From the NCBI GenBank assembly GCA_964596525.1, contig CAZQUL010000001.1:678509-742508 (forward strand): DNA of 64,000 bases, in the 5' to 3' direction. Both the position numbers and the translations under genes were made by a program. This document shows positions 1 to 64,000 of the stretch, piece by piece. Source of the stretch: an uncultured Gammaproteobacteria bacterium (GTDB lineage Bacteria; Patescibacteriota; Patescibacteriia; Magasanikbacterales; GWA2-37-8). Numbering within the stretch: position 1 is the stretch's first letter; every line of letters starts with the position of its first letter. The notes beneath the pieces were generated by a model that was not told the origin of the DNA, did no database searches, and saw nothing but the letters and a program-made list of their open reading frames with translations.

Positions 1-3000
1 CGCGACGAAAACTGCCGCAGCACCACCCCGGTTCTTACCACGACCGACGTTTATTTGGAAAAAGAAAGCAATTACACGGTTCTTAAGATCGCCAACTCGC
101 GCGCTGGATCCATTCCGCTTGAACAGGGGACGCTCTACCAGGTAATCGTTTCGGCGTCGAGCACTAATCCGTTTGCTAGCACGAACCAGATCTGGTCGGC
201 GGCGCGTCTCAATGACCCAACCACCTTCAGTCGTCCATACAACGGCGCTTTTACCTGGCGCTTTAAGACCAAGCGCGACAGCTGTCGTATTGATCGGGTA
301 GAAATCAGCCCGAGCGAGTATGTGGGCCAGAACATCAAAGACCGTTCGTCGTTTGAGGCGGCAGCCTTTACGTCGCCGGATAGCTGCAGTGCCCAGGGCC
401 AAAAACTCAATCCGTGGCTCGTTGGCTGGAATTGGACTTCGAGCGATGAAAAAGTAGCTACTCTTTCCACCTTCAATACGAAAGGAAAAAATCCCTCCTG
501 CAGCGCGGAATGTGTCCGTCGTGGCAGTGCAGTTCCAGCAGGCACTTCGGCTACGGTTCCTTTGTGTGGCAATGGCATTATCGAAGCTGGTGAAGATTGC
601 GATCGACCGGATAAAGCCAAAGGTTGCAGTTTGGATTGCCGTTTTATGGGTTCTACAGGAGCGACGTGCGGAAATGGTACGGTTGAGAAGGACCGTGGTG
701 AAGCCTGCGACCCCAAAGACCCTGCCACCCAAATTGGTTGTAGCTCGGACTGCCGCAACCTAGGTGCTGAACAAAACGTTTCTTCTCGGGAGGTAACCGC
801 TTCAATTTGCGGTACCGGTGTTATGGGTAGCGGTAAAGATTGCGATGTGCAAATCCCGGGACAGGTGAGTGATCCGCGTTCGGCACTGTTCTGCTCGGAA
901 AAATGCCTCCATCAGGGTACGCCGCTTTCGAGCGCGTGGTGCAGTGATAATCGCCTTACCAAAGGAGGTTTCACTACGATTGAATACGATGCGGCGTGCT
1001 CTAAGGCCCTTAGCCAGTGCGGTAACGGTTTTTTGGAACCAGAAGAAGATCCGGGTTGCGATGGTACGAACGGTTGGAATAAGGCTGAATGCAATGAATT
1101 CTGCAAAAAAATGACTGCAGCCGAGTGTATCGCTTCGTCCGAAGGTTGCGATCCGCAAGGACGTCTCCTTGGTTCGAGCTTGTCGTATTCTATTCCTTCG
1201 GTCTGTGGTGATGGAAAAGTAGGTATCGGTGAAGTGCCGATGTGTGAAAACAATTTGGTTTCATCAAATCGTGACGGGCTTATCGATCCGTGGTCGTTGG
1301 CCATTGGCCAAGGTCTTGGTATGCCAAGCGGTGATCCGCCGACCCAGAAAACGATCGTTACTGGTGGAACCTCGCAGCAGACGACTGGCGGAATCAAGTC
1401 TGGCCAGGCCACCTTCGCGTTAATGTGCGGCTACAGTACGGACAACGAATGCCAAGCAGTCTTTGGTAATGATTACGGCGTAGGAGCTAACACCTGCTGC
1501 ACCAAACGTTCGTCCCTGATTTCTACCTATCCAGCCAACGGTACTACTAATGCATGTCCTAATACATACCTTGAGGCGCTTTTCGATAGTCAGATTGATC
1601 AAGTTACCCTCAAAGAAGGTATCGTGATTGCTCGTGGTGCCGATGATTGCGGTTCAGCCGAAGAGGTGACCGGAGTTGTTGCGGCGTTAACTGCGCCGCG
1701 CGCCAGCGAACGGTGGTACGCCCGTGCGTGGAATGAAGTCCGTTCGTGGTTTGGTACGAGTGTTACTGCTGCGCCGACTAAGTGGTGCGTGGCACCCGAT
1801 ACCGCCACTGCCGAAGTCGTTCCTGCGCCAGAAGTGTCGCCGCAGGCTTCGCGTATCCGTGTCAAACTTACTAAACCGCTGGCACTGGATACTGATTATG
1901 CCATCGTTCTCAAAGATAGTATCCGCACGACCGCGGGTGTGAGCGTCGGCCGCACTGCCGGTAAGTTCCTTTCCTGGAAATTCAGCACGGTGACCCAGAT
2001 TTGCGAGGTAAATAGCGTTGCTGTAGAGCCAAAAGAATGGTCGTTTACCCGTGCCAATGCCACAACGACGCTTGCCGCTAAAGCGAAAACCAACAACGGC
2101 ACGTTCATCCAGGGCGTCCCAGGAGTTTATGACTGGAGTTACGTGTGGGGTCCGTTTAATGACGCTTCGGTAGCTGTACAAAATACGAGCTCTTCGGCCA
2201 ACATCATCACCGCGCAAAACAGGAATGGTGAAACCATGGTTCGCGCCTCAGCAGTTATTACAGCCAACCAACTTACAACTGCGACCGGCACGGCAGCTAC
2301 CGGCCAATCCCGCGTGATCGTGCTTTTGTGTGAAAATCCGTGGCCGCCGAAAGATCTGCGCCTTAACGGCCAGGGACCGTTTAGTATCTTCCCGTTCGAC
2401 GACGCGGTTGGCAATAACGACGGTTTTGACCTTACGTCCAACACCTTCAACAACACCCCGTTGCCAGCATCGCCAGTAACACGCGAAGGATACTTTAATT
2501 TCAGCACTTACTACTGTGCGGATAAAGGCGTGCCAGGCACGGCCGATGACCTGCCATACTTACGCGGCACGGTTCAAATTTCGCCGACTATTGTTTCGGC
2601 TACGACCTCGCTCAAGCGCTTCTTGTTCTCTAATACTAAGAATTCCGATGTTGTTGGTATCCAAGTCTTCCCCAACCCGGGACATTTGAGTGCTGCCGAA
2701 TGGTACTCACTCGATCGTGCTCAGGGTGGTCAGGGCTTCACCGGCCAGCTCCAGAAACTCACGGTAGATGGCTACGAGGCGGTCTCGGACGGTAATAATG
2801 TCTATATCGACGGCCTCAACTACGCCGGCTCAACGAATGCGCTCTTCAGCAATATTTATCTGGTGAGTATTAATGCGAATGCGCAGGCCGATACGCGCGC
2901 CGTGTTCGATCAGATACTCAAAAACTTCAAGATCGCTACCAATCTCACTAATTATGGTTACTGCGGTGTGAACGCTGATAAACCGTCCTTTACGACGCAG

Positions 3001-6000
3001 TGTCGTGTTGATCTTGAGTGCCCCTCAGGCCAGGTCTGTTCGGCGGTCGAAGACAAATTACGCCGCAACTACCAGCGTTTGCGCGGCGCCCGTACCTTGC
3101 AGAACGCACTTAGTGCTTACAGCGCCGCCACGAATGGCACCTATCCGGAATTAGCCGAAGGTTCATACCTTAAAGGCCAAACGCTCAGCACCTGGCCGTC
3201 GTGGTCCAACTTGGCTACGGCGCTCCGTACCGATTTGCCGGGCGACCCGATTAATGCTTTAGCTCCAGCTGGAACGTGTGAGCGCACCACAAACCGCTTC
3301 TGTACCCAGAACGCCGAATGTCCGACCGGAGAAGCGTGCGTTATCCATGATCAGCAAACTGCATGGAGTGTTCAGGATCGTCGCTTCAGCTTTGCGTGTC
3401 CCACGTCTTCGCTCGCGTATCGCTACATTTCTATTTCGCCAACCAAGTATCTCGTTAAAGGACGGCTCGAGGATGCTGGTATTTCTCTCAGTAATCTTGA
3501 TACGCTTATTCGCGACTTCGTTGATCCGTCGTCCTTCATCTTTACAGATAAGAACGGTATCTGTAATCAAGATCAAGAAATTTCTACGCTCAACCAGGGC
3601 CGCTGCGGTGATGGTGTTATTAACTACAGCCGCGGTGAAGAATGTGACCCGGTAGGTTCGCAGCGCTTTGGTGCATGTTCGGCTGAGCAGGCTGGCCGTA
3701 TTCGGGTCGATGTATGTTCCTCGAGTTGTACGTTTGTGCCTTCTTCCACGCCGTTTATTGCCTGCTCGGCGTTGAGCTCTTGTGGTAACGGCAAAGTGGA
3801 AGCTGGTGAAACCTGCGACGACGGTGTCTTGAACGGTACTTATAACCATTGCTCGAAATCGTGTACGTATCCGCCGGCCGATCCGCCGGGGTACTGCGGT
3901 GATGGAAAAGTTCAGGGGGCCAATGAAACCTGCGATATCCGCGCCGGTTTGGGTGGTCAGCCAGGTTGGTGTCTGGGCGGTGTGAACAATGGTGCCCCAT
4001 GTACGACAAGCGCGACCTGTAACATCAAAGATGCAATGGATAATGGCGTCGCGATTTCGCTCAGCTCACAGTCTGGCGTGTGTCGTTTGGTTGAGACCAA
4101 TGCCGGACGATATGCTCCGGCGCAAGCTAATTCCTGCAGTTTCGATTGTAAAGCCCGTGGTGCGTACTGTGGTGACGGTATTGTGCAAACCCAATTTGGT
4201 GAAGAATGCGACGGTGCAGCTGCCTGCACGGTATCTGGCTTACCAGGCAGCAAACAATGTTCGAGTTCATGCCGCTTGGTGGATGCAACCGCAGCCGGCT
4301 GGTGGCGCTTCAGTGACTTTACCCGCTACTCCCGTTCGGCGACGATGGCTGATCCCTATCTTACCGTTGCCGACAGCGCCAAGGGTATCGTCGAAGATTT
4401 GGTCTGTGTTGATACAGAATGCCCCTCCTTCAGTATGGATGGTAAATTCGGAGGCGCCTTTAGTTTTAATGGTTCGCACTTCTTGAGAGGAAATGACGTG
4501 ATGACTCGCTCCGCCGCACTCAACGCCACATCGTCTTTGACGGTGGAAGCCTGGGTGTACCCCACCAATCGCGCGCCCTGGATGCGTATTCTTGAGAAAG
4601 GCGGTTACCAGCGTGACGGCGGCTATACCTTCCAGTTCGATGAAAAAGGGGAAAAAGCTTCGTTAGCTATTTGGAATGCGGGGGCATCCATGGCAACCAG
4701 CGTTACGGGACGCACCATCATTCCGCTTAACCGTTGGACGCATGTCATGGCTACGTATTTACGCACCGATGCGACGCATTCTTTGCAGCTCTTCGTTAAC
4801 GGTGAGCTCGACAATGCGGTCACGATCGATAGCGCTGGCATGCTCCTTGCTCCGTCTGACGATCAGATCATCATCGGTCGGGCCACCTCTGGTGGAAGCG
4901 GTTTTATTGGTCGTTTAGATGAACTGAAAGTGCATCTGCGCGCTCTTAACCCGATAGAAATCCAAGATCGTGCCGCGAACGAATCGGTCTGTTCGCTCAC
5001 TTCGGTGCCTAAAGTGGCGGCGGTTGCCCCAGGCGCTTCCTGCGGTGATGGCAAAGTCACCGAAGGCGAGGCGTGTGACCGTGGCGCTCAAAACGGCGTA
5101 CCGTGCGTCCCGGCGTATGGCAAATCCTGTTCCTACTGCCATAGCAGCTGCCGGGTAGTTATCGATGTTCAGTCAGCGGAATTTTGTGGTAATGCCAAAG
5201 TCGAAGCGCCAGAAGCGTGTGAAACCGACGCTGCCACTCAGCTTATCTATTCTGCGCTGCCCAACAGTACTACCAAACAAGAAAAAGACCCTCGTTATAA
5301 TGGTTACGAGGTTCTCTCGTGCGCGGACGAAGCGACAGCTCCCGATATCGTTAAGAAAGGTACTAAATCGTGTGTAAGTTCTTGCTCGGCTGTCCAATCT
5401 AACTGCGCAATTTGCGGTACCGATCTCGAACGCGGGGTAAATATTGCGGGTAGCGTCATTAACATTCTCGATCCCAAGAATCCTAATCCGCTCTATGATC
5501 AGGGGAGGATGGACTTGACGATGTCGGCTAATTCCACGGATAAGCGTGTGGGAGTTGCGGCGTGGTCGGCAGCGAGCGCTATCGAGTATAAACTCCGTCC
5601 GGCTTCGGATCCGTACTCAACCACCGATTTGGCCAAGTTGAGCACTGACAGCCGTTGTTCTTTCGGTGAAGGTCCGCTCTATACCATGTACTTCAACGGC
5701 GATAATACTCACCCGTTCAATTTCCCGGTTTTGGCTAAACCTGAAACATGGCAGAATGATTTCGTGCTTTCGCCAATTATCAACCGTAACGAGCGCCCGA
5801 ACGACATCCGTGTAGTCGTGCGCTGGGTGGGAACCGCGGTTGACTTTGTAAGTGGCTGGCAGGTGTTCCGCGCCGATCCGGATAATCCGTATCAGCTGAC
5901 AACGGTTGAAAGTACGGCGTACAGTTCCAATAATATCCGGAAAGGACCGAACTATTACGATTATCCTCCCGATATTTTGAACGGGTTGTGGTACCACGGC

Positions 6001-6345
6001 TTCACGACGACGAAAGGTAATACGAATGCCATGTCGTTCACCATCAATTCCAACGCCTTGTATAATGATAAGTATATTTTCTTCGTCCGCTTGCCGAACG
6101 ATGTGCAGGGAATTTCTCGTTTCCGCAGCAATACCCAGCTAAAGGTTGAAGTATATGTTCCAGAAGACGGTCCGGCTAATGCTTTTGCTGTACCGGCTGC
6201 GACCTTCTATTTAAACCAGGCAGCCTCCTCGGAGAATCCGAATGCTTCCTACTGGCAGGTGTTTGCCCTCAAACGTGATCCGTCAGCCCAGCCTAAAGAC
6301 CGGATTCTGCGCATCGACAAAATAACTACCGATGTGCGCCTCTAA
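1..6345 (+). CDS. Giant secreted/surface protein, 5'-truncated at the window edge. Carries about 11 myxo-type cysteine-rich repeats (CGxGxxExGExCD) and a LamG/ConA-like lectin domain.
   Basis: The frame is open from nt 1, with no stop upstream of the TTG at 55, and the stop is TAA at 6343-6345. Repeats such as CGNGIIEAGEDCD, CGDGKVEAGETCDDG and CGDGIVQTQFGEECDG match the Myxococcus-type Cys-rich repeat (TIGR02232-like). A LamG_3-like stretch, FNGSHFLRGND...EAWVYPT...WTHVMATY...FVNGELD...IGRLDELKV, lies at about nt 4370-4980. Confidence 0.75.
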   Translation, partial: RDENCRSTTPVLTTTDVYLEKESNYTVLKIANSRAGSIPLEQGTLYQVIVSASSTNPFASTNQIWSAARLNDPTTFSRPYNGAFTWRFKTKRDSCRIDRVEISPSEYVGQNIKDRSSFEAAAFTSPDSCSAQGQKLNPWLVGWNWTSSDEKVATLSTFNTKGKNPSCSAECVRRGSAVPAGTSATVPLCGNGIIEAGEDCDRPDKAKGCSLDCRFMGSTGATCGNGTVEKDRGEACDPKDPATQIGCSSDCRNLGAEQNVSSREVTASICGTGVMGSGKDCDVQIPGQVSDPRSALFCSEKCLHQGTPLSSAWCSDNRLTKGGFTTIEYDAACSKALSQCGNGFLEPEEDPGCDGTNGWNKAECNEFCKKMTAAECIASSEGCDPQGRLLGSSLSYSIPSVCGDGKVGIGEVPMCENNLVSSNRDGLIDPWSLAIGQGLGMPSGDPPTQKTIVTGGTSQQTTGGIKSGQATFALMCGYSTDNECQAVFGNDYGVGANTCCTKRSSLISTYPANGTTNACPNTYLEALFDSQIDQVTLKEGIVIARGADDCGSAEEVTGVVAALTAPRASERWYARAWNEVRSWFGTSVTAAPTKWCVAPDTATAEVVPAPEVSPQASRIRVKLTKPLALDTDYAIVLKDSIRTTAGVSVGRTAGKFLSWKFSTVTQICEVNSVAVEPKEWSFTRANATTTLAAKAKTNNGTFIQGVPGVYDWSYVWGPFNDASVAVQNTSSSANIITAQNRNGETMVRASAVITANQLTTATGTAATGQSRVIVLLCENPWPPKDLRLNGQGPFSIFPFDDAVGNNDGFDLTSNTFNNTPLPASPVTREGYFNFSTYYCADKGVPGTADDLPYLRGTVQISPTIVSATTSLKRFLFSNTKNSDVVGIQVFPNPGHLSAAEWYSLDRAQGGQGFTGQLQKLTVDGYEAVSDGNNVYIDGLNYAGSTNALFSNIYLVSINANAQADTRAVFDQILKNFKIATNLTNYGYCGVNADKPSFTTQCRVDLECPSGQVCSAVEDKLRRNYQRLRGARTLQNALSAYSAATNGTYPELAEGSYLKGQTLSTWPSWSNLATALRTDLPGDPINALAPAGTCERTTNRFCTQNAECPTGEACVIHDQQTAWSVQDRRFSFACPTSSLAYRYISISPTKYLVKGRLEDAGISLSNLDTLIRDFVDPSSFIFTDKNGICNQDQEISTLNQGRCGDGVINYSRGEECDPVGSQRFGACSAEQAGRIRVDVCSSSCTFVPSSTPFIACSALSSCGNGKVEAGETCDDGVLNGTYNHCSKSCTYPPADPPGYCGDGKVQGANETCDIRAGLGGQPGWCLGGVNNGAPCTTSATCNIKDAMDNGVAISLSSQSGVCRLVETNAGRYAPAQANSCSFDCKARGAYCGDGIVQTQFGEECDGAAACTVSGLPGSKQCSSSCRLVDATAAGWWRFSDFTRYSRSATMADPYLTVADSAKGIVEDLVCVDTECPSFSMDGKFGGAFSFNGSHFLRGNDVMTRSAALNATSSLTVEAWVYPTNRAPWMRILEKGGYQRDGGYTFQFDEKGEKASLAIWNAGASMATSVTGRTIIPLNRWTHVMATYLRTDATHSLQLFVNGELDNAVTIDSAGMLLAPSDDQIIIGRATSGGSGFIGRLDELKVHLRALNPIEIQDRAANESVCSLTSVPKVAAVAPGASCGDGKVTEGEACDRGAQNGVPCVPAYGKSCSYCHSSCRVVIDVQSAEFCGNAKVEAPEACETDAATQLIYSALPNSTTKQEKDPRYNGYEVLSCADEATAPDIVKKGTKSCVSSCSAVQSNCAICGTDLERGVNIAGSVINILDPKNPNPLYDQGRMDLTMSANSTDKRVGVAAWSAASAIEYKLRPASDPYSTTDLAKLSTDSRCSFGEGPLYTMYFNGDNTHPFNFPVLAKPETWQNDFVLSPIINRNERPNDIRVVVRWVGTAVDFVSGWQVFRADPDNPYQLTTVESTAYSSNNIRKGPNYYDYPPDILNGLWYHGFTTTKGNTNAMSFTINSNALYNDKYIFFVRLPNDVQGISRFRSNTQLKVEVYVPEDGPANAFAVPAATFYLNQAASSENPNASYWQVFALKRDPSAQPKDRILRIDKITTDVRL

Positions 6346-6355
6346 TCGCTCTCCT

Positions 6356-6775
6356 ATGAATTCACGCCTTGTCATCATCTTCATTATCATTCTGGCCGTC
6401 ATTGTCGGCGGGGTCTTCTATGCCGCCTCATACTTTGGCAAGGGAGGTGAAGAAACCGCTCAAACGTCGACGGAAACGCAGGTGCCTACTTCTGCGCCCG
6501 TACCGGTGGCTCCTTCCACTACGACCTCGACTAATTTTGAAGCGGAACGCGAGCGTCGTTATGCGATTGATAAAGATCTGGATGGCTTGACCGATAGCGA
6601 AGAGCAAACGTACGGTACCAATCCGGGTAAGCTTGATACTGACAGCGATGGTATTAATGATAGCGTTGAAGTGCGAATCCATAAAACCGACCCAAAAAAA
6701 GCGGATACCGATGGTGATGGTATGAACGATGGTGCGGAAGTATTGCGCGAAAGGAACCCTCTTAAAAAAGATTAA
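6356..6775 (+). CDS. Small membrane-anchored protein with three bacterial TSP3-type Ca-binding repeats (D-x-D-x-D-G-x-x-D-x-x-E).
   Basis: ATG at 6356 lies just after the upstream stop. An N-terminal TM helix (RLVIIFIIILAVIVGGVFYAA) is followed by a Thr/Pro linker and the repeats DKDLDGLTDSEE, DTDSDGINDSVE and DTDGDGMNDGAE, with YGTNP spacers. Confidence 0.6.
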   Translation: MNSRLVIIFIIILAVIVGGVFYAASYFGKGGEETAQTSTETQVPTSAPVPVAPSTTTSTNFEAERERRYAIDKDLDGLTDSEEQTYGTNPGKLDTDSDGINDSVEVRIHKTDPKKADTDGDGMNDGAEVLRERNPLKKD

Positions 6776-6822
6776 AAGAGCGTGTATTCTATCTATATCA
6801 CCTAAACCTTGATTTTCAGCCT

Positions 6823-7638
6823 ATGTTCGACGACGAAAAAAATCCTTCTTCCGCGCCTTCTAACCTACCGTTCGCTCCGGATTCGCGTTCAGGTACCCCC
6901 GCGCCCAGCGCCCCCGCAGCCCCGTCTACGCCAAACGCTCTTTCGGCCGGCTTGCTTCGCCGTAAAGACGCAGATGCCGAAACTGCCACTCCAGCTGCCT
7001 CTGCCGCTCCGGCCGCCGAAGGTGGCGTTCCCGGCGCTCCGCCGGCACAGCCGACAATGGCGGCCATGGCTTATGCTACCAAAGAGCCGGTGCTCGGAAA
7101 AATCTTGGCTACAGTTTTAACGATTGTTCTTGTCGGCGGTTTGGGTTTTGGCGGCTGGTATGGTTATACCAAAATCCTCAAACCCCTTCTTAACAAAACC
7201 CCTGGTACCGCGCCGACTACAACGGTTGTCTCTACCGATACCGCAGTGCCCACCCCGCAGAGTACGAGTTCAGCGGTTACGCCACTTCCTACGACGTCGA
7301 TCCGTAACGATATCAATAACGAAACCATCCTTTTTGGTGAGCAGACGGACACTGATGCGGATAATTTGAGCGATCGCCGCGAGCGTGAGATCGGTACTGA
7401 TGAATACGTGGCTGATACTGATCAGGACGAGCTCGCAGACGGCGATGAAGTGCTCATTTGGGGCACTGATCCGCGCAATCCAGATACCGACGGCGATGGT
7501 CATCGCGACGGTCACGAGATTTTGCATGGATATAGCCCGCTTGGCAGTGGCCGCTTGCTCGCTCCGCCCGCCACTCAGCCCACGACCTCCGCTCCGATGA
7601 GCGCCCCTGAGCCGACCACTCCGGTTCCTTCCCTTTAA
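6823..7638 (+). CDS. Paralogous membrane-anchored TSP3-repeat protein with an Ala/Pro-rich N-terminal region.
   Basis: A TM helix (LATVLTIVLVGGLGFGGWYGY) is followed by a Thr/Pro linker, then DTDADNLSDRRE, DTDQDELADGDE and DTDGDGHRDGHE with a GTDP spacer. The architecture is the same as 6356..6775. Confidence 0.6.
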   Translation: MFDDEKNPSSAPSNLPFAPDSRSGTPAPSAPAAPSTPNALSAGLLRRKDADAETATPAASAAPAAEGGVPGAPPAQPTMAAMAYATKEPVLGKILATVLTIVLVGGLGFGGWYGYTKILKPLLNKTPGTAPTTTVVSTDTAVPTPQSTSSAVTPLPTTSIRNDINNETILFGEQTDTDADNLSDRREREIGTDEYVADTDQDELADGDEVLIWGTDPRNPDTDGDGHRDGHEILHGYSPLGSGRLLAPPATQPTTSAPMSAPEPTTPVPSL

Positions 7639-7649
7639 ATTTTTTCGTT

Positions 7650-8954
7650 ATGATGTTCGGTAGCAAAAAAACTTCACCACCGCCGCCGGAGCAGGGAACA
7701 CCGGCTATTTCCGTCGAGGGAATGCCGCAAGAATTTTATGGTGGCGCCAACCCCGTAGTCTCATTTAAGACTGTGCCTAAAGAAGTAGTGTTTCGTCCTG
7801 AAACTCCCGAAGTCCCAGTAGCTGATAAAAAAGCATTCGAAGAGCAAACTGCAGTGGGAGGAGGGGATCCGTCGCATCCCATACACTGGTTTTCTAACCC
7901 CAAAAAACTCGCCCTGCTTTCGGCTGGTATTTTGGGTATCACCATCATTGGTGTAACGACGTATTATCTGGCCACTGCCCGCCAGAATATGACTGTACCA
8001 CCTCTTTTCACTAATACTACATCGACAGCTACTTCTACGCTTGCCGACTCCACCTCCACCCTTCCTGCCGATACTACGCCAGTTGCAACTCCTTCTGTTA
8101 CAGGAAACGAACAGCGACTCGATACTGCTTCGCTTGTGCTTACCGACGATCGCGATAACGATGCGGACGGCCTTACCGATGTGGAGGAGGAGCTTTACCG
8201 TACTGATCCGGAAGTCAAAGATACCGACCGCGACACGTATCCGGACGGACATGAGCCGTTTTACCTCTATAGCCCTACCGAACGCGAACCGGGTAAACTT
8301 ATTGAAAGTGGTTCGGTGCGGGAATATAGCAATCCGACGTTTGGCTACACGCTCTATTACCCATCTGGTTGGGTTGTTGATACGGTTGATCCGCAGTATC
8401 GTCATGTGCTCTTCAGTACGTTGCGCGGCGAGTACGTCGGTATCCAGGTGTTCGATCGTTCCGGGTCCGAGCCGTTCGAGGCGTGGATGGCTCGCGTAGC
8501 CACGACCGAGCGCTTGAGCGATTACCAGAATTTCATGTCCCGTTTTAATGAGCCGGGCGTTGGACGCCAAGATCGTTTGGTGTACTTTTACGTATCGCCA
8601 ACGCGTATTTATGCTTTAACGCTCCACAACGGTACCGAAGCTGGCCGGCCACTTGCCTACCGCCAGACGTTTACTGTTATGGCCCGCAGTTTCCGTACGA
8701 ACGACGGTGCTGAAGCGGTTAATTTGACCGCTACGCTCCCGGAACCTGAACCGCGCTTGCCGCCACTCGTCATTCCGACATCAACGCCGGAAGTTACCTC
8801 CTCTCCTGAGTTTGCACCTGGGACTTTCGAGGCAGCGGCTTCTTCGACCGCACGCGTTACCACAACCGAAGCGGGTGTTACTTCGACCGTCACGAGCACT
8901 GTTTTATCGACCACAACCGTGACGTCTACCCCAACTACCTCTTCACCACTTTAA
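7650..8954 (+). CDS. Third TSP3-repeat membrane protein, with an extra C-terminal domain of about 200 aa and a Ser/Thr-rich tail.
   Basis: A TM helix (LALLSAGILGITIIGVTTYYL) is followed by a Thr/Ser linker, then DNDADGLTDVEE...RTDPEVKDTDRDTYPDGHE. A C-terminal TTTVTSTPTTSSPL-type tail follows. Confidence 0.6.
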   Translation: MMFGSKKTSPPPPEQGTPAISVEGMPQEFYGGANPVVSFKTVPKEVVFRPETPEVPVADKKAFEEQTAVGGGDPSHPIHWFSNPKKLALLSAGILGITIIGVTTYYLATARQNMTVPPLFTNTTSTATSTLADSTSTLPADTTPVATPSVTGNEQRLDTASLVLTDDRDNDADGLTDVEEELYRTDPEVKDTDRDTYPDGHEPFYLYSPTEREPGKLIESGSVREYSNPTFGYTLYYPSGWVVDTVDPQYRHVLFSTLRGEYVGIQVFDRSGSEPFEAWMARVATTERLSDYQNFMSRFNEPGVGRQDRLVYFYVSPTRIYALTLHNGTEAGRPLAYRQTFTVMARSFRTNDGAEAVNLTATLPEPEPRLPPLVIPTSTPEVTSSPEFAPGTFEAAASSTARVTTTEAGVTSTVTSTVLSTTTVTSTPTTSSPL

Positions 8955-8964
8955 TTTCCGTACC

Positions 8965-9483
8965 ATGCTTGAGGTTTATAACCAGCCACGGGTGCGCCTC
9001 CCGCTTTCGCGAGAGCGCATCGCTGCCATTGTAAGGCTGGTAGAAAAGAATCTGCGCCAGGGGAGGATCGAGGGGGAGGCGGTTTTCACTGCGCCGCGCT
9101 CCATGCAAGCGCTCAACCGTACATACCGCGGTAAAAATTATGCCACGGACGTGCTTTCTTTTGCGCTCGACGAACAGGTTGATTGGCCTGGGGAGAGGGC
9201 AAAAAAAACTTCCTTTACCGTGCAACTTTACCTCTGCCCTGCGGTTATCAAGAAACAAGCACGCCGGTTCAAAGTTCCCGAGCGCGAGGAGTGTGCTCGC
9301 ATGATCATCCATGGTCTACTGCACGCAGCTGGATATGACCATATGGTCCGCGCCGAAGCCGTCACTATGTTTACGTTACAAGAAACGATTCTAGCCCGCT
9401 TCTTGTCGCCGCGTTCGCGCCGACCTCTTTCTGTCCTCACAAAAGAAGAAATGGAGCGCCGCTTCGTAGTTCCTCATCAGTAA
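8965..9483 (+). CDS. ybeY: Endoribonuclease YbeY (rRNA maturation factor).
   Basis: The HGLLHAAGYDH zinc-binding motif is the UPF0054/YbeY signature. The size is 172 aa. It is followed by dgkA, as in the conserved phoH-ybeY-dgkA arrangement. Confidence 0.85.
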   Translation: MLEVYNQPRVRLPLSRERIAAIVRLVEKNLRQGRIEGEAVFTAPRSMQALNRTYRGKNYATDVLSFALDEQVDWPGERAKKTSFTVQLYLCPAVIKKQARRFKVPEREECARMIIHGLLHAAGYDHMVRAEAVTMFTLQETILARFLSPRSRRPLSVLTKEEMERRFVVPHQ

Positions 9484-9487
9484 TACT

Positions 9488-9862
9488 ATGGGTTTATCCC
9501 GACTTAAAAAAAGTTTTTCCTACGCTCTGCGCGGTGTTTCCTATGCATTCGAACATGAACCGAACATGCGTATCCATTGCGCGGTCGGCACCGTGGTTGT
9601 GCTTGGCGCGTTCGTGTTCCCCCTTCTTGCGTGGGAGAGGGTAGTTATCATCATGGTGGTGGGAGCGGTTATCGTTGTTGAGCTTATTAATAGCGCGCTT
9701 GAGTATTGCATCGACGTCCTCAAACCACGACTCCATCCGGCTGTGGAGCGTAGTAAAGACGTGATGGCTGGAGCCGTGCTTTTAACGGTGCTTATCGCGG
9801 TTATCGTGGGTATTGTAATTTTTGGCCCGCATCTTCTGGGTGTGGTACAATTACGGTTATAA
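9488..9862 (+). CDS. dgkA: Diacylglycerol/undecaprenol kinase family protein (DgkA-like).
   Basis: 124 aa with three TM segments. The ELINSALEYCIDVL motif is typical of prokaryotic DAGK, and it sits immediately downstream of ybeY. Confidence 0.7.
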   Translation: MGLSRLKKSFSYALRGVSYAFEHEPNMRIHCAVGTVVVLGAFVFPLLAWERVVIIMVVGAVIVVELINSALEYCIDVLKPRLHPAVERSKDVMAGAVLLTVLIAVIVGIVIFGPHLLGVVQLRL

Positions 9863-9987
9863 CGTTCGGGAGCGGTAGCTCTTTAGCTAGTTAGCTTATG
9901 GGATTTTTTCTTTAAAATAGCTAACCAGCCGACGAGCTATACGAGGAGGATGATTATTTATGTTTAAGTCTGGGTAATAAGAAAGAT

Positions 9988-11250
9988 ATGAAACACACAG
10001 AAGAACATCTTATCGCCGGCCTCGATATCGGATCTTCTATGGTGCGCGTGGCGGTTGGGCAGCATCTCGAGCGCGGCGCTGAAGGCGAAGTACATATTTT
10101 GGGTGCGGCCGAAGTGCCGTCCCAGGGCGTTCATCGCGGCGTTATAAGCAGTATTGAAGACGTGGTCTCGTCGGTTTCAGCATGTATTGAAGAAGTAGAG
10201 CGCATGGTAGGCGAGCCGCTCGATCGCGTCTGGCTTGGTATTGCTGGAGGTGCCATTACCTCACAGCTCAGCAAGGGCGTCGTGGCTGTTTCCAAAGGCG
10301 ACAATGAAATCAGCGATGAAGACGTGGAGCGCGCCATCGAAGCTTCGCGCGCTATCGCGACCCCGCTTAATTACGAAATTTTGCATGCTTTGCCGCGTTC
10401 TTTCACTATTGATGGCCAGGCTGGCATTAAAGATCCAGTGGGTATGACCGGTGTGCGTCTCGAAGTGGACACGCACATCATTCTTGCTCCTTCGGCTCAT
10501 GTGAAAAATATCACGAAGGCCGTGTACCGTACGGGTCTTGAAATCGAAGATATTGTTTTGTCCATTCTCGCGACGGCGGAGGTGGTGGTAACCCAGCGAC
10601 AGAAAGAATTGGGTGTGGTCGTTGTTAACATCGGTGCTACTACGACGAGCATTGCCATTTTTGAAGAAGGGGATTTGGTGCATACGGCGGTCTTGCCGAT
10701 CGGTTCGGGCCATATCACCAATGACATTGCTATCGGACTTAGAACGTCGATCGATGTGGCTGAGGCTGTTAAGCTCACGTACGCCGATTGTTCCCTTGCT
10801 TCTATTACTAAAGATGATCAGTTCGATTTAGCTGAGCTTGGGGCGGCAGATCATGAGCTTATTAAAAAAGCGTATTTACTCGAAATTGTGCAAGCGCGCG
10901 TTGAAGAGCTTTTGACCAAGATTTACCAGGAAATCCAGCGTGCTAAAAAAACGTCCCTTCTTCCAGCTGGTGTAGTATTTACTGGCGGTGGTGCAAAACT
11001 ACCGGGTCTTGTTGAGCAGGCGAAAAAGTATTTACGCCTACCGTCATCGCTTGGCGTGCCTATGAACCTAGTGAGTGTTACGGACAAGGGAACGGATATG
11101 AGTTTTTCAACCGTGCTTGGCCTTGTGAAGTGGGGGGCGGCGCTCAAGCCGTACGACTCTGGACGCTCGGGCGGAAACGGTAATATGAAAAAAGTCGGCG
11201 GTCAGGTGGGTAAGCAAGTTAAAGAATGGTTTAAGGCACTGATACCATAA
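9988..11250 (+). CDS. ftsA: Cell division protein FtsA.
   Basis: Actin-like ATPase N-terminus LIAGLDIGSSMVRVAVGQ, 420 aa, directly upstream of ftsZ. Confidence 0.9.
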   Translation: MKHTEEHLIAGLDIGSSMVRVAVGQHLERGAEGEVHILGAAEVPSQGVHRGVISSIEDVVSSVSACIEEVERMVGEPLDRVWLGIAGGAITSQLSKGVVAVSKGDNEISDEDVERAIEASRAIATPLNYEILHALPRSFTIDGQAGIKDPVGMTGVRLEVDTHIILAPSAHVKNITKAVYRTGLEIEDIVLSILATAEVVVTQRQKELGVVVVNIGATTTSIAIFEEGDLVHTAVLPIGSGHITNDIAIGLRTSIDVAEAVKLTYADCSLASITKDDQFDLAELGAADHELIKKAYLLEIVQARVEELLTKIYQEIQRAKKTSLLPAGVVFTGGGAKLPGLVEQAKKYLRLPSSLGVPMNLVSVTDKGTDMSFSTVLGLVKWGAALKPYDSGRSGGNGNMKKVGGQVGKQVKEWFKALIP

Positions 11251-11263
11251 AGTGTTCTCTAGC

Positions 11264-11300
11264 AGACGCGACAAACCCGCGTCTGTTTTGTTTTTTTACT
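11264..11300 (+). terminator. Rho-independent terminator after ftsA.
   Basis: Stem AGACGCG/CGCGTCT with loop ACAAACC, followed by GTTTTGTTTTTTT. Confidence 0.7.
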
Positions 11301-11320
11301 GGATGTAACCGGTGATTTTC

Positions 11321-11349
11321 TTGACAAGGGAAGGGCTAAAACTTATACT
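11321..11349 (+). promoter_or_regulatory. σ70-type promoter of ftsZ (TTGACA-17-TATACT).
   Basis: TTGACA at 11321-11326, a 17-nt spacer and TATACT at 11344-11349, about 70 nt upstream of the ftsZ ATG. Confidence 0.65.
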
Positions 11350-11420
11350 ACCTGCACGGATATTTTTTGCTTTATTACGATAAAAAGTTGAATACTATAG
11401 GTGTTCACTAATACCTGAAT

Positions 11421-12644
11421 ATGCCCCAAGTTAAACCAGAGCTTGAGACCGTTGCCAAAATTAAGGTCATCGGGGTGGGAGGATCCGGTGGTTCAACACT
11501 CAACCGCATGATCAACGGCAAGGTGCGCGGCGTGGAGTTTATCGCGATGAATACCGATGCGCAGGCTTTGTCAGCTAATCTTGCTCCAACTAAATTGCAT
11601 ATCGGAAAAACGGTGACGCGCGGTTTGGGGGCTGGCATGGATCCAGAAGTGGGCAGAAAAGCTGCCGAAGAATCCCAAAATGAAATCCGTGAACTTCTCA
11701 AAGATACTGACATGGTGTTCATCACCTGCGGTTTGGGTGGTGGTACGGGTACGGGCGCGAGTCCGGTCGTTGCCGAAATTGCCCGCGAGCTGGGTGCGTT
11801 GACCGTTGCTGTTGTTACCAAGCCCTTTGCTTTCGAAGGCAGGCAGCGCGGGGCGATTGCCGAAAAAGGCTGGGCAGCGCTCGGCGAAAAAGTGGACACG
11901 ATCATCACTATTCCAAACGATCGCATTTTGCAGATCATCGACAAACGCACCACGCTTCTCGACGCGTTCCGCACAGTTGACGAAGTGATGCGCCAAGGCG
12001 TGCAAGGAATTTCTGAGCTTATTACTATTCCTGGTCTCATCAATGTCGACTTCGCTGACGTGAAAGCTGTTATGACCAACACCGGATCTGCCCTCATGGG
12101 TATCGGCGTTGCGACCGGCGATAACCGCGGCGTGGACGCAGCTAAAGCAGCTATTTCCAGTCCGCTCCTGGATATTTCCATCGAGGGTGCTAAGGGTATT
12201 CTCTTCACCATTACTGGTGGTACCGACCTCACCATGGCTGAAGTGAGTGAAGCGGCAAAAATAATCACTTCGTCGGCGGCGGAAGAAGCGAAAATCATTT
12301 TCGGCGCCAACATCGATGAGACCCTCACGAGCGGCGAGATCCGTATTACCGTTATCGCGACTGGTTTTGATGCGGAAGAAGAAGTAGTTAAAAAAGAAGA
12401 GCCGGCTACGACGTTTTTTGCCGGTGGCAAGTTCATGCCAACCATCAAGAAAACTCCGCCCAAAGAAGTTGTTGAAGAAGAGCCGCCGCGCGTCTTCAAA
12501 CCTCAACCTACGACAGTGCGCGCCCCATCCTTCCCGCCGCCAGCCTCCCGCCAACCGGTCGTTCCCGACCAGTCCAAAGACGCTTCGGGCGATGATGCGG
12601 CGCTTGATATCCCCGCTTTCATCCGCAAAAAAATGGAAATCTAA
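11421..12644 (+). CDS. ftsZ: Cell division GTPase FtsZ.
   Basis: Tubulin signature GGGTGTG (ITCGLGGGTGTGASP), the N-terminal IKVIGVGGSGGSTLNRM, and the conserved C-terminal peptide DIPAFIRKK. Confidence 0.95.
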   Translation: MPQVKPELETVAKIKVIGVGGSGGSTLNRMINGKVRGVEFIAMNTDAQALSANLAPTKLHIGKTVTRGLGAGMDPEVGRKAAEESQNEIRELLKDTDMVFITCGLGGGTGTGASPVVAEIARELGALTVAVVTKPFAFEGRQRGAIAEKGWAALGEKVDTIITIPNDRILQIIDKRTTLLDAFRTVDEVMRQGVQGISELITIPGLINVDFADVKAVMTNTGSALMGIGVATGDNRGVDAAKAAISSPLLDISIEGAKGILFTITGGTDLTMAEVSEAAKIITSSAAEEAKIIFGANIDETLTSGEIRITVIATGFDAEEEVVKKEEPATTFFAGGKFMPTIKKTPPKEVVEEEPPRVFKPQPTTVRAPSFPPPASRQPVVPDQSKDASGDDAALDIPAFIRKKMEI

Positions 12645-12744
12645 CATGAGGGCTTGTGAGGCTACTGAGGCTTGTGGGTTAGTAAGGCACGTTGTGTGAC
12701 GTGCGGACCTCATAAGCTTCGCGCCACATGAGCCTTTTTCATAT

Positions 12745-13200
12745 ATGCGCTGCCCGGTCTGTAATCATCGCGAGGTGAGCGTCGTCGAAACCCGTGCCAG
12801 TGAAGATGGTATGATGGTCCGTCGCCGCCGTGAATGCGAAAAGTGTAAGTATCGTTTTTCCACGAGCGAAGAAGTGGAGCTTTTGGATATCATCGTAGTC
12901 AAAGAAGACGGCCGCCGCGAAAGTTATATGCGCGAAAAAATGGAGCAAGGGATTAAACGTTCCCTCACCAAACGTTCTTACAAGCAAGAAGATTTCCGTC
13001 ATCTCATCCATACCATTGAGCGCGATATTCAAAAAAAGAAAAGCCGCGAAGTGGCTAGTAAAGAAATCGGCAAGCTCGTCATGAAGCATTTGCGGGCTTT
13101 TGATGGCGTTGCTTATATCCGTTTCGCGAGCGTGTACCGGGATTTTAAAGATGTTGAAACATTTGAAAAAGAGCTTAAAAAGATTTCTACCCAACGTTAG
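12745..13200 (+). CDS. nrdR: Transcriptional repressor NrdR.
   Basis: N-terminal zinc ribbon MRCPVCNHREVSVVETR...CEKCKYRFSTSE followed by an ATP-cone, 151 aa. Confidence 0.9.
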   Translation: MRCPVCNHREVSVVETRASEDGMMVRRRRECEKCKYRFSTSEEVELLDIIVVKEDGRRESYMREKMEQGIKRSLTKRSYKQEDFRHLIHTIERDIQKKKSREVASKEIGKLVMKHLRAFDGVAYIRFASVYRDFKDVETFEKELKKISTQR

Positions 13201-13222
13201 TTTTTTATTTTTTACAAAATCT

Positions 13223-13639
13223 ATGGACCAGCAACCTCCGCTTTCCGCCGAGCCGACCAAGCCTACGCTCGAAGAAAAAATGTCCCGCCCGCCCGGAGCT
13301 GCCGCCATGCCGCAGGTGACGTCGCTTGATACGCTCAAGAGCCTGCTCGAAAAAAATCTTAAATGGTCGGAGCTTATCTACGAACAAAACAAAAAAATTC
13401 GCCGCCATTTTTTGTGGGTCAGCCTTTATACTGCGGCAAAAATCGTTATCGTGGTTGGTGCGGTGGCAACGGCGGTCATCTTCGCTTCTGCGTGGTATAA
13501 AGGACTGCAAAAGAAATACCCGCTCGTCTTTGGTTCTCGTGCGCAGACTGCCACATCGACACAACCCTTTGATGAGTTTCTTAAGGCGCTGCCCTTGAGC
13601 GATGCGCAGCGCGCGCAGGTGAAAGAATGGGTAAAGTAA
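13223..13639 (+). CDS. Hypothetical membrane protein.
   Basis: An internal ATG at 13223 avoids overlap with nrdR. One TM helix (VSLYTAAKIVIVVGAVATAVIFASAW). No recognised motif. Confidence 0.4.
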   Translation: MDQQPPLSAEPTKPTLEEKMSRPPGAAAMPQVTSLDTLKSLLEKNLKWSELIYEQNKKIRRHFLWVSLYTAAKIVIVVGAVATAVIFASAWYKGLQKKYPLVFGSRAQTATSTQPFDEFLKALPLSDAQRAQVKEWVK

Positions 13640-13667
13640 TTTGATTAATCTAGGAGGAGTTCTTTCT

Positions 13668-15107
13668 ATGCCACTTCTTTATACCAAAATCGGCGCCACT
13701 ATCGGACCGTCGTGTGCAACGCCCGAGATTATCGCGGACATGATCCGCGGGGGGATGACGTTTGCGCGTCTCAATTTTTCGCACGGCACTTATGATGATC
13801 ATGCCAAGCTTATCGCTGCTATTCGGAGTGCGGCCAAAAGCGCTGGGCGGCATGTGGCTATCATGCAGGATCTGCAGGGGCCTAAACTGCGCATCGGGGC
13901 GGTGCCTCCCGAGGGAGTAGCAGTTGCAGCGGGTGATAATGTAGTACTTTGTACTACGAAACATGAATATGAACGATCCGGTGAACTGCCGCTCCCGATT
14001 GCGGGTCTCGAGAAAAACATCAAACCTGGTGAGCGGATTCTTATTGACGATGGAACGATTGCGACGGTGGTTGTGGCAACTGCGCCGGGTGCGATTACCG
14101 TCCGGGTTGAAATCGGAGGAAAAGTGAAGGCGCACAAGGGCCTCAATTTTCCGGACAGCAGTTTGGTGGGTATTCCTGCGCTGTCGGAAAAAGATAAAAA
14201 TGATGTGTCGTTCGGCGTTGCCCAGGGCGTGGATTTGATTGCGCTTTCATTCGTTAAACGGCCGCGCGACGTGGTGGAGCTCAAAAGCCATATTGCTAGC
14301 GTGCAGCGCAGTCTCGGCAAACCGATCGTGCCGGTGCCGGTGATTGCCAAGATCGAGCGGCCGGAAGCGCTTGAAGACATTGATCGGATTGTGGAAGTGA
14401 CGGATGGCGTACTCGTGGCGCGCGGTGATTTGGGTCTTGAAACGCCGATGGAACGCCTGGCAGTAGAGCAAAAAGCCATCATTGAAGCCGCGCGGCGTCA
14501 GGCTAAACCGGTTATGATCGCGACGCACCTTCTGGCTTCCATGGAACATAATGCCATACCTACGCGAGCCGAAATCTCGGATGTTGGTCACGCGGTGATC
14601 GATCGTGCTGATGCGCTCTTGCTTACCAATGAAACCGCGGTTGGGGAACATCCGGTTTCGGCAGTGCGCTTTTTGGCGCAAACGGCCAGAGCTACCGAGC
14701 AGACTGCGCTCGATGACGTGGTTATTGCCGGTATTACGGTACCCGATCATCATATCAACTACAGCATTCATGAAATCGCAGAACTTTTACGATCGCATCC
14801 TTTGGTGGATCGGATTGTGGCGTACTCGGTGAACGGCAAAGCTATTCGAACCGTTGCGGCACTGCGCCTTACGATTCCAACCGTAGCGGTGACGAGTGAA
14901 GAACCTGTTTATGCATTGAGTTCCGTGGTGTGGGGAGGGGAAACGCTCTACGTCCCCAAAGCGTGGAATAGTCGCGGCGAGCTCGAGCGGGCGGTTATGG
15001 AAACCGTGCGTGCGCATACCAAAATAACCAAGCGCGAGCGCATCCTCTTTATTACCGATGAAGTCTTTTCGCCGGATGAGCTTATGGCTCAAATCAAAGA
15101 ATTATAA
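13668..15107 (+). CDS. pyk: Pyruvate kinase.
   Basis: TKIGATIGPSC...MTFARLNFSHG matches the PK N-terminal signature. GGAGG lies 9 nt upstream of the ATG at 13668. Length is about 480 aa. Confidence 0.9.
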   Translation: MPLLYTKIGATIGPSCATPEIIADMIRGGMTFARLNFSHGTYDDHAKLIAAIRSAAKSAGRHVAIMQDLQGPKLRIGAVPPEGVAVAAGDNVVLCTTKHEYERSGELPLPIAGLEKNIKPGERILIDDGTIATVVVATAPGAITVRVEIGGKVKAHKGLNFPDSSLVGIPALSEKDKNDVSFGVAQGVDLIALSFVKRPRDVVELKSHIASVQRSLGKPIVPVPVIAKIERPEALEDIDRIVEVTDGVLVARGDLGLETPMERLAVEQKAIIEAARRQAKPVMIATHLLASMEHNAIPTRAEISDVGHAVIDRADALLLTNETAVGEHPVSAVRFLAQTARATEQTALDDVVIAGITVPDHHINYSIHEIAELLRSHPLVDRIVAYSVNGKAIRTVAALRLTIPTVAVTSEEPVYALSSVVWGGETLYVPKAWNSRGELERAVMETVRAHTKITKRERILFITDEVFSPDELMAQIKEL

Positions 15108-15111
15108 AAAT

Positions 15112-15145
15112 ACACCCTCCGTTTCTCGGAGGGTGTAAATTTTTA
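15112..15145. terminator. Bidirectional rho-independent terminator between pyk (+) and the convergent minus-strand genes.
   Basis: ACACCCTCCG-TTTCT-CGGAGGGTGT hairpin flanked by AAAAA on the 5' side and TTTTT on the 3' side. Confidence 0.7.
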
Positions 15146-15427
15146 GGCAGCGGCACGTTTGGCGCCTGGACGTTTTATGACACCGGCACTGATTGCTCGC
15201 TGTTCATCGATGCGTTTGGCGTCGGGTTTTGCTTGTAGGGTGGCTTGGATTTTTTTAATCTCGTCGCCAATTTCATCGCCGCTATTATCTTCATCCAGAA
15301 GGCCTTTTTCGGCCAAATAGGGGGTTTGTTTGTGCGCTTTTTCCTGATCAATTTTGCGGTTTAAATTATCTTGCTTTTTCTCACTGGCTAAAATTGAGGG
15401 CTTTGCTCCGCGCATATGAAAGATCAA
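15143..15427 (-). CDS. Hypothetical small Lys/Glu-rich protein.
   Basis: 94-aa ORF downstream of glyA on the minus strand. Low-complexity charged sequence with no motif recognised. Confidence 0.3.
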   Translation of the reverse strand: MIFHMRGAKPSILASEKKQDNLNRKIDQEKAHKQTPYLAEKGLLDEDNSGDEIGDEIKKIQATLQAKPDAKRIDEQRAISAGVIKRPGAKRAAA

Positions 15428-15435
15428 GTTACTAT

Positions 15436-16689
15436 TTAAAAAGTAAACAAAGGGAATTTTTTGGTCAGCTCGTTCACGTCATTCCGGATGGATGTAAGTT
15501 TTGATTCGTCGGCGTGATGCGTAATCGCGGTGTCGATCCAGGCGGCGATCTGTTTCATTTCTTCTTCCTTCATACCGCGCGTGGTGAGGGCCGGGGTGCC
15601 AAGCCGGATACCCGAAGGGTCCATGGGGGAGCGCTGGTCGTTTGGAACCATGTTTTTGTTAACGGTGATACCAGCTTTATCCAAAGCGATTTGCGCTTCT
15701 TTCCCGCTCACTCCTTTGTTCGTGAGATCGATGAGGAGTAGGTGATTTTCGGTCGTGCCGAAACAGATGGTGTAGCCTCGTTCTTTGAACGCCGCTTCTA
15801 ACACTTTGACGTTTTTCTTTATCTGCGTGACATAGGTTTTGAATTCTGGTTTGAGCGCTTCTTTGAATGCGACGGCTTTGGCGGCAATGACATTTTCATG
15901 GGGGCCGCCCTGGAGACCGGGGAAGACGGCTTTGTTGATGTCTTTCGCAAAGCGTTCTTTGCACATAATCATGCCGCCGCGCGGACCGCGGAGCGTTTTA
16001 TGCGTGGTGGTCGTCACGACGTCAAAAAGAGGTACTGGGTTTGTCATTGCGCCGCCTGCGATGAGGCCGGCGATATGGGCAATGTCGGCCATGGTGATGG
16101 CGCCCACTTCGTCGGCGATGGCTCTAACGGCCGCATAGTCGATCTCGCGCGAGTAAGCGGAGTAGCCGACGAGGATGATTTTCGGTTTGTGCTCTTTAGC
16201 CATGGCGCGCAGGTTGTCGAGGTCGATTGTGCCCGCGGCCGTGGTTTGGTAGCGCACGAAGTTGAAAATGTGGGCCATGAACGTGACTGGATGGCCGTGG
16301 GTGAGATGGCCGCCGTGGGCAAGGTCCATGCCAAGCACCGTATCGCCGGGTTTGAGAAGTGCCGCATATACGGCGATATTGGCTGGCGCACCCGAGAGCG
16401 GCTGTACGTTAACATGTTCGGCGCCGAAAAGTTTTTTGGCACGGTCGATGGCGAGCTGTTCGATGATGTCGATATATTCGCAGCCACCGTAGTAGCGTTT
16501 GCCTGGGTAGCCTTCGGCGTATTTGTTGGTGGCGATTGAGCCGAGCGCTTCGAGCACGGCCGGGGAGACGAAGTTCTCTGACGGTATCATTTCGAGCCCG
16601 GTTGTTTGGCGGGTGCGTTCACGTTCGAGAGCAGTGAAGATTTCTTGGTCAAAGGAAGAAAGGGTGGTAGACATGGGTTGTAGGGACAA
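15436..16689 (-). CDS. glyA: Serine hydroxymethyltransferase.
   Basis: SENFVSPAVLEALGS...NKYAEGYPGKRYYGGCEYID, and a PLP-Lys region TTTTHKTLRGPRGG. 417 aa. Confidence 0.95.
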   Translation of the reverse strand: MSLQPMSTTLSSFDQEIFTALERERTRQTTGLEMIPSENFVSPAVLEALGSIATNKYAEGYPGKRYYGGCEYIDIIEQLAIDRAKKLFGAEHVNVQPLSGAPANIAVYAALLKPGDTVLGMDLAHGGHLTHGHPVTFMAHIFNFVRYQTTAAGTIDLDNLRAMAKEHKPKIILVGYSAYSREIDYAAVRAIADEVGAITMADIAHIAGLIAGGAMTNPVPLFDVVTTTTHKTLRGPRGGMIMCKERFAKDINKAVFPGLQGGPHENVIAAKAVAFKEALKPEFKTYVTQIKKNVKVLEAAFKERGYTICFGTTENHLLLIDLTNKGVSGKEAQIALDKAGITVNKNMVPNDQRSPMDPSGIRLGTPALTTRGMKEEEMKQIAAWIDTAITHHADESKLTSIRNDVNELTKKFPLFTF

Positions 16690-16728
16690 CTACAGCCCTA
16701 GTGTAGCAGGGGGTTGGTCGGTTGACAA

Positions 16729-18729
16729 TTAGCGGCCTGAAGAAGGGCGGCGAGATTGGCGTGTCCGCACGGCAGACGGCAAGGAGCTCGAAGGGCGAGG
16801 TGCTCCGGAATGGCGCAAGCGGTGCGTGAGGCCAAAAACGGCGGCTAAGATAATGATGGTTACGGCGATCGAAATGCCGATGGTGGCATACCAGAAACGT
16901 TCGCGTGCTGAGAGTCCCTCCCCGCTGCCCCACACGCCAAATTTCAGCGGCGTGCTCTTGAGTTGCTTTATCTCAGCATACGAAAATTGATTATCTTGAT
17001 TCACTACCAGTGTATTTCCTGTGGTGTCATACCATCCTTCTCCTGCCATAAGCGTGTCAGTAAGGCGAGAGAGACCTTCGGGCCAGAACGTAGTTGTGAG
17101 CGAGATGACGGGGTATTCTTTTTCGAGAAATGTTTCAAGTACTGCGAAACGTCCAGCCATGTTCATGCGGGCGGAAAGTTCCGGGGCAGCAACCGTAAGC
17201 GAAGGTGGGTCGATGAGACGTTGCAATGACGGAAAAAGAGTGGGTTGCGAGCTGATGAGCACCGAAGGTTTGGTAATGTCGATGTCGGGATGAAGCCAGT
17301 TGACCGTTGGACGTAAGGGGCGAGGGCTTAAGCGTTGCCAGAGTGTTATAAGGCGTGCGGCAGCATTCCAGGATCGCTCATCGTTTTTTTCGACGAAGAG
17401 ATCGAATACCGGCAGAAGTGCTTGCGGGAATTTATCGAAAAGCGGAGTAAAAATAGGGGATGAGGTGGCGGTAATAAATGAGGTTGCGTCGATATCGAGT
17501 GTCATGTTGTGTAGTCCGATACGACAGTTGCCGCCGGGAGGGGTGTAGTTAGCAATGATATCTAGTTTATTGTCACGCGCTAGAAATTCATCGGGAAGTT
17601 CGATGGTGCGGCGAAAACGTTCACCCTCTTCGGAAAGAGCGTAAGAATCCACGAGGTGATTATTAAGAAATGTCGCCAGCGTCCCTATGCCACCTTTTTG
17701 CAATACCGAAGAAATACCGTGCAGATTCAAGCTGATGTTACGAACCGGGCCGCCCAAAGCCGCTTGCGAGAAACCAATAGTGGTTTTTGTTTCTCCGGAG
17801 CCTTGCAGTCTTAGCAATGGATAGCCAAGCTCCTTGAGATCTAGATGGTAAGAAGTAGTAGGGAAAAATGGGGTGCGGGCAAACGTAGTGTCACTATTTT
17901 TAGTCAGGAGTAGTTCGCGGACCGGAGATGAGAACAGGGTTTCGACTGCTTCGTTTAGGTGGTCGGGTGCGGCGGAAAGCGCGAGGATTGGCCAGCCGTT
18001 ACTCGCGGGAACAAGGGTGAGGCGGGGAATGGTGCTTGAGCTAGAAGTAATAAGCACGGCGCGTTCGTAAGGACCGATACCTGGCGCGTCCAAGGTGCGC
18101 GCTGCAACCCGCACATCGATTGCACGGCCATTTAAAAGATGCTGTGTCCGGCCGGCTAAATTGAATGCGGCAGTGAGTTCTTCTGCGGTTGGAACCGGGG
18201 AGACGTAAATGGCTAGGCGCCGCAAAGTCGGTGGGAAAAAATCTTTAAGCGTCGCTGGTTTTTGCGCGTCCCCGTCTACCGTTACACGGATATCTGAAAT
18301 ATCGATCCAACGGGCCCGTAACGCCGAGCATGTGTCAGTATCGCTTGATACCATAACGGCTCGCAGGGAAACCGTCAGCCGACCGTCTTCAACCGGCAGG
18401 TTGGTAAGAGGGAAAATAACTTCTTGAGGTTTGGAATTAAAGGCAAAGCTTGCAACTAGCCGACCTTGGTGCTCGAGAGCTATGAAACCATCGCCGATAT
18501 TGGGAGTAGGGGTAAGGTAAAACCGCATGTCTACGGGCGTCTGTCCGTTGGCTACAGGGATGGAAACGAAACTCTCCGCATTGGTTCCGCTTAGGCGCAC
18601 GCTTTCCCCGTATCCGTAATCATGTAGCGAAAATTCTTCGAGGGCAATAGCCGGACGCGCAAAACAACCTATCATCAATGTGAAAAGAACGGAGGTGAGT
18701 TTATAAAAGAGATTCTTTTTTTGTCTCAT
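16729..18729 (-). CDS. Large periplasmic/exported protein with an N-terminal signal and a C-terminal TM anchor. Possibly a BcsB-like partner subunit of the adjacent GT2 synthase.
   Basis: 666 aa. The N-terminal hydrophobic segment is LTSVLFTLMIGCF, and the C-terminal TM is WYATIGISIAVTIIILAAVFGL followed by a basic tail. It lies downstream of the processive GT2 gene, the same gene order as bcsA-bcsB. No catalytic motif recognised. Confidence 0.4.
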   Translation of the reverse strand: MRQKKNLFYKLTSVLFTLMIGCFARPAIALEEFSLHDYGYGESVRLSGTNAESFVSIPVANGQTPVDMRFYLTPTPNIGDGFIALEHQGRLVASFAFNSKPQEVIFPLTNLPVEDGRLTVSLRAVMVSSDTDTCSALRARWIDISDIRVTVDGDAQKPATLKDFFPPTLRRLAIYVSPVPTAEELTAAFNLAGRTQHLLNGRAIDVRVAARTLDAPGIGPYERAVLITSSSSTIPRLTLVPASNGWPILALSAAPDHLNEAVETLFSSPVRELLLTKNSDTTFARTPFFPTTSYHLDLKELGYPLLRLQGSGETKTTIGFSQAALGGPVRNISLNLHGISSVLQKGGIGTLATFLNNHLVDSYALSEEGERFRRTIELPDEFLARDNKLDIIANYTPPGGNCRIGLHNMTLDIDATSFITATSSPIFTPLFDKFPQALLPVFDLFVEKNDERSWNAAARLITLWQRLSPRPLRPTVNWLHPDIDITKPSVLISSQPTLFPSLQRLIDPPSLTVAAPELSARMNMAGRFAVLETFLEKEYPVISLTTTFWPEGLSRLTDTLMAGEGWYDTTGNTLVVNQDNQFSYAEIKQLKSTPLKFGVWGSGEGLSARERFWYATIGISIAVTIIILAAVFGLTHRLRHSGAPRPSSSLPSAVRTRQSRRPSSGR

Positions 18730-18773
18730 ATAACTCTTTTATGATACCATATTCCTGCTTATCAAGAAATTTT

Positions 18774-19163
18774 ATGCCGCACTTCCTAATTGTTGAAGAC
18801 GATGAATTTTTGGCCGATGCGTACCAAGCGTTTCTCAAAAAACGCCACCACACCTTTGATATCGCGCATGATGGGGCTGAGGCCTTGCGTATGATTGATA
18901 AAAGAAAACCGGAGGTGGTGATTCTTGATTTGGTGATGCCCAACGTTGACGGAGTCGCCTTCCTTAAGACGCTAAAAAAACAGAATCTTTTGGATGACAT
19001 GCCAGTGATCGTTGCATCGAATATCTCTGATAATGAGACTATGGAAGAATGTAAGAAACTGGGGGCTCGTGATTTTATTGTAAAAAGTTCTTCTTCGCTT
19101 AATGAGCTTATGGAGCGTTCTTTGGCACTTCTCGCGCCGTCGCGGACATCAAAAAGAAAATGA
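18774..19163 (+). CDS. Stand-alone CheY-like response-regulator receiver domain.
   Basis: FLIVEDDEFLADA (acidic pocket), phospho-acceptor D in VVILDLVMP, then VIVASN and the conserved K in FIVKS. Start taken at the internal ATG 18774 (MPHFLIVEDD). Confidence 0.75.
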   Translation: MPHFLIVEDDEFLADAYQAFLKKRHHTFDIAHDGAEALRMIDKRKPEVVILDLVMPNVDGVAFLKTLKKQNLLDDMPVIVASNISDNETMEECKKLGARDFIVKSSSSLNELMERSLALLAPSRTSKRK

Positions 19164-19197
19164 TCAGCTTAATTTTTTAGGCCGTCAATTATTTTTA

Positions 19198-19231
19198 ACC
19201 CGCCATGCCTACAAAGCGTGGCGGGTTTTTT
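19198..19231 (+). terminator. Terminator of the receiver gene, overlapping the 3' end of the convergent GT2 CDS.
   Basis: Hairpin AACCCGCCATGC...GCGTGGCGGGTT followed by TTTTTT on the + strand. Confidence 0.5.
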
Positions 19232-21119
19232 CCCAGCGGTAGGGTGAGCGGACAAATTGCCAGAGTGCTCGGTAACAGGCGACGCTTATGAAGAGCCAAT
19301 AAATTGGTAAGAGGGGAATATAGGGAAGCAAGTATAATTGGCGGCGTTTTACCGCAACAACGGCATGCACGATCATTTGGGAAAGATTGCCGATGATAAG
19401 GTTGAAAATGCCAATATAGCGGAAGAGGAGTGTGGGAATAGGAACTGACAGGAACGTTGAAAATGGCAAGAACGATGCGGCGAACATGCACCAGAGTAAT
19501 GGATTAAAAAGAGGAAGAAAAAAATTGGAACCCACAGTAAATAAGCCGCTTGCATATCGCTTGAGCCCGACACTCTTAATGGCTTTGATGGGGTGGGCGG
19601 CATGAACAAGGAAGGTGATGAAAAACCCTTTTTCCCAACGCGTGCGTTGTCGAATCCAGTTTCCTAGCAAGCTATTTGCCTCCTCGAGAGTGTAGGAGTT
19701 GACAAGCGCAGTGATGAGTCCGTAATCGTAGATGCGTACACCCAAATCTGCGTCTTCTGTAACATTGTACGGGTCCCAGCCGCCGATACCTTTTAGATAC
19801 TTGGTGGGGAAATGATTACTCGTTCCCCCGAGGGGGATTGCTCCGCCCACTTCTTGGCTGCCCGGAAGGTAAAAATCATACCAAAAACCGTACTCGAGCG
19901 AAAATAAACGAGTTAAAATATTGCGTTTGGTGTTGTAAAAATTGAGACGTGCCTGCACGCAGACCGTGGTGAGGGCCGATCGACGAAAAGCGGCAATCGC
20001 TTTTTTGAGTTGATCTGGGTCTGGCCGATCTTCGGCGTCGTAAATAACGATGAACGAGCCGCGGGCAAAGCTTAGCGCGTAGTTGCATGAGCGGGGTTTG
20101 GTAGACAATTCAGCTATGGGCACTTTGACATGTTCGGCCATGAGCGCTTCCGGTGTTGCGTCGTTTTCGTGTTGGCCGATGCCGTGGGCGTGGAGTGCGG
20201 CGATGGTGGTAGTGTCGTTTACTTCGGTAATGAATTTAATATCGAGTTTTTCGCGTGGATAGTTTAGCGCAAAGAGATATTTAACAAGCTGAGGCACCAT
20301 TGCCGCTTCGTTCTTGAGTGGGACGAGAATGGTGTAGATTGGGAGCTCGTCGTCGGTTATGGAGTTTATCTCTTCTTCTTTTACCTGGATAAGGTGTGTG
20401 GGTTGGAAAGAACGAGAAAATACGTAAATTTTAAAAGGATTAAGAAAAAAATAAATGACATTGAGCGTTATGAAGGTGCCTAAGACGAGGGGAAATGGCC
20501 AAAGCCATAGACCTAACGCATAGAAGGCTAAAAAGCCGAGAGGAAAAACGTAGGGTACAAGCAGTGTGCGGTAGTGGCGGCTGGAGTAATCTTGCTTGAG
20601 CACTTCGATTCGATCGGTGGCAGTGATATCCAGTTCATGGCGGTAGGCGAAGGCGAGTGCGGAGCGGAGTGTGTTGGGAGGGGCTAGCGAGAAATGAGTC
20701 AGTGGCTGGCCGAGAAAGGCACTGAAAAGATCAACAGTCTCTTGAGCGATGAAGGGGGTTGCCGCTGCGAACCACACGGCACCGTTTGATTCGTATACTA
20801 AGATCTGGTGCTCGATAGCTATCTCGGCGGGAATAAGGCTAGAGACTGCCCCGGTGGGAGTTAGGTTGAGAGGAATCTCTTTAAGCAGGGGAACATCAAG
20901 AATATGAGCGAGATTCTCGTAGAAGTTATGTTCCTTGGCGTATCCTTTGAGAATTATTTTTTCAAGCGGGTGGTCTTCATGTTTAATGATCTCTTCGATG
21001 TGCTGAAAAGCCGCTTTTTTAAAAATTCGTTCATTGAGCAGTTTTTTGTTTCGCAAGCGTGGTAAAATGTTCGTGGAGTATATCGAGCGCGCGTTCCTCA
21101 TGGGCAGATTTTTGTACAT
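19209..21119 (-). CDS. Processive family-2 glycosyltransferase (cellulose/chitin/hyaluronan-synthase-like) with an N-terminal T2SSE_N-like cytoplasmic domain.
   Basis: GT2 DxD in VIYDAEDRPDPDQ and the QxxRW motif (IRQRTRWEKGF), with multiple TM helices on both sides. The N-terminal 170 aa (LAHILDVPLLKEIPLNL...LIPAEIAIEHQILVYESNGAVWFAAATP...) resembles the GspE/MshE N-terminal domain. Confidence 0.8.
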   Translation of the reverse strand: MYKNLPMRNARSIYSTNILPRLRNKKLLNERIFKKAAFQHIEEIIKHEDHPLEKIILKGYAKEHNFYENLAHILDVPLLKEIPLNLTPTGAVSSLIPAEIAIEHQILVYESNGAVWFAAATPFIAQETVDLFSAFLGQPLTHFSLAPPNTLRSALAFAYRHELDITATDRIEVLKQDYSSRHYRTLLVPYVFPLGFLAFYALGLWLWPFPLVLGTFITLNVIYFFLNPFKIYVFSRSFQPTHLIQVKEEEINSITDDELPIYTILVPLKNEAAMVPQLVKYLFALNYPREKLDIKFITEVNDTTTIAALHAHGIGQHENDATPEALMAEHVKVPIAELSTKPRSCNYALSFARGSFIVIYDAEDRPDPDQLKKAIAAFRRSALTTVCVQARLNFYNTKRNILTRLFSLEYGFWYDFYLPGSQEVGGAIPLGGTSNHFPTKYLKGIGGWDPYNVTEDADLGVRIYDYGLITALVNSYTLEEANSLLGNWIRQRTRWEKGFFITFLVHAAHPIKAIKSVGLKRYASGLFTVGSNFFLPLFNPLLWCMFAASFLPFSTFLSVPIPTLLFRYIGIFNLIIGNLSQMIVHAVVAVKRRQLYLLPYIPLLPIYWLFISVACYRALWQFVRSPYRWEKTRHAL

Positions 21120-21200
21120 CTCGCATGAGGCGTTGTAAACGATCTTCGAGAACGAGTAACGATGATACGGTGGTGGTTGCAGTGAGGATAAGCTTGGTTT

Positions 21201-21422
21201 TCATATAGTACGTTTTGGACGCAGTAGCGAATCAATTATCTCTTCGCGTTCCTGAACCAACCCTGCGGCGGTGGAGAAAAATTTTTCCCAGTCGCCCCGT
21301 TCGGAGGTGGGTAGCGTGCCGAGATAATTGCGCCAGCCTTGAATTTTATTTTTCATGAGCTTTGTTATCTCGCGTGCTTCGATAAGGGCGTCGCGGGGGA
21401 TAGTCTTTCCTTTTTTGTTCAT
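21201..21422 (-). CDS. Hypothetical small protein.
   Basis: 73-aa ORF between the GT2 gene and manC with plausible, non-shadow composition. Its start codon abuts the manC ATG at 21423. Confidence 0.3.
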   Translation of the reverse strand: MNKKGKTIPRDALIEAREITKLMKNKIQGWRNYLGTLPTSERGDWEKFFSTAAGLVQEREEIIDSLLRPKRTI

Positions 21423-22430
21423 ATGAAAAAACTACGTATTGCTCCGGTCTTGGTGGGAGTAATTTATGCGGGTGGTAACGGCACAAGGCTTTGGCCGATT
21501 TCTACGGCGGAAAACCCCAAGCAGATCAATACGGTTTTTACGGGCAAGAGCATGGTGGTTGAGGCGTACCGCCGGGCACGACTTTTTCTTCCTCCGGAGC
21601 GTATTGTTGTGGTAGTGACTGCGGCTCTTTATCCAAAGGTTTTCGCTGCGTTGGATCTGCCGGTGCGTAACTATATTATACAACCCAAAAACGCCGACAC
21701 CGCGAGCGCTTTCGCATTGACCGCCTTGGTTCTGGAAACATTATACCCCGGCGCCGTGGCAGTGACCATCTATGCCGACCATATTGTTCTTAATACACGG
21801 CGCTACATTGCGGCGGTGCACGAAGCGGCTCGTCTTGCTAGAAGCAAACATGCGCTGGTTACTATTGGCACTAAACCACTGTATCCAAACCCGCTTTTTG
21901 GCTATATCAAGCTCAAGAAAGAACGCCTCGCTCCTAACGTTCATACCGCTATCGCGTTCGTTGAGAAACCAACTATTGAACAGGCTAGACGATATATTTC
22001 TTCGCATCAATACGTGTGGAATACTGGCTTATACGTATGGGAGCCCACGGCAATCCTGCATATTTTTAAACGCTATGCCACAGAGTTTTACCAGGCTCTT
22101 CTTGCGCTGCGGGCTTTTATTCTAACGCCTGATTTCGATCGCCAACTGGCGCGTTGGTACGGCTATATCAAACCAGTATCGTTTGAACGACAGGTATCGG
22201 AACGCATGCAAGGTCTCTACGTTCTGGTAGCTGATTATGCGTGGAAAGATCTCGGTAATTGGAATGTGATTTATGAGGTTGCCGGCAAGAATGCGGCGCG
22301 CCACGCGCTTCTGGGTGAAAAACCGGCAAAATTCGTTTCAGTAGATAGTTCCGGATGCTTGCTGCTTGCGCCCGGTAAAAAAGTGGCACTCATAGGAGTG
22401 AAAGATCTGGTAGTGGTCGGAGACCGATGA
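21423..22430 (+). CDS. Mannose-1-phosphate guanylyltransferase-like sugar nucleotidyltransferase.
   Basis: GGNGTRLWPIS matches the GGxGTRLWP motif of ManC/GMP-type NTP transferases. Start taken at the internal ATG 21423. Confidence 0.75.
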   Translation: MKKLRIAPVLVGVIYAGGNGTRLWPISTAENPKQINTVFTGKSMVVEAYRRARLFLPPERIVVVVTAALYPKVFAALDLPVRNYIIQPKNADTASAFALTALVLETLYPGAVAVTIYADHIVLNTRRYIAAVHEAARLARSKHALVTIGTKPLYPNPLFGYIKLKKERLAPNVHTAIAFVEKPTIEQARRYISSHQYVWNTGLYVWEPTAILHIFKRYATEFYQALLALRAFILTPDFDRQLARWYGYIKPVSFERQVSERMQGLYVLVADYAWKDLGNWNVIYEVAGKNAARHALLGEKPAKFVSVDSSGCLLLAPGKKVALIGVKDLVVVGDR

Positions 22431-22589
22431 CACCCTACTGGTTATGGCGCGTGAGGCGGCAGCTGACGTTAAAAAAGCTGTTTGTAAGCTAAATGATTAA
22501 TGTTGCGCGCAGAACGCAAAGTAATGAAAAAGACCTAAAAGGCTGCTGGTGCAAGGTTTTTCACACGAACGGGGCCGTTCTGCAAACTA

Positions 22590-22618
22590 TTGACAAAAGA
22601 GCTTTTTTATGATACACT
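22590..22618 (+). promoter_or_regulatory. σ70-type promoter (TTGACA-17-TACACT) for the 22659 gene.
   Basis: TTGACA at 22590-22595, a 17-nt spacer, TACACT at 22613-22618, and GGAGGA SD at 22644-22649. Confidence 0.55.
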
Positions 22619-22658
22619 TTTGAGTTAAGTGTCCCAACCCTGAACTGGAGGATAATAA

Positions 22659-22919
22659 ATGAGTGTTGATGTGCTCAAAGAGCTGTGTGAGGCCGGTGCC
22701 CGCTACGTTACCCGTCTCCAGGGTGCGTTGGATATGAGGTGGCGGATCTACTGTTACTATGCCCTGAATCCTACCCGCGGGACACCTGAAGTGCTGGAGT
22801 GGGTGTCTGCCAACCTCACCCGGGTCCAGAGGCGTCTCAACGAGGTTGAAGAGGCCCTGCGGCATCTGCAGGACGCCTACCAACGCGCCGCGGCCAAAGC
22901 CGCCTTGCTCGCCGCCTAG
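22659..22919 (+). CDS. Hypothetical 86-aa protein with GC-rich codon usage.
   Basis: Good promoter and SD. The C-terminal half is helical and heptad-like (LTRVQRRLNEVEEALRHLQDAYQRAAAKAALLAA). No motif recognised. Confidence 0.45.
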   Translation: MSVDVLKELCEAGARYVTRLQGALDMRWRIYCYYALNPTRGTPEVLEWVSANLTRVQRRLNEVEEALRHLQDAYQRAAAKAALLAA

Positions 22920-23029
22920 TCGCGAGAGGGGGTGGCACGAAAACCGCCCCTTACTCGTTATGTCCATACCATGTGTGGTTATAACGAGAGGGCGGTTTTT
23001 ATAATTTAAAAAGAGCCGGTAAATAAGAT

Positions 23030-23467
23030 TTACAAGCTCATGAGAGTGAAGGTTTCGGTTACGCTTCGTTCAATGGAGCAGTTTTGCCTGCCGAGCGTAG
23101 CGACGCAGTCCCAAAGTCCGCGGCCAAGGGACTTGTAGATATCCACGCGGGCACGGATGCTGTGGTTGATGGCAATGCCGGTAACCGGGCCGGATTCAGT
23201 ATCCGCGGAAGCGACGAAGCGCTCGTTGAGTACGATCGGGCCGTCAAAGCGCTGAATATGAACGGCTACCGTGCTGTCGTTACCGTTCACGATAGTCACT
23301 ACGCCGCGCTCCACATCAGTGAGCGTGATGTATATACTTACGCCCGCGAGCGTGAAATGGAAATGCTTATTGCTTGAGTAAAGCGGTGTGGGCGGGGGTT
23401 CGCAGGCAGTAAACGACGTGAAAAAATAACCGATGACGAGACCGATGAGAAGAGATCGGCGACGCAT
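23030..23467 (-). CDS. Hypothetical lipoprotein.
   Basis: N-terminal MRRRSLLIGLVIGYFFTSFTAC, a signal peptide with a lipobox-like Cys. 145 aa. Confidence 0.45.
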   Translation of the reverse strand: MRRRSLLIGLVIGYFFTSFTACEPPPTPLYSSNKHFHFTLAGVSIYITLTDVERGVVTIVNGNDSTVAVHIQRFDGPIVLNERFVASADTESGPVTGIAINHSIRARVDIYKSLGRGLWDCVATLGRQNCSIERSVTETFTLMSL

Positions 23468-23647
23468 GAGTGCCTCCTGAGTTCCTTAGTACGATGCCTC
23501 GTACTCATTGCTATGTCAATGATCTGAACGACAATTCGATTGTTTAAAATTCATCTATTTTTTAAACATAATTAAGGATGTTTAAAGTTGCAGATTTGAA
23601 TGCGGTAATTTTGAACACTCCACGTTCTCTACTCTTACAGTCTCTGG

Positions 23648-23676
23648 TTGACAAAAAATGAGATACACCTTATAAT
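23648..23676 (+). promoter_or_regulatory. Perfect consensus σ70 promoter (TTGACA-17-TATAAT) for the M50 protease gene.
   Basis: TTGACA at 23648-23653, an exact 17-nt spacer, TATAAT at 23671-23676, and AGAGGGGGAG SD before the ATG at 23734. Confidence 0.7.
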
Positions 23677-23733
23677 GCGCTGTTTAGCTCTATAGCCAGG
23701 GCTAAATTCAACGAACAGCAGAGGGGGAGTTAA

Positions 23734-24669
23734 ATGGACAAGAAAAAGAACCGTTTGCTCGCGTGGCCAGCTGTGATCGTAACCAAGTCGACCCAACTCA
23801 TGAAGGCCTTTAAGCTCTTTAAAGCGCTCAAGATCGCCAAGTTCGCACTCACCTTTCTGACGATGACCCTGTCGGCCGTGGCGTATTCATTCCGCTATGG
23901 AAGCTGGTCTTTCGCTGTCGGGTTCGTTATCATGCTCTTTATTCATGAGATGGGCCATGTCGTTGCTCTCCGGGAGCGGGGATATCGGGCTTCGCTGCCT
24001 GTGTTCATACCGTTTCTCGGTGCGCTCATCTTCGCTCCAAGGTTCTCCTCGTCCGAAGATGAGGCGTATGCGGCGTACGCTGGTCCGTTGTTTGGCACCA
24101 TCGCCGCCGCTACCGCCTTTCTGCTGTGGTTTACGGGGATGTGTCCCTTCAACAGCATGCTCCTCGTGAGTTTCTCGGGTGCGCTCCTCAACCTGTTCAA
24201 CCTTATGCCGGTACCGCCGCTCGATGGCGGGCGCGTTACCCGCGCGGTTGGAAGCTGGTTCAAATGGATCGGGATGGTGATGCTGCTTCTACTCTTGATT
24301 GCTGGCCAGGATGCGGCGCTCCTGCTCGTCTTCCTCATGGCCATCAGGGAGCTCGAAATCAGTCCCGCCGCCAAGTTAAAAGTCGGTGCGACCTGCTTTG
24401 TGGTCATGACTGTGCTGCTCGCGCTCGGTTTCACTAAGCAGCACTGGATGATTTCGGTTGTCGATGTGGTGATCGGCACGGTCTTTCTTCTTAACGTGCT
24501 GAGCGATGTGGCGAGTGATCATGAGAATCCGACCCCCGCTGTGCCCGAGGTCGCTAGTCCGAATCCTCGCCGCTTCATGTGGCTCGGTCTATACCTTGCG
24601 CTGGTCGGTGTGCTGCTCGCCCTCATGGCAGCGCACACCCCGTATCTCGCCCAGATCGTAAAGCGCTAA
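23734..24669 (+). CDS. Membrane-embedded zinc metalloprotease of the M50 (site-2 protease/SpoIVFB-like) family.
   Basis: HExxH in a TM helix (LFIHEMGHVVAL) plus the second M50 signature NLFNLMPVPPLDGGR. Polytopic membrane protein, 311 aa. Confidence 0.7.
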   Translation: MDKKKNRLLAWPAVIVTKSTQLMKAFKLFKALKIAKFALTFLTMTLSAVAYSFRYGSWSFAVGFVIMLFIHEMGHVVALRERGYRASLPVFIPFLGALIFAPRFSSSEDEAYAAYAGPLFGTIAAATAFLLWFTGMCPFNSMLLVSFSGALLNLFNLMPVPPLDGGRVTRAVGSWFKWIGMVMLLLLLIAGQDAALLLVFLMAIRELEISPAAKLKVGATCFVVMTVLLALGFTKQHWMISVVDVVIGTVFLLNVLSDVASDHENPTPAVPEVASPNPRRFMWLGLYLALVGVLLALMAAHTPYLAQIVKR

Positions 24670-24933
24670 GGCAGGGCTCACTGTACCTAAAACCACCCCA
24701 TCAAAAAACCATAAGCCCACCACGTCTTGCGCGAGATGTTCCGGTGGGTTTTTTCAAAAACAGTCCTCAGAGTTTGAGGACCGTTTTTGTTTTGCAGGAG
24801 ACTGAGATATGCTCCTAGAGTTTTATTAGTGTGTAACTTTCTATTATCCGCAGAAAATCTTGCCTTTCCCCCTTTTCTGTGAATATGCTGTAGTACGAAC
24901 GTAAAGACATGCGTTCAGTACAGGAGAGCTGCA

Positions 24934-25566
24934 ATGTTGACGATTACCTCTATCCCTGACCACCGTTCGTTTGAGGAGCTCGGCCCTCATATTAACGAGA
25001 TTCACCTGGTGGGGCAGCTTACGGGTTGGGTTTTCGATATCCTCGAAAAACGAGCGCCTAATCTCAAGCTCATCGAGCTCGGTCCTTCTCTTTTAGCGAG
25101 CCTTCCCTTCCGCATGCGCGAGAAATGCCGGGCAAAGGGGATAGTGCTCAAGGCGAACTGCCTTCCGCCCCTCATTACTCGGCGCCCGCCGGAACCGCGG
25201 GATCCCCATTTCGCCAGCAAGCGGCGCATACTCCGTTCGCTGCGCGGTATTGGCCGGCGGCGACTCCAGTTCCTGCTAAAGAATAAGTACAAACCCGCTC
25301 AAGACCTTCTAGCGTATTATGGGGTGCGGGCGAGAAAGAATAGCGCGGCGTCTTCTGAAGCGCCTCCTCAATTCTTGACCGTACATATGCGGGCAGTTTT
25401 TGCCTGCATTCACCCGACACAGGTGGTGGATTCGAAAGTGCTCGAGCGGGCCTGGAAACTTTACCTGGCCAGCTTTGCTCAAGCGGAACTCGAACCATTC
25501 CTGAGCAAGCTCAAGAAGATCGAGGTTAGTTTTCAGGCCGCCTTCGAAGCCGGCCTTGAGAATTAA
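24934..25566 (+). CDS. Hypothetical protein with a probable helix-hairpin-helix motif.
   Basis: LRSLRGIGRRRLQFLL resembles the HhH GIG motif of UvrC/ComEA-type DNA-binding modules. The rest is unrecognised. AGGAGA SD is present. Confidence 0.4.
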   Translation: MLTITSIPDHRSFEELGPHINEIHLVGQLTGWVFDILEKRAPNLKLIELGPSLLASLPFRMREKCRAKGIVLKANCLPPLITRRPPEPRDPHFASKRRILRSLRGIGRRRLQFLLKNKYKPAQDLLAYYGVRARKNSAASSEAPPQFLTVHMRAVFACIHPTQVVDSKVLERAWKLYLASFAQAELEPFLSKLKKIEVSFQAAFEAGLEN

Positions 25567-25686
25567 GGTAGGCCACCCTCTTTAAGATAAACCCATGCCG
25601 TCCGTAAGGGCGGTTTTAATATACATATAAGTTAGCCAAAATATTGCTTATTATTTTAAACTATCCACAGCATCTCCGGGTATATC

Positions 25687-25714
25687 TTGACAACATATCC
25701 AAATATGCTATTCT
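25687..25714 (+). promoter_or_regulatory. σ70-like promoter (TTGACA-16-TATTCT) for the high-GC lipoprotein gene.
   Basis: TTGACA at 25687-25692 and TATTCT at 25709-25714. Confidence 0.45.
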
Positions 25715-25739
25715 GGCCCAGTCTCAAGCGCTTTTTGGT

Positions 25740-25784
25740 CCGGTGCCTTTCATGCATTCCTATTTTGTGGGTGAAGGGCACCGG
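25740..25784 (+). promoter_or_regulatory. Near-perfect 13-bp inverted repeat in the leader of the lipoprotein gene: CCGGTGCCTTTCA-N19-TGAAGGGCACCGG.
   Basis: The arms at 25740-25752 and 25772-25784 are reverse complements with one mismatch. The repeat sits between the promoter and the SD (ACAGGAGG). Confidence 0.45.
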
Positions 25785-25811
25785 GGCATTCCGCCCCACA
25801 GGAGGTGCGCT

Positions 25812-26285
25812 ATGAAGATGTCCAATAAGAAGGGTCTCCGTTCCGTCATGTTCTCCGTCGCCCTCGCCGGCTTCGCCCTCATCGGTGGCTGCGGCCTGCC
25901 GCCGGAGGACTACGTCGGAACCGAGGAGCTCGTCTGCCAGAAGGGTTCCCAGGTGGGGGCGCCGATCGTCGTGGGCTACGTGCTCGGTAACAGCGGCCTG
26001 CTGCTGAGCGACGTGGCCAGCCGAACCATCGTCGTGACCGAGGAGAGCGGAGCGTCGAGCGCGAACACCCAGAACTTCGCTGCGAACGCCGGCAAGTCGC
26101 TCGGCACGAAGCAGCTCAAGGACAGCGTGCTGCCCTGCAGTGTGGGCCGCCTCACCATCAAGACCTTCGTCACGCTGACGAACGACAGGGGTGAGGCGCA
26201 GGGGTCGGAGTCCTACGACTACCGCGCCGACCTCGAGCACCCCGCGACCGCGGTTCAGCTCAAGCTGACCATGGTCCAGAAGTAG
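25812..26285 (+). CDS. Hypothetical lipoprotein with strongly GC-biased codon usage (third positions largely G/C).
   Basis: MKMSNKKGLRSVMFSVALAGFALIGGC, a signal peptide with a lipobox LIGGC. The codon usage is unlike the flanking genes. Confidence 0.55.
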   Translation: MKMSNKKGLRSVMFSVALAGFALIGGCGLPPEDYVGTEELVCQKGSQVGAPIVVGYVLGNSGLLLSDVASRTIVVTEESGASSANTQNFAANAGKSLGTKQLKDSVLPCSVGRLTIKTFVTLTNDRGEAQGSESYDYRADLEHPATAVQLKLTMVQK

Positions 26286-26417
26286 CGGCTGCGGCCTGAG
26301 CTGCGCCCGCTGCGCCCCGGATGAACGGGGCGCTTTTGTTTTTTGACTTTTTGTCCTCGGCAGAGTAAGGTGATGGATCGTCGAATGCTTCGACGAGAAT
26401 AACGTAGGGAGGTAGCC

Positions 26418-26978
26418 ATGCCGCAATCACCGTGGCCTCAACAGGTAGTCTTTTCGGAACTCAATTATCCCAGTTTCGCCAAAGCGTTTCGTCAGGCTGC
26501 TACGTTTAGGCAGGTAGGCGATCGATTGAGTATCGAAGATTTTTCTGGCAGCTCTTGGGCTTTGCAGCCTGGTTGCCCTATGGATGAAACATCGATACCG
26601 TATGCGGCGATCGTTCGCGGTCGGCGTTATATCATCGATGTCGACGATACCGAGGTGGACGAGCAGGGTAAACGGATCGTGTTTGAGCTGGTAGAGATTA
26701 AAAGCTATCAGCCTACTGATGCTGATCGCGTAGCAGATATCCGGGCGTGCCTCGAGTACCTTAATCCCACGATCGAGCGCTCGCTTGACGTGCCGCTCGT
26801 GCCGCCGTGGCCTGATGCGCCGCGCATCGAGGAAGGTGCTATTAAGATCGTCATGACGGTCAAGTACGTTGGCGAGCGCTACAGCGTGCTCGCCCTCGAA
26901 CCGCTGGCGCCCGTCAACGCGTCTGATGGGGCGGGTCTTAGCTGGTTCCAGCGTCTCTTGAAGCGATGGTTTTTTTAG
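26418..26978 (+). CDS. Hypothetical protein.
   Basis: 186-aa ORF co-directional with its neighbours. No motif recognised. Confidence 0.4.
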   Translation: MPQSPWPQQVVFSELNYPSFAKAFRQAATFRQVGDRLSIEDFSGSSWALQPGCPMDETSIPYAAIVRGRRYIIDVDDTEVDEQGKRIVFELVEIKSYQPTDADRVADIRACLEYLNPTIERSLDVPLVPPWPDAPRIEEGAIKIVMTVKYVGERYSVLALEPLAPVNASDGAGLSWFQRLLKRWFF

Positions 26979-27232
26979 GAGGTGCAAACGTAAGCGTGCT
27001 TTGTAGCTCTTATCTCATCGCGTACCACGCGAGCTCAAAGCGCGTAAACCAGAGCTGAGCCAAAAATTCCGCAAAGATTAGTCGTCCGCCCTTCATACGG
27101 GGCGGATATTTGTTTTTTATATTAGGGTTGAGCATACCTGATGCGGTGCTTAAAATCTTGACAATAATCGTCTTCTTTGCTATGCTTAACCGTCAATTAC
27201 ACGCACTGTCAAAACATTGCTGGAGGTGTATC

Positions 27233-27484
27233 ATGCAGTCCCTGGACGATCTTAAGGCCCATTTGGCGCGAGAGCAGGTTCTTTACTACGATCTGTTCGG
27301 TACACTCGGCCCGGTTCGGGCTGAGGTGCTGCGCACTATTACGTGGGAGAGGATTACGTGCACAGAGTGCCCGGCTGCCTTTGAAGCCGTGGTTAAGCTG
27401 CCTGAGCTGGGTTTCATCAGAGACGTTGTGCTCCAGTTCCACAGCGACAGCGTCAATGGAATTTTCTTGCGTATCAACCCCTGA
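27233..27484 (+). CDS. Hypothetical small protein.
   Basis: ATG at 27233 preceded by a GGAGGTG SD at 27222-27228. 83 aa. Confidence 0.4.
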   Translation: MQSLDDLKAHLAREQVLYYDLFGTLGPVRAEVLRTITWERITCTECPAAFEAVVKLPELGFIRDVVLQFHSDSVNGIFLRINP

Positions 27485-27572
27485 TTGCTCCACGCTACCA
27501 ATCACGCGCGCCCTTACGGTACAGAGCGTAGCTCCTGCCTTGGGCGCGCTCTTTAATTTTGCATGCAGATAA

Positions 27573-27602
27573 TTGACAAAATCCTGCTTTTTCTGCTATA
27601 AA
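27573..27602 (+). promoter_or_regulatory. σ70-type promoter of the ABC-F gene (TTGACA-18-TATAAA).
   Basis: TTGACA at 27573-27578 and TATAAA at 27597-27602. Confidence 0.55.
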
Positions 27603-27630
27603 ATCTCGTATTACTCCGCTTAAAATCCCT

Positions 27631-29097
27631 ATGAACCACGGTAACGTGATTCTCAGTTTCGACAAAGTTTCCTTCTATTACCACGAAGATCGCTACCTGC
27701 TTGAGGAAGCGAGTTTTTCGGTGCGCGAAAACGCCAAAATCACGATCATGGGGCAAAACGGCGCCGGTAAGTCCACGATTTTTAAAATGATCACCGGCGA
27801 ACTTAAACCCGAAAAAGGCCAGGTAAATATCCGCCCCGGTGCATCGATCGCCATTGCGACGCAGGTGATGAGCCGTGAGAATCTCGAAAAGACGGTTGAG
27901 GAATTTTTTGCCGCCGCCTTTGACAAGAAACTTTACGATCTCCCCAAGCGCATCAAGGACATTCTGGAAGTCGTGCATCTTTCCGCTCCGCTCGATAAAA
28001 AAATCCGCCAGTTTTCCGGCGGACAGCAGGCGCGCCTTCTTCTTGCTTATGCGCTTATCCAAGAACCGGACATTCTGCTTCTTGATGAACCGACCAACAA
28101 TCTCGATGCCGAAGGTATAGCGCATCTAACGCAGTTCCTTATCGATTATCCCAAAACCTGTCTTGTCATTTCGCACGACGCCACGTTCTTGAACGCGTTC
28201 ACGCACGGCGTTTTGTATCTCGACTCATTTACGCACAAAGTTGAGCAGTACGTGGGTGACTATTACGACGTGCTTGGCAAAATCGAAGAGCAGATAGAGC
28301 GCGAACGCATGAAAAACGCACAGCTCAGAAAAAGCATTTTGGATCGTAAAGAGAAAATCAACTTCTTTGCCAATAAAGGTGGTAAGATGCGCAAGCTCGC
28401 GAGCAAACTACGCGACCAAGTGGCCGAAGCCGAAGATGAGATGGTCGATGAGCGCCAAGAAGACCGGACGATCAACGAATTTATCATTCCCGCACAGGAA
28501 GGCCTTGTCGGGCCGGTCGTGGAAATTAATTCCGTCGGCATCATGATCGATCATGAACCGGTACGCAAAGCAGTGTCGCCGGCGGTAAGTGTACGCAAGA
28601 AAGACAAGCTCCTCATTCACGGCCCGAACGGCATTGGCAAATCGACGCTTCTGGCGGCACTTGCCGAGAAACGGGAAGAGGGTGCGGCTATCGCGCCGGA
28701 TGTTGTTATCGGCTACTATCGCCAAGATTTTTCCGGACTCGACTTTAATAAAACCGGTTACGAAGCGCTCGCCGAAATGATGCATCAGCCGTGGAACCAG
28801 GAAATTTACGCGACTGCCGCGCAGTTTCTACTCACGCCGGCGATTCTTAAAAATACCGTCGGGTCGTATTCTGAAGGACAGAAGGGTTTGCTCTGCTATG
28901 CGCGCTTCGTCTTGCAGAAGCCGGGACTTCTTATCATGGATGAGCCGACCAACCATATCAACTTCCGCCATTTGCCGATCATCGCCAAAGCGCTTGCCGA
29001 ATTTGAAGGCGCGCTCATCGTGGTGAGCCATGCCTACGAGTTCGTCGCTGAGCTCGGTATTACGGATACGCTTGATTTGAGTAGTTTAAAAAACTAA
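27631..29097 (+). CDS. ABC-F family ATPase (two tandem ABC domains, no TM domain).
   Basis: Walker A motifs IMGQNGAGKST and IHGPNGIGKST. ABC signatures FSGGQQARLLLA and YSEGQKGLLCYA. Walker B/D-loops ILLLDEPTNNLD and LLIMDEPTNHI. No TM helices. Confidence 0.85.
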   Translation: MNHGNVILSFDKVSFYYHEDRYLLEEASFSVRENAKITIMGQNGAGKSTIFKMITGELKPEKGQVNIRPGASIAIATQVMSRENLEKTVEEFFAAAFDKKLYDLPKRIKDILEVVHLSAPLDKKIRQFSGGQQARLLLAYALIQEPDILLLDEPTNNLDAEGIAHLTQFLIDYPKTCLVISHDATFLNAFTHGVLYLDSFTHKVEQYVGDYYDVLGKIEEQIERERMKNAQLRKSILDRKEKINFFANKGGKMRKLASKLRDQVAEAEDEMVDERQEDRTINEFIIPAQEGLVGPVVEINSVGIMIDHEPVRKAVSPAVSVRKKDKLLIHGPNGIGKSTLLAALAEKREEGAAIAPDVVIGYYRQDFSGLDFNKTGYEALAEMMHQPWNQEIYATAAQFLLTPAILKNTVGSYSEGQKGLLCYARFVLQKPGLLIMDEPTNHINFRHLPIIAKALAEFEGALIVVSHAYEFVAELGITDTLDLSSLKN

Positions 29098-29120
29098 TTT
29101 ATTAGTGCGTTTATTGACCT

Positions 29121-29225
29121 GTCAGTGCGAGGAACGAAGAATGAGCGATGAAGCAATCCCTCTGATAACAGAGCGAGCTCTGAAATACGAAGGGATTGCT
29201 TCGTCGCTACGCTCCTCGCACTGAC
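29121..29225 (+). promoter_or_regulatory. Long imperfect hairpin of about 105 nt in the leader of the nucleoside hydrolase gene. It contains a 27-codon mini-ORF (29141..29224) with a GAGGAA SD.
   Basis: Outer 13-bp stem GTCAGTGCGAGGA (29121-33) / TCCTCGCACTGAC (29213-25). Inner 15-bp stem CGATGAAGCAATCCC (29146-60) / GGGATTGCTTCGTCG (29192-206) with one G·U pair. The central loop holds the palindrome CAGAGCGAGCTCTG. Confidence 0.5.
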
Positions 29226-29244
29226 GGAAAAACAAGGAGGCCCC

Positions 29245-30099
29245 ATGTCCCGACCGATCCCGATCATTCTCGACACGGATATCGCCGGTGATCCGGATGA
29301 TGTGTTCTGTCTTAACTTTCTCTTAAAATCACCGGAGGCGAATGTCGCGCTTATCATCACTGCTGACGAGCATGATGGTCATCGCGCGCGGTTTGTTCGG
29401 CATTTCCTCGAACGTTTTGGGCGTGCTGATATTCCGGTGGTGCAGGGGGTTGATCTTGGCAACAGCAGGTACTGCTTGGCCTGTGATGAAGCGCCGTTAA
29501 AAGAAACCGTTCCAACCGATACAGCTGCCGCAGTCGCAGAAGTGCTTGGTAAGCATCCAGACGCGCAGTATCTGTGCGTCGCGCCCCAGAGCAATCTAGC
29601 CGGCGTCATTCGTCATGCTCCGGGCCTTTTGCACGATTACAACGTGCCAATCACGCTCATGGGCGGTGGACTTAAGGATTATCGCGATCCTCGTAAGGCC
29701 GAACATAATATCCGGTACGATGTTGATGCAGCGCGTGCGGTGCTTGGAAGCGGTCTTCGACTTCGCTACGTGCTCGGGGATACGACGTTCAATCCGGCCA
29801 TCAAGATCGATGCGCGGCATGAGATTTTCAAGATCCTTGCCACATCACCCAAACCACTCCACAAGATCATCGTGGAGCAGTGCCGTCGGTTTTTTGAGTC
29901 CAGCTACAACTCAACCATGATGCATGATCCCTTGACAGCGGCAGCGGTCATAACGCCTGAACTCGTTACCTTCCGTGAGGCGTGCGTCATTATGGATGAG
30001 CATGGGTGTATGCACGAAGCGCCAGAGGGAAGCAAAGTAGAAGTTAGCGCTACCGCAGATTACACCCGATTCCTTATGCTTTTTGCTGAACGGCTCTAG
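29245..30099 (+). CDS. Inosine-uridine-preferring nucleoside hydrolase family protein.
   Basis: N-terminal Asp cluster ILDTDIAGDPDD, the IUNH DxDxxxDD fingerprint. 284 aa. AAGGAGG SD. Confidence 0.8.
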   Translation: MSRPIPIILDTDIAGDPDDVFCLNFLLKSPEANVALIITADEHDGHRARFVRHFLERFGRADIPVVQGVDLGNSRYCLACDEAPLKETVPTDTAAAVAEVLGKHPDAQYLCVAPQSNLAGVIRHAPGLLHDYNVPITLMGGGLKDYRDPRKAEHNIRYDVDAARAVLGSGLRLRYVLGDTTFNPAIKIDARHEIFKILATSPKPLHKIIVEQCRRFFESSYNSTMMHDPLTAAAVITPELVTFREACVIMDEHGCMHEAPEGSKVEVSATADYTRFLMLFAERL

Positions 30100-30115
30100 C
30101 CTACCTGCAAATATA

Positions 30116-30141
30116 AAGCGCCCAAAGGCGCTTTTTGATTT
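30116..30141 (+). terminator. Rho-independent terminator after the nucleoside hydrolase gene.
   Basis: AAAGCGCC-CAAA-GGCGCTTT followed by TTGATTTT. Confidence 0.7.
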
Positions 30142-30251
30142 TAATAATTTAAGTGAGATTGAATTTTATTTTTTTACAGGGTATCCTACGCTGGTTATCG
30201 GCTGTTATGCACTGCCCAGGGTCGGTAACATCACATAGCTCAGGAGACGTC

Positions 30252-30686
30252 ATGGTACAGAAGTCGTTCGCTCAGAAGAGTCTTATCGCCGCGTCTTTTT
30301 TCTTTGGCCTGGGGGCGGTGGAAAGTTGCGGTGCCCCGCCAGAGAGGGTTTGCGCTCCGTGTGAGCAGCATCACAGTATTACCGACCCCGAAGGGATGGT
30401 TAACATTCTCGGCGCACTCTATGACAGTACGGGATCGCGAGGTTTTACCGTCCTGTGCGATGCCAAACGCGGTGAGGCTGGCACTCCCGTTGAGGTCGTT
30501 TTTGAAAGCCGGCCGACCGTGCAAAAACCCCTTAAGATCGACTGGCGCATCAAGGGTGCTATGCTTGCGAACCAGAGCCAGGTTTACGAGGTGTTTGAGG
30601 TTACACGCACCTACTCAAGCGGCGCACCGACCATAAAGATTACTTCGTTTATACTCCATCCGCAGGCGATGAGCTGCTTCTTTTAG
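30252..30686 (+). CDS. Hypothetical secreted protein or lipoprotein.
   Basis: AGGAGA SD with the ATG at 30252. A signal-like LIAASFFFGLGAVESCG. No motif recognised. Confidence 0.4.
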   Translation: MVQKSFAQKSLIAASFFFGLGAVESCGAPPERVCAPCEQHHSITDPEGMVNILGALYDSTGSRGFTVLCDAKRGEAGTPVEVVFESRPTVQKPLKIDWRIKGAMLANQSQVYEVFEVTRTYSSGAPTIKITSFILHPQAMSCFF

Positions 30687-31027
30687 CTCTGCGGCTTGAT
30701 GTTTTGTTTCGGGGTTTTAGAGTGCTCCGAAACGATGTGTGCAGGTCTGGCCATCAGCTTCTGACGTGATGGCTTTTTAGTTTGGTTGAGAACGAGGTGC
30801 TCTTTTTCTTTTCTCGTCAGGCATTTGATTTCCGCTTCGCGTCTTTTAGCGCTCGAAGCAGTCGGGTGCTTTTCGCTGTAAACGACGGTAACTGGCCGCC
30901 GCGAACGTGTATATTTTGCTCCGGACGATAGCGAGTTATGCGCATGCAGGCGGTGGGCCAGGTCGGTGGTAGAGCCGGTGTACAATGTGCCATCAGCGCA
31001 TCTGAGGATGTAGACTGTCCAAGTCAT
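30683..31027 (-). CDS. GIY-YIG nuclease superfamily protein (UPF0213/YhbQ-like).
   Basis: VYILRCADGTLYTGSTTDLAHRLHAHN matches the GIY-YIG core. Its start codon overlaps the NUDIX stop (ATGA). Confidence 0.7.
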   Translation of the reverse strand: MTWTVYILRCADGTLYTGSTTDLAHRLHAHNSLSSGAKYTRSRRPVTVVYSEKHPTASSAKRREAEIKCLTRKEKEHLVLNQTKKPSRQKLMARPAHIVSEHSKTPKQNIKPQS

Positions 31028-31458
31028 ACCGAGTTTTGCGGGGTGGAAGAAAGGGATTTTCTCACCTCTTCGGCGATGATATAGATGTTGGGTGCGCACG
31101 CAGGCGGCGGAGGAAGGTTGTCAAGCGAAAACCAGCGCCAGGCGGAAATATCGCTTGTCGGCGTTATGTCGGCATCACTATCACCAATTTCCGCGAGATA
31201 GTGGACAAGGATGATGTGTCGATCTTTGGCTGTGGTAACTAATGGTTCGAGCGGGCGGATGATACGGGCGGTTATTCCAAGTTCTTCTTTTAGTTCGCGT
31301 AGGCAGGCGCTGCGTAAATCTTTATCCGTACTTTCTACCACTCCGCCCGGGAACATCCAGGGGTAAATAGTGCCATTTTTGCTTTGTTCTACCAAAAGAA
31401 GGTGGTTATTCCGGACAATAACAGGTCCGGCGACGACCAAGGCTTGTTCGAGCTTCAT
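31024..31458 (-). CDS. NUDIX hydrolase.
   Basis: Nudix box GGVVESTDKDLRSACLRELKEELGI (Gx5Ex7REUxEExGU). Confidence 0.8.
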   Translation of the reverse strand: MKLEQALVVAGPVIVRNNHLLLVEQSKNGTIYPWMFPGGVVESTDKDLRSACLRELKEELGITARIIRPLEPLVTTAKDRHIILVHYLAEIGDSDADITPTSDISAWRWFSLDNLPPPPACAPNIYIIAEEVRKSLSSTPQNSV

Positions 31459-31482
31459 AGGTAAAGTTATCAGAGCTTTAGC

Positions 31483-31511
31483 TTGACACCAGATGCGTCT
31501 TCGGGTATGAT
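31483..31511 (+). promoter_or_regulatory. σ70 promoter (TTGACA-17-TATGAT) of the RRM gene, giving a 5' UTR of about 120 nt.
   Basis: TTGACA at 31483-31488 and TATGAT at 31506-31511. The ATG is at 31638. Confidence 0.6.
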
Positions 31512-31637
31512 GGGTGTATTAATCAGTCACATCCGTAAAATACTCATAGTTATTGTAGCATACCCTTACCGAGTGCACGCTTAGGTATACGGTGCTACCC
31601 TTATGAACGTATCTTAGGGAGTGCATTAAGTATAGGT

Positions 31638-31973
31638 ATGAACAATAAATTATTTGTAGGTTCGTTGTCGTTTGATACGACTGAAGAAAGCTTGGCCCAG
31701 GCCTTTTCTGTGGCTGGCACCGTTAAATCCGCCAAAGTCATGACCGATAAATTCACCGGTCGTCCGCGCGGTTTCGGTTTCGTAGAAATGGGCAGCGACG
31801 AAGAAGCCCAGAAAGCCATTGAAATGTTGAATGGTCAGGCGATTGATGGCCGCCCAGTTGCGGTTAGCATCGCTCGTCCGCTCGAAGATCGTCCGCCTCG
31901 CCGCGCCGGTAACGGTGGTGGTTTCGGTGGTGGTCGTGGTGGTTTTGGCGGCGGTTCCCGCGGTCAGTTCTAA
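31638..31973 (+). CDS. RRM-type RNA-binding protein with a Gly-rich C-terminal tail.
   Basis: RNP-2 KLFVGSL and RNP-1 RGFGFVEM, with a C-terminal GGGFGGGRGGFGGGSRG. Confidence 0.85.
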   Translation: MNNKLFVGSLSFDTTEESLAQAFSVAGTVKSAKVMTDKFTGRPRGFGFVEMGSDEEAQKAIEMLNGQAIDGRPVAVSIARPLEDRPPRRAGNGGGFGGGRGGFGGGSRGQF

Positions 31974-31993
31974 TCTCCAACATCAAAAACAAA

Positions 31994-32024
31994 AAACAGG
32001 GTCCGTGCAGCCCTGTTTTTTGTT
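31994..32024 (+). terminator. Rho-independent terminator after the RRM gene.
   Basis: AACAGGG-TCCGTGCAG-CCCTGTT followed by TTTTTTG. Confidence 0.65.
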
Positions 32025-32175
32025 GTAAGTAAAAGTAATCGCCGGGTTATCCACCACATGAGTGGGCGCTCGAGTAGGGGAGGTATACAGTACCTTCATG
32101 CCTACCCACAGGAATCCCTTTCCCGGGTACGCGGATCGCCTGTCGGGCAGTCTATTACTTTTAACGACTACCTAT

Positions 32176-32370
32176 ATGGCTCGCGAAAATTCTTCATCCA
32201 ACCGCGGGTTCGCGGCGATGGATGAAAATCGGCAGCGTGAAATAGCCAGTCGCGGTGGCAGTGCTAGCGGTGGTAATTTCGCCAACGATCCAGCACGTGC
32301 CGCCGAAGCTGGACGCCGAGGCGGTCAGGCTTCGCATGGCGGACGTGGACGGTCAGAAAACAACGAATAA
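32176..32370 (+). CDS. KGG-repeat general stress protein (YciG/GsiB-like).
   Basis: SRGGSASGGNFANDPARAAEAGRRGGQASHGG closely parallels the YciG repeat GGNFxNDPxRAxEAGxKGGQxS. ATG at 32176. Confidence 0.7.
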   Translation: MARENSSSNRGFAAMDENRQREIASRGGSASGGNFANDPARAAEAGRRGGQASHGGRGRSENNE

Positions 32371-32378
32371 GACATATC

Positions 32379-32443
32379 AAAGACGGCATTACCGATGCCG
32401 TCTTTGACGATGTAAAAAACCCTCTTTACTAAGAGAGGGCTTT
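32379..32443. terminator. Pair of hairpins forming a bidirectional terminator region between the KGG gene (+) and the 32463 gene (-).
   Basis: AAAGACGGCAT-TACCG-ATGCCGTCTTT and AAAAACCCTCTT-TACTAAG-AGAGGGCTTT, with A/T runs on both sides. Confidence 0.6.
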
Positions 32444-32462
32444 GACTACAGAGCTTTTGGGC

Positions 32463-32774
32463 TTACAGGGATCGTCGCGCTACGGCGTGGCGCCGGCGCA
32501 CCGAAACGGCGACCGCGGCGAGAAAGAACAGGCCGGGTGCCGCCCAGGACACGGAGTTGGGTGGGTGTTTTACCATCGCACAACTCCCTTGCAGCTTGTC
32601 GGTAATGTCATCCCCTGGTCCGCGGATGCAATTTTTAGGCGACGGCCTGGTCGCATCTTGACTCTCCGGGAAAGGGGAGTTGGGTTGCTCGGGTTTATAG
32701 TTGGTCGTAGCGTTGCTACAGCCAAAAAAAAGGGATAGGACCACGATACTGGCAGCACTTCTCGCGATAGGCAT
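32463..32774 (-). CDS. Hypothetical small lipoprotein.
   Basis: MPIARSAASIVVLSLFFGCS (lipobox FFGC) and a C-terminal hydrophobic segment. Confidence 0.4.
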   Translation of the reverse strand: MPIARSAASIVVLSLFFGCSNATTNYKPEQPNSPFPESQDATRPSPKNCIRGPGDDITDKLQGSCAMVKHPPNSVSWAAPGLFFLAAVAVSVRRRHAVARRSL

Positions 32775-32997
32775 GAATCACTCCTGTGGTTGATGACGTG
32801 GTAAGACTATAGATAACCACATGTCTCGTCAAGCTCTTAACGTGTTTAGGAGGAAGGTATTTTTTAATCCACCTTGTGCAGGTGATATGGGGGTGTTGCG
32901 CGCTTGTAGCGAAACGGTCCAAGCTAAGATATACACGAACCTGCTTGCTCACTTTCGAGAGTGTTGAGCATGCTTTGATTTTATGAATCTCTGTCAA

Positions 32998-34770
32998 TTA
33001 GATTAGATTTTTTACCATGTAGGTGTTTTCTAGTTCGTATCCCCATTTACGGTAGTAATCTCGTACGCCAACGCCCGAGATAACCGCTAACTTGTCGACA
33101 TTTTTTGATTGAGCGATACCCTCGGCTTTGGCGACGAGCTGTTTGCCTAGACCGCGATGTTGGATATGTTCGGCGTTGCGTTCGCCCAACTCGAGGAGTT
33201 GGCCGTACGTGTGAAGTTCGCGGATGAAAGCGCGGTAGAAGACTTTTTTGGCCGGGTGAAGAGGATTTTCATCGAGGACGCGCAAGCGGCAAAACGCGAA
33301 AACCGCTTGACGATCTTTGTCTTCAAAACTCAAAAAGTACTCTGTTCCGCCCTGCGTAGCGTATTCGTCGATAAATAGTACCGGTGTAGGATCGGCGATG
33401 CTGTGCGGGTCGACATGGCCCACTTCGCGGCAGCGCAAACACTGACAGCGAATGCCGTCCCGTTTCATTTCATCTTCAATGACTTGGCGGAGATTGGTGA
33501 CTTTATTGCCTTCTTCGATGTACTGACCAGGAATGTCGCGAATGAGGCGAGAAACGCGGGTGTAGCGGGGGAGATGGCGCTGAGCTTCTTTTAGTACACG
33601 GATAAGTTCCACCGTCGGGTAGGCGCGGTAGTTTCCGGCTTGAAACCAGTCGTAGAGCTCGGAATTTTTGACGACCGAGCAGGGGTAGATCTTGATCATG
33701 TCGGGGCGGAAACCCGGGTCGTCGAAAACGGTTTTGATCATGGCTAAATCCTTATCGGGTGGTGAACCGGGGAGTTGCGGCATGAGGTGGAGGTCTGCTT
33801 TGAACCCGTAATTGCGCAAAAGTTCGAGAGCATCTTTGGCTTCTTGGTTCGTATGGCCGCGTTTGATGAGAGTAAGCACGTCATCATCGGTATGCTGGAG
33901 GCCGATCTCGAGGCGTGTGGCGCCTAGTTCGCGCATGATCCAGATGGTATGGTCATTGATGCAGTCGGGGCGCGTTTCGAGCGTGAGACCGATGATACGA
34001 TGGGCGGCAGTTTCGTTGATGGTCTGTTCATAGAGGAGTGCGGCGCGTAACTCGGGAAGTGGGGAGTGTTCGGTAAGGATTGCTTTCCTATCATTGCGAG
34101 GAGGTACGACAAAGTAATCCCCCCGTGGTTCAGAGCTTTTTCTACTGCTAATGGGGTTGCTTCGTCGCTCCTGCGTCGCTTCTCGCAATGACACGTTTAG
34201 CTCGTTGCACGCTTGGAATGAACGCAAGATGAACCAATATTGATACTGAAGCGGATACGAATTCCATGTTCCGCCTTTGACGATGAATTCGATTTTATCT
34301 GTGGGGTGGCCGTTATTCTCGAGCGCTTCGAGGCGTCTGGCCATTTGTTCGTACGGGTCAAATTCAAGCGTGAGGGCGCGCATGGCGGCCGGTTCTTCGG
34401 AAAGATAACTTTTGGGCATACGCTCGTCGAGGGGGCAGTAAACGCATTTGCCGGGGCAAGGGTAGGGCTTGATGAGCGATGTGACGATTGCGACGCCGGA
34501 GAGGCTGCGCACCGCGCGGCGGGTGAGAATGCGTTCCAAATACTCGTTCGGTTTGATGTGCGCATTTTTAACCATGGTACGGTACGTTTTGAGGAGTTCC
34601 GTTTTGCTCGGAAAGGCTTCTTTGGATGACAGCTCAGCTACGGCAAGTCGTTTGAGATTATTAAAAGCCGCCTCGCTCTTAGGAGGATTTTCGAGGGCTT
34701 TCTGGATGATGGTTTGGGCGAGGTCCATACGGATAGGCTTTACCTTAGCAAAAACCCTTTGCTTGCGCAA
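32998..34770 (-). CDS. ELP3-family radical-SAM/GNAT protein (tRNA wobble-uridine modification, archaeal/eukaryotic Elp3 homologue).
   Basis: Radical SAM cluster region PCPGKCVYCP following the conserved RSLSGVAIVTSLIKP. A C-terminal GNAT acetyl-CoA motif RGLGKQLV. 590 aa. Confidence 0.8.
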   Translation of the reverse strand: MRKQRVFAKVKPIRMDLAQTIIQKALENPPKSEAAFNNLKRLAVAELSSKEAFPSKTELLKTYRTMVKNAHIKPNEYLERILTRRAVRSLSGVAIVTSLIKPYPCPGKCVYCPLDERMPKSYLSEEPAAMRALTLEFDPYEQMARRLEALENNGHPTDKIEFIVKGGTWNSYPLQYQYWFILRSFQACNELNVSLREATQERRSNPISSRKSSEPRGDYFVVPPRNDRKAILTEHSPLPELRAALLYEQTINETAAHRIIGLTLETRPDCINDHTIWIMRELGATRLEIGLQHTDDDVLTLIKRGHTNQEAKDALELLRNYGFKADLHLMPQLPGSPPDKDLAMIKTVFDDPGFRPDMIKIYPCSVVKNSELYDWFQAGNYRAYPTVELIRVLKEAQRHLPRYTRVSRLIRDIPGQYIEEGNKVTNLRQVIEDEMKRDGIRCQCLRCREVGHVDPHSIADPTPVLFIDEYATQGGTEYFLSFEDKDRQAVFAFCRLRVLDENPLHPAKKVFYRAFIRELHTYGQLLELGERNAEHIQHRGLGKQLVAKAEGIAQSKNVDKLAVISGVGVRDYYRKWGYELENTYMVKNLI

Positions 34771-34784
34771 AGGGCGTGTGGTCT

Positions 34785-35189
34785 TTAGCAGTTGCCGTCG
34801 AGTGGCGGGAAGCCGGGGTTGGAAATGGAGACCGTACCGGTAACTGCGCCTTCGGCCGTGAAAAAGATGGTCGTGCGCATATAGCAGAGACCATCGGAGT
34901 CTCGTTTATAGATCTGCTGCTCATAAGTGGCTGGCGGACGCGTCGCAAGCGGTATGGTCATAGTCGGCGTCTTGAGAGAAAAACGGCATGCATCATCAGT
35001 CGTTACGAATGGGGCCGGCTCGTGGGCGATTGTGCCGATTTCATGGCCGTCCTGAGTTACTTTGCCGCCGACGTAGATGCTGCTGCACAGCTTCTTGCTG
35101 CTCGTAATTGTTTCGGTGCGAACCGGGTGGCCGCACCCAAAAAACATGAAAAACGTCGTGCAAATTCCGGTGTAAAGGTGTTTGGACAT
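34785..35189 (-). CDS. Hypothetical small lipoprotein, paralogue 1.
   Basis: Lipobox FFGCG, 134 aa. The C-terminus is ...PPLDGNC. Confidence 0.45.
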   Translation of the reverse strand: MSKHLYTGICTTFFMFFGCGHPVRTETITSSKKLCSSIYVGGKVTQDGHEIGTIAHEPAPFVTTDDACRFSLKTPTMTIPLATRPPATYEQQIYKRDSDGLCYMRTTIFFTAEGAVTGTVSISNPGFPPLDGNC

Positions 35190-35273
35190 TTTGCCTCCAG
35201 CCGTTTGATAATCGGCATGCGCATGGTAAGTACTGCCGCTCCTATTGTCAATAGTTAATCCTGATAATTAAAG

Positions 35274-35295
35274 CACCCTCTACGTGTAGAGGGTG
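35274..35295 (-). terminator. GC-rich stem-loop terminator after the 35314 gene.
   Basis: CACCCTCTAC/GTAGAGGGTG, a perfect 9-10 bp stem with a tetraloop. Confidence 0.5.
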
Positions 35296-35313
35296 GGTCG
35301 TTGAGGAGTGTGT

Positions 35314-35745
35314 CTAGCATCCGCCCGAGAGAGGTGTGAGTTTTTCTTCGAAGACGGAGATTTTTCCGTCAACATCTCCTTCGACTCGGATGGTTACCGT
35401 ATCTTTGTACCGGCACTGCCCATCGGGACCTTTTACGAGCTGCCACGTAAGTTCGGCCGGAACAAGAGCAGTAACGAGGAGTGTGCCTTCACCATCTTTT
35501 TTCTCGATCGCGATGCGGCACTTACCGGTTAAGTCGAGGGTAGGTGCGGGCGCGAAGCTGATGGTGCCGAGATATGTGGTGCCCTGATGCACGGTGAGGC
35601 CACTTTTTGCTTCGTGGCAAATCTCTTGAGCTTCAGTGAGCTGTTTGCGGTGAATCTCTTTTTCGCCTTCGCCGCAACTCAAGATTCCTAGGATAAGCAG
35701 GGTTAAAGCACGTCTCTTCATGATCTCTCCTTGCCTGTGAGGCAT
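35314..35745 (-). CDS. Hypothetical small lipoprotein, paralogue 2.
   Basis: MKRRALTLLILGILSCG lipobox, 143 aa. The C-terminus is ...TPLSGGC, parallel to 34785..35189. Confidence 0.45.
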   Translation of the reverse strand: MPHRQGEIMKRRALTLLILGILSCGEGEKEIHRKQLTEAQEICHEAKSGLTVHQGTTYLGTISFAPAPTLDLTGKCRIAIEKKDGEGTLLVTALVPAELTWQLVKGPDGQCRYKDTVTIRVEGDVDGKISVFEEKLTPLSGGC

Positions 35746-35787
35746 ATGGCATAGTATGATTTTCTTGTTTAGCTGTCAACGTAGTGT

Positions 35788-36495
35788 ATGGATCTTATTG
35801 CTAAAACAAAAGCTGATTATAACCGCATTGCTGGCGCGTATGCTTTGACGCGCAGTGCTGAGCGCGAACTTGTTCAGTTTGAGCATTTTGTAGAACCGGG
35901 TCGGGCGATTTTGGATTGGGGTTGTGGCAACGGCCGACTCGTGCATGTGTTTAAAGGAAAACAAGCCCGCTATATTGGGGTAGATCAAAGCGAAGAAATG
36001 ATTGCCGTTGCGCGCGAAGAATTTAAGAATGAAATTGCTGCTGGGTGGGCAACTTTTGAAGTCACTCCGGGATTACCGCCGTGGCAGTTCGCTGATGCGA
36101 ATTTTGACGGTATTTTTATGATTGCTTCGTTTCATCATCTTCCGGATGTTGAGAGTCAGCTGGCAATACTGTGCGAAGCGCAGCGGGTCCTTAAGCTGGG
36201 CGGATTTCTTGTTATCACAACGTGGAATCTGACGAGTCGGTGGGCAAGGGAACAGATCGGTAACGATTTGTGGCAAAAGGTAGGTGAATACGATTTTATA
36301 ATTCCTTGGAAAAATAATCGTGGGGAAATAGTGGTCGAAAGATATTATCACCATTTTGAACCAGCAGAACTCATATCTTTATGTGAACGGGCAGATTTTT
36401 CTATTAAAAAATCATTTTGGTCAGACGGGGTAGGGGAGGTAAGTCGCGAAAATGGTAAAAACTTGGTAATTATTGCTGTTAAAGAAAACCATTGA
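35788..36495 (+). CDS. Class I SAM-dependent methyltransferase.
   Basis: Motif I ILDWGCGNGRL. Motif II/post-I VDQSEEMI. Motif III-like LKLGGFLVITTW. Confidence 0.75.
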   Translation: MDLIAKTKADYNRIAGAYALTRSAERELVQFEHFVEPGRAILDWGCGNGRLVHVFKGKQARYIGVDQSEEMIAVAREEFKNEIAAGWATFEVTPGLPPWQFADANFDGIFMIASFHHLPDVESQLAILCEAQRVLKLGGFLVITTWNLTSRWAREQIGNDLWQKVGEYDFIIPWKNNRGEIVVERYYHHFEPAELISLCERADFSIKKSFWSDGVGEVSRENGKNLVIIAVKENH

Positions 36496-36554
36496 CCTTT
36501 TAGGTAAAAAAGCCTAAACTAAGTCCGCTCTGTAATTACCTCGGGAGAGCAAAA

Positions 36555-37691
36555 ATGACGCGTGCTGTTGGCATGATCGGCGCCTGTGGCTTGGTGGCGT
36601 ATTTTGTGGGATGCGAACCGGCGGACTCTTCGTCCGTCGATGCTGGTGGTGCGACGACTGTCCGGGTCGAAGCGCCTTCCGACGCGGCGCTCGCCGATGT
36701 TCATTTTCGGGCAGATGCACTCTTACCGTTACCGTGCTTTTACAGCGCGCGCATTGGAATGGCACGTGACGTGCAGATCGGCCCGTTTACCGATCGCACG
36801 CCGTACGGACTCTTCATTACGACCGAACATCAGGTTGGCAGCACATTCCGCACTATCTGCGGCAAAACGCTTGATGCGGCCGGCGCAGCCTGGGAGAATC
36901 TTCCTGAGCCATGGTACGCGGCAGCCAAAAATACCGTTGAGATCCCCACCACACCGATCGGTGTAAGTAAAAACGGCCTCATCGTTCCCTTTGATCCGCG
37001 TGGTGCGGCCGTAGTCGGTTGGGACGGCTTTCGGGTTTTTCCCTTCGACCCCGACATGTACCAGTTGCAGTACTACGGATTGGTATCGCTCCTTGCCGCC
37101 TCTGATGCGCCCTGGATCGGGTTCGTACTCAAGCGCCGTGTCGATATTTACTCCGTCGGCAAAGGGCTTGAACTTACGGGGAGTGTGAATGCCTCTCGGG
37201 GTACTGATTTCCATCATGCGGTGATGCGCAGTCCGTTGGTCTACAAGAACGCAACCTTGCACGGACTCTGGGCCGATGCGCTGGTGTGGACCAACGACAA
37301 TCGTTTGCAATTCGGCTATCAACGCATTTCGTCGTTTTTTCCGCTTCCTACCGATGCAGTGCCGCTCGAGCGCGCGCATGAGGCGTCGGCCAATCAGGTG
37401 GTGGGTGAGCGTCTGGCGCAGGCTATGTTCGCGGCGGCCCTTACTGACCTTAACGCGGATGGCACGCAAGATCTTGTTGTCTTGCCGTACGGTACGGCGG
37501 AACTGCTCTTTGCCCCGTCGGACGGCTACACTTTCCAGCCGTTGCGCGGTACCGGTCTTTTCCTTCAGAACGTAAAGAGTTTGGCGGTCGGCCACCTTAA
37601 CCACGATGCGTACCCCGATGTTGCGGTGGCGAATATTGATGGTGCGGTGCAGGTCTACCTGGCGGTAGCGCCCAATCCGCGACCGCAGTAA
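36555..37691 (+). CDS. Secreted lipoprotein with FG-GAP-like repeats.
   Basis: Lipobox GCEP after MTRAVGMIGACGLVAYFV. C-terminal DLNADGTQDLVV and GHLNHDAYPDVAVANIDG resemble FG-GAP/VCBS Ca-binding β-propeller blades. Confidence 0.5.
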   Translation: MTRAVGMIGACGLVAYFVGCEPADSSSVDAGGATTVRVEAPSDAALADVHFRADALLPLPCFYSARIGMARDVQIGPFTDRTPYGLFITTEHQVGSTFRTICGKTLDAAGAAWENLPEPWYAAAKNTVEIPTTPIGVSKNGLIVPFDPRGAAVVGWDGFRVFPFDPDMYQLQYYGLVSLLAASDAPWIGFVLKRRVDIYSVGKGLELTGSVNASRGTDFHHAVMRSPLVYKNATLHGLWADALVWTNDNRLQFGYQRISSFFPLPTDAVPLERAHEASANQVVGERLAQAMFAAALTDLNADGTQDLVVLPYGTAELLFAPSDGYTFQPLRGTGLFLQNVKSLAVGHLNHDAYPDVAVANIDGAVQVYLAVAPNPRPQ

Positions 37692-37810
37692 TTTTTTCGG
37701 CTGACCCAACCAAGGTCAGCTTTTAGATTTTAAGAAACGGAATACCCTTGCCAAAAACGTTTAAGTATGGTGATATAGGGTCATAACTTATAAAGATTCG
37801 GAGGGAGCTC

Positions 37811-38365
37811 ATGCGTCCTTTTTTTAGTTTCCTGCTCGTACTTTTGTTCGTTACCCAAGGTAATTCTTCGGCTGAGGCAGCTAAGAAAAGAACCTTGAAA
37901 AAGAAGCCTGCCCGGGCATCGATCAAGAAAATCGAAGAAAAAGAGAAGCCTGTGGCTAAGAAAAATCCTGAAAAGAAAAAGAGGCTGGCTCCATATCCGC
38001 TCATCGAAGTTGCGCCTGTCGACGATAGCGTGCCCACTTTTGGCTCGTCGCCCAGCTCGTATCTGGCAACATGCCTTTTGGATCAACCGTTCAGCGTTCT
38101 GGACAAAGATCAGAAGAATTTGCCTCTTAATAAAGTTTTGAGCAAGCCCGTCTCGGCGGTTTTTATCGAGTGCACCAGTGTGGTGCGCCCGTATTCGGTC
38201 TATACCAAGATTAGCTCCGGCCGCTTTGAGCCGTTTCGGGCGGAGGTGGTCTGTCCGTCTACCGGATCAAAGCGCCGCGGTTTCGTTGAGATCGACACGT
38301 TTGCTTACACGCTCGATCGAGAGCGCGTCATCGGACTTGTTTGCAAAGATCTCGGCTCCAAATAA
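37811..38365 (+). CDS. Hypothetical secreted protein with a Lys-rich N-terminal region.
   Basis: Signal peptide, then KKRTLKKKPARASIKKIEEKEKPVAKKNPEKKKR, then a Cys-containing domain. Confidence 0.4.
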   Translation: MRPFFSFLLVLLFVTQGNSSAEAAKKRTLKKKPARASIKKIEEKEKPVAKKNPEKKKRLAPYPLIEVAPVDDSVPTFGSSPSSYLATCLLDQPFSVLDKDQKNLPLNKVLSKPVSAVFIECTSVVRPYSVYTKISSGRFEPFRAEVVCPSTGSKRRGFVEIDTFAYTLDRERVIGLVCKDLGSK

Positions 38366-38389
38366 AAAGGCCTACCCACGGCCTTTTTT
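38364..38389 (+). terminator. Rho-independent terminator after 37811..38365.
   Basis: AAAAAGGCC-TACCCAC-GGCCTTTTTT. Confidence 0.7.
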
Positions 38390-38425
38390 ATATGTAAAGA
38401 CCGACGATGAAGCGTCGGTCGGGGT

Positions 38426-38749
38426 TTAGCGCTTGTGGTGGGCGAAGGAAATGATGGTCACCGTGCCGTTACGCTTGATGGTGCCTTTGATAAGCACGGC
38501 GAGCCGGTTGCATGTTATTGATTGGCAAGTGCATGTGCAGGCTAGGTTACCAATTTCGACCGTCGCGTTGTCATCAGTGCGCAGCATTGCGGCGATGTGA
38601 GAGAATCGTCTGGTTGTCTCCGGGGTGCGCACGGGGGTAGCGTGGTGAGGTTCCAGTGCCCGGGTAATCATGTTTTCAACACTGCGCTCGTAAAGTGCCT
38701 CGCGCGGGAGGGGGGTGGTGGCCGGTGCTTGATTCTTCTTGGGGCGCAT
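38426..38749 (-). CDS. Hypothetical small protein downstream of the GT4 gene (contains CTCTC).
   Basis: Internal ATG at 38749 just after the GT4 stop (38764). Unusual NLACTCTCQSITCNR segment. Weak evidence. Confidence 0.25.
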   Translation of the reverse strand: MRPKKNQAPATTPLPREALYERSVENMITRALEPHHATPVRTPETTRRFSHIAAMLRTDDNATVEIGNLACTCTCQSITCNRLAVLIKGTIKRNGTVTIISFAHHKR

Positions 38750-38763
38750 TGTTTCTCCTTGGG

Positions 38764-39924
38764 TTAGCGGTGCACAGGGGCGGTTCGTGCAGTAGAAAGA
38801 GCCTGGGCGCGCGCGTACAGAGCGGTTGTTTCGCGGGCAATGTGGTCCCACGTGAATGAACTGACTATGCTTTTGTTATGGTGACTGAAATTGGCCGATT
38901 CAGTTTTGTTACCCAGATGCCAAGCAAGTACGCGAGCTAGGTCTGCCGGGTCAGCGACATTAAATTGGCAGCGGGGGTTCATAACAATTTCTTGCAGTTC
39001 GGGGATAGCGGAGACAAGTACGGTTTTACCATGCGCCATGGCTTCAAGCACGGCAAGCGGCATTCCTTCATTAGCCGAGGGGTGGACATTTAAAACGGCA
39101 TGCTGATATAACTCGTGCAATGCGCTGGTGTCGAGCCAGCCGGTGAAGACGATGTCCTGTTCCGTCTCAGCCATTCTTTTGAGTTCGGCTACGTAGGTGT
39201 CGGTAAAAAAACCGTCGCCGACGATGACCACCTTAAGGCCGCGCAGTAGTTCGGATTGGTTTTGTTTGAGCAGTTTCCAGGCTGTAATAAGATCGTGAGC
39301 GCCCTTGTGGCGGATGAGCCGAGCGACCATGAGGATGTAGGTGCCTGGTTCGAGACCAAAACGTTCGAGCGTTGCAGTGCTGGTTGTTGGCACAATCGTA
39401 ACACCATTTGGGATATAGGTGGTTTCAACATTAAATTCGTTGCGGCAGTAAGCGTGTAGTGTTTTGGAAACGACGATGGTTTGATGTGCCCAATGGCACG
39501 CCGCCCACTCGCCAAGGCGAAGCATGGTGCGGGCGATCCAGCTCCATTTTTGGTGATAACGGTCGATGCAGTGGAAAGTTATGATAACGCGGGCTGAAGG
39601 AGCAAAAAGCCGCGGTATCCAAGCAAGAAGCGCCGGACCGACACCGTGGAAATGGTAAATATCGACACGCTCTTTGAGCGCGTTAAGAACGCTTAAAAGG
39701 GTGTGAGTTATCGCGTCGAAATTTTTGGTTTTAAGGCTCCGAGTAGTAATGACGCGGATGCCAGATGCTTCGCTTAAGGTTTGTGCAGGTGTATACCAAG
39801 ATCGGGAATATACCAAAATTTCGTGTCCTTGGGTGGCGAGGGCACGACTTAGCTCTTCAACGTGGCGTTCAATGCCACCGAAGCGAGCAGGAAAACCTTT
39901 TTGTCCGATCATGGCGATGCGCAT
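38764..39924 (-). CDS. Family-4 (GT-B) glycosyltransferase.
   Basis: N-terminal MRIAMIGQKGFPARFGGIERHVEELSRALATQGHEILV matches the GT4 N-domain. A C-terminal EGMPLAVLEAMAHGKTVLVS E(x7)E-like retaining motif region. Confidence 0.75.
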   Translation of the reverse strand: MRIAMIGQKGFPARFGGIERHVEELSRALATQGHEILVYSRSWYTPAQTLSEASGIRVITTRSLKTKNFDAITHTLLSVLNALKERVDIYHFHGVGPALLAWIPRLFAPSARVIITFHCIDRYHQKWSWIARTMLRLGEWAACHWAHQTIVVSKTLHAYCRNEFNVETTYIPNGVTIVPTTSTATLERFGLEPGTYILMVARLIRHKGAHDLITAWKLLKQNQSELLRGLKVVIVGDGFFTDTYVAELKRMAETEQDIVFTGWLDTSALHELYQHAVLNVHPSANEGMPLAVLEAMAHGKTVLVSAIPELQEIVMNPRCQFNVADPADLARVLAWHLGNKTESANFSHHNKSIVSSFTWDHIARETTALYARAQALSTARTAPVHR

Positions 39925-40399
39925 GGGCGTACAATAACGGCTTACCATAGCATTTTCCAGTCTACATGTCAACTAACGTAGGGGGTGTGAAAAGGTCTCG
40001 CGGGTGGTGGAGCGCCTCTTGAGGAGTTAAAAATAGGTTGCAGCGCCTGGAATTTGAAACTGGCTGGTTCCTAGTTTGCAGCCTCTCTCGGTAATGGTGT
40101 AGGCGTTAATAATAGCGTGATATTCACCTTCTCGTCGGATCATAGGAATGTCAGTCTGAAAGAAACGTGGTGCTGAGGGTGCGGAAATAATCGTCACGGT
40201 AATGAATAACGATCTTATTGATGCTGTCGACCTTAAGGAAATAGCTGCCGCTTGTTGCTCGACTAGTATCATGGCCGGCCGCGAGCAGCAATGCAAACGT
40301 TGCTATAACGGACTTTTGCTCGGAATATGCCCTGTGCGGTACGTTTTTTTTGGCTTGCTTAAAGCGGCATGGTCGATTTTTTATACGTATTTTGAACTA

Positions 40400-40435
40400 A
40401 AAACCTCCCTGCCGAAGCAGCGAGGTTTTTGCTAA
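40400..40435. terminator. Bidirectional terminator downstream of the Fn3 protein gene.
   Basis: AAAACCTC-C-CTGC-CGAA-GCAG-C-GAGGTTTT hairpin with T/A runs on both sides. Confidence 0.6.
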
Positions 40436-40446
40436 AACAATGTCGA

Positions 40447-42087
40447 TTATTGAACGATGAATTTGAAGATGCCCGTATCAACCAACCGCCCACCTTCGCC
40501 CTGGGCATAGATACTGACGTGTATCTTGTATTCACCCTTAACCCAGTTCGCGCCGGTAAAGACCGTCGGCGAAAGAGTCATAGTAGTCCCGGGGGTAACC
40601 GTGAAGGTGGCGTTCGTCCTGGATACTAAAGCGCCTTTGGGGTTGGTAATGTAGCGTTCGATGCGCAGTGGGCCGCTGTAGAGGCGCTGGTTTTTCTTAT
40701 CCATGTAATTGCTCTTCACTGAATAGCGGAAGAAGAAGAGGTTACCGGCCTTAATCGTCATGCCGTTTTGGAGGCTGTACGAGATATTTGAGGGTGGAAT
40801 GTAGTTTGAGCCAATCAATTGCACCTCGTTGGAGCTCGGGCCGACGTTTTTGTCGGCGCTAATGGCGGCCACGAAGTATTTATAGGAACGATCTGGGATG
40901 GCCAGGTATTCACTATGGGTGGTTTGCTCCGTTTCTTTAACAAGGACAGCTTGCGCGCCATCGTTACCAACACGACGATAGAGGCGATAGGCGGCTGCGC
41001 CAGGAATTGCATTCCAGCTTAATTCACCGCTGTACATCGAAGTGAGTTTGCCGGTGAGTGTGGGCGCAGTAAGTGTCGCTCCAGGAGAAACGCTTACTTC
41101 GGCTGAGCTTTGACCGCTTTCACCTTGGGCGTTTTCAGCGCGTACGTAGTACGTGTATGTCGTGCCAGCCGTAAGTCCGCTGTCGGCAAAAGAAGGTGAT
41201 GTTACTTTTCCGACAATCGCGTAGCTCGAACCATCCGGGGCGCGACGGTGAACCGTGTAGGCACTCGCACCAGAAACTGCTGTCCAGTTAAGCCGGATGC
41301 TTGTCAGTGAGGTGATTGAGGCAGAAAGGCCGGTTACCGGACCGGGCACTGCTGCCGGAGGTGGAATGTTGATGGTCGTCGGGGCGGGTGGTAAGACCGG
41401 TGTCGAAAGGGCGAGGTAGGCAGTGCTACGGGTGGTGCCGTCATTTTTGCGTGCCGTTACATAGTAGGTGTATGTGGCGCCGTCAGACAAGCCGGTGTCA
41501 TCATAGTAACTCTGGATCGTGTTGGTGCTGCTATAAATTTTGGTGAACGTGCCACCAGAAGGAGCACGGTACACATCGTATCCCGCAATGTCCTGGAGAG
41601 CCGACCAGCTTACGTGAAGTGATGTGGGGGAGTTATGATGGCCGTTGATTACGAAGATCGAGGCTTCCTGTGTGGCCGAAACCATCGGCGAATTACTGCT
41701 TTCAAGACTACCGTTTAAGGCCGCAATCTTGTAGTTATATTTTTTATTTTCGGCAACCGAGTAGTCATCATAAAAAAGCTGTGTTCCCGGTGTCCAGATG
41801 ACTGGGCTTTGGCTGGCAAAATCCATGTCACTGCCTTCGGTGCGATAGACGACGTAGTTTTGCACGGTGCCGGTTTCTGAAGCGTCCCAGCTCACGGTAA
41901 TGCGGCCCGGGATGTTCATCGTGATGCGGGGGTTGCGCGGAGCGCTTGGGGTGCCCATCATCATGTCGCCCATTTCTTTGGCGAAAACGAATGTCGGCGT
42001 TGTCGCCGTGGCGAGGAGGCTCAGAATGCCAACGGCGGTGAAACTGAGCCGGTGGAGAGTCCGAGAATTCTCTGAGGAGAGTGCCAT
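40447..42087 (-). CDS. Secreted cell-surface protein with multiple fibronectin type III domains (paralogue A).
   Basis: Signal peptide. Fn3-like segments ITVSWDASETGTVQNYVVYRT, LHVSWSALQDIAGYDVYRA, IRLNWTAVSGASAYTVHRR and GELSWNAIPGAAAYRLYRR. Shares the N-terminal AKEMGD...PSAPRNPR with 42226..43953. Confidence 0.6.
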   Translation of the reverse strand: MALSSENSRTLHRLSFTAVGILSLLATATTPTFVFAKEMGDMMMGTPSAPRNPRITMNIPGRITVSWDASETGTVQNYVVYRTEGSDMDFASQSPVIWTPGTQLFYDDYSVAENKKYNYKIAALNGSLESSNSPMVSATQEASIFVINGHHNSPTSLHVSWSALQDIAGYDVYRAPSGGTFTKIYSSTNTIQSYYDDTGLSDGATYTYYVTARKNDGTTRSTAYLALSTPVLPPAPTTINIPPPAAVPGPVTGLSASITSLTSIRLNWTAVSGASAYTVHRRAPDGSSYAIVGKVTSPSFADSGLTAGTTYTYYVRAENAQGESGQSSAEVSVSPGATLTAPTLTGKLTSMYSGELSWNAIPGAAAYRLYRRVGNDGAQAVLVKETEQTTHSEYLAIPDRSYKYFVAAISADKNVGPSSNEVQLIGSNYIPPSNISYSLQNGMTIKAGNLFFFRYSVKSNYMDKKNQRLYSGPLRIERYITNPKGALVSRTNATFTVTPGTTMTLSPTVFTGANWVKGEYKIHVSIYAQGEGGRLVDTGIFKFIVQ

Positions 42088-42174
42088 AGAGGATTAGATA
42101 AAAGTAATTAGTTAAGAATAGTATAACACATTTGTTCCTATTTCACTTAAAAATTCGCACTGTATATAAAACCA

Positions 42175-42203
42175 AAACCACCCTGCGCATGCGGGGTGGT
42201 TTG
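42175..42203 (-). terminator. Terminator after the 42226 gene.
   Basis: AAAACCACCC-TGCGCATGCG-GGGTGGTTT, with a T-run on the minus strand. Confidence 0.55.
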
Positions 42204-42225
42204 TTGAGCGTCTTGGCGTAGAGGA

Positions 42226-43953
42226 TTATTCGACTTTGAACCCAATTGTTTTGCTGTCGATGAAGCGTCCATTTTCTTGGAGGGCGTAGACATTGATCAC
42301 CATTTTATAGTCTCCTTTCATCCAACCAGAATTGGTAATGACGGTCGGGGTAGAGTTGAACACGTCGCCATATTTTCCGTTCCAGATCGCGCTCGTACGA
42401 AATATGGTGGTACCTCTAGGATTAATAATCGAGCGTTCGATGCGGAAGTTTCCCTTGTACGGGTACAGGCTTCTTGTGTCCAAGTAACCACTCTTGACTG
42501 AGTAGCGGAAGTTAAAGGCGTTGCCCGGTTTGATTCTGACGTTGTCCATGCCGTTCACGGTGATCTGCGACGGGGCGACATAGCTGTCACCTAAGAGTAC
42601 GACTTCGTTTGAGTTTAGACTCGGTTTATCATCGGCACCGTATGCAACTACATAATAGTAATAGGGACGATCTGGGATGAACAGACCTTCGTTAAAAGTA
42701 GTTTCTGTTCCTCCGTACAGTACGTTTGGGGGGCTGTCTTTACTATGGCGGCTAAAGAGGGAGTAAGAGACGGCGCCAGGGACCGCGTTCCAGCTCAACA
42801 CGGCCGAAGCTTTTGAGGTAAGTTTGCCGGTCAGTTGGGGTGCGGCGACTGAAGCGACCTGCACAGGGCTGACCTCGGCCGATCTTTGACCGCTGTCAGA
42901 GCTAACATAGTATGAGTAGGCGGTACCTGGGGTAAACGCAGCATCGACGAAATTGGTCCTAAGGAAGTAGCTTGATAATGTACTGATGACTACAGGGGTG
43001 GGGCTACCTGCAGCACGACGGTATACAGTGTAAGCGGTAGCTCCAGGAACGCTGGTCCAGCTCAGCTGGACGATCGTCGGTGACATGACTATCGCGGAAA
43101 GTTGAATCGCAGCTCCCGGAGCGCTGGTTGTTGGGGTTGAGAAGGCGGGAAGAATTGAGCTCGATTGCGGGGCTGAGCTAGATTGGGGAGGTGGAGCGGC
43201 TGGGGTTGAAAGCTGGACAACCCCCGCGCTCCGTGTCGTTCCGTCGTTCTTGCGGACTACAACGTAATACGAATAACTTGTCTCGGGCAGCAAATTAATA
43301 TCGTCGTAATAAGCCGGAGTCAGCGTGGTGGTGTCCCAGATTTTGACATATTCGCCGTTGCCGGTAGTCCGATACACGCTGTAACCAGTATAACCCTCCG
43401 TTGCCTGCTGGGCTGTCCAACTTAGGTGGAGTGAGGTGGGAGAGTTGTGGTGGCCGCTGAGCACAAAGATGGACTGCTCTTGGGTTACAGAAACTAATGG
43501 TGAGTTGGAACTCTCGAAACTCCCTTTTTGAGCGGCAATTTTGAAATTGTACGTTTTGTTTTCCGAAATGCCGTATGCATCGTAGTATGTTTGGGTTCCT
43601 GGGGTAAAAATATTCGCTGAGACATTGGTGAAGTCGGTGTTTCCAGCTCCTTCAGTCATGTATACCGCGTAATATTCTGGAACTCCTGTTTCCGGAGCGT
43701 CCCAGGCGATGCTGATGCGGCCTGGAACGTTCATGGTAACGCGCGGGTTGCGCGGCGCGCTGGGTGCGCCCATGGAGACGGAATCCCCCATTTCTTTGGC
43801 GTACGTAGCGGAAGGGAGACTGAGCGGTAGGGTGAGACCGATTAGTCCAACTCCGATAACGAGCAGTCCTCCTAAGCGGTAGGAAACAGCTCGGTATGCA
43901 ACCGAGTGTGTCATAGAAAAAAATAACGTAAGTAAATTAGTATAGTATACCAT
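42226..43953 (-). CDS. Secreted cell-surface protein with multiple Fn3 domains (paralogue B).
   Basis: Same domain order and N-terminus as 40447..42087, for example ISIAWDAPETGVPEYYAVYMT and IVQLSWTSVPGATAYTVYRR. Confidence 0.6.
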   Translation of the reverse strand: MVYYTNLLTLFFSMTHSVAYRAVSYRLGGLLVIGVGLIGLTLPLSLPSATYAKEMGDSVSMGAPSAPRNPRVTMNVPGRISIAWDAPETGVPEYYAVYMTEGAGNTDFTNVSANIFTPGTQTYYDAYGISENKTYNFKIAAQKGSFESSNSPLVSVTQEQSIFVLSGHHNSPTSLHLSWTAQQATEGYTGYSVYRTTGNGEYVKIWDTTTLTPAYYDDINLLPETSYSYYVVVRKNDGTTRSAGVVQLSTPAAPPPQSSSAPQSSSILPAFSTPTTSAPGAAIQLSAIVMSPTIVQLSWTSVPGATAYTVYRRAAGSPTPVVISTLSSYFLRTNFVDAAFTPGTAYSYYVSSDSGQRSAEVSPVQVASVAAPQLTGKLTSKASAVLSWNAVPGAVSYSLFSRHSKDSPPNVLYGGTETTFNEGLFIPDRPYYYYVVAYGADDKPSLNSNEVVLLGDSYVAPSQITVNGMDNVRIKPGNAFNFRYSVKSGYLDTRSLYPYKGNFRIERSIINPRGTTIFRTSAIWNGKYGDVFNSTPTVITNSGWMKGDYKMVINVYALQENGRFIDSKTIGFKVE

Positions 43954-44049
43954 ATCTTTCTCGGATGTTATGCGAATAGTCGTGCCAAAACCTTGTTTTT
44001 TGACGAGTAGTGTGGTAACGTCTCTAACAATCTACCTAAGGAGAGGAAC

Positions 44050-44745
44050 GTGACCGCGATTATCGGAAACGTGGTAGTTGATGGTAAAAACTACGGAGTA
44101 AAAGTCGTAAAAGAGGCAAAAAATCCTCATAATCTTGCCGCTAGCTGCAGCTGCCTCGAGCGCCTTAAAGAAGGCGGGCGGGAACGTGAAAAAAACACCG
44201 GTTTTCTGCCGGTCGATCCGCCGCCGGGGAGTGAACCGGGAAGTGCCGGGTACGTCTGCCTCGGTTGTCGGACCTTCTTTTGCCCAGCGGGCTGGGTGGA
44301 ACGGCTGTTTGTCCCTCTTAACACCACGATTATCGGAAATGTAGTAATCGACGGCAAGAAGTACGGAATCAGTGTTGTTGCAGAGACCAAAGAGCCTTAT
44401 TACCTGGCTGCTGTCTGCCGATGTTTTAAAGGAATCGATCAACGAGATCGACATGGGGAAAACACCGGTTTTCTGCCGGTCGATCCGCCGCCGGGGAGTG
44501 AACCGGGAAGTGCCGGGTACGTCTGCCTCGGTTGTCGGACCTTCTTTTGTCCGATCGGAATGACAGGGCAATTGTTCGCACCACTCAACGCCCAAGAGAC
44601 CCCTCCTTCGCCCCATCCGTCACCGGAGGTGATCGAAGAGATGAAGCGTCGGATGCGTGAAGACGGCATCAGCGAGCGTAGTTTCGCCGAGATGAACAAT
44701 CTGATTCATCGCCGCCGACGGCGCCATCGTCACGAGGAAGGCTGA
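44050..44745 (+). CDS. Hypothetical protein built from two tandem Cys-rich units of about 90 aa, plus a basic His/Arg tail.
   Basis: Unit 1 is NVVVDGKNYGVKVV...CSCLERL...NTGFLPVDPPPGSEPGSAGYVCLGCRTFFCP. Unit 2 is NVVIDGKKYGISVV...CRCFKGI...NTGFLPVDPPPGSEPGSAGYVCLGCRTFFCP. The C-terminus is HRRRRRHRHEEG. Confidence 0.5.
   Translation: MTAIIGNVVVDGKNYGVKVVKEAKNPHNLAASCSCLERLKEGGREREKNTGFLPVDPPPGSEPGSAGYVCLGCRTFFCPAGWVERLFVPLNTTIIGNVVIDGKKYGISVVAETKEPYYLAAVCRCFKGIDQRDRHGENTGFLPVDPPPGSEPGSAGYVCLGCRTFFCPIGMTGQLFAPLNAQETPPSPHPSPEVIEEMKRRMREDGISERSFAEMNNLIHRRRRRHRHEEG
44193..44549 (+). repeat. Two identical direct repeats of about 90 bp (44193-44282 and 44460-44549), period about 267 bp, inside the 44050..44745 ORF.
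   Basis: AAACACCGGTTTTCTGCCGGTCGATCCGCCGCCGGGGAGTGAACCGGGAAGTGCCGGGTACGTCTGCCTCGGTTGTCGGACCTTCTTTTG occurs twice. The flanking repeat-unit sequence has diverged to roughly 60% aa identity. Confidence 0.85.
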
Positions 44746-44763
44746 GCACTCTTCCTCCTTACA

Positions 44764-44798
44764 AGTCCTGGCTCGCGCTGTGCAGCCCGGACTTTTTA
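44764..44798 (+). terminator. Terminator after 44050..44745.
   Basis: AGTCCTGGCT...AGCCCGGACT hairpin with one mismatch, followed by TTTTT. Confidence 0.5.
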
Positions 44799-44829
44799 AA
44801 TACCTGCATTCTCGTTATACTACCTAACT

Positions 44830-45849
44830 ATGGTAGTACGTCGTTTTTGGTTTTTTATTCTTGGTTTGGCGGCGTTTGTCGGGTGTGTTGTCGCTGCTTT
44901 TTGCTGGTCGGCACGCCCGGCGAGCGTTCCTCTGTATGGTTTTACCTTCAGTCCGGGATATGCTGCCTGGCTGGGTTATGATTCTGTCGTTTTATTTGAG
45001 CGCATCCTAAATGACATGCCGTTTACGTTGGTGCGCATTCCCGTACCGTGGAGCGAGGTGGAGAAAGTACGCGGATCTTTTTCGTTCGAGCAGTATGATG
45101 CCCTTTTGGCAATCGCCGAGCAGTATAACGTCCGTGTACTTCTCGCGCTCGGACAAAAAGTACCGCGCTGGCCTGAGTGCCATATTCCCGCATGGGCAGA
45201 AGATGTAGCGATGGAGGACTATCGTAGAGCTGTTATGAATTACATCGAAACCGCGGTGCGGCATTTTAAAACTGCATCGTCCGTCGAAGCGTGGCAAATC
45301 GAAAACGAAGCATACGTGCCGTTTGGCGCGTGCGACAGCTTGGTAACTAACATCATTCCTGAAGAAATCGAACGCGTGCGCACGCTCGACGGCCGCCCAA
45401 TAGTCGTGGCTGATAGCGGCGAGTTGTCGCTCTGGCACAGATCTTCGCGGCTCTCGGGCGATTATTTCGGCACGACGCTCTACCGCAGTGTTTGGAATCG
45501 CTATCTTGGGTACTTCACCTATTGGTTTATTCCACCTTTTGCATATCGTGCGCGTGCCCAATGGAATGGCATAGATGCCACTCGTCTCTGGCTCGTCGAA
45601 TTTCAGGCCGAACCCTGGCTTTCCGCCGGTGATCTGCACTCTGCAACGCTCGAGGAACAGCTTAGGACTATGAATCCAAGCATTCTTGCCAACAATCTTG
45701 CGTTTGCACACCGGGTCGGATTTTCGCGTATCTATGCCTGGGGTGTGGAGTGGTGGTACTATCTTGCAGACAACAAAGGTGACCATAGTATGATCGAAAC
45801 AGGGCAGCACCTCTTTTCTTCTCCAGTGATTCCCCAGGTAGGGGATTGA
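44830..45849 (+). CDS. Membrane-anchored protein, possibly a clan GH-A (TIM-barrel) glycoside hydrolase.
   Basis: N-terminal TM helix. WQIENEAY (NE acid/base-like) and LVEFQAEPW (candidate nucleophile Glu) are spaced as in GH5-like enzymes. Weak. Confidence 0.4.
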   Translation: MVVRRFWFFILGLAAFVGCVVAAFCWSARPASVPLYGFTFSPGYAAWLGYDSVVLFERILNDMPFTLVRIPVPWSEVEKVRGSFSFEQYDALLAIAEQYNVRVLLALGQKVPRWPECHIPAWAEDVAMEDYRRAVMNYIETAVRHFKTASSVEAWQIENEAYVPFGACDSLVTNIIPEEIERVRTLDGRPIVVADSGELSLWHRSSRLSGDYFGTTLYRSVWNRYLGYFTYWFIPPFAYRARAQWNGIDATRLWLVEFQAEPWLSAGDLHSATLEEQLRTMNPSILANNLAFAHRVGFSRIYAWGVEWWYYLADNKGDHSMIETGQHLFSSPVIPQVGD

Positions 45850-45885
45850 CGTGGTGCGCAAGGTTGAGTAGTATGTGAACACTAT

Positions 45886-45959
45886 GGACGCCTAGCTCAG
45901 TTGGTTAGAGCATCTCGTTTACACCGAGAGGGTCAGGGGTTCGAATCCCTTGGCGTCCA
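45886..45959 (+). tRNA. tRNA-Val (anticodon TAC). CCA is not encoded.
   Basis: Cloverleaf read manually: acceptor stem GGACGCC/GGCGTCC, D-arm GCTC-AGTTGGTTA-GAGC, anticodon stem TCTCG/CGAGA with loop TTTACAC, T-arm AGGGG-TTCGAAT-CCCTT, discriminator A. Confidence 0.85.
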
Positions 45960-45996
45960 CACCGTATAATCAAAGCCGGTTTTTTATTTGCGCCGG

Positions 45997-47772
45997 TTAG
46001 ACAGCTGCTGTGGAAGGCGGCTTTTGTTCTAGTTGGCTGATCTCGGTAAACCGGCCTTGTTTATCAACGAAGAACCCCATGTCTCCGCCGGAAATGTATG
46101 ATTCTGCTTCAAGCTCGAACATGAGTTTCCCTGTAAGACCACCGGCGTCCTGGATCCGTTTAAGCCATGTTTTTTCCGTTAGGGCACGGCTTCCACTCTT
46201 AGGTAAATTTTCATCGGCAAAGGTGAGGGTCGGACTGTCCTCGCCGCTTGATGTAATGATGGTGGGAAGTCCGATATCAGCACTATCGATACCGATTATT
46301 TTTTCAAGTCCCATGCGCGAATACTGACCCTTGATCGCGGATGCGATCTGGCGGCTCAGATTATGACTCTTGCAGCCGTCAATGAATACAGTCATTTGTT
46401 TTAGACTGTCTTTACCGGCCGTCACTCCCTTTTCTTGAACCTCTTTTAAAAGACGATTAACAAAAGCTAGCGCTATCCCATCGTATTTGAGCGTTGTCGG
46501 GTGTCGGATGTCGTGCGCGTCAATAACGAGTTCTTGCGGTCCGGCATGAGTGGCGATATGTATGTAGGTAGATCCACTGCTCCCTTCGATGCTTTTAAGA
46601 AGCAGATCGCCAGCATTCGTTTTGGTCTTGTCTTTGACGCGACTTGTTTCAATAAACGTAATCCGAGGATCTTTGGCATTTTCTTCTACGCCCATTGCGA
46701 CTTTAGTCATCTTCACTATTTCCTTGCCCTTGAACGTTTCCGCTGCCCCTTTTTCTGCGCCGTAGCTGAAGACGATTACGTGCTTGGTGTCTGGGCCGAG
46801 GATCTTTTTTTTACTCAGCTCCTGCCGTTCTTTAATGAGCTCGCCCAGTTTCTTTTCGGCTTCGGCAGACGTGATGTCGAGGGTCGTGCCGATGGTTGCT
46901 TTAAGCAAAGAAAATGCCCCGGCAACGGATACGTCGGCCGAAGAAAGCTTTTCGCGGATACTTGCTTTATTGAGAAGGCGATTGAATACTTTTTGCCGTT
47001 CGGGGTTGGCCCAGCCGCTCCTTGTCTGAAGATATTTTTCTCTCAATTCCTGAACCTCTCTCGGAAGCTGCACTGCTCGCTCAGGACTTAAATCCGCCAA
47101 TTGGCGCACAGACATGTCGGTTTTATTTCCCAGCCCGACTTTAAAATTTTCTTCAAGTATTGCCCGGGCATCTTCTTCATCTTCGGGCGACCATACTGAT
47201 TCGCTTTTAAGCTGCCGTAATTCTGCTTGGACGATATTTCTGCGGATTCCTTTGGGGGCGTTTTCGAGTTCTTCTTCTAACAATCCTACCTGTTTGATGC
47301 GTGGCTCGATATCTTCAGGTGCTGCGGAAAGAGGGAGGGCATCCTGTGCTTTCAGGCTCAAGCGACGGACCGGATCAGTCTCGTTCCAGCGACGATCGCG
47401 GCTTTCGTCTGCTTTGTTCGTTTCTTTCCCCAGCTGTGAACTACTTTCTTGCCGAGCCGTATCTGTTTTTTGTATGTATGCCGCGCCGCTACCGACGGCA
47501 CTTAAAAGACCGATACCGGCTAATAAGTTGCGAGCTGAATTAAAAAGTCCTTTTTTTGGAGGTCGATTTTTGGAGCGCTGCTCGACGGCGATGAATTTTT
47601 CGCTTGGTGTATCCTCGATCATTTCGAGAACTTTTTCGTCAGCTGGAAACGTGTCTGAGCGCGATAATTCATCCATGATGTCGGTAGCCGAAGTGCCAGA
47701 TTGTTCATACTGGACACGGATTTTTTCTCCGTTTTGCTTAGAACTTTCCCCACCTTTTTTTTCTTGAGACAT
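45997..47772 (-). CDS. Membrane-anchored protein with a coiled-coil region and a C-terminal caspase/CHAT-like His..Cys protease-like domain.
   Basis: One TM helix (LLAGIGLLSAVGSGAAYI) after a basic segment. A caspase-fold-like strand order KHVIVFSYGAEKG ... YIHIATHAG (His-Gly) ... MTVFIDGCKSH (Cys), as in CHAT/peptidase C14 catalytic dyads. Confidence 0.45.
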   Translation of the reverse strand: MSQEKKGGESSKQNGEKIRVQYEQSGTSATDIMDELSRSDTFPADEKVLEMIEDTPSEKFIAVEQRSKNRPPKKGLFNSARNLLAGIGLLSAVGSGAAYIQKTDTARQESSSQLGKETNKADESRDRRWNETDPVRRLSLKAQDALPLSAAPEDIEPRIKQVGLLEEELENAPKGIRRNIVQAELRQLKSESVWSPEDEEDARAILEENFKVGLGNKTDMSVRQLADLSPERAVQLPREVQELREKYLQTRSGWANPERQKVFNRLLNKASIREKLSSADVSVAGAFSLLKATIGTTLDITSAEAEKKLGELIKERQELSKKKILGPDTKHVIVFSYGAEKGAAETFKGKEIVKMTKVAMGVEENAKDPRITFIETSRVKDKTKTNAGDLLLKSIEGSSGSTYIHIATHAGPQELVIDAHDIRHPTTLKYDGIALAFVNRLLKEVQEKGVTAGKDSLKQMTVFIDGCKSHNLSRQIASAIKGQYSRMGLEKIIGIDSADIGLPTIITSSGEDSPTLTFADENLPKSGSRALTEKTWLKRIQDAGGLTGKLMFELEAESYISGGDMGFFVDKQGRFTEISQLEQKPPSTAAV

Positions 47773-47837
47773 ATTTTTTTAAGGTTGAAAAACTATTCTA
47801 CTACTATAACATATTGAGGCGAGGATAGACGTTTGGG

Positions 47838-49043
47838 TTGGTCAATATGGCAATCAAGCTGTTTTGTATGCAGTGTGTTACAATGAGTAAAGGAATATTT
47901 CATCATCAATTTTTTCGTATGAACATGCGGCGCTCGCAAATTGATATGCGCAATCCGATTTTTGAGGAACCAGCGCGGGTAAAGATTGAAAAAACGCCGG
48001 CGAGGGAAAAAAAGGAGTCATTTCCGACTACATTTGGAGCAGCGACTGAGAAGTCTGAAGAACATAAGGATAATGAAGATGCCTATACCGTTTCCACAGA
48101 TGAAATTGGTATTTATGACGGGATGGGTAATAGTTTGCGAGCTAAAGAAGCGGCTCAAACGGTCAAGAAATTTTTTGAAGAACAGTTACGTATTTTGCCT
48201 CCTCAGCCGTCCGCTGAGGCGTTGGCTGAAAAAATGGCGGCAATCACCCGCGAGGCGAGTAAAAATCTTTATGACGCTTCTTTTGATCGAAGCGGGGTAA
48301 AACAAGGGCTTGACGAACTTGGTTCAACGGTCTCTTTCATGAAAGTATGGACCGGTAAAAATCAAGAGAAAAAAGCAGTTATCGTCCATGTCGGTGACAG
48401 TCGCATCTATCGTTTGCGTGAGGGAAAAATATCCCAGCTCACCGAAGATGAATCTGTTTCCAATTGGACCATCGAGCATTCCGGTGTAAGTCCGGAAGGA
48501 CAGCGGCGAGTAAAAGAAGCTCTTGATACTTTTGAAAACGATAAAGATGTTCATCTTGTTGAAGATGAGAAAATCCTTTTTGATTTGGCGTTTAAAAAAC
48601 GCAATAGTATTCGCCAGGCTTTGGGTAAAGAATCCGTCGAGCCACGCACCTATATTTATTCTATCCAGCCGGGCGATGAATATTTCGCCATGTCTGACGG
48701 CATTAGCGATCCGCTCACGAATAAACGCATCGAACGCTCGCTTGCAGGCGACCCTGAGCGTACCATGGAACAGAAAGCGCGGGATTTGATAATGGAAGTC
48801 CATAAAGCCAACGCTGAAGGCATTAAGCGCAAGAAATTTGATGATAAAACCGTTGTCGGCATTGGATTTAGCGAAGAGCTGCCCGACTTATCGGCCGATT
48901 TGATGGAAATGGTTGATGACGAAGGCGAGTTTATCGATCCTGACGATTTGTTTGTGGTTAAGGAAGTTGTAAAAAAACCAGCTCGACCACCTCGCAAACC
49001 CACCGCTCCGCCGCCGTTGCCGCGTATGAAAAAAGCGGCCTAA
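47838..49043 (+). CDS. PP2C-family (PPM) Ser/Thr protein phosphatase with a Pro-rich C-terminal tail.
   Basis: PPM motifs YDGMGNS, HVGDSRIYRL and FAMSDGISD, and a C-terminal DDKTVVGI. The exact start is uncertain. Confidence 0.7.
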   Translation: MVNMAIKLFCMQCVTMSKGIFHHQFFRMNMRRSQIDMRNPIFEEPARVKIEKTPAREKKESFPTTFGAATEKSEEHKDNEDAYTVSTDEIGIYDGMGNSLRAKEAAQTVKKFFEEQLRILPPQPSAEALAEKMAAITREASKNLYDASFDRSGVKQGLDELGSTVSFMKVWTGKNQEKKAVIVHVGDSRIYRLREGKISQLTEDESVSNWTIEHSGVSPEGQRRVKEALDTFENDKDVHLVEDEKILFDLAFKKRNSIRQALGKESVEPRTYIYSIQPGDEYFAMSDGISDPLTNKRIERSLAGDPERTMEQKARDLIMEVHKANAEGIKRKKFDDKTVVGIGFSEELPDLSADLMEMVDDEGEFIDPDDLFVVKEVVKKPARPPRKPTAPPPLPRMKKAA

Positions 49044-49057
49044 CTTCTTGATGCTCG

Positions 49058-50188
49058 ATGAAAAAAGGTTCTCTTGCTTCGGCGTTATTTATTATTACCG
49101 GCGTCACGATCGGCGCCGGTATTTTCGGTTTGCCGCGGATGGTGGCGGTATTTGGCATTGTGCCGAGTCTTGTGGTGCTGGCTATCTTGGGGGCGGTAAT
49201 GATGTTTTTTAATACGCTTGTAGCCGAGCTTGTCAGTGCCACGCGCACGCCGCTCCAGTTGCCAGGATTGGCCGGGCGCTATGCTGGTTCGCTTTTTAAG
49301 GATATTTTGGCGCTCACTCAGGTGGGGAGTTTGTACGGGTCGCTCGTCGCCTATATTGTTGGTGCCGGTGATACTATTCAGGGTCTTGTGCCGCAGGTGC
49401 CGGTTGCGTGGATCAAATTGGTCTTTGGATGTGTTCTCGCTCTACCTGTTTGGGCAGGACTCAAGTGCGTAGTTGTCGTTGAGCGAAAAATCGGGCGTGT
49501 GCTGATCGGTTCGCTCATCGTGTGTGCCCTTATTGTCGCTACGCGAATATCACCGGATGCTCTCGTAGAGCGGCCGCCAGCGTGGGGGAGTTTGGTACAA
49601 ACGATCGCTGTGATGGTATTCGCGCTCCATGGCGCGCCTGGTATTCCGGTCGCTGAAAAGCCTGCGGGTGACCGGCGGCGGCTCAAAAAAGCGGTTATGC
49701 TCGGCACCTTGATTCCTGTTGGTGTATATGCAATTTTTTCCGCCGCCTTTGCAGGCGCGCTCGGGACGGCCACCCCAGATATTGCAACTGCCGGACTCTA
49801 CGCCCTATTTGGTGAGCCGTGGGGAACGCTCGGCCGCATTATTACCGTCTTGGCGTTCACAGGAGCGTTCGTCGGTATTGCAACGGCTCTTAAAGACCTG
49901 TGGCAATGGGATTTTGGCGTGCCAAGCCGCTATGCGTCTTCCCTCGTTCTCGTACCGCCGCTTATTGTAGCGGTAAGTGGTCGGTTACATTTTTTGGATA
50001 TTCTTGCGGCAGTGGGTGGTATCATTATTGCTTGCGAGATGATCGTTATTATTGGTACATATTGGTGTGCGGTGTATAAAAAGGCGCTGCGTTTGCATCC
50101 GCGTGCTCTGGCTGTGAGGGTCGTTGGTTCGTGTGCGGTGGTTGCTCTCGCGCTTGCAGTAGGGGTGGCGACGGTTTTAATCCTCTGA
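49058..50188 (+). CDS. Amino acid permease, possibly of the aromatic/hydroxy amino acid (HAAAP, Trp/Tyr permease) type.
   Basis: The N-terminal SALFIITGVTIGAGIFGLPRM resembles the HAAAP N-terminal motif. About 11 TM helices, 376 aa. Confidence 0.55.
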   Translation: MKKGSLASALFIITGVTIGAGIFGLPRMVAVFGIVPSLVVLAILGAVMMFFNTLVAELVSATRTPLQLPGLAGRYAGSLFKDILALTQVGSLYGSLVAYIVGAGDTIQGLVPQVPVAWIKLVFGCVLALPVWAGLKCVVVVERKIGRVLIGSLIVCALIVATRISPDALVERPPAWGSLVQTIAVMVFALHGAPGIPVAEKPAGDRRRLKKAVMLGTLIPVGVYAIFSAAFAGALGTATPDIATAGLYALFGEPWGTLGRIITVLAFTGAFVGIATALKDLWQWDFGVPSRYASSLVLVPPLIVAVSGRLHFLDILAAVGGIIIACEMIVIIGTYWCAVYKKALRLHPRALAVRVVGSCAVVALALAVGVATVLIL

Positions 50189-50277
50189 TTCACTTGACGT
50201 ACTGAACTCGCAGGGTAAGATACCAAACTCGCTCTGTATCGTGTCTACCTTGCACGCTTAACCTAAAGGGGGATGTC

Positions 50278-50829
50278 ATGAAAATCATCATCGGCTTCGG
50301 ATACAGCGATGAAAAGTATGAACACCTGCCCGGTTCCTGGGGCGTGCACGTTGTCCGCCGCGCGGCCGAGCTGGAAGAGGCGGAATTTGAGACCGTCGAA
50401 CACTATCATGCTCGCATTGCCACGTTTCCTGGTGGAATGTTCTGTATGCCGTTGCCCGGAGTTGAGCCACGGATAGCCGCGCTTAGCGTTCTTGAGAGAG
50501 AGCAGCCCAGCATTGAGCGGATGTCTCGGGAAGTGCTGGTTATTTTTCAAAGCACCGAGTATCCGACTGGCGTGGTGAATCTTGCTACAAAAATCCAGCC
50601 TTTTACTACAGTGCCTAACCCGGACGTAAAAAGTTTGGCCGAACAGGTCTGTCGTGGTTGCTCAAAACCGGGCCTTTTTGCTCGGCTGAGTATCAGCTTT
50701 GGTCAATCTTCGCCGTTTCTTCCGGTTCGTATCGGTTCGCGTTCGGTGTACGAGCGGACCTTTATGGATTCTGTACAGCGCGGAACTGTCTTGACTCGTT
50801 ACTGGTTGGCTGGTAAGGCCGGTGTATAG
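50278..50829 (+). CDS. Hypothetical protein.
   Basis: 183-aa ORF, GC-rich, with no motif recognised. A strong terminator follows. Confidence 0.4.
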   Translation: MKIIIGFGYSDEKYEHLPGSWGVHVVRRAAELEEAEFETVEHYHARIATFPGGMFCMPLPGVEPRIAALSVLEREQPSIERMSREVLVIFQSTEYPTGVVNLATKIQPFTTVPNPDVKSLAEQVCRGCSKPGLFARLSISFGQSSPFLPVRIGSRSVYERTFMDSVQRGTVLTRYWLAGKAGV

Positions 50830-50860
50830 CGTTCATAACGAACTATGCAGCAAAGGGGGA

Positions 50861-50888
50861 ACACGGACCTCCCTCCGTGTTTTTTTAA
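50861..50888 (+). terminator. Rho-independent terminator.
   Basis: ACACGGA-CCTCCC-TCCGTGT followed by TTTTTTT. Confidence 0.75.
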
Positions 50889-50957
50889 GACTTTCATGGG
50901 GTGAAACTTGACTAAACTCCGTTTTTTTGCTAAAAAAGACTATTATTTTCTTATTAT

Positions 50958-52952
50958 ATGCGCCGCCCACATTTTACCCTGATTTTAGCAGCTGTAGTGC
51001 TTGCGGCAGCGGCCCTTCCGGCCCTGGCTCAAGCCAAAACCACCGCTAACTTGCTTTCCCAGCCAGACTGGTTTCGTTATGGTGTTAATCCGTGGGATAA
51101 AGACACGGATAATGACGGTTGGACTGATGATTGGGAAGTAAAAAGCGGTTATTGCCCAACCTTTCCTGGTGCTCTCAAAATCACTGACCAGAACTGCAAA
51201 AAAGGCACCTTTGATCTCAAAACCGGCCGTTACACACCGCCAGCCAATACCACGTTTTACCCAGCGCGCGATATACGCGCTATCGGTACCTGCAATGCGC
51301 TTTCTCAGGTTCTTGCCCAAAAATCCGCCGTTGAACCGCTCGGGACAACCGAAAAGACCGCAATTTCGGGTGATGAGGGGGTAGTTTTAACGCGTAACGA
51401 TTCTCGTTATCTGTATACCATCCAGTCGCGCGCCTTGCGGATCGTTGAGCTGAGCCCCACGTCGAGCAAGCCCCTTCTCTCAAGTACTCTGCTTGCCGAT
51501 ACTTTCCGCCCGGAACGCCTCTATGTGTATGGGGATACGGCCCTTGTTATGGGTCCGGCTTACAATACCCGCACCTACGAAGAAAGCGCGACTCATCTTG
51601 AGTGGTGGGATCTGCGTAATCGCCGCGCCCCGCGCCTCTTGCGCGTAATGCAGGTTGAAGGTGCGTTGCTCGCCACACAGCTTTATGACGGCTCTGTCTA
51701 TGCGGCCTTAAGTTTGCAAGAAGATGCTACTGCGCCGCGTTTTTCGGCGACTGCTGTGCTTAAAGGTTTATGGTTCTATCGCGATTTGAGCGGTCGGGTA
51801 ATGTCCGACATGGCCGCTAAACCGTGGCAGATTTTGAGCCGTTGCAATGATGCCGAAGTTATCGCGCCGTTGCGCGGGCAGGGTATTATCGAGCTGGCTG
51901 CTTTCTCGCTGCGCTATCCGCTCTCCAAACCGTTCCAAACCACGCTGATTGGCGTTGCTAAAACCGATGAATTGCATGTCGGCGTTGCTGGTACATGGTA
52001 TCTTTTGTCGCCCGACTTCAGCTATTCGTGGCTTGCCGCCAATGCTTCCGAGCGCACCGAAATCTACCGTCTGACTCTCGGTAAAAACACTATCCAGTTC
52101 TCGGGAGCGCAGACCGTGCCAGGCACGTTCGTTTCGGGTGGTTTGGGGTACACAGGTGGCATACTCCGTCTTGCAACTACCATCCAAAAATCGCCGCTCG
52201 TCGGCCAGGAGAACAACTTCATCAATAATCTCTATTTCTTGGATGCCGATCTCGATCGTATTGCGTGGTATGAAGGATTCTTACCGTGGGAGAAAATCAT
52301 TGACGCTACCTTTATTGGCGAGCGCATCTATGTGCGCACCGACATGCCGGAGCGCGGTCTCTTTGTTATGAATTTCGGTTCTGACCGCATCCCCAAAGAA
52401 ATCGGCCGCCTTAATGCTATCGGCCTTACCTTAGTTAAATCTGCTGGAAAAAATAGCCTCATCGCTTTGGGTGCTCCGTCGCGTCTTACCACCACAACCC
52501 CGGGTTTTGCGTGGCATCAGGGTCTCAAGCTCTCCCTGCTCAATGTTGAAAACAGCGATCGTTTTGCCGAATGGCCCGAGTTTATCGGTGACCGCGGCAC
52601 CGTATCGCCGGTCTTTGATACAGAACGGCGTTTGGTGACCAACGGCACCTATGTGGTCTTACCTGTGTCGCGGGCTGTTTTGCCTGCGGCAGTAAAAGCC
52701 GCCGAACCAACCAGCACTCTTCCTTTTGCTACGCCTTCCGAATCTGAACTCGTGATCTATCGCGCCATCGGCAATCAACTCGTGTATGCCGGCGCCATTT
52801 CGCCCATGAGCTCGTGGGCGACGTATCCCTTCGCCTCCGATCTTGCGGTTGATAGTTTCATCCGGGGCACTACGCTTTACGCGGTTTCCCCTGACGGTGT
52901 TGAGATGTATGATCTCTCGACGCTTGGCTACATCCGCCGTGTTTCCTGGTAA
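50958..52952 (+). CDS. Hypothetical secreted protein with one N-terminal TSP3-type Ca-binding motif, possibly a β-propeller.
   Basis: Signal peptide (MRRPHFTLILAAVVLAAAALPALA) followed by NPWDKDTDNDGWTDDWE. 664 aa. Confidence 0.5.
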   Translation: MRRPHFTLILAAVVLAAAALPALAQAKTTANLLSQPDWFRYGVNPWDKDTDNDGWTDDWEVKSGYCPTFPGALKITDQNCKKGTFDLKTGRYTPPANTTFYPARDIRAIGTCNALSQVLAQKSAVEPLGTTEKTAISGDEGVVLTRNDSRYLYTIQSRALRIVELSPTSSKPLLSSTLLADTFRPERLYVYGDTALVMGPAYNTRTYEESATHLEWWDLRNRRAPRLLRVMQVEGALLATQLYDGSVYAALSLQEDATAPRFSATAVLKGLWFYRDLSGRVMSDMAAKPWQILSRCNDAEVIAPLRGQGIIELAAFSLRYPLSKPFQTTLIGVAKTDELHVGVAGTWYLLSPDFSYSWLAANASERTEIYRLTLGKNTIQFSGAQTVPGTFVSGGLGYTGGILRLATTIQKSPLVGQENNFINNLYFLDADLDRIAWYEGFLPWEKIIDATFIGERIYVRTDMPERGLFVMNFGSDRIPKEIGRLNAIGLTLVKSAGKNSLIALGAPSRLTTTTPGFAWHQGLKLSLLNVENSDRFAEWPEFIGDRGTVSPVFDTERRLVTNGTYVVLPVSRAVLPAAVKAAEPTSTLPFATPSESELVIYRAIGNQLVYAGAISPMSSWATYPFASDLAVDSFIRGTTLYAVSPDGVEMYDLSTLGYIRRVSW

Positions 52953-52958
52953 GCTTTT

Positions 52959-53003
52959 AAAAACACTACGACCTCGGTACAGCCGAGGTCGTAGTGTTTT
53001 TTT
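52959..53003. terminator. Strong bidirectional terminator between convergent genes.
   Basis: A 15-bp perfect stem ACACTACGACCTCGG-TACAG-CCGAGGTCGTAGTGT flanked by AAAAA and TTTTTTT. Confidence 0.8.
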
Positions 53004-53078
53004 GTGATTTTTTTACTTTTATAATCCGTTAGTGGTGCGTTTATCGTTACGTGCGATTCCTCGTTGATGTGGGATTAT

Positions 53079-54761
53079 CTATCGCACTACACGGGCACCA
53101 GCACCCCGCCCTTTATCGTTGGGTGCAAGAACGGTGGTGATCGACGGAAACGTCGAAGAAATAAGGCGGCCGGTCGTTTCGTCAGTTGCGTTGAAGCGTG
53201 CGGAAACGAGCAGGGGGATTGTACCGATCTGTTCTTCGGTCGGCGTTAGCGCAACCTCGAAAAACCAGGTGGTTGTTACGTTTCTTAGGCGTGAACCCTC
53301 CCAGTGAAGTTCGTTCGCCGATGTTGTAGACGTTTTTCCAACCTCTCCTTCATCGACAAAGAATTTACCTGTAAAACGCGTGCCGGGAGCACTGGTGAGT
53401 TCGATGGCGGGGTTACTGATGCGGCCTCGTTCGCCAACTACCTCAAGCACGGCCAGATACCGCGTGGTCTCGCCCACTGTTGGAGGTAAAGGACCGCGCC
53501 CAAGCTGGTCGCCTTCGGGTGAGTAGTAGCGGGTGAGAGCGTTCACCTGTACGGTGGCAGCTACGGGGAGCTTGAGCGGCGCGCCAGCAACGTGGGTTGT
53601 GGCTGCTTCGGGTGTCGTAAGTATTAAGCGGGGGGTGAGAGTTATGTGTTCCGTTGAGGGTAACCCTTTGGTTGAAAATCGCACGGTAACGGTACTGGTA
53701 GCTGTGGCCGATGGTTCAAGAATCGTTGTGGAGAGCGGAAGGACAAGTTCACGAGTTCGGCCACGTGCACTTTCAAACCACGCACCTTCTTCGGTTGTTA
53801 GTTCAAGCGATAATGCTCCAAAGGAAAGGGGGCTTTTATTCGTCCATTGAACATTAAACGCGTACGTTTCGCCGGCTTCGATTGCTAGGGCAGAATTTTT
53901 AGGCTCTATCGTTACTTCTACGGCTGGGGGTTTGATGAAAAAAGATTTTGTTAGATTAACCTGGCGTAGTTTTTTTCCGTTCCGTTCTAGTGTTACTTCA
54001 GCACGCCAATCATGACGTCCGACATCGGCCAGGGCAGTGCCAGTTACAGAAAATGTGTATGGCTTTGCTGTGGGTAGTTCCAGCGTGGGGGAGGGGAGTG
54101 GAATCTGGTTAGTGTCCCGCCAGAGCGCTGTGCTTACAGGAAGTGTGCCCGAGCTATGGTTGAGAAGCGTTAAAGCAAACGGTGTTTTTTCAAAAGGGTA
54201 GTGTTCGGCTGCGGCAATGGCGCGAGCTTCAATAACACTACGTTCAGCACGCAAGAAAAAGGGGGTTGTTTCTTCGTGCATGCGTTCAGAGGGGCCGTAA
54301 AAAAGTGTGGCAAAGATGGTTTCTTCGCTGTCGACGTTAGTCCACAACACGCCGGGAATCAAAAGCGTGCGGGTTTCTTTGGGGCCCAGTTCGACAAAGG
54401 GAATAATAAGACTCCTCTTATCGCTTAAAACTCCATGTGTATCCGACTCAAAAACGATGCCAGTGGTGGCACGCAGGACGAGGTCATTATCCGTGAAGGT
54501 TTTTTCGGTAGCATTAGTGACGGTAACGGATAGTGGTACCCGGCCACCGCTCGTCAGTTGCTCTTGACCGAGTGAAACCGATATCGATATATCTGGTTGG
54601 TACGGACGATTGGCAACGAACATGGTAACAGTAACCACCAAAAGACCAATCATGATAGCGACGAGCGTGGCGTCAAACGCAAAGACGTGCCGGGCAAAAC
54701 GGTAGTGGGGGTGATAGTGGGCGTGGTAAAATCGGGAAACAAGCCTGAGCAGATGACGCAT
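53079..54761 (-). CDS. Membrane-anchored protein with repeated Ig-like (CARDB/DUF11-like) domains.
   Basis: An N-terminal TM helix (FAFDATLVAIMIGLLVVTVTMFVA) is followed by repeats of the form VPLSVTVTNATEKTF and FNVQWTNKSPLSF. 560 aa. Confidence 0.45.
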   Translation of the reverse strand: MRHLLRLVSRFYHAHYHPHYRFARHVFAFDATLVAIMIGLLVVTVTMFVANRPYQPDISISVSLGQEQLTSGGRVPLSVTVTNATEKTFTDNDLVLRATTGIVFESDTHGVLSDKRSLIIPFVELGPKETRTLLIPGVLWTNVDSEETIFATLFYGPSERMHEETTPFFLRAERSVIEARAIAAAEHYPFEKTPFALTLLNHSSGTLPVSTALWRDTNQIPLPSPTLELPTAKPYTFSVTGTALADVGRHDWRAEVTLERNGKKLRQVNLTKSFFIKPPAVEVTIEPKNSALAIEAGETYAFNVQWTNKSPLSFGALSLELTTEEGAWFESARGRTRELVLPLSTTILEPSATATSTVTVRFSTKGLPSTEHITLTPRLILTTPEAATTHVAGAPLKLPVAATVQVNALTRYYSPEGDQLGRGPLPPTVGETTRYLAVLEVVGERGRISNPAIELTSAPGTRFTGKFFVDEGEVGKTSTTSANELHWEGSRLRNVTTTWFFEVALTPTEEQIGTIPLLVSARFNATDETTGRLISSTFPSITTVLAPNDKGRGAGARVVR

Positions 54762-54773
54762 AGAGATGCGTTT

Positions 54774-55130
54774 TTAAAGAGTAGGAGTATCGTCTGGTGT
54801 TGCAGACAGAAAAGTATCCTCATTTCGCTCTTCATCCGGTTTGGGTGCGGTAAAGGCCTTGGGGTTGGGGGAGTAGAGCGGGTTTTTTATCTTCCAGCGT
54901 TCTACAAACTGGCCGATACCTTTTCTGGCCAGTTTATTACGTGTAGTGGTGCGTTTCTGTGACCATTTCACCAGGCTTTCAAAATTGAGCTTGTACCGCC
55001 CGCCGACAACCACGTAGGTAACTTCTTGCGCAGTAATCGCACGGCGGATAGTTTGGGCGTTTACGCCAAAAAGCCTTGCAGCTTCAGAAACCGAAACGCG
55101 GATAAGCTCCTTCTTATCATCAAGTTCCAT
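54774..55130 (-). CDS. Helix-turn-helix DNA-binding protein (excisionase/MerR-like HTH_17).
   Basis: VSVSEAARLFGVNAQTIRRAITAQEV. Internal ATG at 55130. Confidence 0.5.
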   Translation of the reverse strand: MELDDKKELIRVSVSEAARLFGVNAQTIRRAITAQEVTYVVVGGRYKLNFESLVKWSQKRTTTRNKLARKGIGQFVERWKIKNPLYSPNPKAFTAPKPDEERNEDTFLSATPDDTPTL

Positions 55131-55205
55131 AATTTGTCGACATAAGTATATACAATTAACCACGACGAGCGGTGTACTGTCAATCGGTCTCGCAGCATGA
55201 TTGTA

Positions 55206-55234
55206 TTGACTAAAAGCTCTTTTTTTGCTAAAAT
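55206..55234 (+). promoter_or_regulatory. σ70-type promoter (TTGACT-17-TAAAAT) of the ECF sigma gene.
   Basis: TTGACT at 55206-55211 and TAAAAT at 55229-55234. Confidence 0.55.
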
Positions 55235-55247
55235 ATTGAACAATTAT

Positions 55248-55295
55248 GGCGGTGTCTAAGAAGCTGTCTACCTTACGTATTCACCGCCATTTTTA
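55248..55295 (+). promoter_or_regulatory. Terminator-like hairpin with a U-tract inside the leader of the ECF sigma gene (possible attenuator).
   Basis: GGCGGTG-(27 nt)-CACCGCC followed by ATTTTTAGG. It lies between the promoter and the ATG at 55358. Confidence 0.4.
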
Positions 55296-55357
55296 GGCTT
55301 TATTTCCATGCTTCAGGTGCCGGGTGTAACATTTCTTGTTTTCTAGCGTCTTATTAC

Positions 55358-55915
55358 ATGAACACGCTGACAGAGGCTTACTTATTGGCAAAAATCAAAG
55401 CCAGCCGCGATCCTGAAGCGTTTGGCAAGCTCTATGATGCCTACGTCGGTTCCATCTATCGTTTTATTTTTTTCAAAGTAGGGAGTCAGGAAGATGCCGA
55501 AGATTTGTCGGCTGACGTGTTCCTCAAAACCTGGAACTACCTTACCGAGCACGGTGATGAAGTGAAAAGCTTCAGCGCGCTCGTGTACCGCATCGCCCGC
55601 ACCACGATCATCGATTGGTACCGTGCCCGGGCTCGCAAGCCCACGGTGTCCATTGATCGCGATGATGCAGTGGCTGACGAAACAAGTGATCGCCATGCTT
55701 GGGTCAAGTCCATCCATACCGAACTTGAGCACAAAGAAGTCCTTGCTGCCATGGAACGCCTTAAGCATGACTATCAGGAGCTCATAGTCCTTCGGTATGT
55801 GGAAGGGTTCTCTATCCCCGAAATCGCCGAGATAACCGGCAAAAAAGCTTTAGTGATTCGAGTAACGCTCCATCGAGCGCTTAAAAAACTTCAAGAACTT
55901 ATCAAAAAAGATTAA
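55358..55915 (+). CDS. ECF-type RNA polymerase sigma-70 family factor.
   Basis: Region 2 (YDAYVGSIYRFIFFKVGSQEDAEDLSADVFLKTW) and region 4 HTH (ELIVLRYVEGFSIPEIAEITGKKALVIRVTLHRALKKL). Confidence 0.85.
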   Translation: MNTLTEAYLLAKIKASRDPEAFGKLYDAYVGSIYRFIFFKVGSQEDAEDLSADVFLKTWNYLTEHGDEVKSFSALVYRIARTTIIDWYRARARKPTVSIDRDDAVADETSDRHAWVKSIHTELEHKEVLAAMERLKHDYQELIVLRYVEGFSIPEIAEITGKKALVIRVTLHRALKKLQELIKKD

Positions 55916-55920
55916 TCCGT

Positions 55921-57429
55921 ATGTCGTCGTTCACCCTGAAACGACAACTCAAAAGCTTGCGCACCGGCATTGTGCCGCGCGTCGCCTGGACCGAACAGAC
56001 TCGTTCGCAGCTTTTGGCGCAGATTGGCAACACGTTGCCGCGTACGGCCCCTTCGTTCTGGCGGCAGCTTCAGAGCGGTTTTTCGTTTGGCAGCCTGGTG
56101 ATGCGCCCGGTAGCGGTTCTCGTCATGTTTGCTCTTACTGCGAGCGGTTGGGTGGCTACGAGCCGCGCCGCTTTCGACACCGTGCCCGGCGATACGCTCT
56201 ATCCGGTCAAACGCGCCACCGAAAAAACTCAAATGGCCTGGGTAGAAATGATTAACGATAAAACCAAAGCCGTTGAGTTCCACCTTGAGTTGGCCAAGCG
56301 CCGCGCTCAAGAAGCCGAAAAAATTATTGTTGCCCAACCCCAAAAGAAGCCTAAAATCGCTCAGACGGTTACCAACATCAAGCAAGAATTAGTTGCTGCC
56401 AACTCCAAACTCGAAGATATTAAAAAACAAACCACTTCCGAACTTTCTTCCGCTACGGTAACTGCCTTGCAGAAGCAGACGGATGACATTAAAAAGACTT
56501 TGCAGGCGGTGAAAGCCGGCACCGACGGTTCTTTATCGAAAGAGGTTGCTGAGGTGAAGAGTCTTATCAAAGATACTGATTTGGCCACGGTAGAAGTAGC
56601 GGTCGCTGGCCATCTCAAGGGTAGTCAGGAACTTTCCAAAGAATACGTCAGTTCCCTTATCGGCAAAACGCTCCAAGAAGCGGTCGCCGAAGTGGCGGGT
56701 ACCAAAACTGCGGTTGATGAGGCTAAAAATGCGGTCGAAAATGTAGTAAAAGGCCTTTCCGACAACACGCTGATTATCGTGAGCTCTTCCACCTCTTCCA
56801 CGGTTGTCGAGATGCCGCTTGCAGCCGTAGCCAGCTCCACTTCTTCTACGCTCTTGTCTGGCACTGCTAGTACCACAGCCCCCAATTCTGTCACCACTAC
56901 ACTCCTTGTTGTTAAAGAAGTTCTTAACACAGCAGCCACCGATACAGCCCAATTCTCTGTTAAAACCGCCGCTGCCGCTGAAGTGGTTGACCAGAAAACA
57001 GAAGAAGTAAAAATACTTCTTTCGCGCGGCGAACTCAGCGAGGCTGTAAATAAAATAAAAGAAGTCGCCACAGCAGCCAAAGAGGTGGAAAAAATTTCTG
57101 ACACAGCTCGGCTCCAGCTCCAGCAAACCGTACTCCCGGCTGTTGATCGCCTGCAGTCCCGCTCCGACGCTTCCATTTCAGTAAGTTCTTCTGTAACATC
57201 ATCGGCGGTCGCTGTGATTAAAGAAAAAATCGATGCGCTGACCAAGCCGGTAGTCACTCCTTCCTCAACGCCTACCTCTACGACTGTTTCTACGGGCACG
57301 CCCCTCATGGGTGGCGGCCTCACTGCCCCGCTTGAAGCTTTATTTTCCACCTCTACAATTTCTTCCTCAACAGTGGTAACTACATCGCCGTCATCCACAA
57401 GTGTAAGTAATTCTTCCTCATCTCGTTAG
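55921..57429 (+). CDS. Putative anti-sigma factor-like membrane protein with a coiled-coil region and a Ser/Thr-rich C-terminal part.
   Basis: Starts 6 nt after the sigma factor stop. One TM helix (VAVLVMFALTASGWVA) followed by TVPGDTLYPVKRATEK (DUF5667-like, recalled from memory), Lys/Glu-rich helices and an STV-rich tail. Confidence 0.45.
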   Translation: MSSFTLKRQLKSLRTGIVPRVAWTEQTRSQLLAQIGNTLPRTAPSFWRQLQSGFSFGSLVMRPVAVLVMFALTASGWVATSRAAFDTVPGDTLYPVKRATEKTQMAWVEMINDKTKAVEFHLELAKRRAQEAEKIIVAQPQKKPKIAQTVTNIKQELVAANSKLEDIKKQTTSELSSATVTALQKQTDDIKKTLQAVKAGTDGSLSKEVAEVKSLIKDTDLATVEVAVAGHLKGSQELSKEYVSSLIGKTLQEAVAEVAGTKTAVDEAKNAVENVVKGLSDNTLIIVSSSTSSTVVEMPLAAVASSTSSTLLSGTASTTAPNSVTTTLLVVKEVLNTAATDTAQFSVKTAAAAEVVDQKTEEVKILLSRGELSEAVNKIKEVATAAKEVEKISDTARLQLQQTVLPAVDRLQSRSDASISVSSSVTSSAVAVIKEKIDALTKPVVTPSSTPTSTTVSTGTPLMGGGLTAPLEALFSTSTISSSTVVTTSPSSTSVSNSSSSR

Positions 57430-57526
57430 GTATAATGAGGGCACGAATCCTCTTTCGTGCAGAGAAGGTTAGCGCCTTTTCTGCCGGAGAGGGGATTTCA
57501 AACGGTCAGGACCAAAAAAGGTCGAG

Positions 57527-57540
57527 CGCTCATATGAGCG
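57527..57540. promoter_or_regulatory. 14-bp perfect palindrome CGCTCATATGAGCG upstream of the giant surface-protein gene (candidate operator).
   Basis: The exact palindrome at 57527-57540, about 90 nt upstream of the ATG at 57631. Confidence 0.35.
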
Positions 57541-57630
57541 TGCCTGGCTTTTGTGAGAAAGGTGGTTGAGAAATCGATTGCCTTTCAAAAAGGCTGCCTA
57601 CGGGCAACCTCAATACTATTTATCTTATTT

Positions 57631-60600
57631 ATGAACAAAACCTTTAAACGTGTAGTGACGAGTGTGGTGGCTTTTGCCATGGCTTTCTCGGTCGCTCCCG
57701 TTGCGTCGCTTGCTGCGATTGATCCGTCCTGCCCGACGCTTAACGCTGGTGACGAAGTGAAAGTCGTTGGTCGTTCGGCCATTTACATCGTTGATTACGA
57801 TGGAAAGATCCGCCCGTTCACGAGCGGTGACATCTACAAGACCTACAAGGCCGCTTATGGCAACTACAAGCTTATTGGCGGTGCTTGTCTCAATTCCTTA
57901 CCGCAACCGAGTCAGTTCCCGTCAATCGTTACCTACCGCCCAGGTGCTGTCGTCGTTCGCTACAGCGCTGACCCGACCGGCCAGCTCTACGTAGTACAAC
58001 CCGGCAACGCTTTGGCCAAGATCTCGCTTGAGAACGCTCGCGTTCTCCACGGAGCCAACTTCCGCGTCCGCGACATCTCCCTCATCGACTGGCCGCACTA
58101 CGTAAATCGCCGCGCCGATGTCACTGGTCCTAAAGTGTACCCCGGCATGACGATCCGCACCCCTTCGACGGGTAGCAAAGTGTGGTACGTCTCCACCATG
58201 AACAAACTCCATGAAGTTTCTCCGTCGGCTTTGGCGGCTAACTTCATTCTCCCTGAATACATCTTCACCGTTCCGGATTCTGCTGTAGCGGGTATGGCCA
58301 TGGGTGATGCCATCACTGGTATCAACCCGATGCTCATGGACCGCACTCAGAGCGGCTTCGCTGCTGATGGTACGTGGGTAGGTGTTGGTGCTAACCCCAC
58401 CACTCCGACTGGTCCGGTTTCCGGTTCCCAGTTGAGCGTCTCGCTCGCCTCGAACAACCCGACGAACTCGACCAACATCCCGGTCGGTACTTCGGCTCTT
58501 GCTCGTACTCTTGATCTCTCCTTCTCGGCTGGTAACGCTGATGTGACCGTCACTGGTCTTAACCTCATGCGCACTGGTCTTTCGGTTGATCAGGACATCA
58601 ACAATGTTTACCTCATGGACGGCAACACCATCATCGCTTCCAACCTTGGAATCTCGAATGGTGTCGTCAACTTCAGCAACCCGAGCGCTGCTGGTCTCTT
58701 CAAGGTTCCTGCTAACGGTTCCAAGAAAATCACCGTTGGCGTGACCATGAACTCGTCTGCTGCTGGTCGCACGATCGGCTTCAGCCTCCAGAACGCTTCG
58801 GCTGTCATGAGCAACGCTTCGGCTGTTTCTGGCTCCTTCCCGATGATGAGCGCTACCTACACTGGTACCTCGCTCACCAACTCCGGTGGCGTCCAGATCA
58901 CCAACTCCTCGGCTGGTCCTTCCAGCCCGGGTATCAGCGTCAACGCTGGCCAGAAGAACTTCACGGTCGGTCAGTTCTCCCTCTTGGGTCAGAACCAGAC
59001 TGTCCAGGTTCGCTCGCTCAAGTTCACCTTGATCGGCTCGGCCAACGCTTCTGATGTTACCAACTTCTCCTTGTGGAATGGTGGTACTCAGATCGGCCAG
59101 ACCGTCGGTGTTGCTAACGGCAATGAAGTGGTCTTCGACCTCTCCACGCTTCCGTTGCAGCTCAACGCTGGTCAGAACGTTGTTCTCACTGTTCGCGCTG
59201 ACATCATGGGTGGCGTAAACCGCTACTTCCAGATGTCGGTACAGCGCAACTACGATGTTGTCGCTCACGACATGCAGTTCAACATGGGTGTGCTCCCGAC
59301 TCTCAACACCGGCAGCTTCCCGATGAACTTGTCCTACGTCAACATCAACGCTGGCAGCTTGACGGTTACTCGCTCGACGAGCTCTCCGTCCACCTACCTC
59401 TTGCCGGGCGGCACCAACCAGACGGTTGCTACGTTCGACATGACTGCTAACGGCGAAGCCGTTCGCTTGACCGCTGCCAACATCGGTCTTACCCTTGGCG
59501 GTACCCTCAACCTTTCTCATCTCTCCAACCTCAAGTTGGTTGATGACCAGGGTCAGCAGATCGGTACCACCCAGTCGACCATCTCGAACACCTCGACGGC
59601 TGCTTCGTACAGCAACCTCAACTACATCATCCCGGCCAACACGACCCGCAAGGTCTCCGTGGTCGTTGATGTATCGAGCTCGGCTGCTGGCACCTTCCAG
59701 GCTACCCTCTCGGGTATGACTGGTCAGGGCTTCACCTCGCTCGCCAACCTCACCATTTCTCAGCAGGCTGGTAACTTGCTTACCGCCAACTCCACGATCT
59801 TGACCGTTGCTGCCAATGGCACTCCGGCCAACCTCGTAACTGGTCAGCCGAATGCTAAGATCGGTTCCTTCACCCTCACGGCTGGTGCTGCTTCGGACGT
59901 TTCCGTCTCGAACATCACCTTGAAGGTCCTTTCCACCAACAGCCCGGCCACCGTCTTCCAGAACTTGAAGATGATGATCGGCAACACGCAGATCGGCACC
60001 ACTCAGTCGACCCTTACCAACGGTACTTCGTACAACTTCAGCCTCTCGCAGCCGGTTACCATCACTAAAGGTGGTCAGCTCGTTGTCGATGTTTACGCTG
60101 ATGTCTTGACGAACAACACCTCGTTCTCCGCTACTGCTCCGGTTGCTATCGCTTCTGGTGGTATCTCCGCCATCGCGACCGCTACCAACCAGTCGGTCAC
60201 GAGCGTTCCTGGTTCGGATGTCAACTCGCTCACCGCCACTGTTACCTCGGCTGGCTCTCTCAGCTACTCGCCGATCAACATGCCGGTTGGCGCTCACGTA
60301 GCCATGGGCCTCACCAACGTCAAGTTGGGCACCTATCAGCTCTCGGCTAGCACCAACGAAGACATCAAGGTTACCGATCTTACCTTGCGTGTCACTTCGA
60401 CCAACTCCAACTCGGTACTTGCTCCGCAGTCGTTCGTTAACTACCGCTTGGTAGCTAACGGCATCACCTACGGTCAGGCTACCAACATCAACGCGAGCGC
60501 TTCCGCTTCGCCGTTCGAATTGGTTTGGTCTGGTCTTAACAACGCTGGCAACTTCCTCATCGTACCGAAAGGCGGTACTGTGAACGTCGATGTCATTGCG

Positions 60601-61314
60601 GATGTTAACACCTGGGATAACCTCCAGTCCGTCTCTGGTCTCCACACCGATCTCTACAACGCCGCTACCGCGGTCCGCGTAGCGACCGTTACGTACCAGG
60701 GCGCTGCTTCCTCGGTGGTTGGTAACGCTACCTCCACTGCTGGTGGCAACACGTTCAACGTCTTCCGCTCCACGCTCAGCGCGGCTGCGGCTAGCTCCAT
60801 CCCTGGCGGCTACTCGACGAACGTGCTCTCGAGCGAAGTCAAGACCAGCGGTTACACCTTTACCGCTGCTGCTCAGGGTGACGCGACTCTCCGCCGCATC
60901 TCCTTCAGCTACTTCTTCACGGGTGTCGTTTCCACGAGCCCGACTGCTACCTACACGATCTACATGACCAACCCGTCGTCGCCTGGTTCCGTTGGCGACC
61001 TCGTAGCTACGGGTACCATCAGTCTTGCTAGCTCGTTCTCGGGTACTGTCACCAACCTCGGCCTTGCTCTTCCGGGCAGCGCCTCGGGTAGCGGTGTGAA
61101 GATCGCTGGTGGTGCTTCGGGTGCTCGCACCTTGATCATTGCCTTCACCGGTACTGCGTTTGAATCCAAACCGAACGTCACCGGTAAGTCTGCTGGTACG
61201 CAGCTCGTCAACTGGGGCTGGGATGACCTCACTCGTGGTGTCACCACTCCGGTCGATGCTGATCCGCAGCTTGTGATCTCGCCGATCAACGGTAACACTG
61301 TTTCCTCGAACTAA
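57631..61314 (+). CDS. Giant S-layer-like cell-surface protein (about 1230 aa) with an N-terminal globular domain and long Thr/Ser/Asn/Gly-rich Ig-like repeats.
   Basis: Signal peptide (MNKTFKRVVTSVVAFAMAFSVAPVASLAA). The N-terminal domain of about 200 aa has two Cys. The remainder is low-complexity β-rich repeats (…TVGVTMNSSAAG…, …VVLTVRADIMGG…). A strong terminator lies at 61447-61483. Confidence 0.65.
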   Translation: MNKTFKRVVTSVVAFAMAFSVAPVASLAAIDPSCPTLNAGDEVKVVGRSAIYIVDYDGKIRPFTSGDIYKTYKAAYGNYKLIGGACLNSLPQPSQFPSIVTYRPGAVVVRYSADPTGQLYVVQPGNALAKISLENARVLHGANFRVRDISLIDWPHYVNRRADVTGPKVYPGMTIRTPSTGSKVWYVSTMNKLHEVSPSALAANFILPEYIFTVPDSAVAGMAMGDAITGINPMLMDRTQSGFAADGTWVGVGANPTTPTGPVSGSQLSVSLASNNPTNSTNIPVGTSALARTLDLSFSAGNADVTVTGLNLMRTGLSVDQDINNVYLMDGNTIIASNLGISNGVVNFSNPSAAGLFKVPANGSKKITVGVTMNSSAAGRTIGFSLQNASAVMSNASAVSGSFPMMSATYTGTSLTNSGGVQITNSSAGPSSPGISVNAGQKNFTVGQFSLLGQNQTVQVRSLKFTLIGSANASDVTNFSLWNGGTQIGQTVGVANGNEVVFDLSTLPLQLNAGQNVVLTVRADIMGGVNRYFQMSVQRNYDVVAHDMQFNMGVLPTLNTGSFPMNLSYVNINAGSLTVTRSTSSPSTYLLPGGTNQTVATFDMTANGEAVRLTAANIGLTLGGTLNLSHLSNLKLVDDQGQQIGTTQSTISNTSTAASYSNLNYIIPANTTRKVSVVVDVSSSAAGTFQATLSGMTGQGFTSLANLTISQQAGNLLTANSTILTVAANGTPANLVTGQPNAKIGSFTLTAGAASDVSVSNITLKVLSTNSPATVFQNLKMMIGNTQIGTTQSTLTNGTSYNFSLSQPVTITKGGQLVVDVYADVLTNNTSFSATAPVAIASGGISAIATATNQSVTSVPGSDVNSLTATVTSAGSLSYSPINMPVGAHVAMGLTNVKLGTYQLSASTNEDIKVTDLTLRVTSTNSNSVLAPQSFVNYRLVANGITYGQATNINASASASPFELVWSGLNNAGNFLIVPKGGTVNVDVIADVNTWDNLQSVSGLHTDLYNAATAVRVATVTYQGAASSVVGNATSTAGGNTFNVFRSTLSAAAASSIPGGYSTNVLSSEVKTSGYTFTAAAQGDATLRRISFSYFFTGVVSTSPTATYTIYMTNPSSPGSVGDLVATGTISLASSFSGTVTNLGLALPGSASGSGVKIAGGASGARTLIIAFTGTAFESKPNVTGKSAGTQLVNWGWDDLTRGVTTPVDADPQLVISPINGNTVSSN

Positions 61315-61446
61315 CCTTTGAGGACAGGTTACTCGCTTGGGTAGCGTAAAAAACCTACAACTCCCGCTTGGTAACAAGCGGGAGTTGTTTTATAAGGCCA
61401 ACGAGAGAAAGTGTGTCTTGGGTGTTGATTGATTGAAGCTTTGGCG

Positions 61447-61483
61447 AAAGGTTAGTTTTAGAAAAAGTAGATATCGATCGCAG
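61447..61483 (+). terminator. Rho-independent terminator after the S-layer-like gene.
   Basis: ACAACTCCCGCTT-GGTAAC-AAGCGGGAGTTGT followed by TTTTAT. Confidence 0.75.
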
Positions 61484-61534
61484 TTCCGCTTCGCAATATT
61501 TTTATTGTTTTGGTACAAAATACCCTTATTTTAA

Positions 61535-61564
61535 TTGACAGATGCCGCCCCCTTCTTCTACAAT
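61535..61564 (+). promoter_or_regulatory. σ70-type promoter (TTGACA-18-TACAAT) for the Wzy_C/TPR gene.
   Basis: TTGACA at 61535-61540 and TACAAT at 61559-61564. Confidence 0.5.
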
Positions 61565-61599
61565 ACGCCACATCGACGGTTTTTTATTTATCAATCCGT

Positions 61600-63705
61600 A
61601 TGCCCGGTAAAAAATTTTTCGAAGCCTTCCTGCGCGGTCTAATTTACCTCTCGTTCGCTGCGCCGTTCGTCGTTCTGCCGACATCCTTTATTTTTCCCTT
61701 CATCGTACCTAAAACTATCTTTTTCCGTACGGTAGTAGAGGTAATGCTCGGTGCGTATTTGATACTCCTCTATATCAATTTCGAGGAATATCGCCCGCGG
61801 TTTCGCCCTGTGGCGCTGGCCATTACGTTCTTTATGGTCAGTTTTGGATTATCCACCTTCGCCGGCGTGGATGCGTACCACAGTTTTTGGGACAATCACG
61901 AACGCATGCTCGGGTTCTTTACTATTTTGCACTACGGCATTTATGCTGGCATCTTGACGAGCGTCTTGAAGGATTGGAATGCGTGGCGTCGCACGCTTAA
62001 CGTCTTTTTGGGCATGGGCATGGTGGTTATGATGGCGGCGTTCATTCAAGTGCTTAAGCCCGATTTCCTCTTGAACCAAAACAATGCGCGCGTCATGGGA
62101 ACGCTTGGCAATCCCATCTACCTTGGTGGGTACGGACTCTTCTTGGCTTTTGTTGCCGCTCTCTTATTCCTCAAAGATACGCGTGTTGGTGCTAAGGCTG
62201 TGTACAGTATTGCCGCGGTTATGGGTCTTTTGGCCATGTTTTTCAGTGGTACGCGTGGTTCGGTGCTTGGTCTTGCGGTAGCCATCGTTGCCGCCGGTTT
62301 TATGTATCTGGCGGCGTATTGGAAGAATGTTCGCGTGCGTAACGTACTTTTGGCTATTGCTGTCGGATGCGCGATTATTTTCGGTGTGCTGTACGCTTTC
62401 CGTACAACGCCTGCGATTGCGAATTTGCCGGCAGTCGGGCGTGCCCTCAACACGTCGTGGGAAGATATTAAGGCTAGTCCGCGCTACATTGCCTGGACCA
62501 TTGCCATGCAGAGTTTTAAGGAGCGACCTGTTTTCGGCTGGGGTCCGAATAATTACTTCTACGCTTTCAACAAATACTACGATCCAAAATCGCTCAGTTT
62601 CGGCTATGGCGAAACATGGTTCGATAACGCGCATAACATCATCGTCAACACCTTGTCAGTGCAGGGTATTGTTGGTCTGGTGAGTTATGTGGGCCTCTTC
62701 GGCGCTGCGACAGTTATGGCATACCGGGCGTATCGCCAGGGTCTTATCGACCAGCACGTGGCGATTATCGGTGTAGCGTTTTTGGTGGCACATCTAGCGC
62801 AGAATATTACTGTTTTTGAGAATCCGACGTCGTACCTGTACTTCATGGCTTGGCTCGCATTCTTGAATTCCGTAACCATGCGCAAAGCTGTAGTGGAAAC
62901 GCCGGATCGTCCACTGAGCCCGGCGGTTCTTGTCGGGGCTGCACTTTTCAGCGTAATTTCTGTAACTATTTTCAATGTCCGTCCGGCTTCTGCTAACCGT
63001 GGAACGCTCGCGATTCTGCGTTCCATGCAGCAAGCTTCACCTGAAGGTGGCCCTAATAACCCGGGTTACTTCCCGTTCGAGAACATCCGCACACTCTTTA
63101 AGACTCCATCGCCGCATATTGATGACATTAGAAGTGACATTGCCCGGAGCGCGGCAGGTGCGCTGCCGCTTATTAACCAGCAAGCGGGTAAAGAAAAGAA
63201 TATCGAAGCGTATAATCTCATGGTTGATGAGCTGAAAAAGAATATCGAATTGCACCCGCTTGATATTCGCAACCACTTCTTGCTGGCGCAACTCCATCAG
63301 ATTCAGGCCAACATCATGCAAGATGCGAAGTATATGACTGAAGCGGAAAACGTGATGAAGGAAGCTTTGGCCCTTTCGCCGCGCCGCCAGCAGCTCATGT
63401 TTGCGATTGCGGCCGTGCAGGCGCAGACCGGCAAGGTTGATGAAGCTGTTAAGCTCTTGGAGCAAGCGCTTAAGGAAAATCCGGAGATCGGCGAAGCGTA
63501 CTGGCGTTTAGCGCTGGGCTATCAGTTGCAAGGCAATATCAGCGCGGCTCAAGAAGTCCTTATTGAAGCCAATAATCGTTCGTCGACCCTTAAACTCATT
63601 AACGAACAGGATCCGCAACTTCTTGGTCAATTGACTAACGAACTTCTTGTTAAGCCGCTTTCGGCCACGCCGACCCCGGCGACCAGTGCCCCTAAGAAAC
63701 GCTAG
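61600..63705 (+). CDS. O-antigen ligase/polymerase-like (Wzy_C) polytopic membrane protein fused to C-terminal TPR repeats.
   Basis: About 12 TM helices with a large loop, as in Wzy_C. C-terminal TPR-like helices (AYWRLALGYQLQGNISAAQEVL; LLAQLHQIQANIMQDAKYMTEAENVMKEALALSP). Confidence 0.65.
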   Translation: MPGKKFFEAFLRGLIYLSFAAPFVVLPTSFIFPFIVPKTIFFRTVVEVMLGAYLILLYINFEEYRPRFRPVALAITFFMVSFGLSTFAGVDAYHSFWDNHERMLGFFTILHYGIYAGILTSVLKDWNAWRRTLNVFLGMGMVVMMAAFIQVLKPDFLLNQNNARVMGTLGNPIYLGGYGLFLAFVAALLFLKDTRVGAKAVYSIAAVMGLLAMFFSGTRGSVLGLAVAIVAAGFMYLAAYWKNVRVRNVLLAIAVGCAIIFGVLYAFRTTPAIANLPAVGRALNTSWEDIKASPRYIAWTIAMQSFKERPVFGWGPNNYFYAFNKYYDPKSLSFGYGETWFDNAHNIIVNTLSVQGIVGLVSYVGLFGAATVMAYRAYRQGLIDQHVAIIGVAFLVAHLAQNITVFENPTSYLYFMAWLAFLNSVTMRKAVVETPDRPLSPAVLVGAALFSVISVTIFNVRPASANRGTLAILRSMQQASPEGGPNNPGYFPFENIRTLFKTPSPHIDDIRSDIARSAAGALPLINQQAGKEKNIEAYNLMVDELKKNIELHPLDIRNHFLLAQLHQIQANIMQDAKYMTEAENVMKEALALSPRRQQLMFAIAAVQAQTGKVDEAVKLLEQALKENPEIGEAYWRLALGYQLQGNISAAQEVLIEANNRSSTLKLINEQDPQLLGQLTNELLVKPLSATPTPATSAPKKR

Positions 63706-63714
63706 CGTTTCCGT

Positions 63715-64000
63715 ATGGCCACCATACTTGTTACGGGCGGGGCGGGCTTTGTCGGCTCTCACCTTATTGATCGACTCCTCGGCGATGGCCATACCGTGGT
63801 GTGTCTTGATAATTTTTTTAGCGGGCGGCGCGAGAATATTGCGCATCACGCAGGTAATCCGCGGTTCTATCTGGTTAAGCACGATGTCCGTAAACCGATC
63901 CGATTGCCGGTAGCGACGCTTGATCGTATTTATCATCTGGCATGTCCGGCCTCACCCGTGCAGTACCAGTTTGATCCGGTGGCCACGCTTGAGACGAGTG
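63715..64000 (+). CDS. UDP-glucuronate decarboxylase/NAD-dependent sugar epimerase-dehydratase (UXS-like), 3'-truncated at the window edge.
   Basis: Rossmann motif [19 protein letters not shown]...[13 protein letters not shown] and YHLACPASP. Confidence 0.8.

Follow-up and report, generated by a model that had tools for sequence, protein, structure and literature searches.

A putative Xag-type exopolysaccharide synthase locus with a degenerate MshEN-like domain and an adjacent CheY-like receiver in a Patescibacteria bacterium

The stretch of DNA analyzed here (64,000 nucleotides, hereafter the window) carries three ORFs within 16729..21119, which were confirmed at the following coordinates: a GT2 synthase (19209..21119, - strand), a stand-alone CheY-like receiver of 129 aa (18774..19163, + strand) and a BcsB-fold extracytoplasmic partner of 666 aa (16729..18729, - strand). 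The identities of these three proteins are solid. A preliminary description of this region had proposed an exopolysaccharide synthase locus, which is supported here, and both likenesses on which it was staked in advance, T2SSE_N in the synthase and BcsB in the partner, are present. Divergent from the synthase lies a gene for a ManC-type mannose-1-phosphate guanylyltransferase with no PMI domain (21423..22430, + strand; longest ORF from 21339, gene call of 335 aa), which was recognized by Pfam (NTP_transferase at 1.5e-28, together with ManC_GMP_beta-helix) and TIGR01479 (3.2e-52). Between the two are small ORF A (73 aa, 21201..21422, - strand), which is weakly conserved, and small ORF B (57 aa, 21031..21204, - strand), whose start overlaps the stop of small ORF A as ATGA. 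Small ORF B is present as a gene call in L001 and lies directly upstream of the synthase, overlapping its start; homologs of 67-71 aa with a common LLxELxxLLVLExKL are found at the same position in relatives L165-L169.

The longest ORF of the synthase encodes 636 aa. A TTG codon at 21056 is the probable start and gives 615 aa, the length of the public gene call; residues 1-17 are disordered in the AF2 model, and the first 21 codons are overlapped by the conserved small ORF. Pfam assigned the protein to Glyco_trans_2_3 (5e-17), and a phmmer comparison with the XagB locus of Xanthomonas cucurbitae (L032) gave E = 3e-110. In the AF2 model (pLDDT 91.4, pTM 0.91), a GT-A domain is packed on a bundle of 2+3 long TM helices with interface helices. 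Two N-terminal TM helices (H187-206 and H208-236; residues 187-236, 20412..20561, - strand) precede the GT-A catalytic domain (residues 248-480, 19680..20378, - strand), which is supported by invariant columns and Pfam GT2 families and contains D302, YDAED (360-364), LGGTSNHF (430-437) and TED (454-456). It is followed by QRTRW (491-495) and interface/TM helices that may form the putative channel half (residues 485-624, 19248..19667, - strand; AF2 and Foldseek). As had been noticed from the D, D, D, QxxRW signature of processive enzymes, the catalytic residues are intact: D302, D361/D364 of YDAED, E455-D456 of TED and Q491-R-T-R-W495 are invariant in 73-75 homologs, with Q491, R492, R494 and W495 each invariant in the alignments. 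At the C-terminus there is a conserved WEKTxH motif (residues 629-634, 19218..19235, - strand), in which W629, K631 and H634 are invariant and E630 and T632 occur in at least 90% of sequences; by analogy, it is possibly a gating-loop-like element.

Foldseek matched the synthase model to BcsA (2.9e-12) as well as hyaluronan synthases, PcManGT and chitin synthases, with alignments to BcsA, HAS and Chs1 extending over ~450 columns (E down to 2.9e-12), and the family profile detected BcsA among PDB sequences at 9.5e-15. No C-terminal PilZ domain was found by Pfam or in the AF2 model, which stops 12 residues past the last TM helix, in line with the earlier account. Taken together, sequence and model evidence places the protein in the XagB family, as a membrane-embedded synthase resembling BcsA and HAS in which every catalytic motif is present.

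The likeness of the cytoplasmic N-terminal extension to T2SSE_N/MshEN, also suggested previously, was borne out for residues ~22-160 (20640..21056, - strand). Pfam MshEN (PF05157) gave 23.2 bits on residues 85-162, just above its curated cut-off (GA) of 23.1, and the PilB N-domain (residues 28-168) was matched by a clade-only profile (E 0.0016) and by the family profile (3.9e-7). The domain is modeled with pLDDT >90 and has been kept without indels within the clade at ~30% pairwise identity. The canonical c-di-GMP motif is a tandem of the 24-residue RLGxx(L/V/I)(L/V/I)xxG(L/V/I)(L/V/I)xxxxLxxxLxxQ, present twice. Neither the strict, the semi-strict nor the published relaxed form of this motif matched the window synthase, and a motif HMM scored it at -2.4 bits, versus 41-84 bits for canonical members of the family, those of Thermoflexus and Xanthomonas among them. 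Residue-level alignment revealed that RLG is deleted or replaced in both half-sites, that the terminal Q is replaced by I or L, and that the helix-turn glycine of motif 1 is R. By sequence comparison, the domain is thus homologous to MshEN, with both c-di-GMP half-sites lost.

The 666-aa protein had been described as BcsB-like on the basis of its signal helix and C-terminal TM anchor, and three lines of evidence agree with this. Pfam BcsB (PF03170) scored 30.5 bits (cut-off 21), the match being limited to residues 293-395 and profile positions 3-108; a relative (L006) matches the same family at 2.5e-42, and the evidence includes a set of 792 cluster representatives. The AF2 model (pLDDT 89.5, pTM 0.83) shows a helix at the N-terminus (residues 2-22), a pair of beta-sandwich and alpha/beta domains occurring twice (CBD-FD-CBD-FD) and a TM helix at residues 608-640 (16810..16908, - strand). 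In a Foldseek search of the PDB, the top 22 matches were all BcsB (E 1.5e-32, TM 0.63-0.66), with 644 columns aligned to E. coli and Rhodobacter BcsB, whereas the next match had a TM of 0.13. Its neighbor is not a PilZ-bearing cellulose synthase BcsA, and the NF008330 equivalog scored 16 bits, versus its cut-off of 945. Sequence and model agree in making this a genuine BcsB-type fold, anchored by a TM helix at the C-terminus.

Located between these two genes on the opposite strand, as originally reported, the receiver is a canonical one: it matches Pfam Response_reg (PF00072) at 1.6e-24, and D9/D10, D52, S82 and K104 align with the expected receiver residues. It is 43-45% identical to its positional equivalents in L165 and L167 and 39-40% identical to paralogs in L167; by sequence, it is not told apart from other CPR single-domain receivers. 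Its strong intrinsic terminator (19197..19233, + strand) consists of a 12-bp stem with a 7-nt loop (19197..19227) and, directly after it, U6 (19228..19233), with a whole-fragment MFE of -29.8 kcal/mol (z = -3.5); a simple terminator scan did not pick up this hairpin. The reported overlap with the 3' end of the synthase gene was found to cover the codons WEKTRHAL, with the conserved WEKTxH inside the hairpin, and the stop codon. Read on the - strand, the hairpin has UUAAAAAU after it and is a poor terminator; as a U-tract is lacking on that strand, read-through is plausible. A promoter-like site of chance-level quality is present at 18796..18769 (- strand), just upstream of the BcsB-like start. 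The preliminary description took the layout to imply that synthase transcription runs antisense through the receiver gene; such passage may occur, and may not be obligatory.

We compared the neighborhoods of eight clade relatives, the window counted in (WIN, L002, L165, L166, L167, L168, L169 and L170). The synthase is accompanied by a receiver in 8/8 of these loci, by a divergent ManC gene in 7/8 and by a BcsB-like gene in 3/8. Since the BcsB-like gene is missing from 5/8, this partner is not obligatory. The preliminary description did not include the XagB-family identity, the divergent ManC as a substrate clue or the lesser conservation of BcsB.

Several systems resemble this arrangement in part. 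In Xanthomonas, xagABCD specifies the XagB glycosyltransferase system, which serves a structurally uncharacterized biofilm polysaccharide (PMC3609779). The Pfam MshEN+GT2 architecture is shared by Xanthomonas XagB, with an MshEN-like N-domain, two TM helices, a GT-A domain, a C-terminal TM bundle and WEKTxH, but it keeps a recognizable c-di-GMP motif (41-53 bits). Jackhmmer profiles detected no XagA-, XagC- or XagD (GH113)-like genes within the 64-kb window, which instead carries the BcsB-like partner, ManC and the stand-alone receiver. A BcsB-family gene paired with an XagB-like synthase has already been described in iron-oxidizing bacteria: stalk-forming Ferriphaselus and Mariprofundus have a bcsB-xagB-xagC-xagD cluster (PMC4643136), and such pairing occurs in about 40 of the 163 loci of this analysis. 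In the iron oxidizers, bcsB precedes xagB in a single operon that also contains xagC and xagD, whereas the window has the order GT2, antisense REC, BcsB-like and lacks xagC and xagD. With BcsA-BcsB, the window proteins share the GT2 fold, D, D, D, QxxRW and the four-domain BcsB fold with a C-terminal TM anchor; unlike BcsA, the synthase has no PilZ domain, only two N-terminal TM helices, a regulator domain that is N-terminal and MshEN-like, a CelA equivalog score far below cut-off, and GDP-mannose rather than UDP-glucose as the likely donor.

The donor assignment is suggested by the neighborhood. ManC lies upstream of and divergent from the synthase in 7/8 clade loci and is found in 13 family loci over several phyla, which is only ~8% of all family loci. 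XagD belongs to GH113 (7.9e-32), a beta-mannanase family with genes in 19 of the synthase family's loci; the sole single-sequence PDB match of the synthase is the GDP-mannose-using PcManGT. The sugar donor is thus probably GDP-mannose supplied by the divergent ManC, which would give a beta-mannan-type polymer. A UDP-glucose-derived beta-glucan or cellulose-like chain, with ManC serving another pathway, is a rather doubtful alternative, even if BcsA accounts for the nearest solved structures and the top profile-sequence matches (the family profile scores higher against this UDP-glucose-using enzyme than against PcManGT), the partner has a BcsB fold, relatives L165 and L167 carry BcsG-like genes (pEtN transferase family), and many family members bear JGI names such as 'cellulose synthase/PNAG synthase-like'. 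It is opposed by low equivalog scores (TIGR03030 CelA, 42 bits vs cut-off 699; PgaC, 33 vs 422), the missing PilZ domain, a family operon hydrolase of GH113 rather than GH8, ManC as the conserved sugar-nucleotide gene, and the separate bcsAB beside xag in Xanthomonas (L056).

With regard to control of the synthase, the single-domain receiver is a constant neighbor in the clade. The two genes are convergent in 7/8 clade loci, and L169 has a downstream same-strand HK-REC-REC arrangement. Histidine kinase genes are adjacent in several loci (L002, L169, L170, L006, L012, L090 and L112), while none was found within the 64-kb window. Ignavibacteriaceae and Methanomicrobia-type loci contain operons of the form HK-REC-(BcsB)-GT2, and Bathyarchaeia have REC-GT2. 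It is unlikely that the receiver is a bystander or an RNA-level regulator only, with the synthase controlled by substrate supply or expression; in that case any effect of the convergent, embedded receiver gene would come from transcriptional interference or from antisense action on the GT2 and BcsB-like transcripts. Such a role would suit the 3' overlap of convergent GT2 and REC genes in L165 and L167, the position of the terminator hairpin within the 3' end of the GT2 gene, the spacing of only 44 nt between the start codons of REC and the BcsB-like gene, and the abundance of paralogous receivers of this CPR type; however, REC adjacency has been kept throughout the clade despite rearrangements, and antisense effects cannot apply to the same-strand HK-REC-GT2 operons of archaea and Ignavibacteria.

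The c-di-GMP motif is absent in 12/12 REC-adjacent synthases versus 34/128 others; an NJ tree places the motif-less synthases in a single clade, so the Fisher p-value for this association (5e-7) is inflated, and motif loss and REC adjacency may represent one or few evolutionary events. Members with the canonical motif instead have REC-GGDEF genes in their operons (Thermoflexus L003, L116 and L147). The motif-less clade is also found in archaea. Archaea are not known to use c-di-GMP. Among MshEN homologs, the N1 domains of XpsE/GspE are attached to secretion ATPases rather than to a polysaccharide synthase and dock onto GspL-type partners. They have the MshEN fold in common with the window domain and, like it, carry substitutions at the critical R, G, L and Q residues; XpsE has lost c-di-GMP binding through comparable changes (PMC5013675). 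In NfrB, a GT2 exopolysaccharide synthase likewise carries a fused MshEN-type domain (PMC8669469), but this domain is C-terminal and binds c-di-GMP via intact motifs, and the partners are NfrA/YbcH rather than BcsB-like/REC. Activation of the window synthase by c-di-GMP, with the receiver acting upstream, e.g., on a diguanylate cyclase encoded at another genomic site, is accordingly very improbable: the MshEN homology is real, MshEN-GT fusions are known c-di-GMP effectors (PMC8669469; PMC5013675) and canonical relatives carry REC-GGDEF genes, but both motifs are gone, XpsE-like substitutions abolish binding, the motif-less clade reaches into archaea, and the 64-kb window (of a 1.34-Mb genome) contains no GGDEF gene. 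With both 24-residue motifs missing, c-di-GMP control via the known binding mode is unlikely; a non-canonical site in the N-domain is possible. Of the phospho-relay or second-messenger control originally proposed, the former gains support from the constant receiver and nearby histidine kinases, whereas the latter, as far as it depended on MshEN, is not supported.

Our best reading, held with moderate confidence, is a Xag-type exopolysaccharide synthase set of a Patescibacteria (CPR) bacterium, comprising the synthase, a BcsB-like partner and a GDP-mannose enzyme, with the receiver as phosphorelay input and GDP-mannose as the probable donor; both the proposed mode of receiver action and the mannan product are inferred from gene neighborhoods. 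By analogy with BcsA-BcsB, the BcsB-like partner would be placed on the extracytoplasmic side of the membrane, above the channel of the synthase, where it would guide the growing chain. Transcriptional interference may come in addition from the receiver gene, which is convergent and lies between the genes for the synthase and the BcsB-like partner. Judging from the conserved neighborhood, the adjacent receiver would provide the regulatory input of the synthase: a histidine kinase, encoded outside the window here but adjacent in relatives, would phosphorylate its D52, after which the receiver would most likely bind the synthase and switch polymerization on or off. The orphaned MshEN-like domain is the obvious docking candidate, and it is possibly through this degenerate domain that the receiver acts.

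The three ORFs of the exopolysaccharide locus lie exactly where the preliminary description had placed them, and comprise a GT2 glycosyltransferase on the minus strand (19209..21119, 636 aa), a receiver on the plus strand (18741/18774..19163, with alternative starts) and a BcsB-like protein on the minus strand (16729..18729, 666 aa). Strong homologues were found for each, including more than 8000 matches for GT2 and, for the 666-aa protein, 792 cluster representatives by exhaustive profile search versus 7 relatives by word-index search; the three are therefore real genes. We regard the identities of the GT2, BcsB-like and receiver parts as highly secure. An identical copy of the locus is present in a public assembly and in a Logan contig. 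Since the FtsZ of the window shares 65-67% identity with proteins of Candidatus Magasanikbacteria and CPR-typical surface-protein genes are also present, the host is considered a Patescibacteria bacterium. Large surface-type proteins are encoded at 1..6345(+), 40447..43953(-), 57553..61314(+) and 61510..63705(+). Among the surface-type proteins of the window are an ORF of >2114 aa (truncated at the start of the window) with Laminin_G_3 and Big_5, two neighbours with fn3 and GH85_C, a 1253-aa ORF without a Pfam match, and a Wzy_C (O-antigen ligase) domain fused to TPR repeats.

The synthase of the locus is a GT2 of processive type that belongs to the XagB family, and Pfam likewise assigns it to GT2 families. 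One JGI homologue carries the name XagB, and the Xanthomonas cucurbitae locus L032 matches GT2 at 3e-110, its XagB having the same MshEN+GT2 architecture. Alignments of 30-75 homologues revealed invariant catalytic residues (D302, D361/E363/D364, E455/D456 and Q491/R492/R494/W495) and a C-terminal WEKTxH motif, in which W629, K631 and H634 are invariant and E630 and T632 are found in at least 90% of the sequences. The AF2 model, which is of very high confidence (pLDDT 91.4, pTM 0.91), begins with a disordered stretch (residues 1-17) and an N-domain with a helical and an alpha/beta part (about residues 24-158). An amphipathic linker then leads to two TM helices (187-236), followed by a GT-A domain (248-480) and by interface and TM helices that extend to residue 624. 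Because just 12 residues remain after these, GT2 has no PilZ domain. The true start of GT2 is likely the TTG at 21056, which is favoured by the public call of 615 aa, the disordered N-terminus of the model and a conserved small ORF over the first 21 codons. We rejected an identity as a canonical cellulose synthase, PNAG synthase or NfrB on the basis of architecture and of NCBIfam equivalog scores far below cut-off (CelA, 42 bits vs 699; PgaC, 33 vs 422).

Xanthomonas needs the xagABCD genes to make a biofilm polysaccharide whose structure is unknown (PMC3609779), and a bcsB-xagB-xagC-xagD cluster is on record for iron oxidisers that form stalks (PMC4643136). The work that defined MshEN also pointed out fusions of this domain to glycosyltransferases (PMC5013675); in the characterised example, NfrB, the MshEN domain is C-terminal (PMC8669469), whereas the MshEN-like domain of the window GT2 is N-terminal. 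At the annotation level, the parts of the locus are already known, as is the pairing of bcsB with xagB.

The BcsB-like call for the 666-aa protein holds at the level of the fold. Pfam BcsB scores above threshold over only about 100 residues, and the AF2 model (pLDDT 89.5, pTM 0.83) contains an N-terminal helix (residues 2-22), two beta-sandwiches (31-152 and 295-423) alternating with two alpha/beta domains (171-280 and 442-585), and a TM helix (608-640). In a Foldseek search of the PDB, the top 22 hits were all BcsB chains (E 1.5e-32, TM 0.63-0.66, about 644 columns), after which TM fell to 0.13. An iterated local profile also reaches genuine BcsB beside bcsA in Xanthomonas loci, and an Ignavibacteriaceae relative matches Pfam BcsB at 2.5e-42. 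By analogy with BcsB and BcsA, this protein would cap the synthase channel outside the membrane.

Using local profiles, we annotated 163 loci of the family, drawn from genomes as well as metagenomes; for metagenome contigs, close relatives were given by an alignment-based scan and not by a single-protein scan. An XagC-like multi-TM protein lies directly downstream of the synthase in about 75 loci and a BcsB-like protein directly upstream in about 40; an XagA-like protein (about 40 loci), receiver-containing proteins (about 36), GH113 (19) and ManC (13) also recur. Beyond the families already found, unbiased BLAST clustering of the neighbours yielded just a generic ABC ATPase and some antisense artefacts. 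XagC-like proteins (about 450-560 aa, without a Pfam family; e.g., L003:10157-11587 and L032:9250-10608) are the commonest XagB partner and were not found in the window or its CPR clade. XagD of the xag operon, a GH113 enzyme in L032 (L032:10590-11558), belongs to a beta-mannanase family and has counterparts in 18 other family loci; XagA and XagC of L032 have no Pfam family. No histidine kinase, XagA/C/D or BcsG-like gene was detected in the 64-kb window.

With regard to the polymer, the donor would be GDP-mannose supplied by ManC, a mannose-1-phosphate guanylyltransferase encoded divergently from GT2 (21423..22430(+)), and the product a beta-mannan-type polymer. The best Foldseek matches of GT2 are E. 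coli and Rhodobacter BcsA, hyaluronan synthases, the Pyrobaculum mannosyltransferase PcManGT and chitin synthases; its family profile reaches BcsA among PDB sequences at 9.5e-15, and PcManGT is the sole PDB match of the single-sequence search. This last match and the GH113 hydrolase of full family operons fit the mannan proposal, to which we give somewhat less than an even chance; a glucan product, which is an independent question, appears rather unlikely. The GH113 enzymes and recurrent ManC suggest that the Xag polysaccharide is mannose-based, including the proposed stalk polymer of iron oxidisers. Our literature searches found no statement to this effect, no structure assigned to the Xag polymer and no bacterial mannan synthase with a BcsB partner. 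In two close relatives, a BcsG-family gene (PF11658, cellulose phosphoethanolamine-transferase family) adjoins ManC (L165:1624-3414 and L167:1-1137), which suggests that the polymer is modified in these organisms; the 64-kb window has no such gene.

The gap between ManC and GT2 is filled by small ORFs A (21201..21422(-), 73 aa) and B (21031..21204(-), 57 aa). The stop of the former and the start of the latter overlap as ATGA, and ORF B runs into the start of GT2. In L165-L169 the equivalent position is occupied by ORFs of 67-71 aa with the common motif LLxELxxLLVLExKL, so the small ORF may encode a synthase subunit or regulator that has escaped recognition. The starts of ManC (ATG at 21423, plus strand) and ORF A (ATG at 21422, minus strand) stand back to back in CATATG at 21420..21425, leaving no intergenic promoter space, so any promoters have to lie within coding sequence.

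The receiver is canonical (Pfam 1.6e-24), with D9/D10, D52, S82 and K104 present. Its start codon is 44 nt from that of the BcsB-like gene, and a plus-strand terminator hairpin (12 bp + U6, 19197..19233) overlaps the GT2 codons WEKTRHAL and the stop codon. On the minus strand the hairpin is followed by UUAAAAAU, and GT2 transcripts may therefore read into the antisense receiver and the BcsB-like gene. A promoter-like site ends at 18769 on the minus strand, such sites occurring at chance frequency; a simple terminator scan overlooked the 19197..19233 hairpin and gave promoter matches at chance level. Within the clade of the window (eight loci: the window's own, L002 and L165-L170; GT2 identity to the window protein 40-55%), the receiver adjoins the synthase in every locus and is convergent with it in seven, the exception being L169, where HK-REC-REC (histidine kinase and two receivers) lies downstream on the same strand. 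ManC is divergent and upstream in 7/8 loci, small ORFs precede the synthase in six, a histidine kinase is adjacent in three and nearby in a fourth (L167), and the BcsB-like gene is present in just three. We consider it improbable that the receiver is a bystander or has a role at the RNA level.

Stand-alone receivers (120-170 aa) directly adjoin the synthase in Moraniibacteria, Bathyarchaeia, Methanomicrobia-type contigs and Ignavibacteriaceae as well as in the window, and in many cases a histidine kinase precedes them (HK-REC-BcsB-GT2-XagC in L006; HK-REC-GT2 in L012, L090 and L112). In our receiver alignments, archaeal and Ignavibacterial synthase-adjacent receivers (L005, L006, L010, L012, L057, L112 and L153; alignment A7) share a C-terminal helical extension, ...EQE...E(K/R)(V/I)(A/S)E(F/W)(L/I)E..L, which is absent from CPR receivers; two receiver types thus stand beside one synthase clade. 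CPR single-domain receivers, including that of the window and paralogues away from the synthase, have VASN at the S/T position, and the conserved lysine is mostly followed by serine (K-S) rather than the usual proline (K-P) (alignment A9).

The MshEN/T2SSE_N likeness proposed for the GT2 N-terminus reflects true homology, as judged from a borderline Pfam match (residues 85-162, 23.2 bits vs a threshold of 23.1), clear matches in aligned family members (45-52 bits) and profile matches to PilB in the PDB (N-domain at 3.9e-7 with the family profile; residues 28-168 at 0.0016 with the 19 closest relatives alone). The c-di-GMP motifs that the preliminary description had raised are absent. The domain matches neither the strict tandem 24-residue motif nor the published relaxed one, and it receives -2.4 bits from an HMM of the 53-residue c-di-GMP site that was derived from 17 canonical members of the family (Thermoflexus, 75; Xanthomonas, 41-53). 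In the alignment, motif 1 has lost RLG, with the turn glycine replaced by R and the terminal Q by I; in motif 2, P-L-gap stands in place of R-L-G, and I or L occupies the terminal position. Substitutions of this kind abolish binding in XpsE (PMC5013675). The domain itself is retained: it is free of indels, pairwise identity within the clade is about 30% (GT domain, 61%) and pLDDT is >90, which argues for a different function. An Rfam scan of the window found one tRNA only and no riboswitch, of c-di-GMP class or other, and the 64 kb contain no GGDEF gene. The motif-less branch of the family includes archaea and small-genome CPR bacteria, which are not known to use c-di-GMP. Processive exopolysaccharide synthases are textbook c-di-GMP targets via PilZ, I-site or MshEN domains, and where family members keep the canonical motif, their receiver protein is a REC-GGDEF cyclase inside the operon (Thermoflexus; L116; L147); for the synthase of the window, canonical c-di-GMP control is very improbable.

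The motif is absent from all 12 synthases with an adjacent stand-alone receiver and a complete N-terminus and from 34/128 others; because the 12 form one clade in an NJ tree of 153 catalytic domains, motif loss and receiver adjacency are a property of the clade rather than 12 independent events, and the Fisher test between them is descriptive only. In the same tree, the motif-less clade mixes Patescibacteria, Ignavibacteriaceae, Methanomicrobia-type sequences and Bathyarchaeia, which implies horizontal transfer of synthase and receiver between bacteria and archaea.

The receiver would be the regulatory input, phosphorylated by a kinase encoded elsewhere in the genome. Having no output domain, the receiver must act by protein contact, and its most economical target would be the synthase, specifically the orphaned MshEN-like domain. 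Receiver control at the protein level has, in our judgement, an even chance. The fuller reading is tentative and on balance unlikely: that in one XagB-type clade of CPR bacteria, Ignavibacteria, and methanogenic and Bathyarchaeial archaea, an MshEN domain that no longer reads c-di-GMP serves as a docking site for a phosphorylated CheY-like protein, so that a two-component system directly gates a processive polysaccharide (probably beta-mannan) synthase.

What appears to be new is this motif-less XagB clade with its constant single-domain receiver or two-component partner in CPR bacteria, Ignavibacteria and archaea, as well as the substrate clue. The Xag family, to which the biofilm polymer of Xanthomonas and the stalk polymer proposed for iron oxidisers belong, is widespread and chemically uncharacterised, and the ManC and GH113 associations point to a concrete, testable candidate for what the family as a whole makes, a GDP-mannose-derived beta-mannan. 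The locus also displays a branch of the family in which the c-di-GMP site has been erased and the constant neighbour is a single-domain receiver, often with a kinase. If true, the re-purposed MshEN domain would represent an evolutionary swap from second-messenger to phosphorelay input on the same receiver domain, and, provided that the synthase is the direct target of the receiver, the clade would offer a simple, testable example of an allosteric module switching its input during horizontal spread.

Follow-up and report, generated by a model that had tools for sequence, protein, structure and literature searches.

Seven GC3-rich genes between a manC-like gene and an ABC-F gene in a Patescibacteria/CPR genome: a putative native variable region encoding a site-2-type M50 protease

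Between a manC-like gene and an ABC-F-like gene lie seven genes which favour G/C-ending codons and include one for an intramembrane protease, raising the question whether they were imported together as a single cargo block, as the initial annotation proposed, or belong to their host, a member of Patescibacteria/CPR with a chromosome of roughly 1.34 Mb. The window, i.e. the whole stretch of DNA analysed, comprises 64,000 nucleotides, and all features described below are on its forward strand unless otherwise stated. The reading preferred here, held at about even confidence, is that the segment represents a native variable accessory region of seven monocistronic genes and not one imported island.

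The left flank is formed by the manC-like nucleotidyltransferase gene (21423..22430, the start being taken from the gene call in locus L001), which matches Pfam NTP_transferase (1.5e-28) and ManC_GMP_beta-helix, has a synonymous GC3 (GC3s) of 0.469 and lacks a Shine-Dalgarno (SD) site. The right flank (27631..29097; GC3s 0.592, also without SD site) encodes a soluble ABC-F-like protein containing two ABC ATPase domains, and its promoter (TTGACA-18-TATAAA; 27573..27602) marks where the variable segment ends on the right. The boundaries at 22430 and 27631 were confirmed, and all seven ORFs between them were also called independently as genes in the public collection. The first, g86 (22659..22919; 86 aa), is preceded by a promoter-like site (TTGACA-17-TACACT with TG; 22590..22618; 10/12 matches) of a style also seen at 11321, 27573, 31483 and 35779, where such sites precede native genes. 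It converges on g145 (23030..23467, reverse strand; 145 aa), and the long hairpin read between them (AAAACCGCCCC...GGGGCGGTTTTT; 22940..23003, assigned to neither strand) is probably a bidirectional terminator, whose tail AGGGCGGTTTTTATA is similar to that of the g210 terminator (repeat D8). The M50 gene (23734..24669; 311 aa) follows a consensus sigma-70-type promoter (TTGACA-17-TATAAT; 23648..23676; 12/12 matches) and is succeeded by g210 (24934..25566; 210 aa), g157 (25812..26285; 157 aa), g186 (26418..26978; 186 aa) and g83 (27233..27484; 83 aa). Terminator-like hairpins lie 3' of four genes, namely M50 (24763..24791, with T-tail), g210 (25597..25624), g157 (26312..26343, a strong intrinsic-terminator-like hairpin with 8 G-C pairs and a T-run) and g186 (27084..27117). 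Besides the two promoters already described in the initial annotation, which are present at 23648 and 22590, two more promoter-like sites precede g157 (TTGACA-16-TATTCT with TG; 25687..25714) and g83 (TTGACA-17-TATGCT with TG; 27158..27186). As every gene is served by a promoter-like site and/or terminator of its own together with a strong SD site, and the spacers are long (110-266 bp; median 236 bp vs 84 bp elsewhere in the window), the seven genes look independently transcribed, in agreement with the earlier proposal.

GC3s ranges from 0.58 to 0.92 across the seven genes and amounts to 0.686 when pooled, compared with 0.534 for the 44 other genes (Mann-Whitney p = 2.3e-6, or 2.9e-4 when g157 is left out). 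This shift is not accounted for by amino-acid composition, and a seven-gene run this rich in GC3 was obtained in 9 of 200,000 permutations of gene order. The codon deviations are correlated within the segment (g157 vs the rest, 0.60; M50 vs the rest, 0.40). The description of the segment as compositionally distinct is thus borne out for third positions, raised in all seven genes, but not for bulk GC (0.537 vs about 0.52) or the tetranucleotide and dinucleotide signatures (z 0.1-0.5), which are ordinary; what truly stands out in the window by composition is the region at 56-62 kb, not this segment. Nor does the stated preference of the flanking genes for GGT and ACC hold, since GGT is used at 0.38 in the segment and 0.39 outside, and ACC at 0.44 and 0.39, respectively. 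Taken singly, only g157, M50 and g86 lie above the GC3 range of native genes, while the native SHMT gene (0.64) and a native gene for a 1253-aa surface protein (0.67) overlap the remaining segment genes. The extreme case is g157, as previously noted, with a GC3s of 0.915 (residual +0.39, z 9.8), GC contents of 0.60/0.44/0.92 at the three codon positions, and C3, G3 and A3 values of 0.54, 0.38 and 0.02. No class effect comes near an excess of this size, and g157 is the compositional outlier of the segment.

Strong SD sites precede 7/7 segment genes, compared with 4-10 of 45 genes elsewhere (Fisher p 2.5e-6 to 1.5e-4), the mean anti-SD duplex energies being -11.0 and -1.5 kcal/mol, respectively. 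This enrichment is a new observation of the present analysis. In L168, the locus of the nearest relative recovered, SD status agrees with that in the window, the g210 homologue and IUNH having an SD site and ABC-F lacking one in both genomes, and GC3s rises with SD strength (rho -0.60, p 0.0065); the corresponding values in L002, a locus with an M50 homologue, are rho -0.47 and p 0.066. SD-led native genes deviate in codon usage in the same direction as the segment (Spearman 0.44) and have a GC3s of 0.569 vs 0.531 in the window. The link between SD strength and GC3 is not general, with rho of -0.04 when pooled over 11 CPR loci (based on crude gene calls) and -0.19 to -0.24 (n.s.) among non-segment genes of the window, and it therefore explains only part of the +0.15 shift in GC3. 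Elsewhere in the window, SD-led genes make up only about 10-20%.

The M50 gene (GC3s 0.692) encodes a site-2-protease family intramembrane zinc metalloprotease with about 8 hydrophobic segments, whose motifs HEMGH and NLMPVPPLDGG occupy residues 71-75 and 156-166, respectively. H71, E72, H75, N156 and D164 are invariant in an alignment of 30 sequences of the family, and Pfam PF02163 is matched with 43.7 bits (cut-off 27.2; E 2.6e-11), which upholds both the earlier assignment and its two motifs. The family profile also matches the nearest cores of solved structure, those of the M. jannaschii protease MjS2P (3b4r; E 5.5e-11), across about 150 residues, and of B. subtilis SpoIVFB (8vjl; E 1.2e-4). 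M50 is thus shown to be a zinc intramembrane protease whose HExxH/LDG active site is complete. Full-length homologues share 37-49% identity with it, one being labelled Harrisonbacteria, and the named and context-identifiable relatives of the subfamily are CPR-like; in L002 the homologue lies among the housekeeping genes gyrA, nusB, RNase III, RNase Y, truB and IF-2. Against backgrounds of 0.28 to 0.69, GC3 of the M50 homologue exceeds that of the remaining ORFs around it in 11/13 loci (mean +0.078, p 0.006), and in 10/13 when GC3 is conditioned on amino acids (mean +0.067, p 0.017). The GC3 excess of M50 is therefore a family trait.

A resident history is probable for g210, because in L168 a homologue (P0131) is the immediate upstream neighbour of the ABC-F orthologue (84% identical to the product in the window), with the ABC-F promoter conserved and GIY-YIG and IUNH genes nearby. 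Identity between g210 and P0131 is only 26%, so that their orthology rests on position and family membership. The protein is basic and cytoplasmic, and belongs to a family (21 representatives at E<1e-3, with E values of 2e-15 to 1e-3) comprising a DUF1699-like alpha/beta N-domain, a helical middle part and, in the long forms, a sigma-70 region 4. Pfam finds Sigma70_r4 in 13/21 and DUF1699 (PF08004) in 6/21 members, while g210 itself has no Pfam match, and the PDB matches to sigma region 4 are confined to positions 245-296 of the family profile. Although homologous to these proteins, g210 is a short form ending before region 4, a DNA-binding domain which it has lost or never had. No sigma region 2 is present, so neither g210 nor its family is a sigma factor, and any role of g210 in transcription is speculative. 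The AF2 model (pLDDT 85.6) has no significant fold neighbour in PDB. An HhH protein had been proposed, and the model does show a helix-short turn-helix around L-R-G-I-G (residues 93-116) as in HhH proteins; however, GIG is not conserved (family consensus L.GEQK.LF.ELL), Pfam gives no HhH match at E<=0.1, and the sole HhH-containing PDB entry listed by Foldseek has a probability of 0.06-0.07, so this label was abandoned.

Two of the remaining proteins are predicted lipoproteins, as originally annotated, with a lipobox at the N-terminus of both g145 (...FTSFTAC; MRRRSLLIGLVIGYFFTSFTAC preceding EPPP; SD caggaggcactcATG; GC3s 0.648) and g157 (...ALIGGC; …FSVALAGFALIGGC preceding GLPP), and both would be exported, lipid-anchored surface proteins. 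Family and PDB searches gave no match for g145, whereas g157 is an ORFan, matching only itself among 5.8 billion proteins and nothing in PDB; a 256-aa ORF antisense to g157 was judged a by-product (GC1 0.77). The others are cytoplasmic, namely the helical g86 (SD ctggaggataataaATG; GC3s 0.707), which matches no Pfam, PHROG, NCBIfam or PADLOC family, the acidic g186 (SD tagggaggtagccATG; GC3s 0.584), for which family, PDB and viral searches found nothing, and g83 (SD ctggaggtgtatcATG; GC3s 0.667). Among families, phage and plasmid proteins and the loci retrieved, no homologue of any of these three was detected; of the six small proteins, g157 and g210 were the ones queried singly against the large protein databases. 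The genes g157, g186 and g83 occur between g210 and ABC-F only in this genome and may be recent acquisitions or new genes; with L168 as the one informative relative, their insertion here and a deletion there are not separable.

Acquisition of the entire 5-kb interval from manC to ABC-F as one cargo block from a GC-richer donor is unlikely. The GC3 shift common to all seven genes with its correlated codon deviations, the SD sites which most window genes lack, the longer spacers and the absence of all seven genes beside ABC-F in the next-closest loci (L006-L016) agree with it, and classical genomic islands likewise consist of contiguous genes of unknown function with a third-position shift between conserved housekeeping-type genes. 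Unlike such islands, however, the segment contains no integrase or transposase, has no tRNA at its borders and shows ordinary oligonucleotide signatures; the one repeat found at the borders, an 18-nt promoter-like match, is not a credible att repeat. Its promoters are of native type, no donor was found, no phage or plasmid protein is homologous to any of the six small proteins, and g157 has no homologue of any kind. The g210 homologue syntenic with ABC-F in L168 further weakens this reading, as does the recurrence of the M50 offset in 10-11 of 13 other loci. It is possible, but doubtful, that the seven are strongly expressed native genes in which G/C-ending codons are favoured, g157 encoding an abundant Lpp-like lipoprotein. 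Strong SD sites have been reported to go with predicted high expression in other bacteria, the M50 promoter matches the consensus at 12/12 positions, and the codon deviations of g157 correlate with those of the two most biased native genes, for the 1253-aa surface protein (0.50) and SHMT (0.39), with which it shares A3 avoidance and C3 preference. On the other hand, M50 and the other segment genes correlate poorly with SHMT (-0.01 and 0.09), and SHMT and a radical-SAM gene raise C3 and lower G3, while the segment raises both. For FtsZ, FtsA and pyruvate kinase, GC3 is unremarkable (0.50-0.55) and an SD site is lacking, and ribosomal-protein genes are absent from the window, leaving optimal codons undefined there.

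It is highly improbable that some of g86, g83 and g186 are not real genes and that their codon signal is noise: they lack detected homologues and, being short, carry a GC3 sampling error of about 0.04-0.05, but each ORF starts with ATG behind an SD site at suitable spacing, promoter-like and/or terminator-like sites are correctly placed, GC by codon position follows a coding pattern and an independent gene caller recovered them all. The small neighbours had also been suggested as partners or substrates of M50. In such a module the protease would cleave a g145 or g157 lipoprotein precursor or signal peptide, or the sigma-related g210, and so start a signal. The active site of M50 is intact, two lipoprotein genes flank it, site-2 proteases including RseP and Eep process signal peptides (PMC10202637), and the kinship of g210 with sigma-70 region 4 is reminiscent of SpoIVFB and pro-sigma-K. 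This reading is nevertheless quite unlikely. No neighbour family recurs beside M50 homologues at 18 other loci, save in two pairs of closely related contigs; neither small-protein homologues nor g210-family genes occur near about 100 M50-family loci, and no homologue of the small proteins was present in about 170 loci retrieved. The L168 homologue of g210 has no M50 within 8 kb upstream, g210 lacks sigma regions 2 and 4 and any membrane segment, and hydrophobic segments are also missing from g86, g186 and g83. A search for transmembrane features in the small proteins found nothing beyond signal peptides.

In the preferred reading of a native and variable region, each gene carries a sigma-70-type promoter-like site and/or intrinsic terminator, a strong SD site and G/C-enriched synonymous codons, and the GC3 excess travels with the genes themselves: it recurs in M50 homologues, and SD-led genes are GC3-richer in L168. 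M50 and g210 would be long-term residents, g210 being the ancestral upstream neighbour of ABC-F, while g157, g186 and g83 would be lineage-specific additions between the two, and g86 and g145 would be lineage-specific as well; the position of M50, g145 and g86 between manC and ABC-F is known from this genome alone. In contrast to known site-2 systems, no anti-sigma, pro-sigma or BofA/SpoIVFA-like gene is linked to M50. Its substrates would most likely be encoded elsewhere, or be small peptides embedded in the membrane, e.g. signal-peptide remnants. Pfam finds neither the PDZ domain of the RseP/RasP group nor the CBS domain of the SpoIVFB/MjS2P group in M50, and its HExxH and NxxPxxxLDG motifs lie on separate hydrophobic segments, as in the domain-less site-2 proteases (groups II/IV of Kinch et al. 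2006, as summarised in PMC10202637), none of which has been characterised in depth according to that review. Compared with MjS2P and SpoIVFB, M50 has a C-terminal extension of about 110 residues with three added hydrophobic segments, which is specific to its subfamily.

The seven genes lying between manC (ending at 22430) and the ABC-F gene (starting at 27631) are interpreted, with moderate confidence, as a native, variable accessory region of monocistronic genes led by Shine-Dalgarno (SD) sites, and not as one imported island. The block comprises g86 (22659–22919, plus strand), g145 (23030–23467, minus), the M50 protease gene (23734–24669, plus), g210 (24934–25566, plus), g157 (25812–26285, plus), g186 (26418–26978, plus) and g83 (27233–27484, plus), and the open reading frames and coordinates proposed in the initial annotation were borne out. 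The host (GC about 52%) is assigned to the small-genome Patescibacteria, or candidate phyla radiation (CPR), as the nearest relatives of its ABC-F protein carry labels such as Magasanikbacteria, Peribacteria, Parcubacteria, Patescibacteria and similar, and the window also encodes FtsA/FtsZ, YbeY, pyruvate kinase, SHMT, a BcsB-like and GT2 pair, an O-antigen-ligase-like gene and giant surface proteins. Sequences identical to the seven predicted block proteins and to the ABC-F protein are encoded by a 1,343,778-bp NCBI contig and by the Logan contig L001, whose proteins agree one for one with those of the window throughout the region that it covers.

The reported shift of the block to C/G-ending codons is real. 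Synonymous GC3 (GC3s) ranges from 0.58 to 0.92 over the seven genes and is 0.686 when pooled, against 0.534 pooled for the 44 other genes of the window (mean 0.518, standard deviation 0.061; Mann-Whitney p = 2.3e-6, or 2.9e-4 with g157 left out), and of all runs of seven genes in the window it is the block that ranks highest in GC3, a level equalled in only 9 of 200,000 gene-order permutations. Amino-acid composition is rejected as the cause, since residual GC3 after amino-acid conditioning is still +0.05 to +0.39 across the block genes. Both C3 and G3 are raised while A3 is depleted, the codon deviations of the block genes are correlated in direction, and CTC, CTG, GCG, GTG and CGG are enriched; the supposed ggt/acc preference of the flanks was not found, GGT and ACC being used alike in the block and the flanks. 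The description of a compositionally distinct segment thus holds for GC3s and codon usage but not for bulk GC (0.537) or for the tetranucleotide and dinucleotide signatures, which are ordinary (z 0.1–0.5). Gene by gene, g157, g86 and the M50 gene stand out, with g157 as extreme as first noticed (GC3s 0.915, z about 6.4 against the native spread), while g210, g186, g145 and g83 lie at or within the upper native range, which includes SHMT (0.64) and ABC-F (0.59).

The promoter proposed at 23648 was confirmed with 12/12 matches and that at 22590 as a promoter-like site, and further promoter-like sites are present at 25687 and 27158. Terminator-like hairpins follow the M50 gene, g210, g157 and g186 on their 3' sides, a long A-run/T-run hairpin separates the convergent g86 and g145, and the spacers of the block are long (median 236 bp vs 84 bp elsewhere), with no Rfam match to a structured RNA in the long spacers even at E ≤ 1. 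The same TTGACA-17-TAnnnT design precedes native genes as well (ftsZ, ABC-F and the genes at 31638 and 35745), so the promoters of the block are uninformative on a foreign origin.

A feature newly distinguishing the block genes from most genes of the window is their strong SD sites, found in 7/7 genes with anti-SD duplex energies of -7.4 to -13.9 kcal/mol (mean -11.0), against a mean of -1.5 kcal/mol for the other window genes, in which an SD motif occurs in 4–10 of 45 (Fisher p ≤ 1.5e-4). Genes without SD sites include ftsZ, ftsA, pyruvate kinase, ABC-F and manC, and very strong SD sites outside the block precede the genes at 29245, 36555, 37811, 44050 and 50278. In L168, the nearest relative recovered, SD status agrees with that in the window for the three genes in common (3/3), the g210 homologue and the nucleoside hydrolase (IUNH) gene having a site and ABC-F having none. 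SD strength correlates with GC3 in L168 (rho -0.60, p 0.0065) and in L002, an unrelated CPR-like contig (rho -0.47); no relation was seen across 11 other CPR loci (pooled rho -0.04, with crude gene calls), and a general SD-GC3 rule for CPR loci is unsupported by this pooled test, in which gene calls were crude. Among the native genes of the window, GC3 shifts slightly from 0.531 in SD-less to 0.569 in SD-led genes, and the SD-led natives deviate from the SD-less ones in the codon direction of the block (Spearman 0.44, a value reached by 6.8% of random controls). This class effect cannot account for g157. For the biology of CPR bacteria, the observation of interest is that a minority of genes combine strong SD sites with G/C-ending codons, which, if genome-wide, would suggest that a single small genome uses two regimes of translation initiation.

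The comparison with L168, a 53-kb contig of 45% GC, provides the most telling argument against a single island. In this contig, P0131, the homologue of g210, is separated by 129 bp from a downstream ABC-F gene whose product is 84% identical to that of the window, and homologues of a GIY-YIG protein (63% identity) and the nucleoside hydrolase (49% identity) are located nearby. The ABC-F promoter and its SD-less leader can be aligned between the window (27540–27645) and L168 (8700–8804), with TTGACA, a T-rich spacer of 17/18 nt and TATAAA, the two genomes differing by 7 points in GC. This synteny indicates that the adjacency of g210 and ABC-F is probably ancestral. The genes g157, g186 and g83 are absent between P0131 and ABC-F in L168, the closest relative compared, and thus stand between g210 and ABC-F only in this genome; no M50 gene was found within 8 kb upstream in L168. 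The ABC-F loci of GTDB genomes at 52–77% identity have no neighbours in common with the window.

That the whole block entered in one horizontal transfer, as first proposed, is accordingly considered unlikely. The codon shift is real, and g157, g186 and g83 are lacking upstream of ABC-F in L168; the g210 homologue is present there, the oligonucleotide signature is ordinary, and no mobility genes (Pfam, PHROG), border tRNA or credible border repeats were found in the block, the sole tRNA of the window being located at 45886. An 18-nt repeat at 22581 and 27564 was rejected as an att site, as it represents the -35 region (TGCAnAnnATTGACAAAA) of two promoters. As to the taxonomic origin of best matches, those of the M50 protein are metagenomic sequences and one from Harrisonbacteria, and g157 has none. 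A clean and statistically strong GC3 shift is insufficient on its own for calling horizontal transfer: in this block the GC3 excess of the M50 gene recurs in its homologues and g210 has a positional homologue in a relative.

The M50 assignment was confirmed by Pfam (PF02163, 43.7 bits vs a cut-off of 27.2). The HEMGH motif (residues 71–75) lies within a hydrophobic segment (61–79), and H71, E72 and H75 do not vary among 30 homologues, nor do N156, P159, P162, D164 and G165 of the NLMPVPPLDGG motif (residues 156–166), which overlaps a separate hydrophobic segment (142–160). The aspartate of NxxPxxxLDG is the third zinc ligand. The family profile matches the solved cores of site-2 proteases (S2Ps), namely MjS2P (3b4r, E 5.5e-11) and SpoIVFB (8vjl, E 1.2e-4). 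Peptidase_M50 is the sole Pfam match at E ≤ 0.1, with neither PDZ nor CBS domain, and precomputed Pfam assignments for the top 120 homologues list PF02163 alone, save for one more distant match that also has PF13248. The protein hence lacks both the PDZ domain of the RseP-like group I and the CBS domain of the SpoIVFB-like group III (PMC10202637), which places it in the domain-less S2P groups, described in a review as not characterised in depth (PMC10202637); it adds to these a PDZ/CBS-less member without a linked substrate. Its subfamily is coherent, with lengths of 284–341 aa, 37–49% identity over the full length and a C-terminal extension of three hydrophobic segments.

In L002, the M50 homologue is found among the genes of gyrA, nusB, RNase III, RNase Y, truB and IF-2, has a strong SD site (-12.9) and shows the second-highest GC3 of its locus (0.737 vs about 0.51–0.55). 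In 11 of 13 loci with full-length homologues, the M50 gene has a higher GC3 than the remaining ORFs of that locus (mean +0.078, p 0.006), or in 10 of 13 after amino-acid conditioning (mean +0.067, p 0.017), while its absolute GC3 follows the host background from 0.28 to 0.69. Such a steady positive offset on a host-tracking composition is what an effect intrinsic to the gene would predict, rather than repeated recent transfer. Full-length homologues of the subfamily (32–39% identity) are also encoded on very large viral-classed contigs, i.e. IMG/VR UViG 3300046665_000548 (L004, identical to L166; 607,744 bp, match at 8001–8969), a 92.5-kb Logan contig (L005) syntenic with it and a 199-kb IMG/VR contig (L167), where dozens of tiny ORFs without Pfam matches surround them; they may represent a site-2 protease borne by huge phages.

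The suggestion that the small neighbouring proteins are partners or substrates of the protease found no comparative or sequence support. The block contains no gene for an adjacent single-pass membrane anti-sigma factor or a membrane-tethered pro-protein and no sigma or anti-sigma Pfam match. No homologues of the small proteins were detected by tblastn near about 100 M50-family loci or 80 ABC-F loci, no g210-family gene lies near any M50 homologue, and clustering of M50 neighbours (18 loci and the window) gave none in common beyond two pairs of closely related contigs. This lack of co-occurrence, together with the lack of membrane segments beyond signal peptides, leaves the partner hypothesis without support. 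RseP and Eep are examples of S2Ps able to process signal peptides (PMC10202637), and such processing would be the only generic link left for it; a module for regulated intramembrane proteolysis, composed of the M50 protease and a linked substrate, is thus regarded as very improbable.

The 210-aa protein g210 had been described as an HhH protein, a label that is not sustained: it has no Pfam match, to HhH or otherwise, the GIG motif is not conserved in 20 homologues, and there is no significant fold match in the PDB. An exhaustive HMMER search recovered 20 representatives (phmmer E 2.3e-15 to 9e-4), the family profile scores g210 at E 1.9e-51, and the homology spans the N-domain and a helical middle. 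Among 1.84 billion proteins this small family has 21 representatives after clustering at 50%, and its contexts are chromosomal (beside dnaX; beside a class II RNR gene). A C-terminal sigma-70 region 4 is present in 13/21 members and a DUF1699 match in the N-domain in 6/21, and PDB matches of the family are restricted to region 4 (profile positions 245–296). Sigma70_r4 is absent from g210, which stops at about profile position 216, as one of five short forms together with P0128, P0131, P0134 and P0141. The AF2 model built from the alignment (pLDDT 85.6) consists of a small alpha/beta domain followed by helices and has no significant fold neighbour in the PDB. For the helical middle, hhalign gives a weak match to region 4 (P 4e-4, probability 34%) whose register is the expected one, a result that is no more than suggestive. 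Many long forms of the family alignment A2 (P0130, P0135, P0138, P0142–P0145, P0147 and others) open with a zinc-ribbon-like CxHGx5-6CxxC motif, followed by the DUF1699-like alpha/beta domain, the helical middle weakly resembling a second region 4, and the bona fide sigma-70 region 4. A literature search on DUF1699 gave few matches, all of them papers on human FAM83, which has no relation to the archaeal Pfam family, and the sequencing-run accessions were found in no paper.

Among the small proteins, g145 and g157 are predicted lipoproteins, as first annotated, with canonical N-termini of a basic region, a hydrophobic stretch and a lipobox cysteine (MRRR-SLLIGLVIGYFFTSF-TAC and MKMSNKKGLRS-VMFSVALAGFAL-IGGC, respectively; lipoboxes judged by eye against the [LVI][ASTVI][GAS]C rule). 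Apart from these two signal peptides, of which only that of g157 passes the hydrophobicity threshold, no membrane segment was found in the small proteins; g86, g186 and g83 are soluble, and these three and g210 contain no hydrophobic segment. The six small proteins (g210 included) have no match in Pfam, NCBIfam or PADLOC and none by tblastn against phage and plasmid sequences, PHROGs gave only weak, chance-level matches for g86 and g145 (E 0.017 and 0.057), and a scan of viral contigs with g186 found none; a mobile-element or defence origin, on which all these searches are unsupportive, was rejected. Searches of PDB sequences with g145, g157 and g186 gave no meaningful match (only g157 at chance level, E 0.67), and no block protein has a paralogue within the block or among the remaining ORFs of the window.

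With a GC3s of 0.915 and no homologue among 5.8 billion proteins, g157 stands apart in the block; candidate explanations are an abundant lipoprotein with very strong codon bias, transfer from a GC-rich donor not yet sampled, or a gene of recent birth. An antisense ORF of 256 aa (25656–26426, minus strand), rich in Arg, Leu, Gly, Ala and His, covers g157 and extends some 150 nt into the spacer on either side. Its reading as the real gene was rejected, given its GC1 of 0.77 and the location of promoter, SD, lipobox and terminator all on the plus strand, and the ORF is judged to be a by-product of the extreme GC3 of g157.

Under the interpretation of the block as a native accessory region, the M50 gene and g210 would be residents, and their GC3 shift would go with the gene and not with an import event. 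The protease, by its sequence, would be a domain-less S2P with unlinked or generic membrane-embedded substrates, and g210 a short form of a DUF1699-like family, most members of which also have sigma-70 region 4. The genes g157, g186 and g83 would be lineage-specific additions upstream of the conserved ABC-F promoter, as g86 and g145 probably are too. A more elaborate and doubtful proposal is that a hot spot upstream of ABC-F gains SD-led genes, that g157 arose de novo or came from an unsampled GC-rich donor, that SD-less housekeeping genes and SD-led, GC3-rich accessory genes (the domain-less S2P included) form two regimes, and that the g210 family, which combines a DUF1699-like domain and sigma-70 region 4 with a Cys motif in some of its long forms, is an undescribed transcription-related family whose short forms lack the DNA-binding domain. 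The protease is new but belongs to a known, yet uncharacterised, S2P group, and the remainder is ordinary accessory content. The block findings open no long-standing question; the points of note are how SD-led genes differ from SD-less ones, that a GC3 excess recurs in the S2P subfamily, and that the small g210 family is related to sigma-70 region 4.

Elsewhere in the window, the real compositional outlier, and the only one in oligonucleotide signature, is the gene at 57553–61314 (plus strand; tetranucleotide z 3.3–3.8, codon-bias z 24, A3 only 0.04). It encodes a secreted, Ser/Thr/Asn/Gly-rich protein of 1253 aa that lacks Pfam domains and is probably a major surface protein; tandem DNA repeats are absent. 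The lowest GC3s (0.348; residual -0.16, z -4.9), opposite in direction to that of the block, belongs to 35788–36495 (plus strand). Upstream of manC, the region 16729–21422 encodes a BcsB-like protein, a response regulator, a GT2 with an MshEN domain and two small ORFs, and looks like a cellulose-synthase-like exopolysaccharide module in a CPR genome, possibly linked to c-di-GMP.

Follow-up and report, generated by a model that had tools for sequence, protein, structure and literature searches.

What is the hairpin of about 105 nt that lies between an ABC-F ATPase gene and an inosine-uridine nucleoside hydrolase (IUNH) gene in this stretch of DNA, and is the locus regulated by it? The window, by which we mean the whole 64-kb stretch analyzed here, has been read once before from its sequence, and that original prediction proposed that the hairpin might be a leader-peptide attenuator, a riboswitch-like cis-regulatory RNA, a small protein gene or a MITE-like insertion. 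We find that it is very probably an inverted dimer of a palindromic unit of the CGTC-tagged REP or RPE type, a non-autonomous selfish repeat that is a passenger at this locus. The observation of the hairpin was correct, and its interpretation had been carried too far. The idea of a repeated insertion was essentially right, although the element is a REP/RPE-type palindromic dimer and not a classical MITE with TIRs and TSDs.

The hairpin occupies positions 29121-29225 of the intergenic region. Its predicted length of about 105 nt proved accurate, with the start at 29121 rather than 29122. The outer 13-bp stem pairs GTCAGTGCGAGGA (29121-29133) with TCCTCGCACTGAC (29213-29225), the inner 15-bp stem pairs CGATGAAGCAATCCC (29146-29160) with GGGATTGCTTCGTCG (29192-29206) and includes one T-G wobble, and the apex holds the 14-nt palindrome CAGAGCGAGCTCTG (29169-29182); both stems and the central palindrome had been described as such, and all are borne out by the sequence. 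Folding of the two strands as RNA gave strong structures of -69.6 kcal/mol for the + strand (z = -9.05, with none of 200 shuffles as good) and -70.5 kcal/mol for the - strand (z = -8.6, again with no shuffle as good). The ABC-F ATPase gene (27631..29097, + strand) ends with its stop codon 24 nt upstream of the element, and the IUNH gene (PF01156; 29245..30099, + strand) follows, with 8 nt between the end of the element and the IUNH SD and 19 nt between it and the ATG at 29245. The SD, AAGGAGG at 29234-40, is confirmed and is unpaired in the + strand fold. No T-run was found 3' of the hairpin stem and no terminator was called at this site. The + strand sequence after the hairpin is GGAAAAACAAGG, so that the U-tract which follows the GC-rich hairpin of an intrinsic terminator is missing here, as had been noted earlier. 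A promoter-like TTGACC-17-AAGAAT (9/12 matches) was observed at 29114-29142 (+), with its -10 element within the left repeat unit of the hairpin; if this promoter is real, hydrolase transcripts would begin within the hairpin.

The hairpin resolves into two unlike copies of one repeat unit, referred to together as dimer 1. The left unit (29121..29159, + strand) is the long one, was assigned by fuzzy pattern match and by its sequence, and reads (T)GTC-AGTGC-GAG-(17-nt degenerate apex)-TGAA-GCAAT-CC, with the tag base T at 29120. The right unit (29193..29225, - strand), assigned by fuzzy pattern match, reads (C)GTC-AGTGC-GAG-GAGCGTAGCGA-CGAA-GCAAT-CC on its own strand and includes a GCGTAGC mini-hairpin. 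Between them lies a 33-nt spacer (29160..29192) with its own 5-bp palindrome, CAGAG/CTCTG, at 29169-29182. The outer arms of dimer 1 carry a paired change, AGTGC/GCACT, which keeps the pairing between the units and disrupts the pairing within each.

Read tag first, the unit of the wider family is YGTC-ATTGC-GAG-(apical mini-hairpin)-CGAA-GCAAT-CCA and measures 27-40 nt. Among 319 units, the base preceding GTC was C in 70% and T in 27%, and the base after ...GCAATCC was A in 71%, the CC itself being fixed by the search pattern; the copies in the window have the tail CCC. An inverted partner was found on the tail side of 183 of these units and on the tag side of 13, and the spacer length had its mode at 20-24 nt. 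Some units stand alone, and others follow one another in direct tandem. Three phage contigs (L017:28-102, L025:3097-3252 and L031:324-457) hold such tandem arrays of single units, and the apical hairpins within one phage array differ by compensatory changes, for example TCCGC...GCGGA beside CCCGC...GCGGG.

Between tag and tail, the commonest unit consists of 8 + 5 + 9 nt, ATTGCGAG-CGNAG-CGAAGCAAT. The five-nucleotide variable apex was CGNAG in 137 of 157 cases, which gives GCGNAGC with all four bases represented at N, and GCGNAGC or GCGNNAGC formed the apex of 191/336 units (57%). Both sequences are known as extraordinarily stable DNA mini-hairpins (PMC13037366). Of the 85 other apices of at least 8 nt, 28 folded within the best 5% of their own shuffles, relying on perfect but unrelated palindromes that include GCTGAC/GTCAGC and TCCCGA/TCGGGA. 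The internal loop, GAG opposite CGAA, is purine-rich and conserved. The intramolecular stem of the commonest unit comprises five basal Watson-Crick pairs plus two apical ones rather than a clean 8-9 bp.

Covariation of the basal stem was scanned with only GTCAT...GAGCGNAGCGA fixed and the basal triplet left free, for which the chance expectation of an exact complement is ~0.4%. The two halves were exactly complementary in 91 of 101 units of the ATTGC/GCAAT type, in 23 of 27 with ATTCT/AGAAT, in 14 of 20 with ATCCT/AGGAT, in all five with ATTCC/GGAAT and in three of four with ATCCC/GGGAT. Since the 3' halves are complementary throughout these subfamilies, the unit is a stem-loop whose basal stem covaries, whose purine-rich internal loop is invariant and whose apex is free. 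It consists of a YGTC tag that stays unpaired, a basal stem of 5 bp starting with A-T and T-A, the GAG//CGAA loop, a variable apical mini-hairpin and a CCA-like tail. Two unlike units face each other tail to tail over a spacer of ~20-33 nt, and because of this arrangement the entire element can form one long hairpin, as either ssDNA or RNA.

How far such units extend was determined with the arm pattern GGATTGCTTCG-N3-25-CTCGCAMTGAC, which was searched in IMG/VR and in a collection with one genome per species. At least 120 matches were found in IMG/VR phage contigs and at least 120 in species genomes. Among the matches listed, the named hosts were mostly Alphaproteobacteria (Bradyrhizobium, Sphingomonadales, Rhodospirillales and Rickettsiales), accompanied by Gammaproteobacteria (Legionellales), Deltaproteobacteria, Bacteroidota, Chloroflexota, Melainabacteria, Armatimonadota, Spirochaetota and a Helicobacter. 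An exact copy of the right-arm 28-mer of dimer 1 is present in each of three unrelated phage contigs, two of which carry complete hairpins with different loops. A BLAST search of plasmids returned only four short matches to the arm, from Methylocystis and Methylosinus and without annotation. The Logan assembly of the source sample (SRR11567520), which is an independent one, is interrupted within the right arm, where two contigs overlap by 30 nt (L001:1-34 and L002:3967-3996). In a de Bruijn graph such a break arises where a 30-mer occurs in several contexts within the sample, and it implies another copy there of that exact 30-mer, its unusual ACTGAC variant included.

Further copies were looked for within the window as well. 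Fuzzy scans of the 64 kb revealed one other dimer, which the original prediction had not connected with the hairpin, and beyond the two dimers no further units above chance. Dimer 2 (34090-34192) lies within the coding sequence of an Elp3-type radical SAM/GNAT tRNA-modification gene of 576 aa (32998..34728, - strand) and consists of a short unit (34090..34120, +), a 33-nt spacer (34121..34153) and a long unit assigned by pattern match (34154..34192, -). It is in frame, its translation is roughly VSLREATQERRSNPISSRKSSEPRGDYFVVPPRND, and it folds with -46.4 kcal/mol (z = -4.5). Both dimers in the window are heterodimers of a long and a short unit with 33-nt spacers, and when dimer 1 (+) is set against dimer 2 (-) the two are colinear over their full length, with 77 of 105 positions identical (73%). 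Their spacers agree at 19 of 33 positions without gaps, a score reached by 8 of 2000 shuffles. It was therefore the dimer, rather than the single unit, that was copied in this genome, as in REPINs.

The nearest named relatives of this Elp3 are Patescibacteria/CPR bacteria. Orthologs at 69-78% identity were found without the dimer 2 insert. An ortholog that is 76% identical (locus L130) carries at this loop an independent dimer of the family (L130:2838-2990), which differs in apex and spacer. Against the Dehalococcoides Elp3 structure (PDB 5L7J), 53 query residues align to 4 residues of the structure, which places the insertion site in a short loop of 5L7J. More distant Elp3 orthologs (L331 and L332) have other long palindromes, hairpins of the CCCCCCTCGAGGGGGG type, in the same loop, and the L331 Elp3 has in addition, near its C-terminal domain, a dimer of an ATCCA/ATTCT sub-family with the same GAGCGAAGCGAAG core. 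The loop, which follows YQYWF...ACNE, was thus observed with independent palindromic insertions in several CPR orthologs, and it looks like an insertion hot spot. The in-frame copy is, as judged from these alignments, tolerated by an essential enzyme in a surface loop.

It was against this background that the roles proposed for the hairpin were weighed. A riboswitch-like cis-regulatory RNA in the 5' leader of the hydrolase gene would account for the position directly upstream of the IUNH SD and for the strong fold. A search of Rfam with the hairpin, however, returned as its best matches miRNA hairpins below threshold and an SAH model at 17.9 bits against a threshold of 37, and over the whole 64-kb window it returned one tRNA and nothing else. 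The hydrolase gene is rare, and its three closest IUNH homologs, 53-46% identical, are not beside an ABC-F gene and have no such leader; two of the three overlap their upstream gene, which leaves no room for one. These homologs were also considered as an empty-site comparison for dimer 1 and were rejected as too distant and non-syntenic. A family unit was absent downstream of the ABC-F gene in 13 of 13 orthologs (79-53% identity), and the readable genes downstream of those orthologs differ, with no IUNH among them. The near-perfect palindrome offers no asymmetric ligand pocket, and the repeat recurs at hundreds of unrelated loci, including sites inside coding sequences, which makes a riboswitch highly improbable. 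The original prediction had itself named lack of conservation, lack of an Rfam hit and occurrence at many unrelated loci as grounds against a regulatory role, and all three were observed. By sequence comparison we conclude that the hairpin does not regulate the nucleoside hydrolase gene. A hammerhead-like ribozyme, considered on account of CUGA...GAAA cores, was ruled out by inspection, and Rfam likewise returned no ribozyme.

The proposal of a leader peptide or of a small protein rested on a 27-codon ORF, MSDEAIPLITERALKYEGIASSLRSSH, which is indeed present at 29141-29224 and appears in the ORF listing as a 39-aa form with a GTG start (29105-29224). It is preceded at a distance of 6 nt by an SD-like GAGGAA (29129-34), a motif that had also been pointed out. 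The GAGGA, however, is itself a stretch of the repeat consensus (GCGAGGAGCG), the ATG falls within a bulge of 6-7 nt that is not conserved and is specific to one unit of dimer 1, and there are no runs of regulatory codons, so that both the "SD" and the mini-ORF are by-products of the repeat sequence. A 37-aa mirror ORF exists on the opposite strand, as a palindrome would lead one to expect, and the dismissal of an 88-aa minus-strand ORF as a palindrome artefact was likewise reasonable. Passages of the description of CGTC-tagged REPs by Di Nocera, De Gregorio & Rocco 2013 (BMC Genomics 14:522; PMC3733652) treat short ORFs over REPs as spurious. An attenuator or a real small-protein gene is accordingly hardly credible here. 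A classical MITE, meaning a deletion derivative of an IS with TIRs and TSDs that is moved by the DDE transposase of its parent, would share with the element its short, repeated, hairpin-forming and non-coding nature, and is nevertheless very unlikely: no direct repeats flank either dimer of the window or the L130 copy, single units and direct tandems exist, neither a parent IS nor a recurrent neighbor gene was found in ~240 loci, and the tag-stem-loop-tail architecture is REP-like. The probability of a chance palindrome is negligible, given a z of -9 against shuffles and the exact 28-mer in unrelated phage contigs.

There is, finally, the possibility that the element has been exapted as an intercistronic RNA hairpin acting as a REP-like 3' stabilizer, a partial terminator or a decoupler, a secondary role that would be compatible with its identity as a repeat. 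Its site, 24 nt past the ABC-F stop and flanked by two genes of like orientation, agrees with the "uni-REP" position near an upstream 3' end that passages of the 2013 paper (PMC3733652) describe as typical, the + strand RNA fold is very stable and the hydrolase SD stays free. Such a role is nonetheless doubtful, as the U-tract and a terminator call are both absent, the two strands fold equally well, the ABC-F orthologs manage without the element, and the sister copy, being embedded in a coding sequence, could not act in this way. Under the reading that we prefer, a selfish palindromic dimer, the most likely side effect of the insertion would be that the ABC-F mRNA carries a stable hairpin at its 3' end; this could shield it from 3' exonucleases and partly hinder read-through into the hydrolase gene.

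With regard to mobility, copies of the dimer probably spread through a hairpin intermediate of single-stranded DNA, and a putative trans-acting nuclease or transposase would recognize the tag together with the internal loop. A structure at the DNA level is favored by the GNA mini-hairpin and by the fact that the two strands fold equally well, and the GCGNAGC apices argue for a single-stranded-DNA stage, short of proof. Searches by phmmer for RAYT and for the IS608 TnpA (IS200), using approximate query sequences, found none near the units or in the window. When the ORFs neighboring the units were clustered over ~240 loci, no family occurred in more than nine loci and no candidate for a mobilizing gene emerged. 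The window holds just two dimers within 64 kb, which have diverged from each other by 27%, and it shows no sign of recent activity of the repeat. Neither a target-site duplication nor a footprint of excision could be defined, since the orthologs with an empty site have diverged too far. Our search for published follow-up work that names the mobilizing enzyme of CGTC REPs, or that reports REPs in CPR bacteria, turned up nothing specific, and a literature search with 11-mers of the repeat returned primer noise only.

We tentatively entertain a broader reading, which has perhaps a modest chance of being right as a whole. The YGTC family would be a still-mobile, cross-phylum ssDNA hairpin element that spreads through phage genomes and colonizes permissive loops of essential genes in reduced CPR genomes; the invariant tag and GAG//CGAA loop would be recognized and cleaved by a trans-acting enzyme other than RAYT/IS200, and at least three palindromic families, this one included, would have inserted repeatedly at the Elp3 loop as a hot spot. 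If this reading is true, the presence of Rickettsia-type selfish DNA inside protein genes would extend to Patescibacteria.

Several other features of the window were recorded. A small YhbQ-type GIY-YIG gene (30683-31099, -), 1.5 kb away from the hairpin, overlaps the beginning of a NUDIX gene. The repeat had been taken by us to be one that flanks small YhbQ-type GIY-YIG genes; this association was rejected, as phmmer with the GIY-YIG protein of the window found nothing in the ORFs of ~120 phage loci. A GIY-YIG homolog was also observed directly 3' of an ABC-F ortholog that is 77% identical (L253:3988-4293, -), and no link to the repeat was found. A gene for an RRM-domain protein with a glycine/arginine-rich tail, which is unusual in bacteria, is present at 31638-31973 (+), and its arrangement beside the NUDIX and GIY-YIG genes is conserved in the source assembly. 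Near the start of the window, the coding motif TGTGGnAAyGGC...GAAGCTGGTGAA...TGCGA (CGNG..E.GE.C) appears at 565-602, 808-845, 3781-3818 and 5185-5222, and its recurrence suggests large cysteine-rich-repeat proteins encoded there. A tandem duplication with a period of ~270 nt spans 44053-44552; it contains 94 nt that are 99% identical in the two copies (44192-44285 and 44459-44552), next to 101 nt with an identity of only 70%. A perfect 19-bp hairpin at 52959-53001, AAAAACACTACGACCTCGG / CCGAGGTCGTAGTGTTTTT, is flanked by an A-run and a T-run and has the look of an intrinsic terminator working in both directions. Hairpins of similar shape are present at 15103-15145 and 31988-32024.

For annotation, the consequence is that short ORFs over the 29121-29225 hairpin should not be entered as genes, and a false lead is removed, since the locus has no new riboswitch, attenuator or micro-protein. 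For the biology of the repeat, it is of interest that a 22-nt core recurs from Bradyrhizobium to Bacteroidota, in probable CPR bacteria and in phages. A covarying stem with an invariant internal loop and without a known transposase poses a question that has stood since 2013. In-frame palindromic insertions such as dimer 2 also affect protein annotation, alignment and structure prediction for CPR lineages.

Among known repeat systems, the CGTC-tagged REPs defined by Di Nocera, De Gregorio & Rocco 2013 are the most pertinent. As portrayed in passages of that paper (PMC3733652), they have a CGTC tag, which is often TGTC and tolerates CCTC, A-T pairs at stem positions 1-2, a stem of 8-9 bp, a loop of 4-5 nt and a CCA tail. 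They fall into four families and occur in multiple copies per genome. Most are arranged as inverted dimers in a single prevailing orientation, frequently as heterodimers, with 20-100 bp between the units; they lie just 3' of genes, and some intragenic dimers are in frame and encode 20-30 aa. The same passages state that they "apparently lack a dedicated transposase", place such repeats in microorganisms of five phyla, mostly Alphaproteobacteria, and include Rickettsia RPE-4/RPE-6 and Neisseria dRS3 (CGTC-1) in the superfamily (PMC3733652).

The present family corresponds to that description in its tag, which in dimer 1 is TGTC for the left unit and, read on the - strand, CGTC for the right one, in the AT...AT start of the stem, which is kept in all covarying subfamilies, and in its CCA tail. 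The outer arms of dimer 1 deviate, the second stem position being mutated (AG.../...CT). Partners on the tail side predominate, heterodimers are common and the spacers fall within the published range. Also shared are the alphaproteobacterial center of gravity, the site just downstream of a gene, an in-frame dimer inside a gene and the lack of an adjacent transposase, as far as the approximate phmmer queries and the clustering of neighbors reach. Compared by published description, the lengths of the commonest unit fit, and its Watson-Crick pairs number five basal plus two apical. The repeats described here differ in having a 5-bp basal stem with a GAG//CGAA internal loop and a length-variable apex instead of a plain stem, and in a host that is probably a member of the Patescibacteria/CPR.

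REPINs and BIMEs are alike in that an inverted REP doublet forms a long hairpin and the doublet replicates, with singlets occurring too. The tag here is nevertheless YGTC as opposed to GTAG, and no RAYT-like ORF was found in the window or at the loci with the approximate queries. The GCGNAGC and GCGNNAGC mini-hairpins, for their part, are a biophysical motif rather than a genetic element (PMC13037366). Neisseria dRS3 has the superfamily architecture in common and is present in many copies per genome, and its stem sequence differs. This repeat, ATTCCC-N8-GGGAAT, serves filamentous prophages as an integration target.

The closest parallel to dimer 2 is offered by the RPEs of Rickettsia, palindromes that occur in frame in essential genes at tolerated loops, and also between genes, in small genomes, just as dimer 2 lies in frame in Elp3. 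The RPEs differ in host lineage, and this window has one intragenic copy; the likeness is drawn by description, with the tie to RPE-4/-6 made through passages of the 2013 paper (PMC3733652). The in-frame copies in Elp3 and its orthologs suggest that, like Rickettsia, CPR bacteria can accommodate palindromic repeats within essential enzymes.
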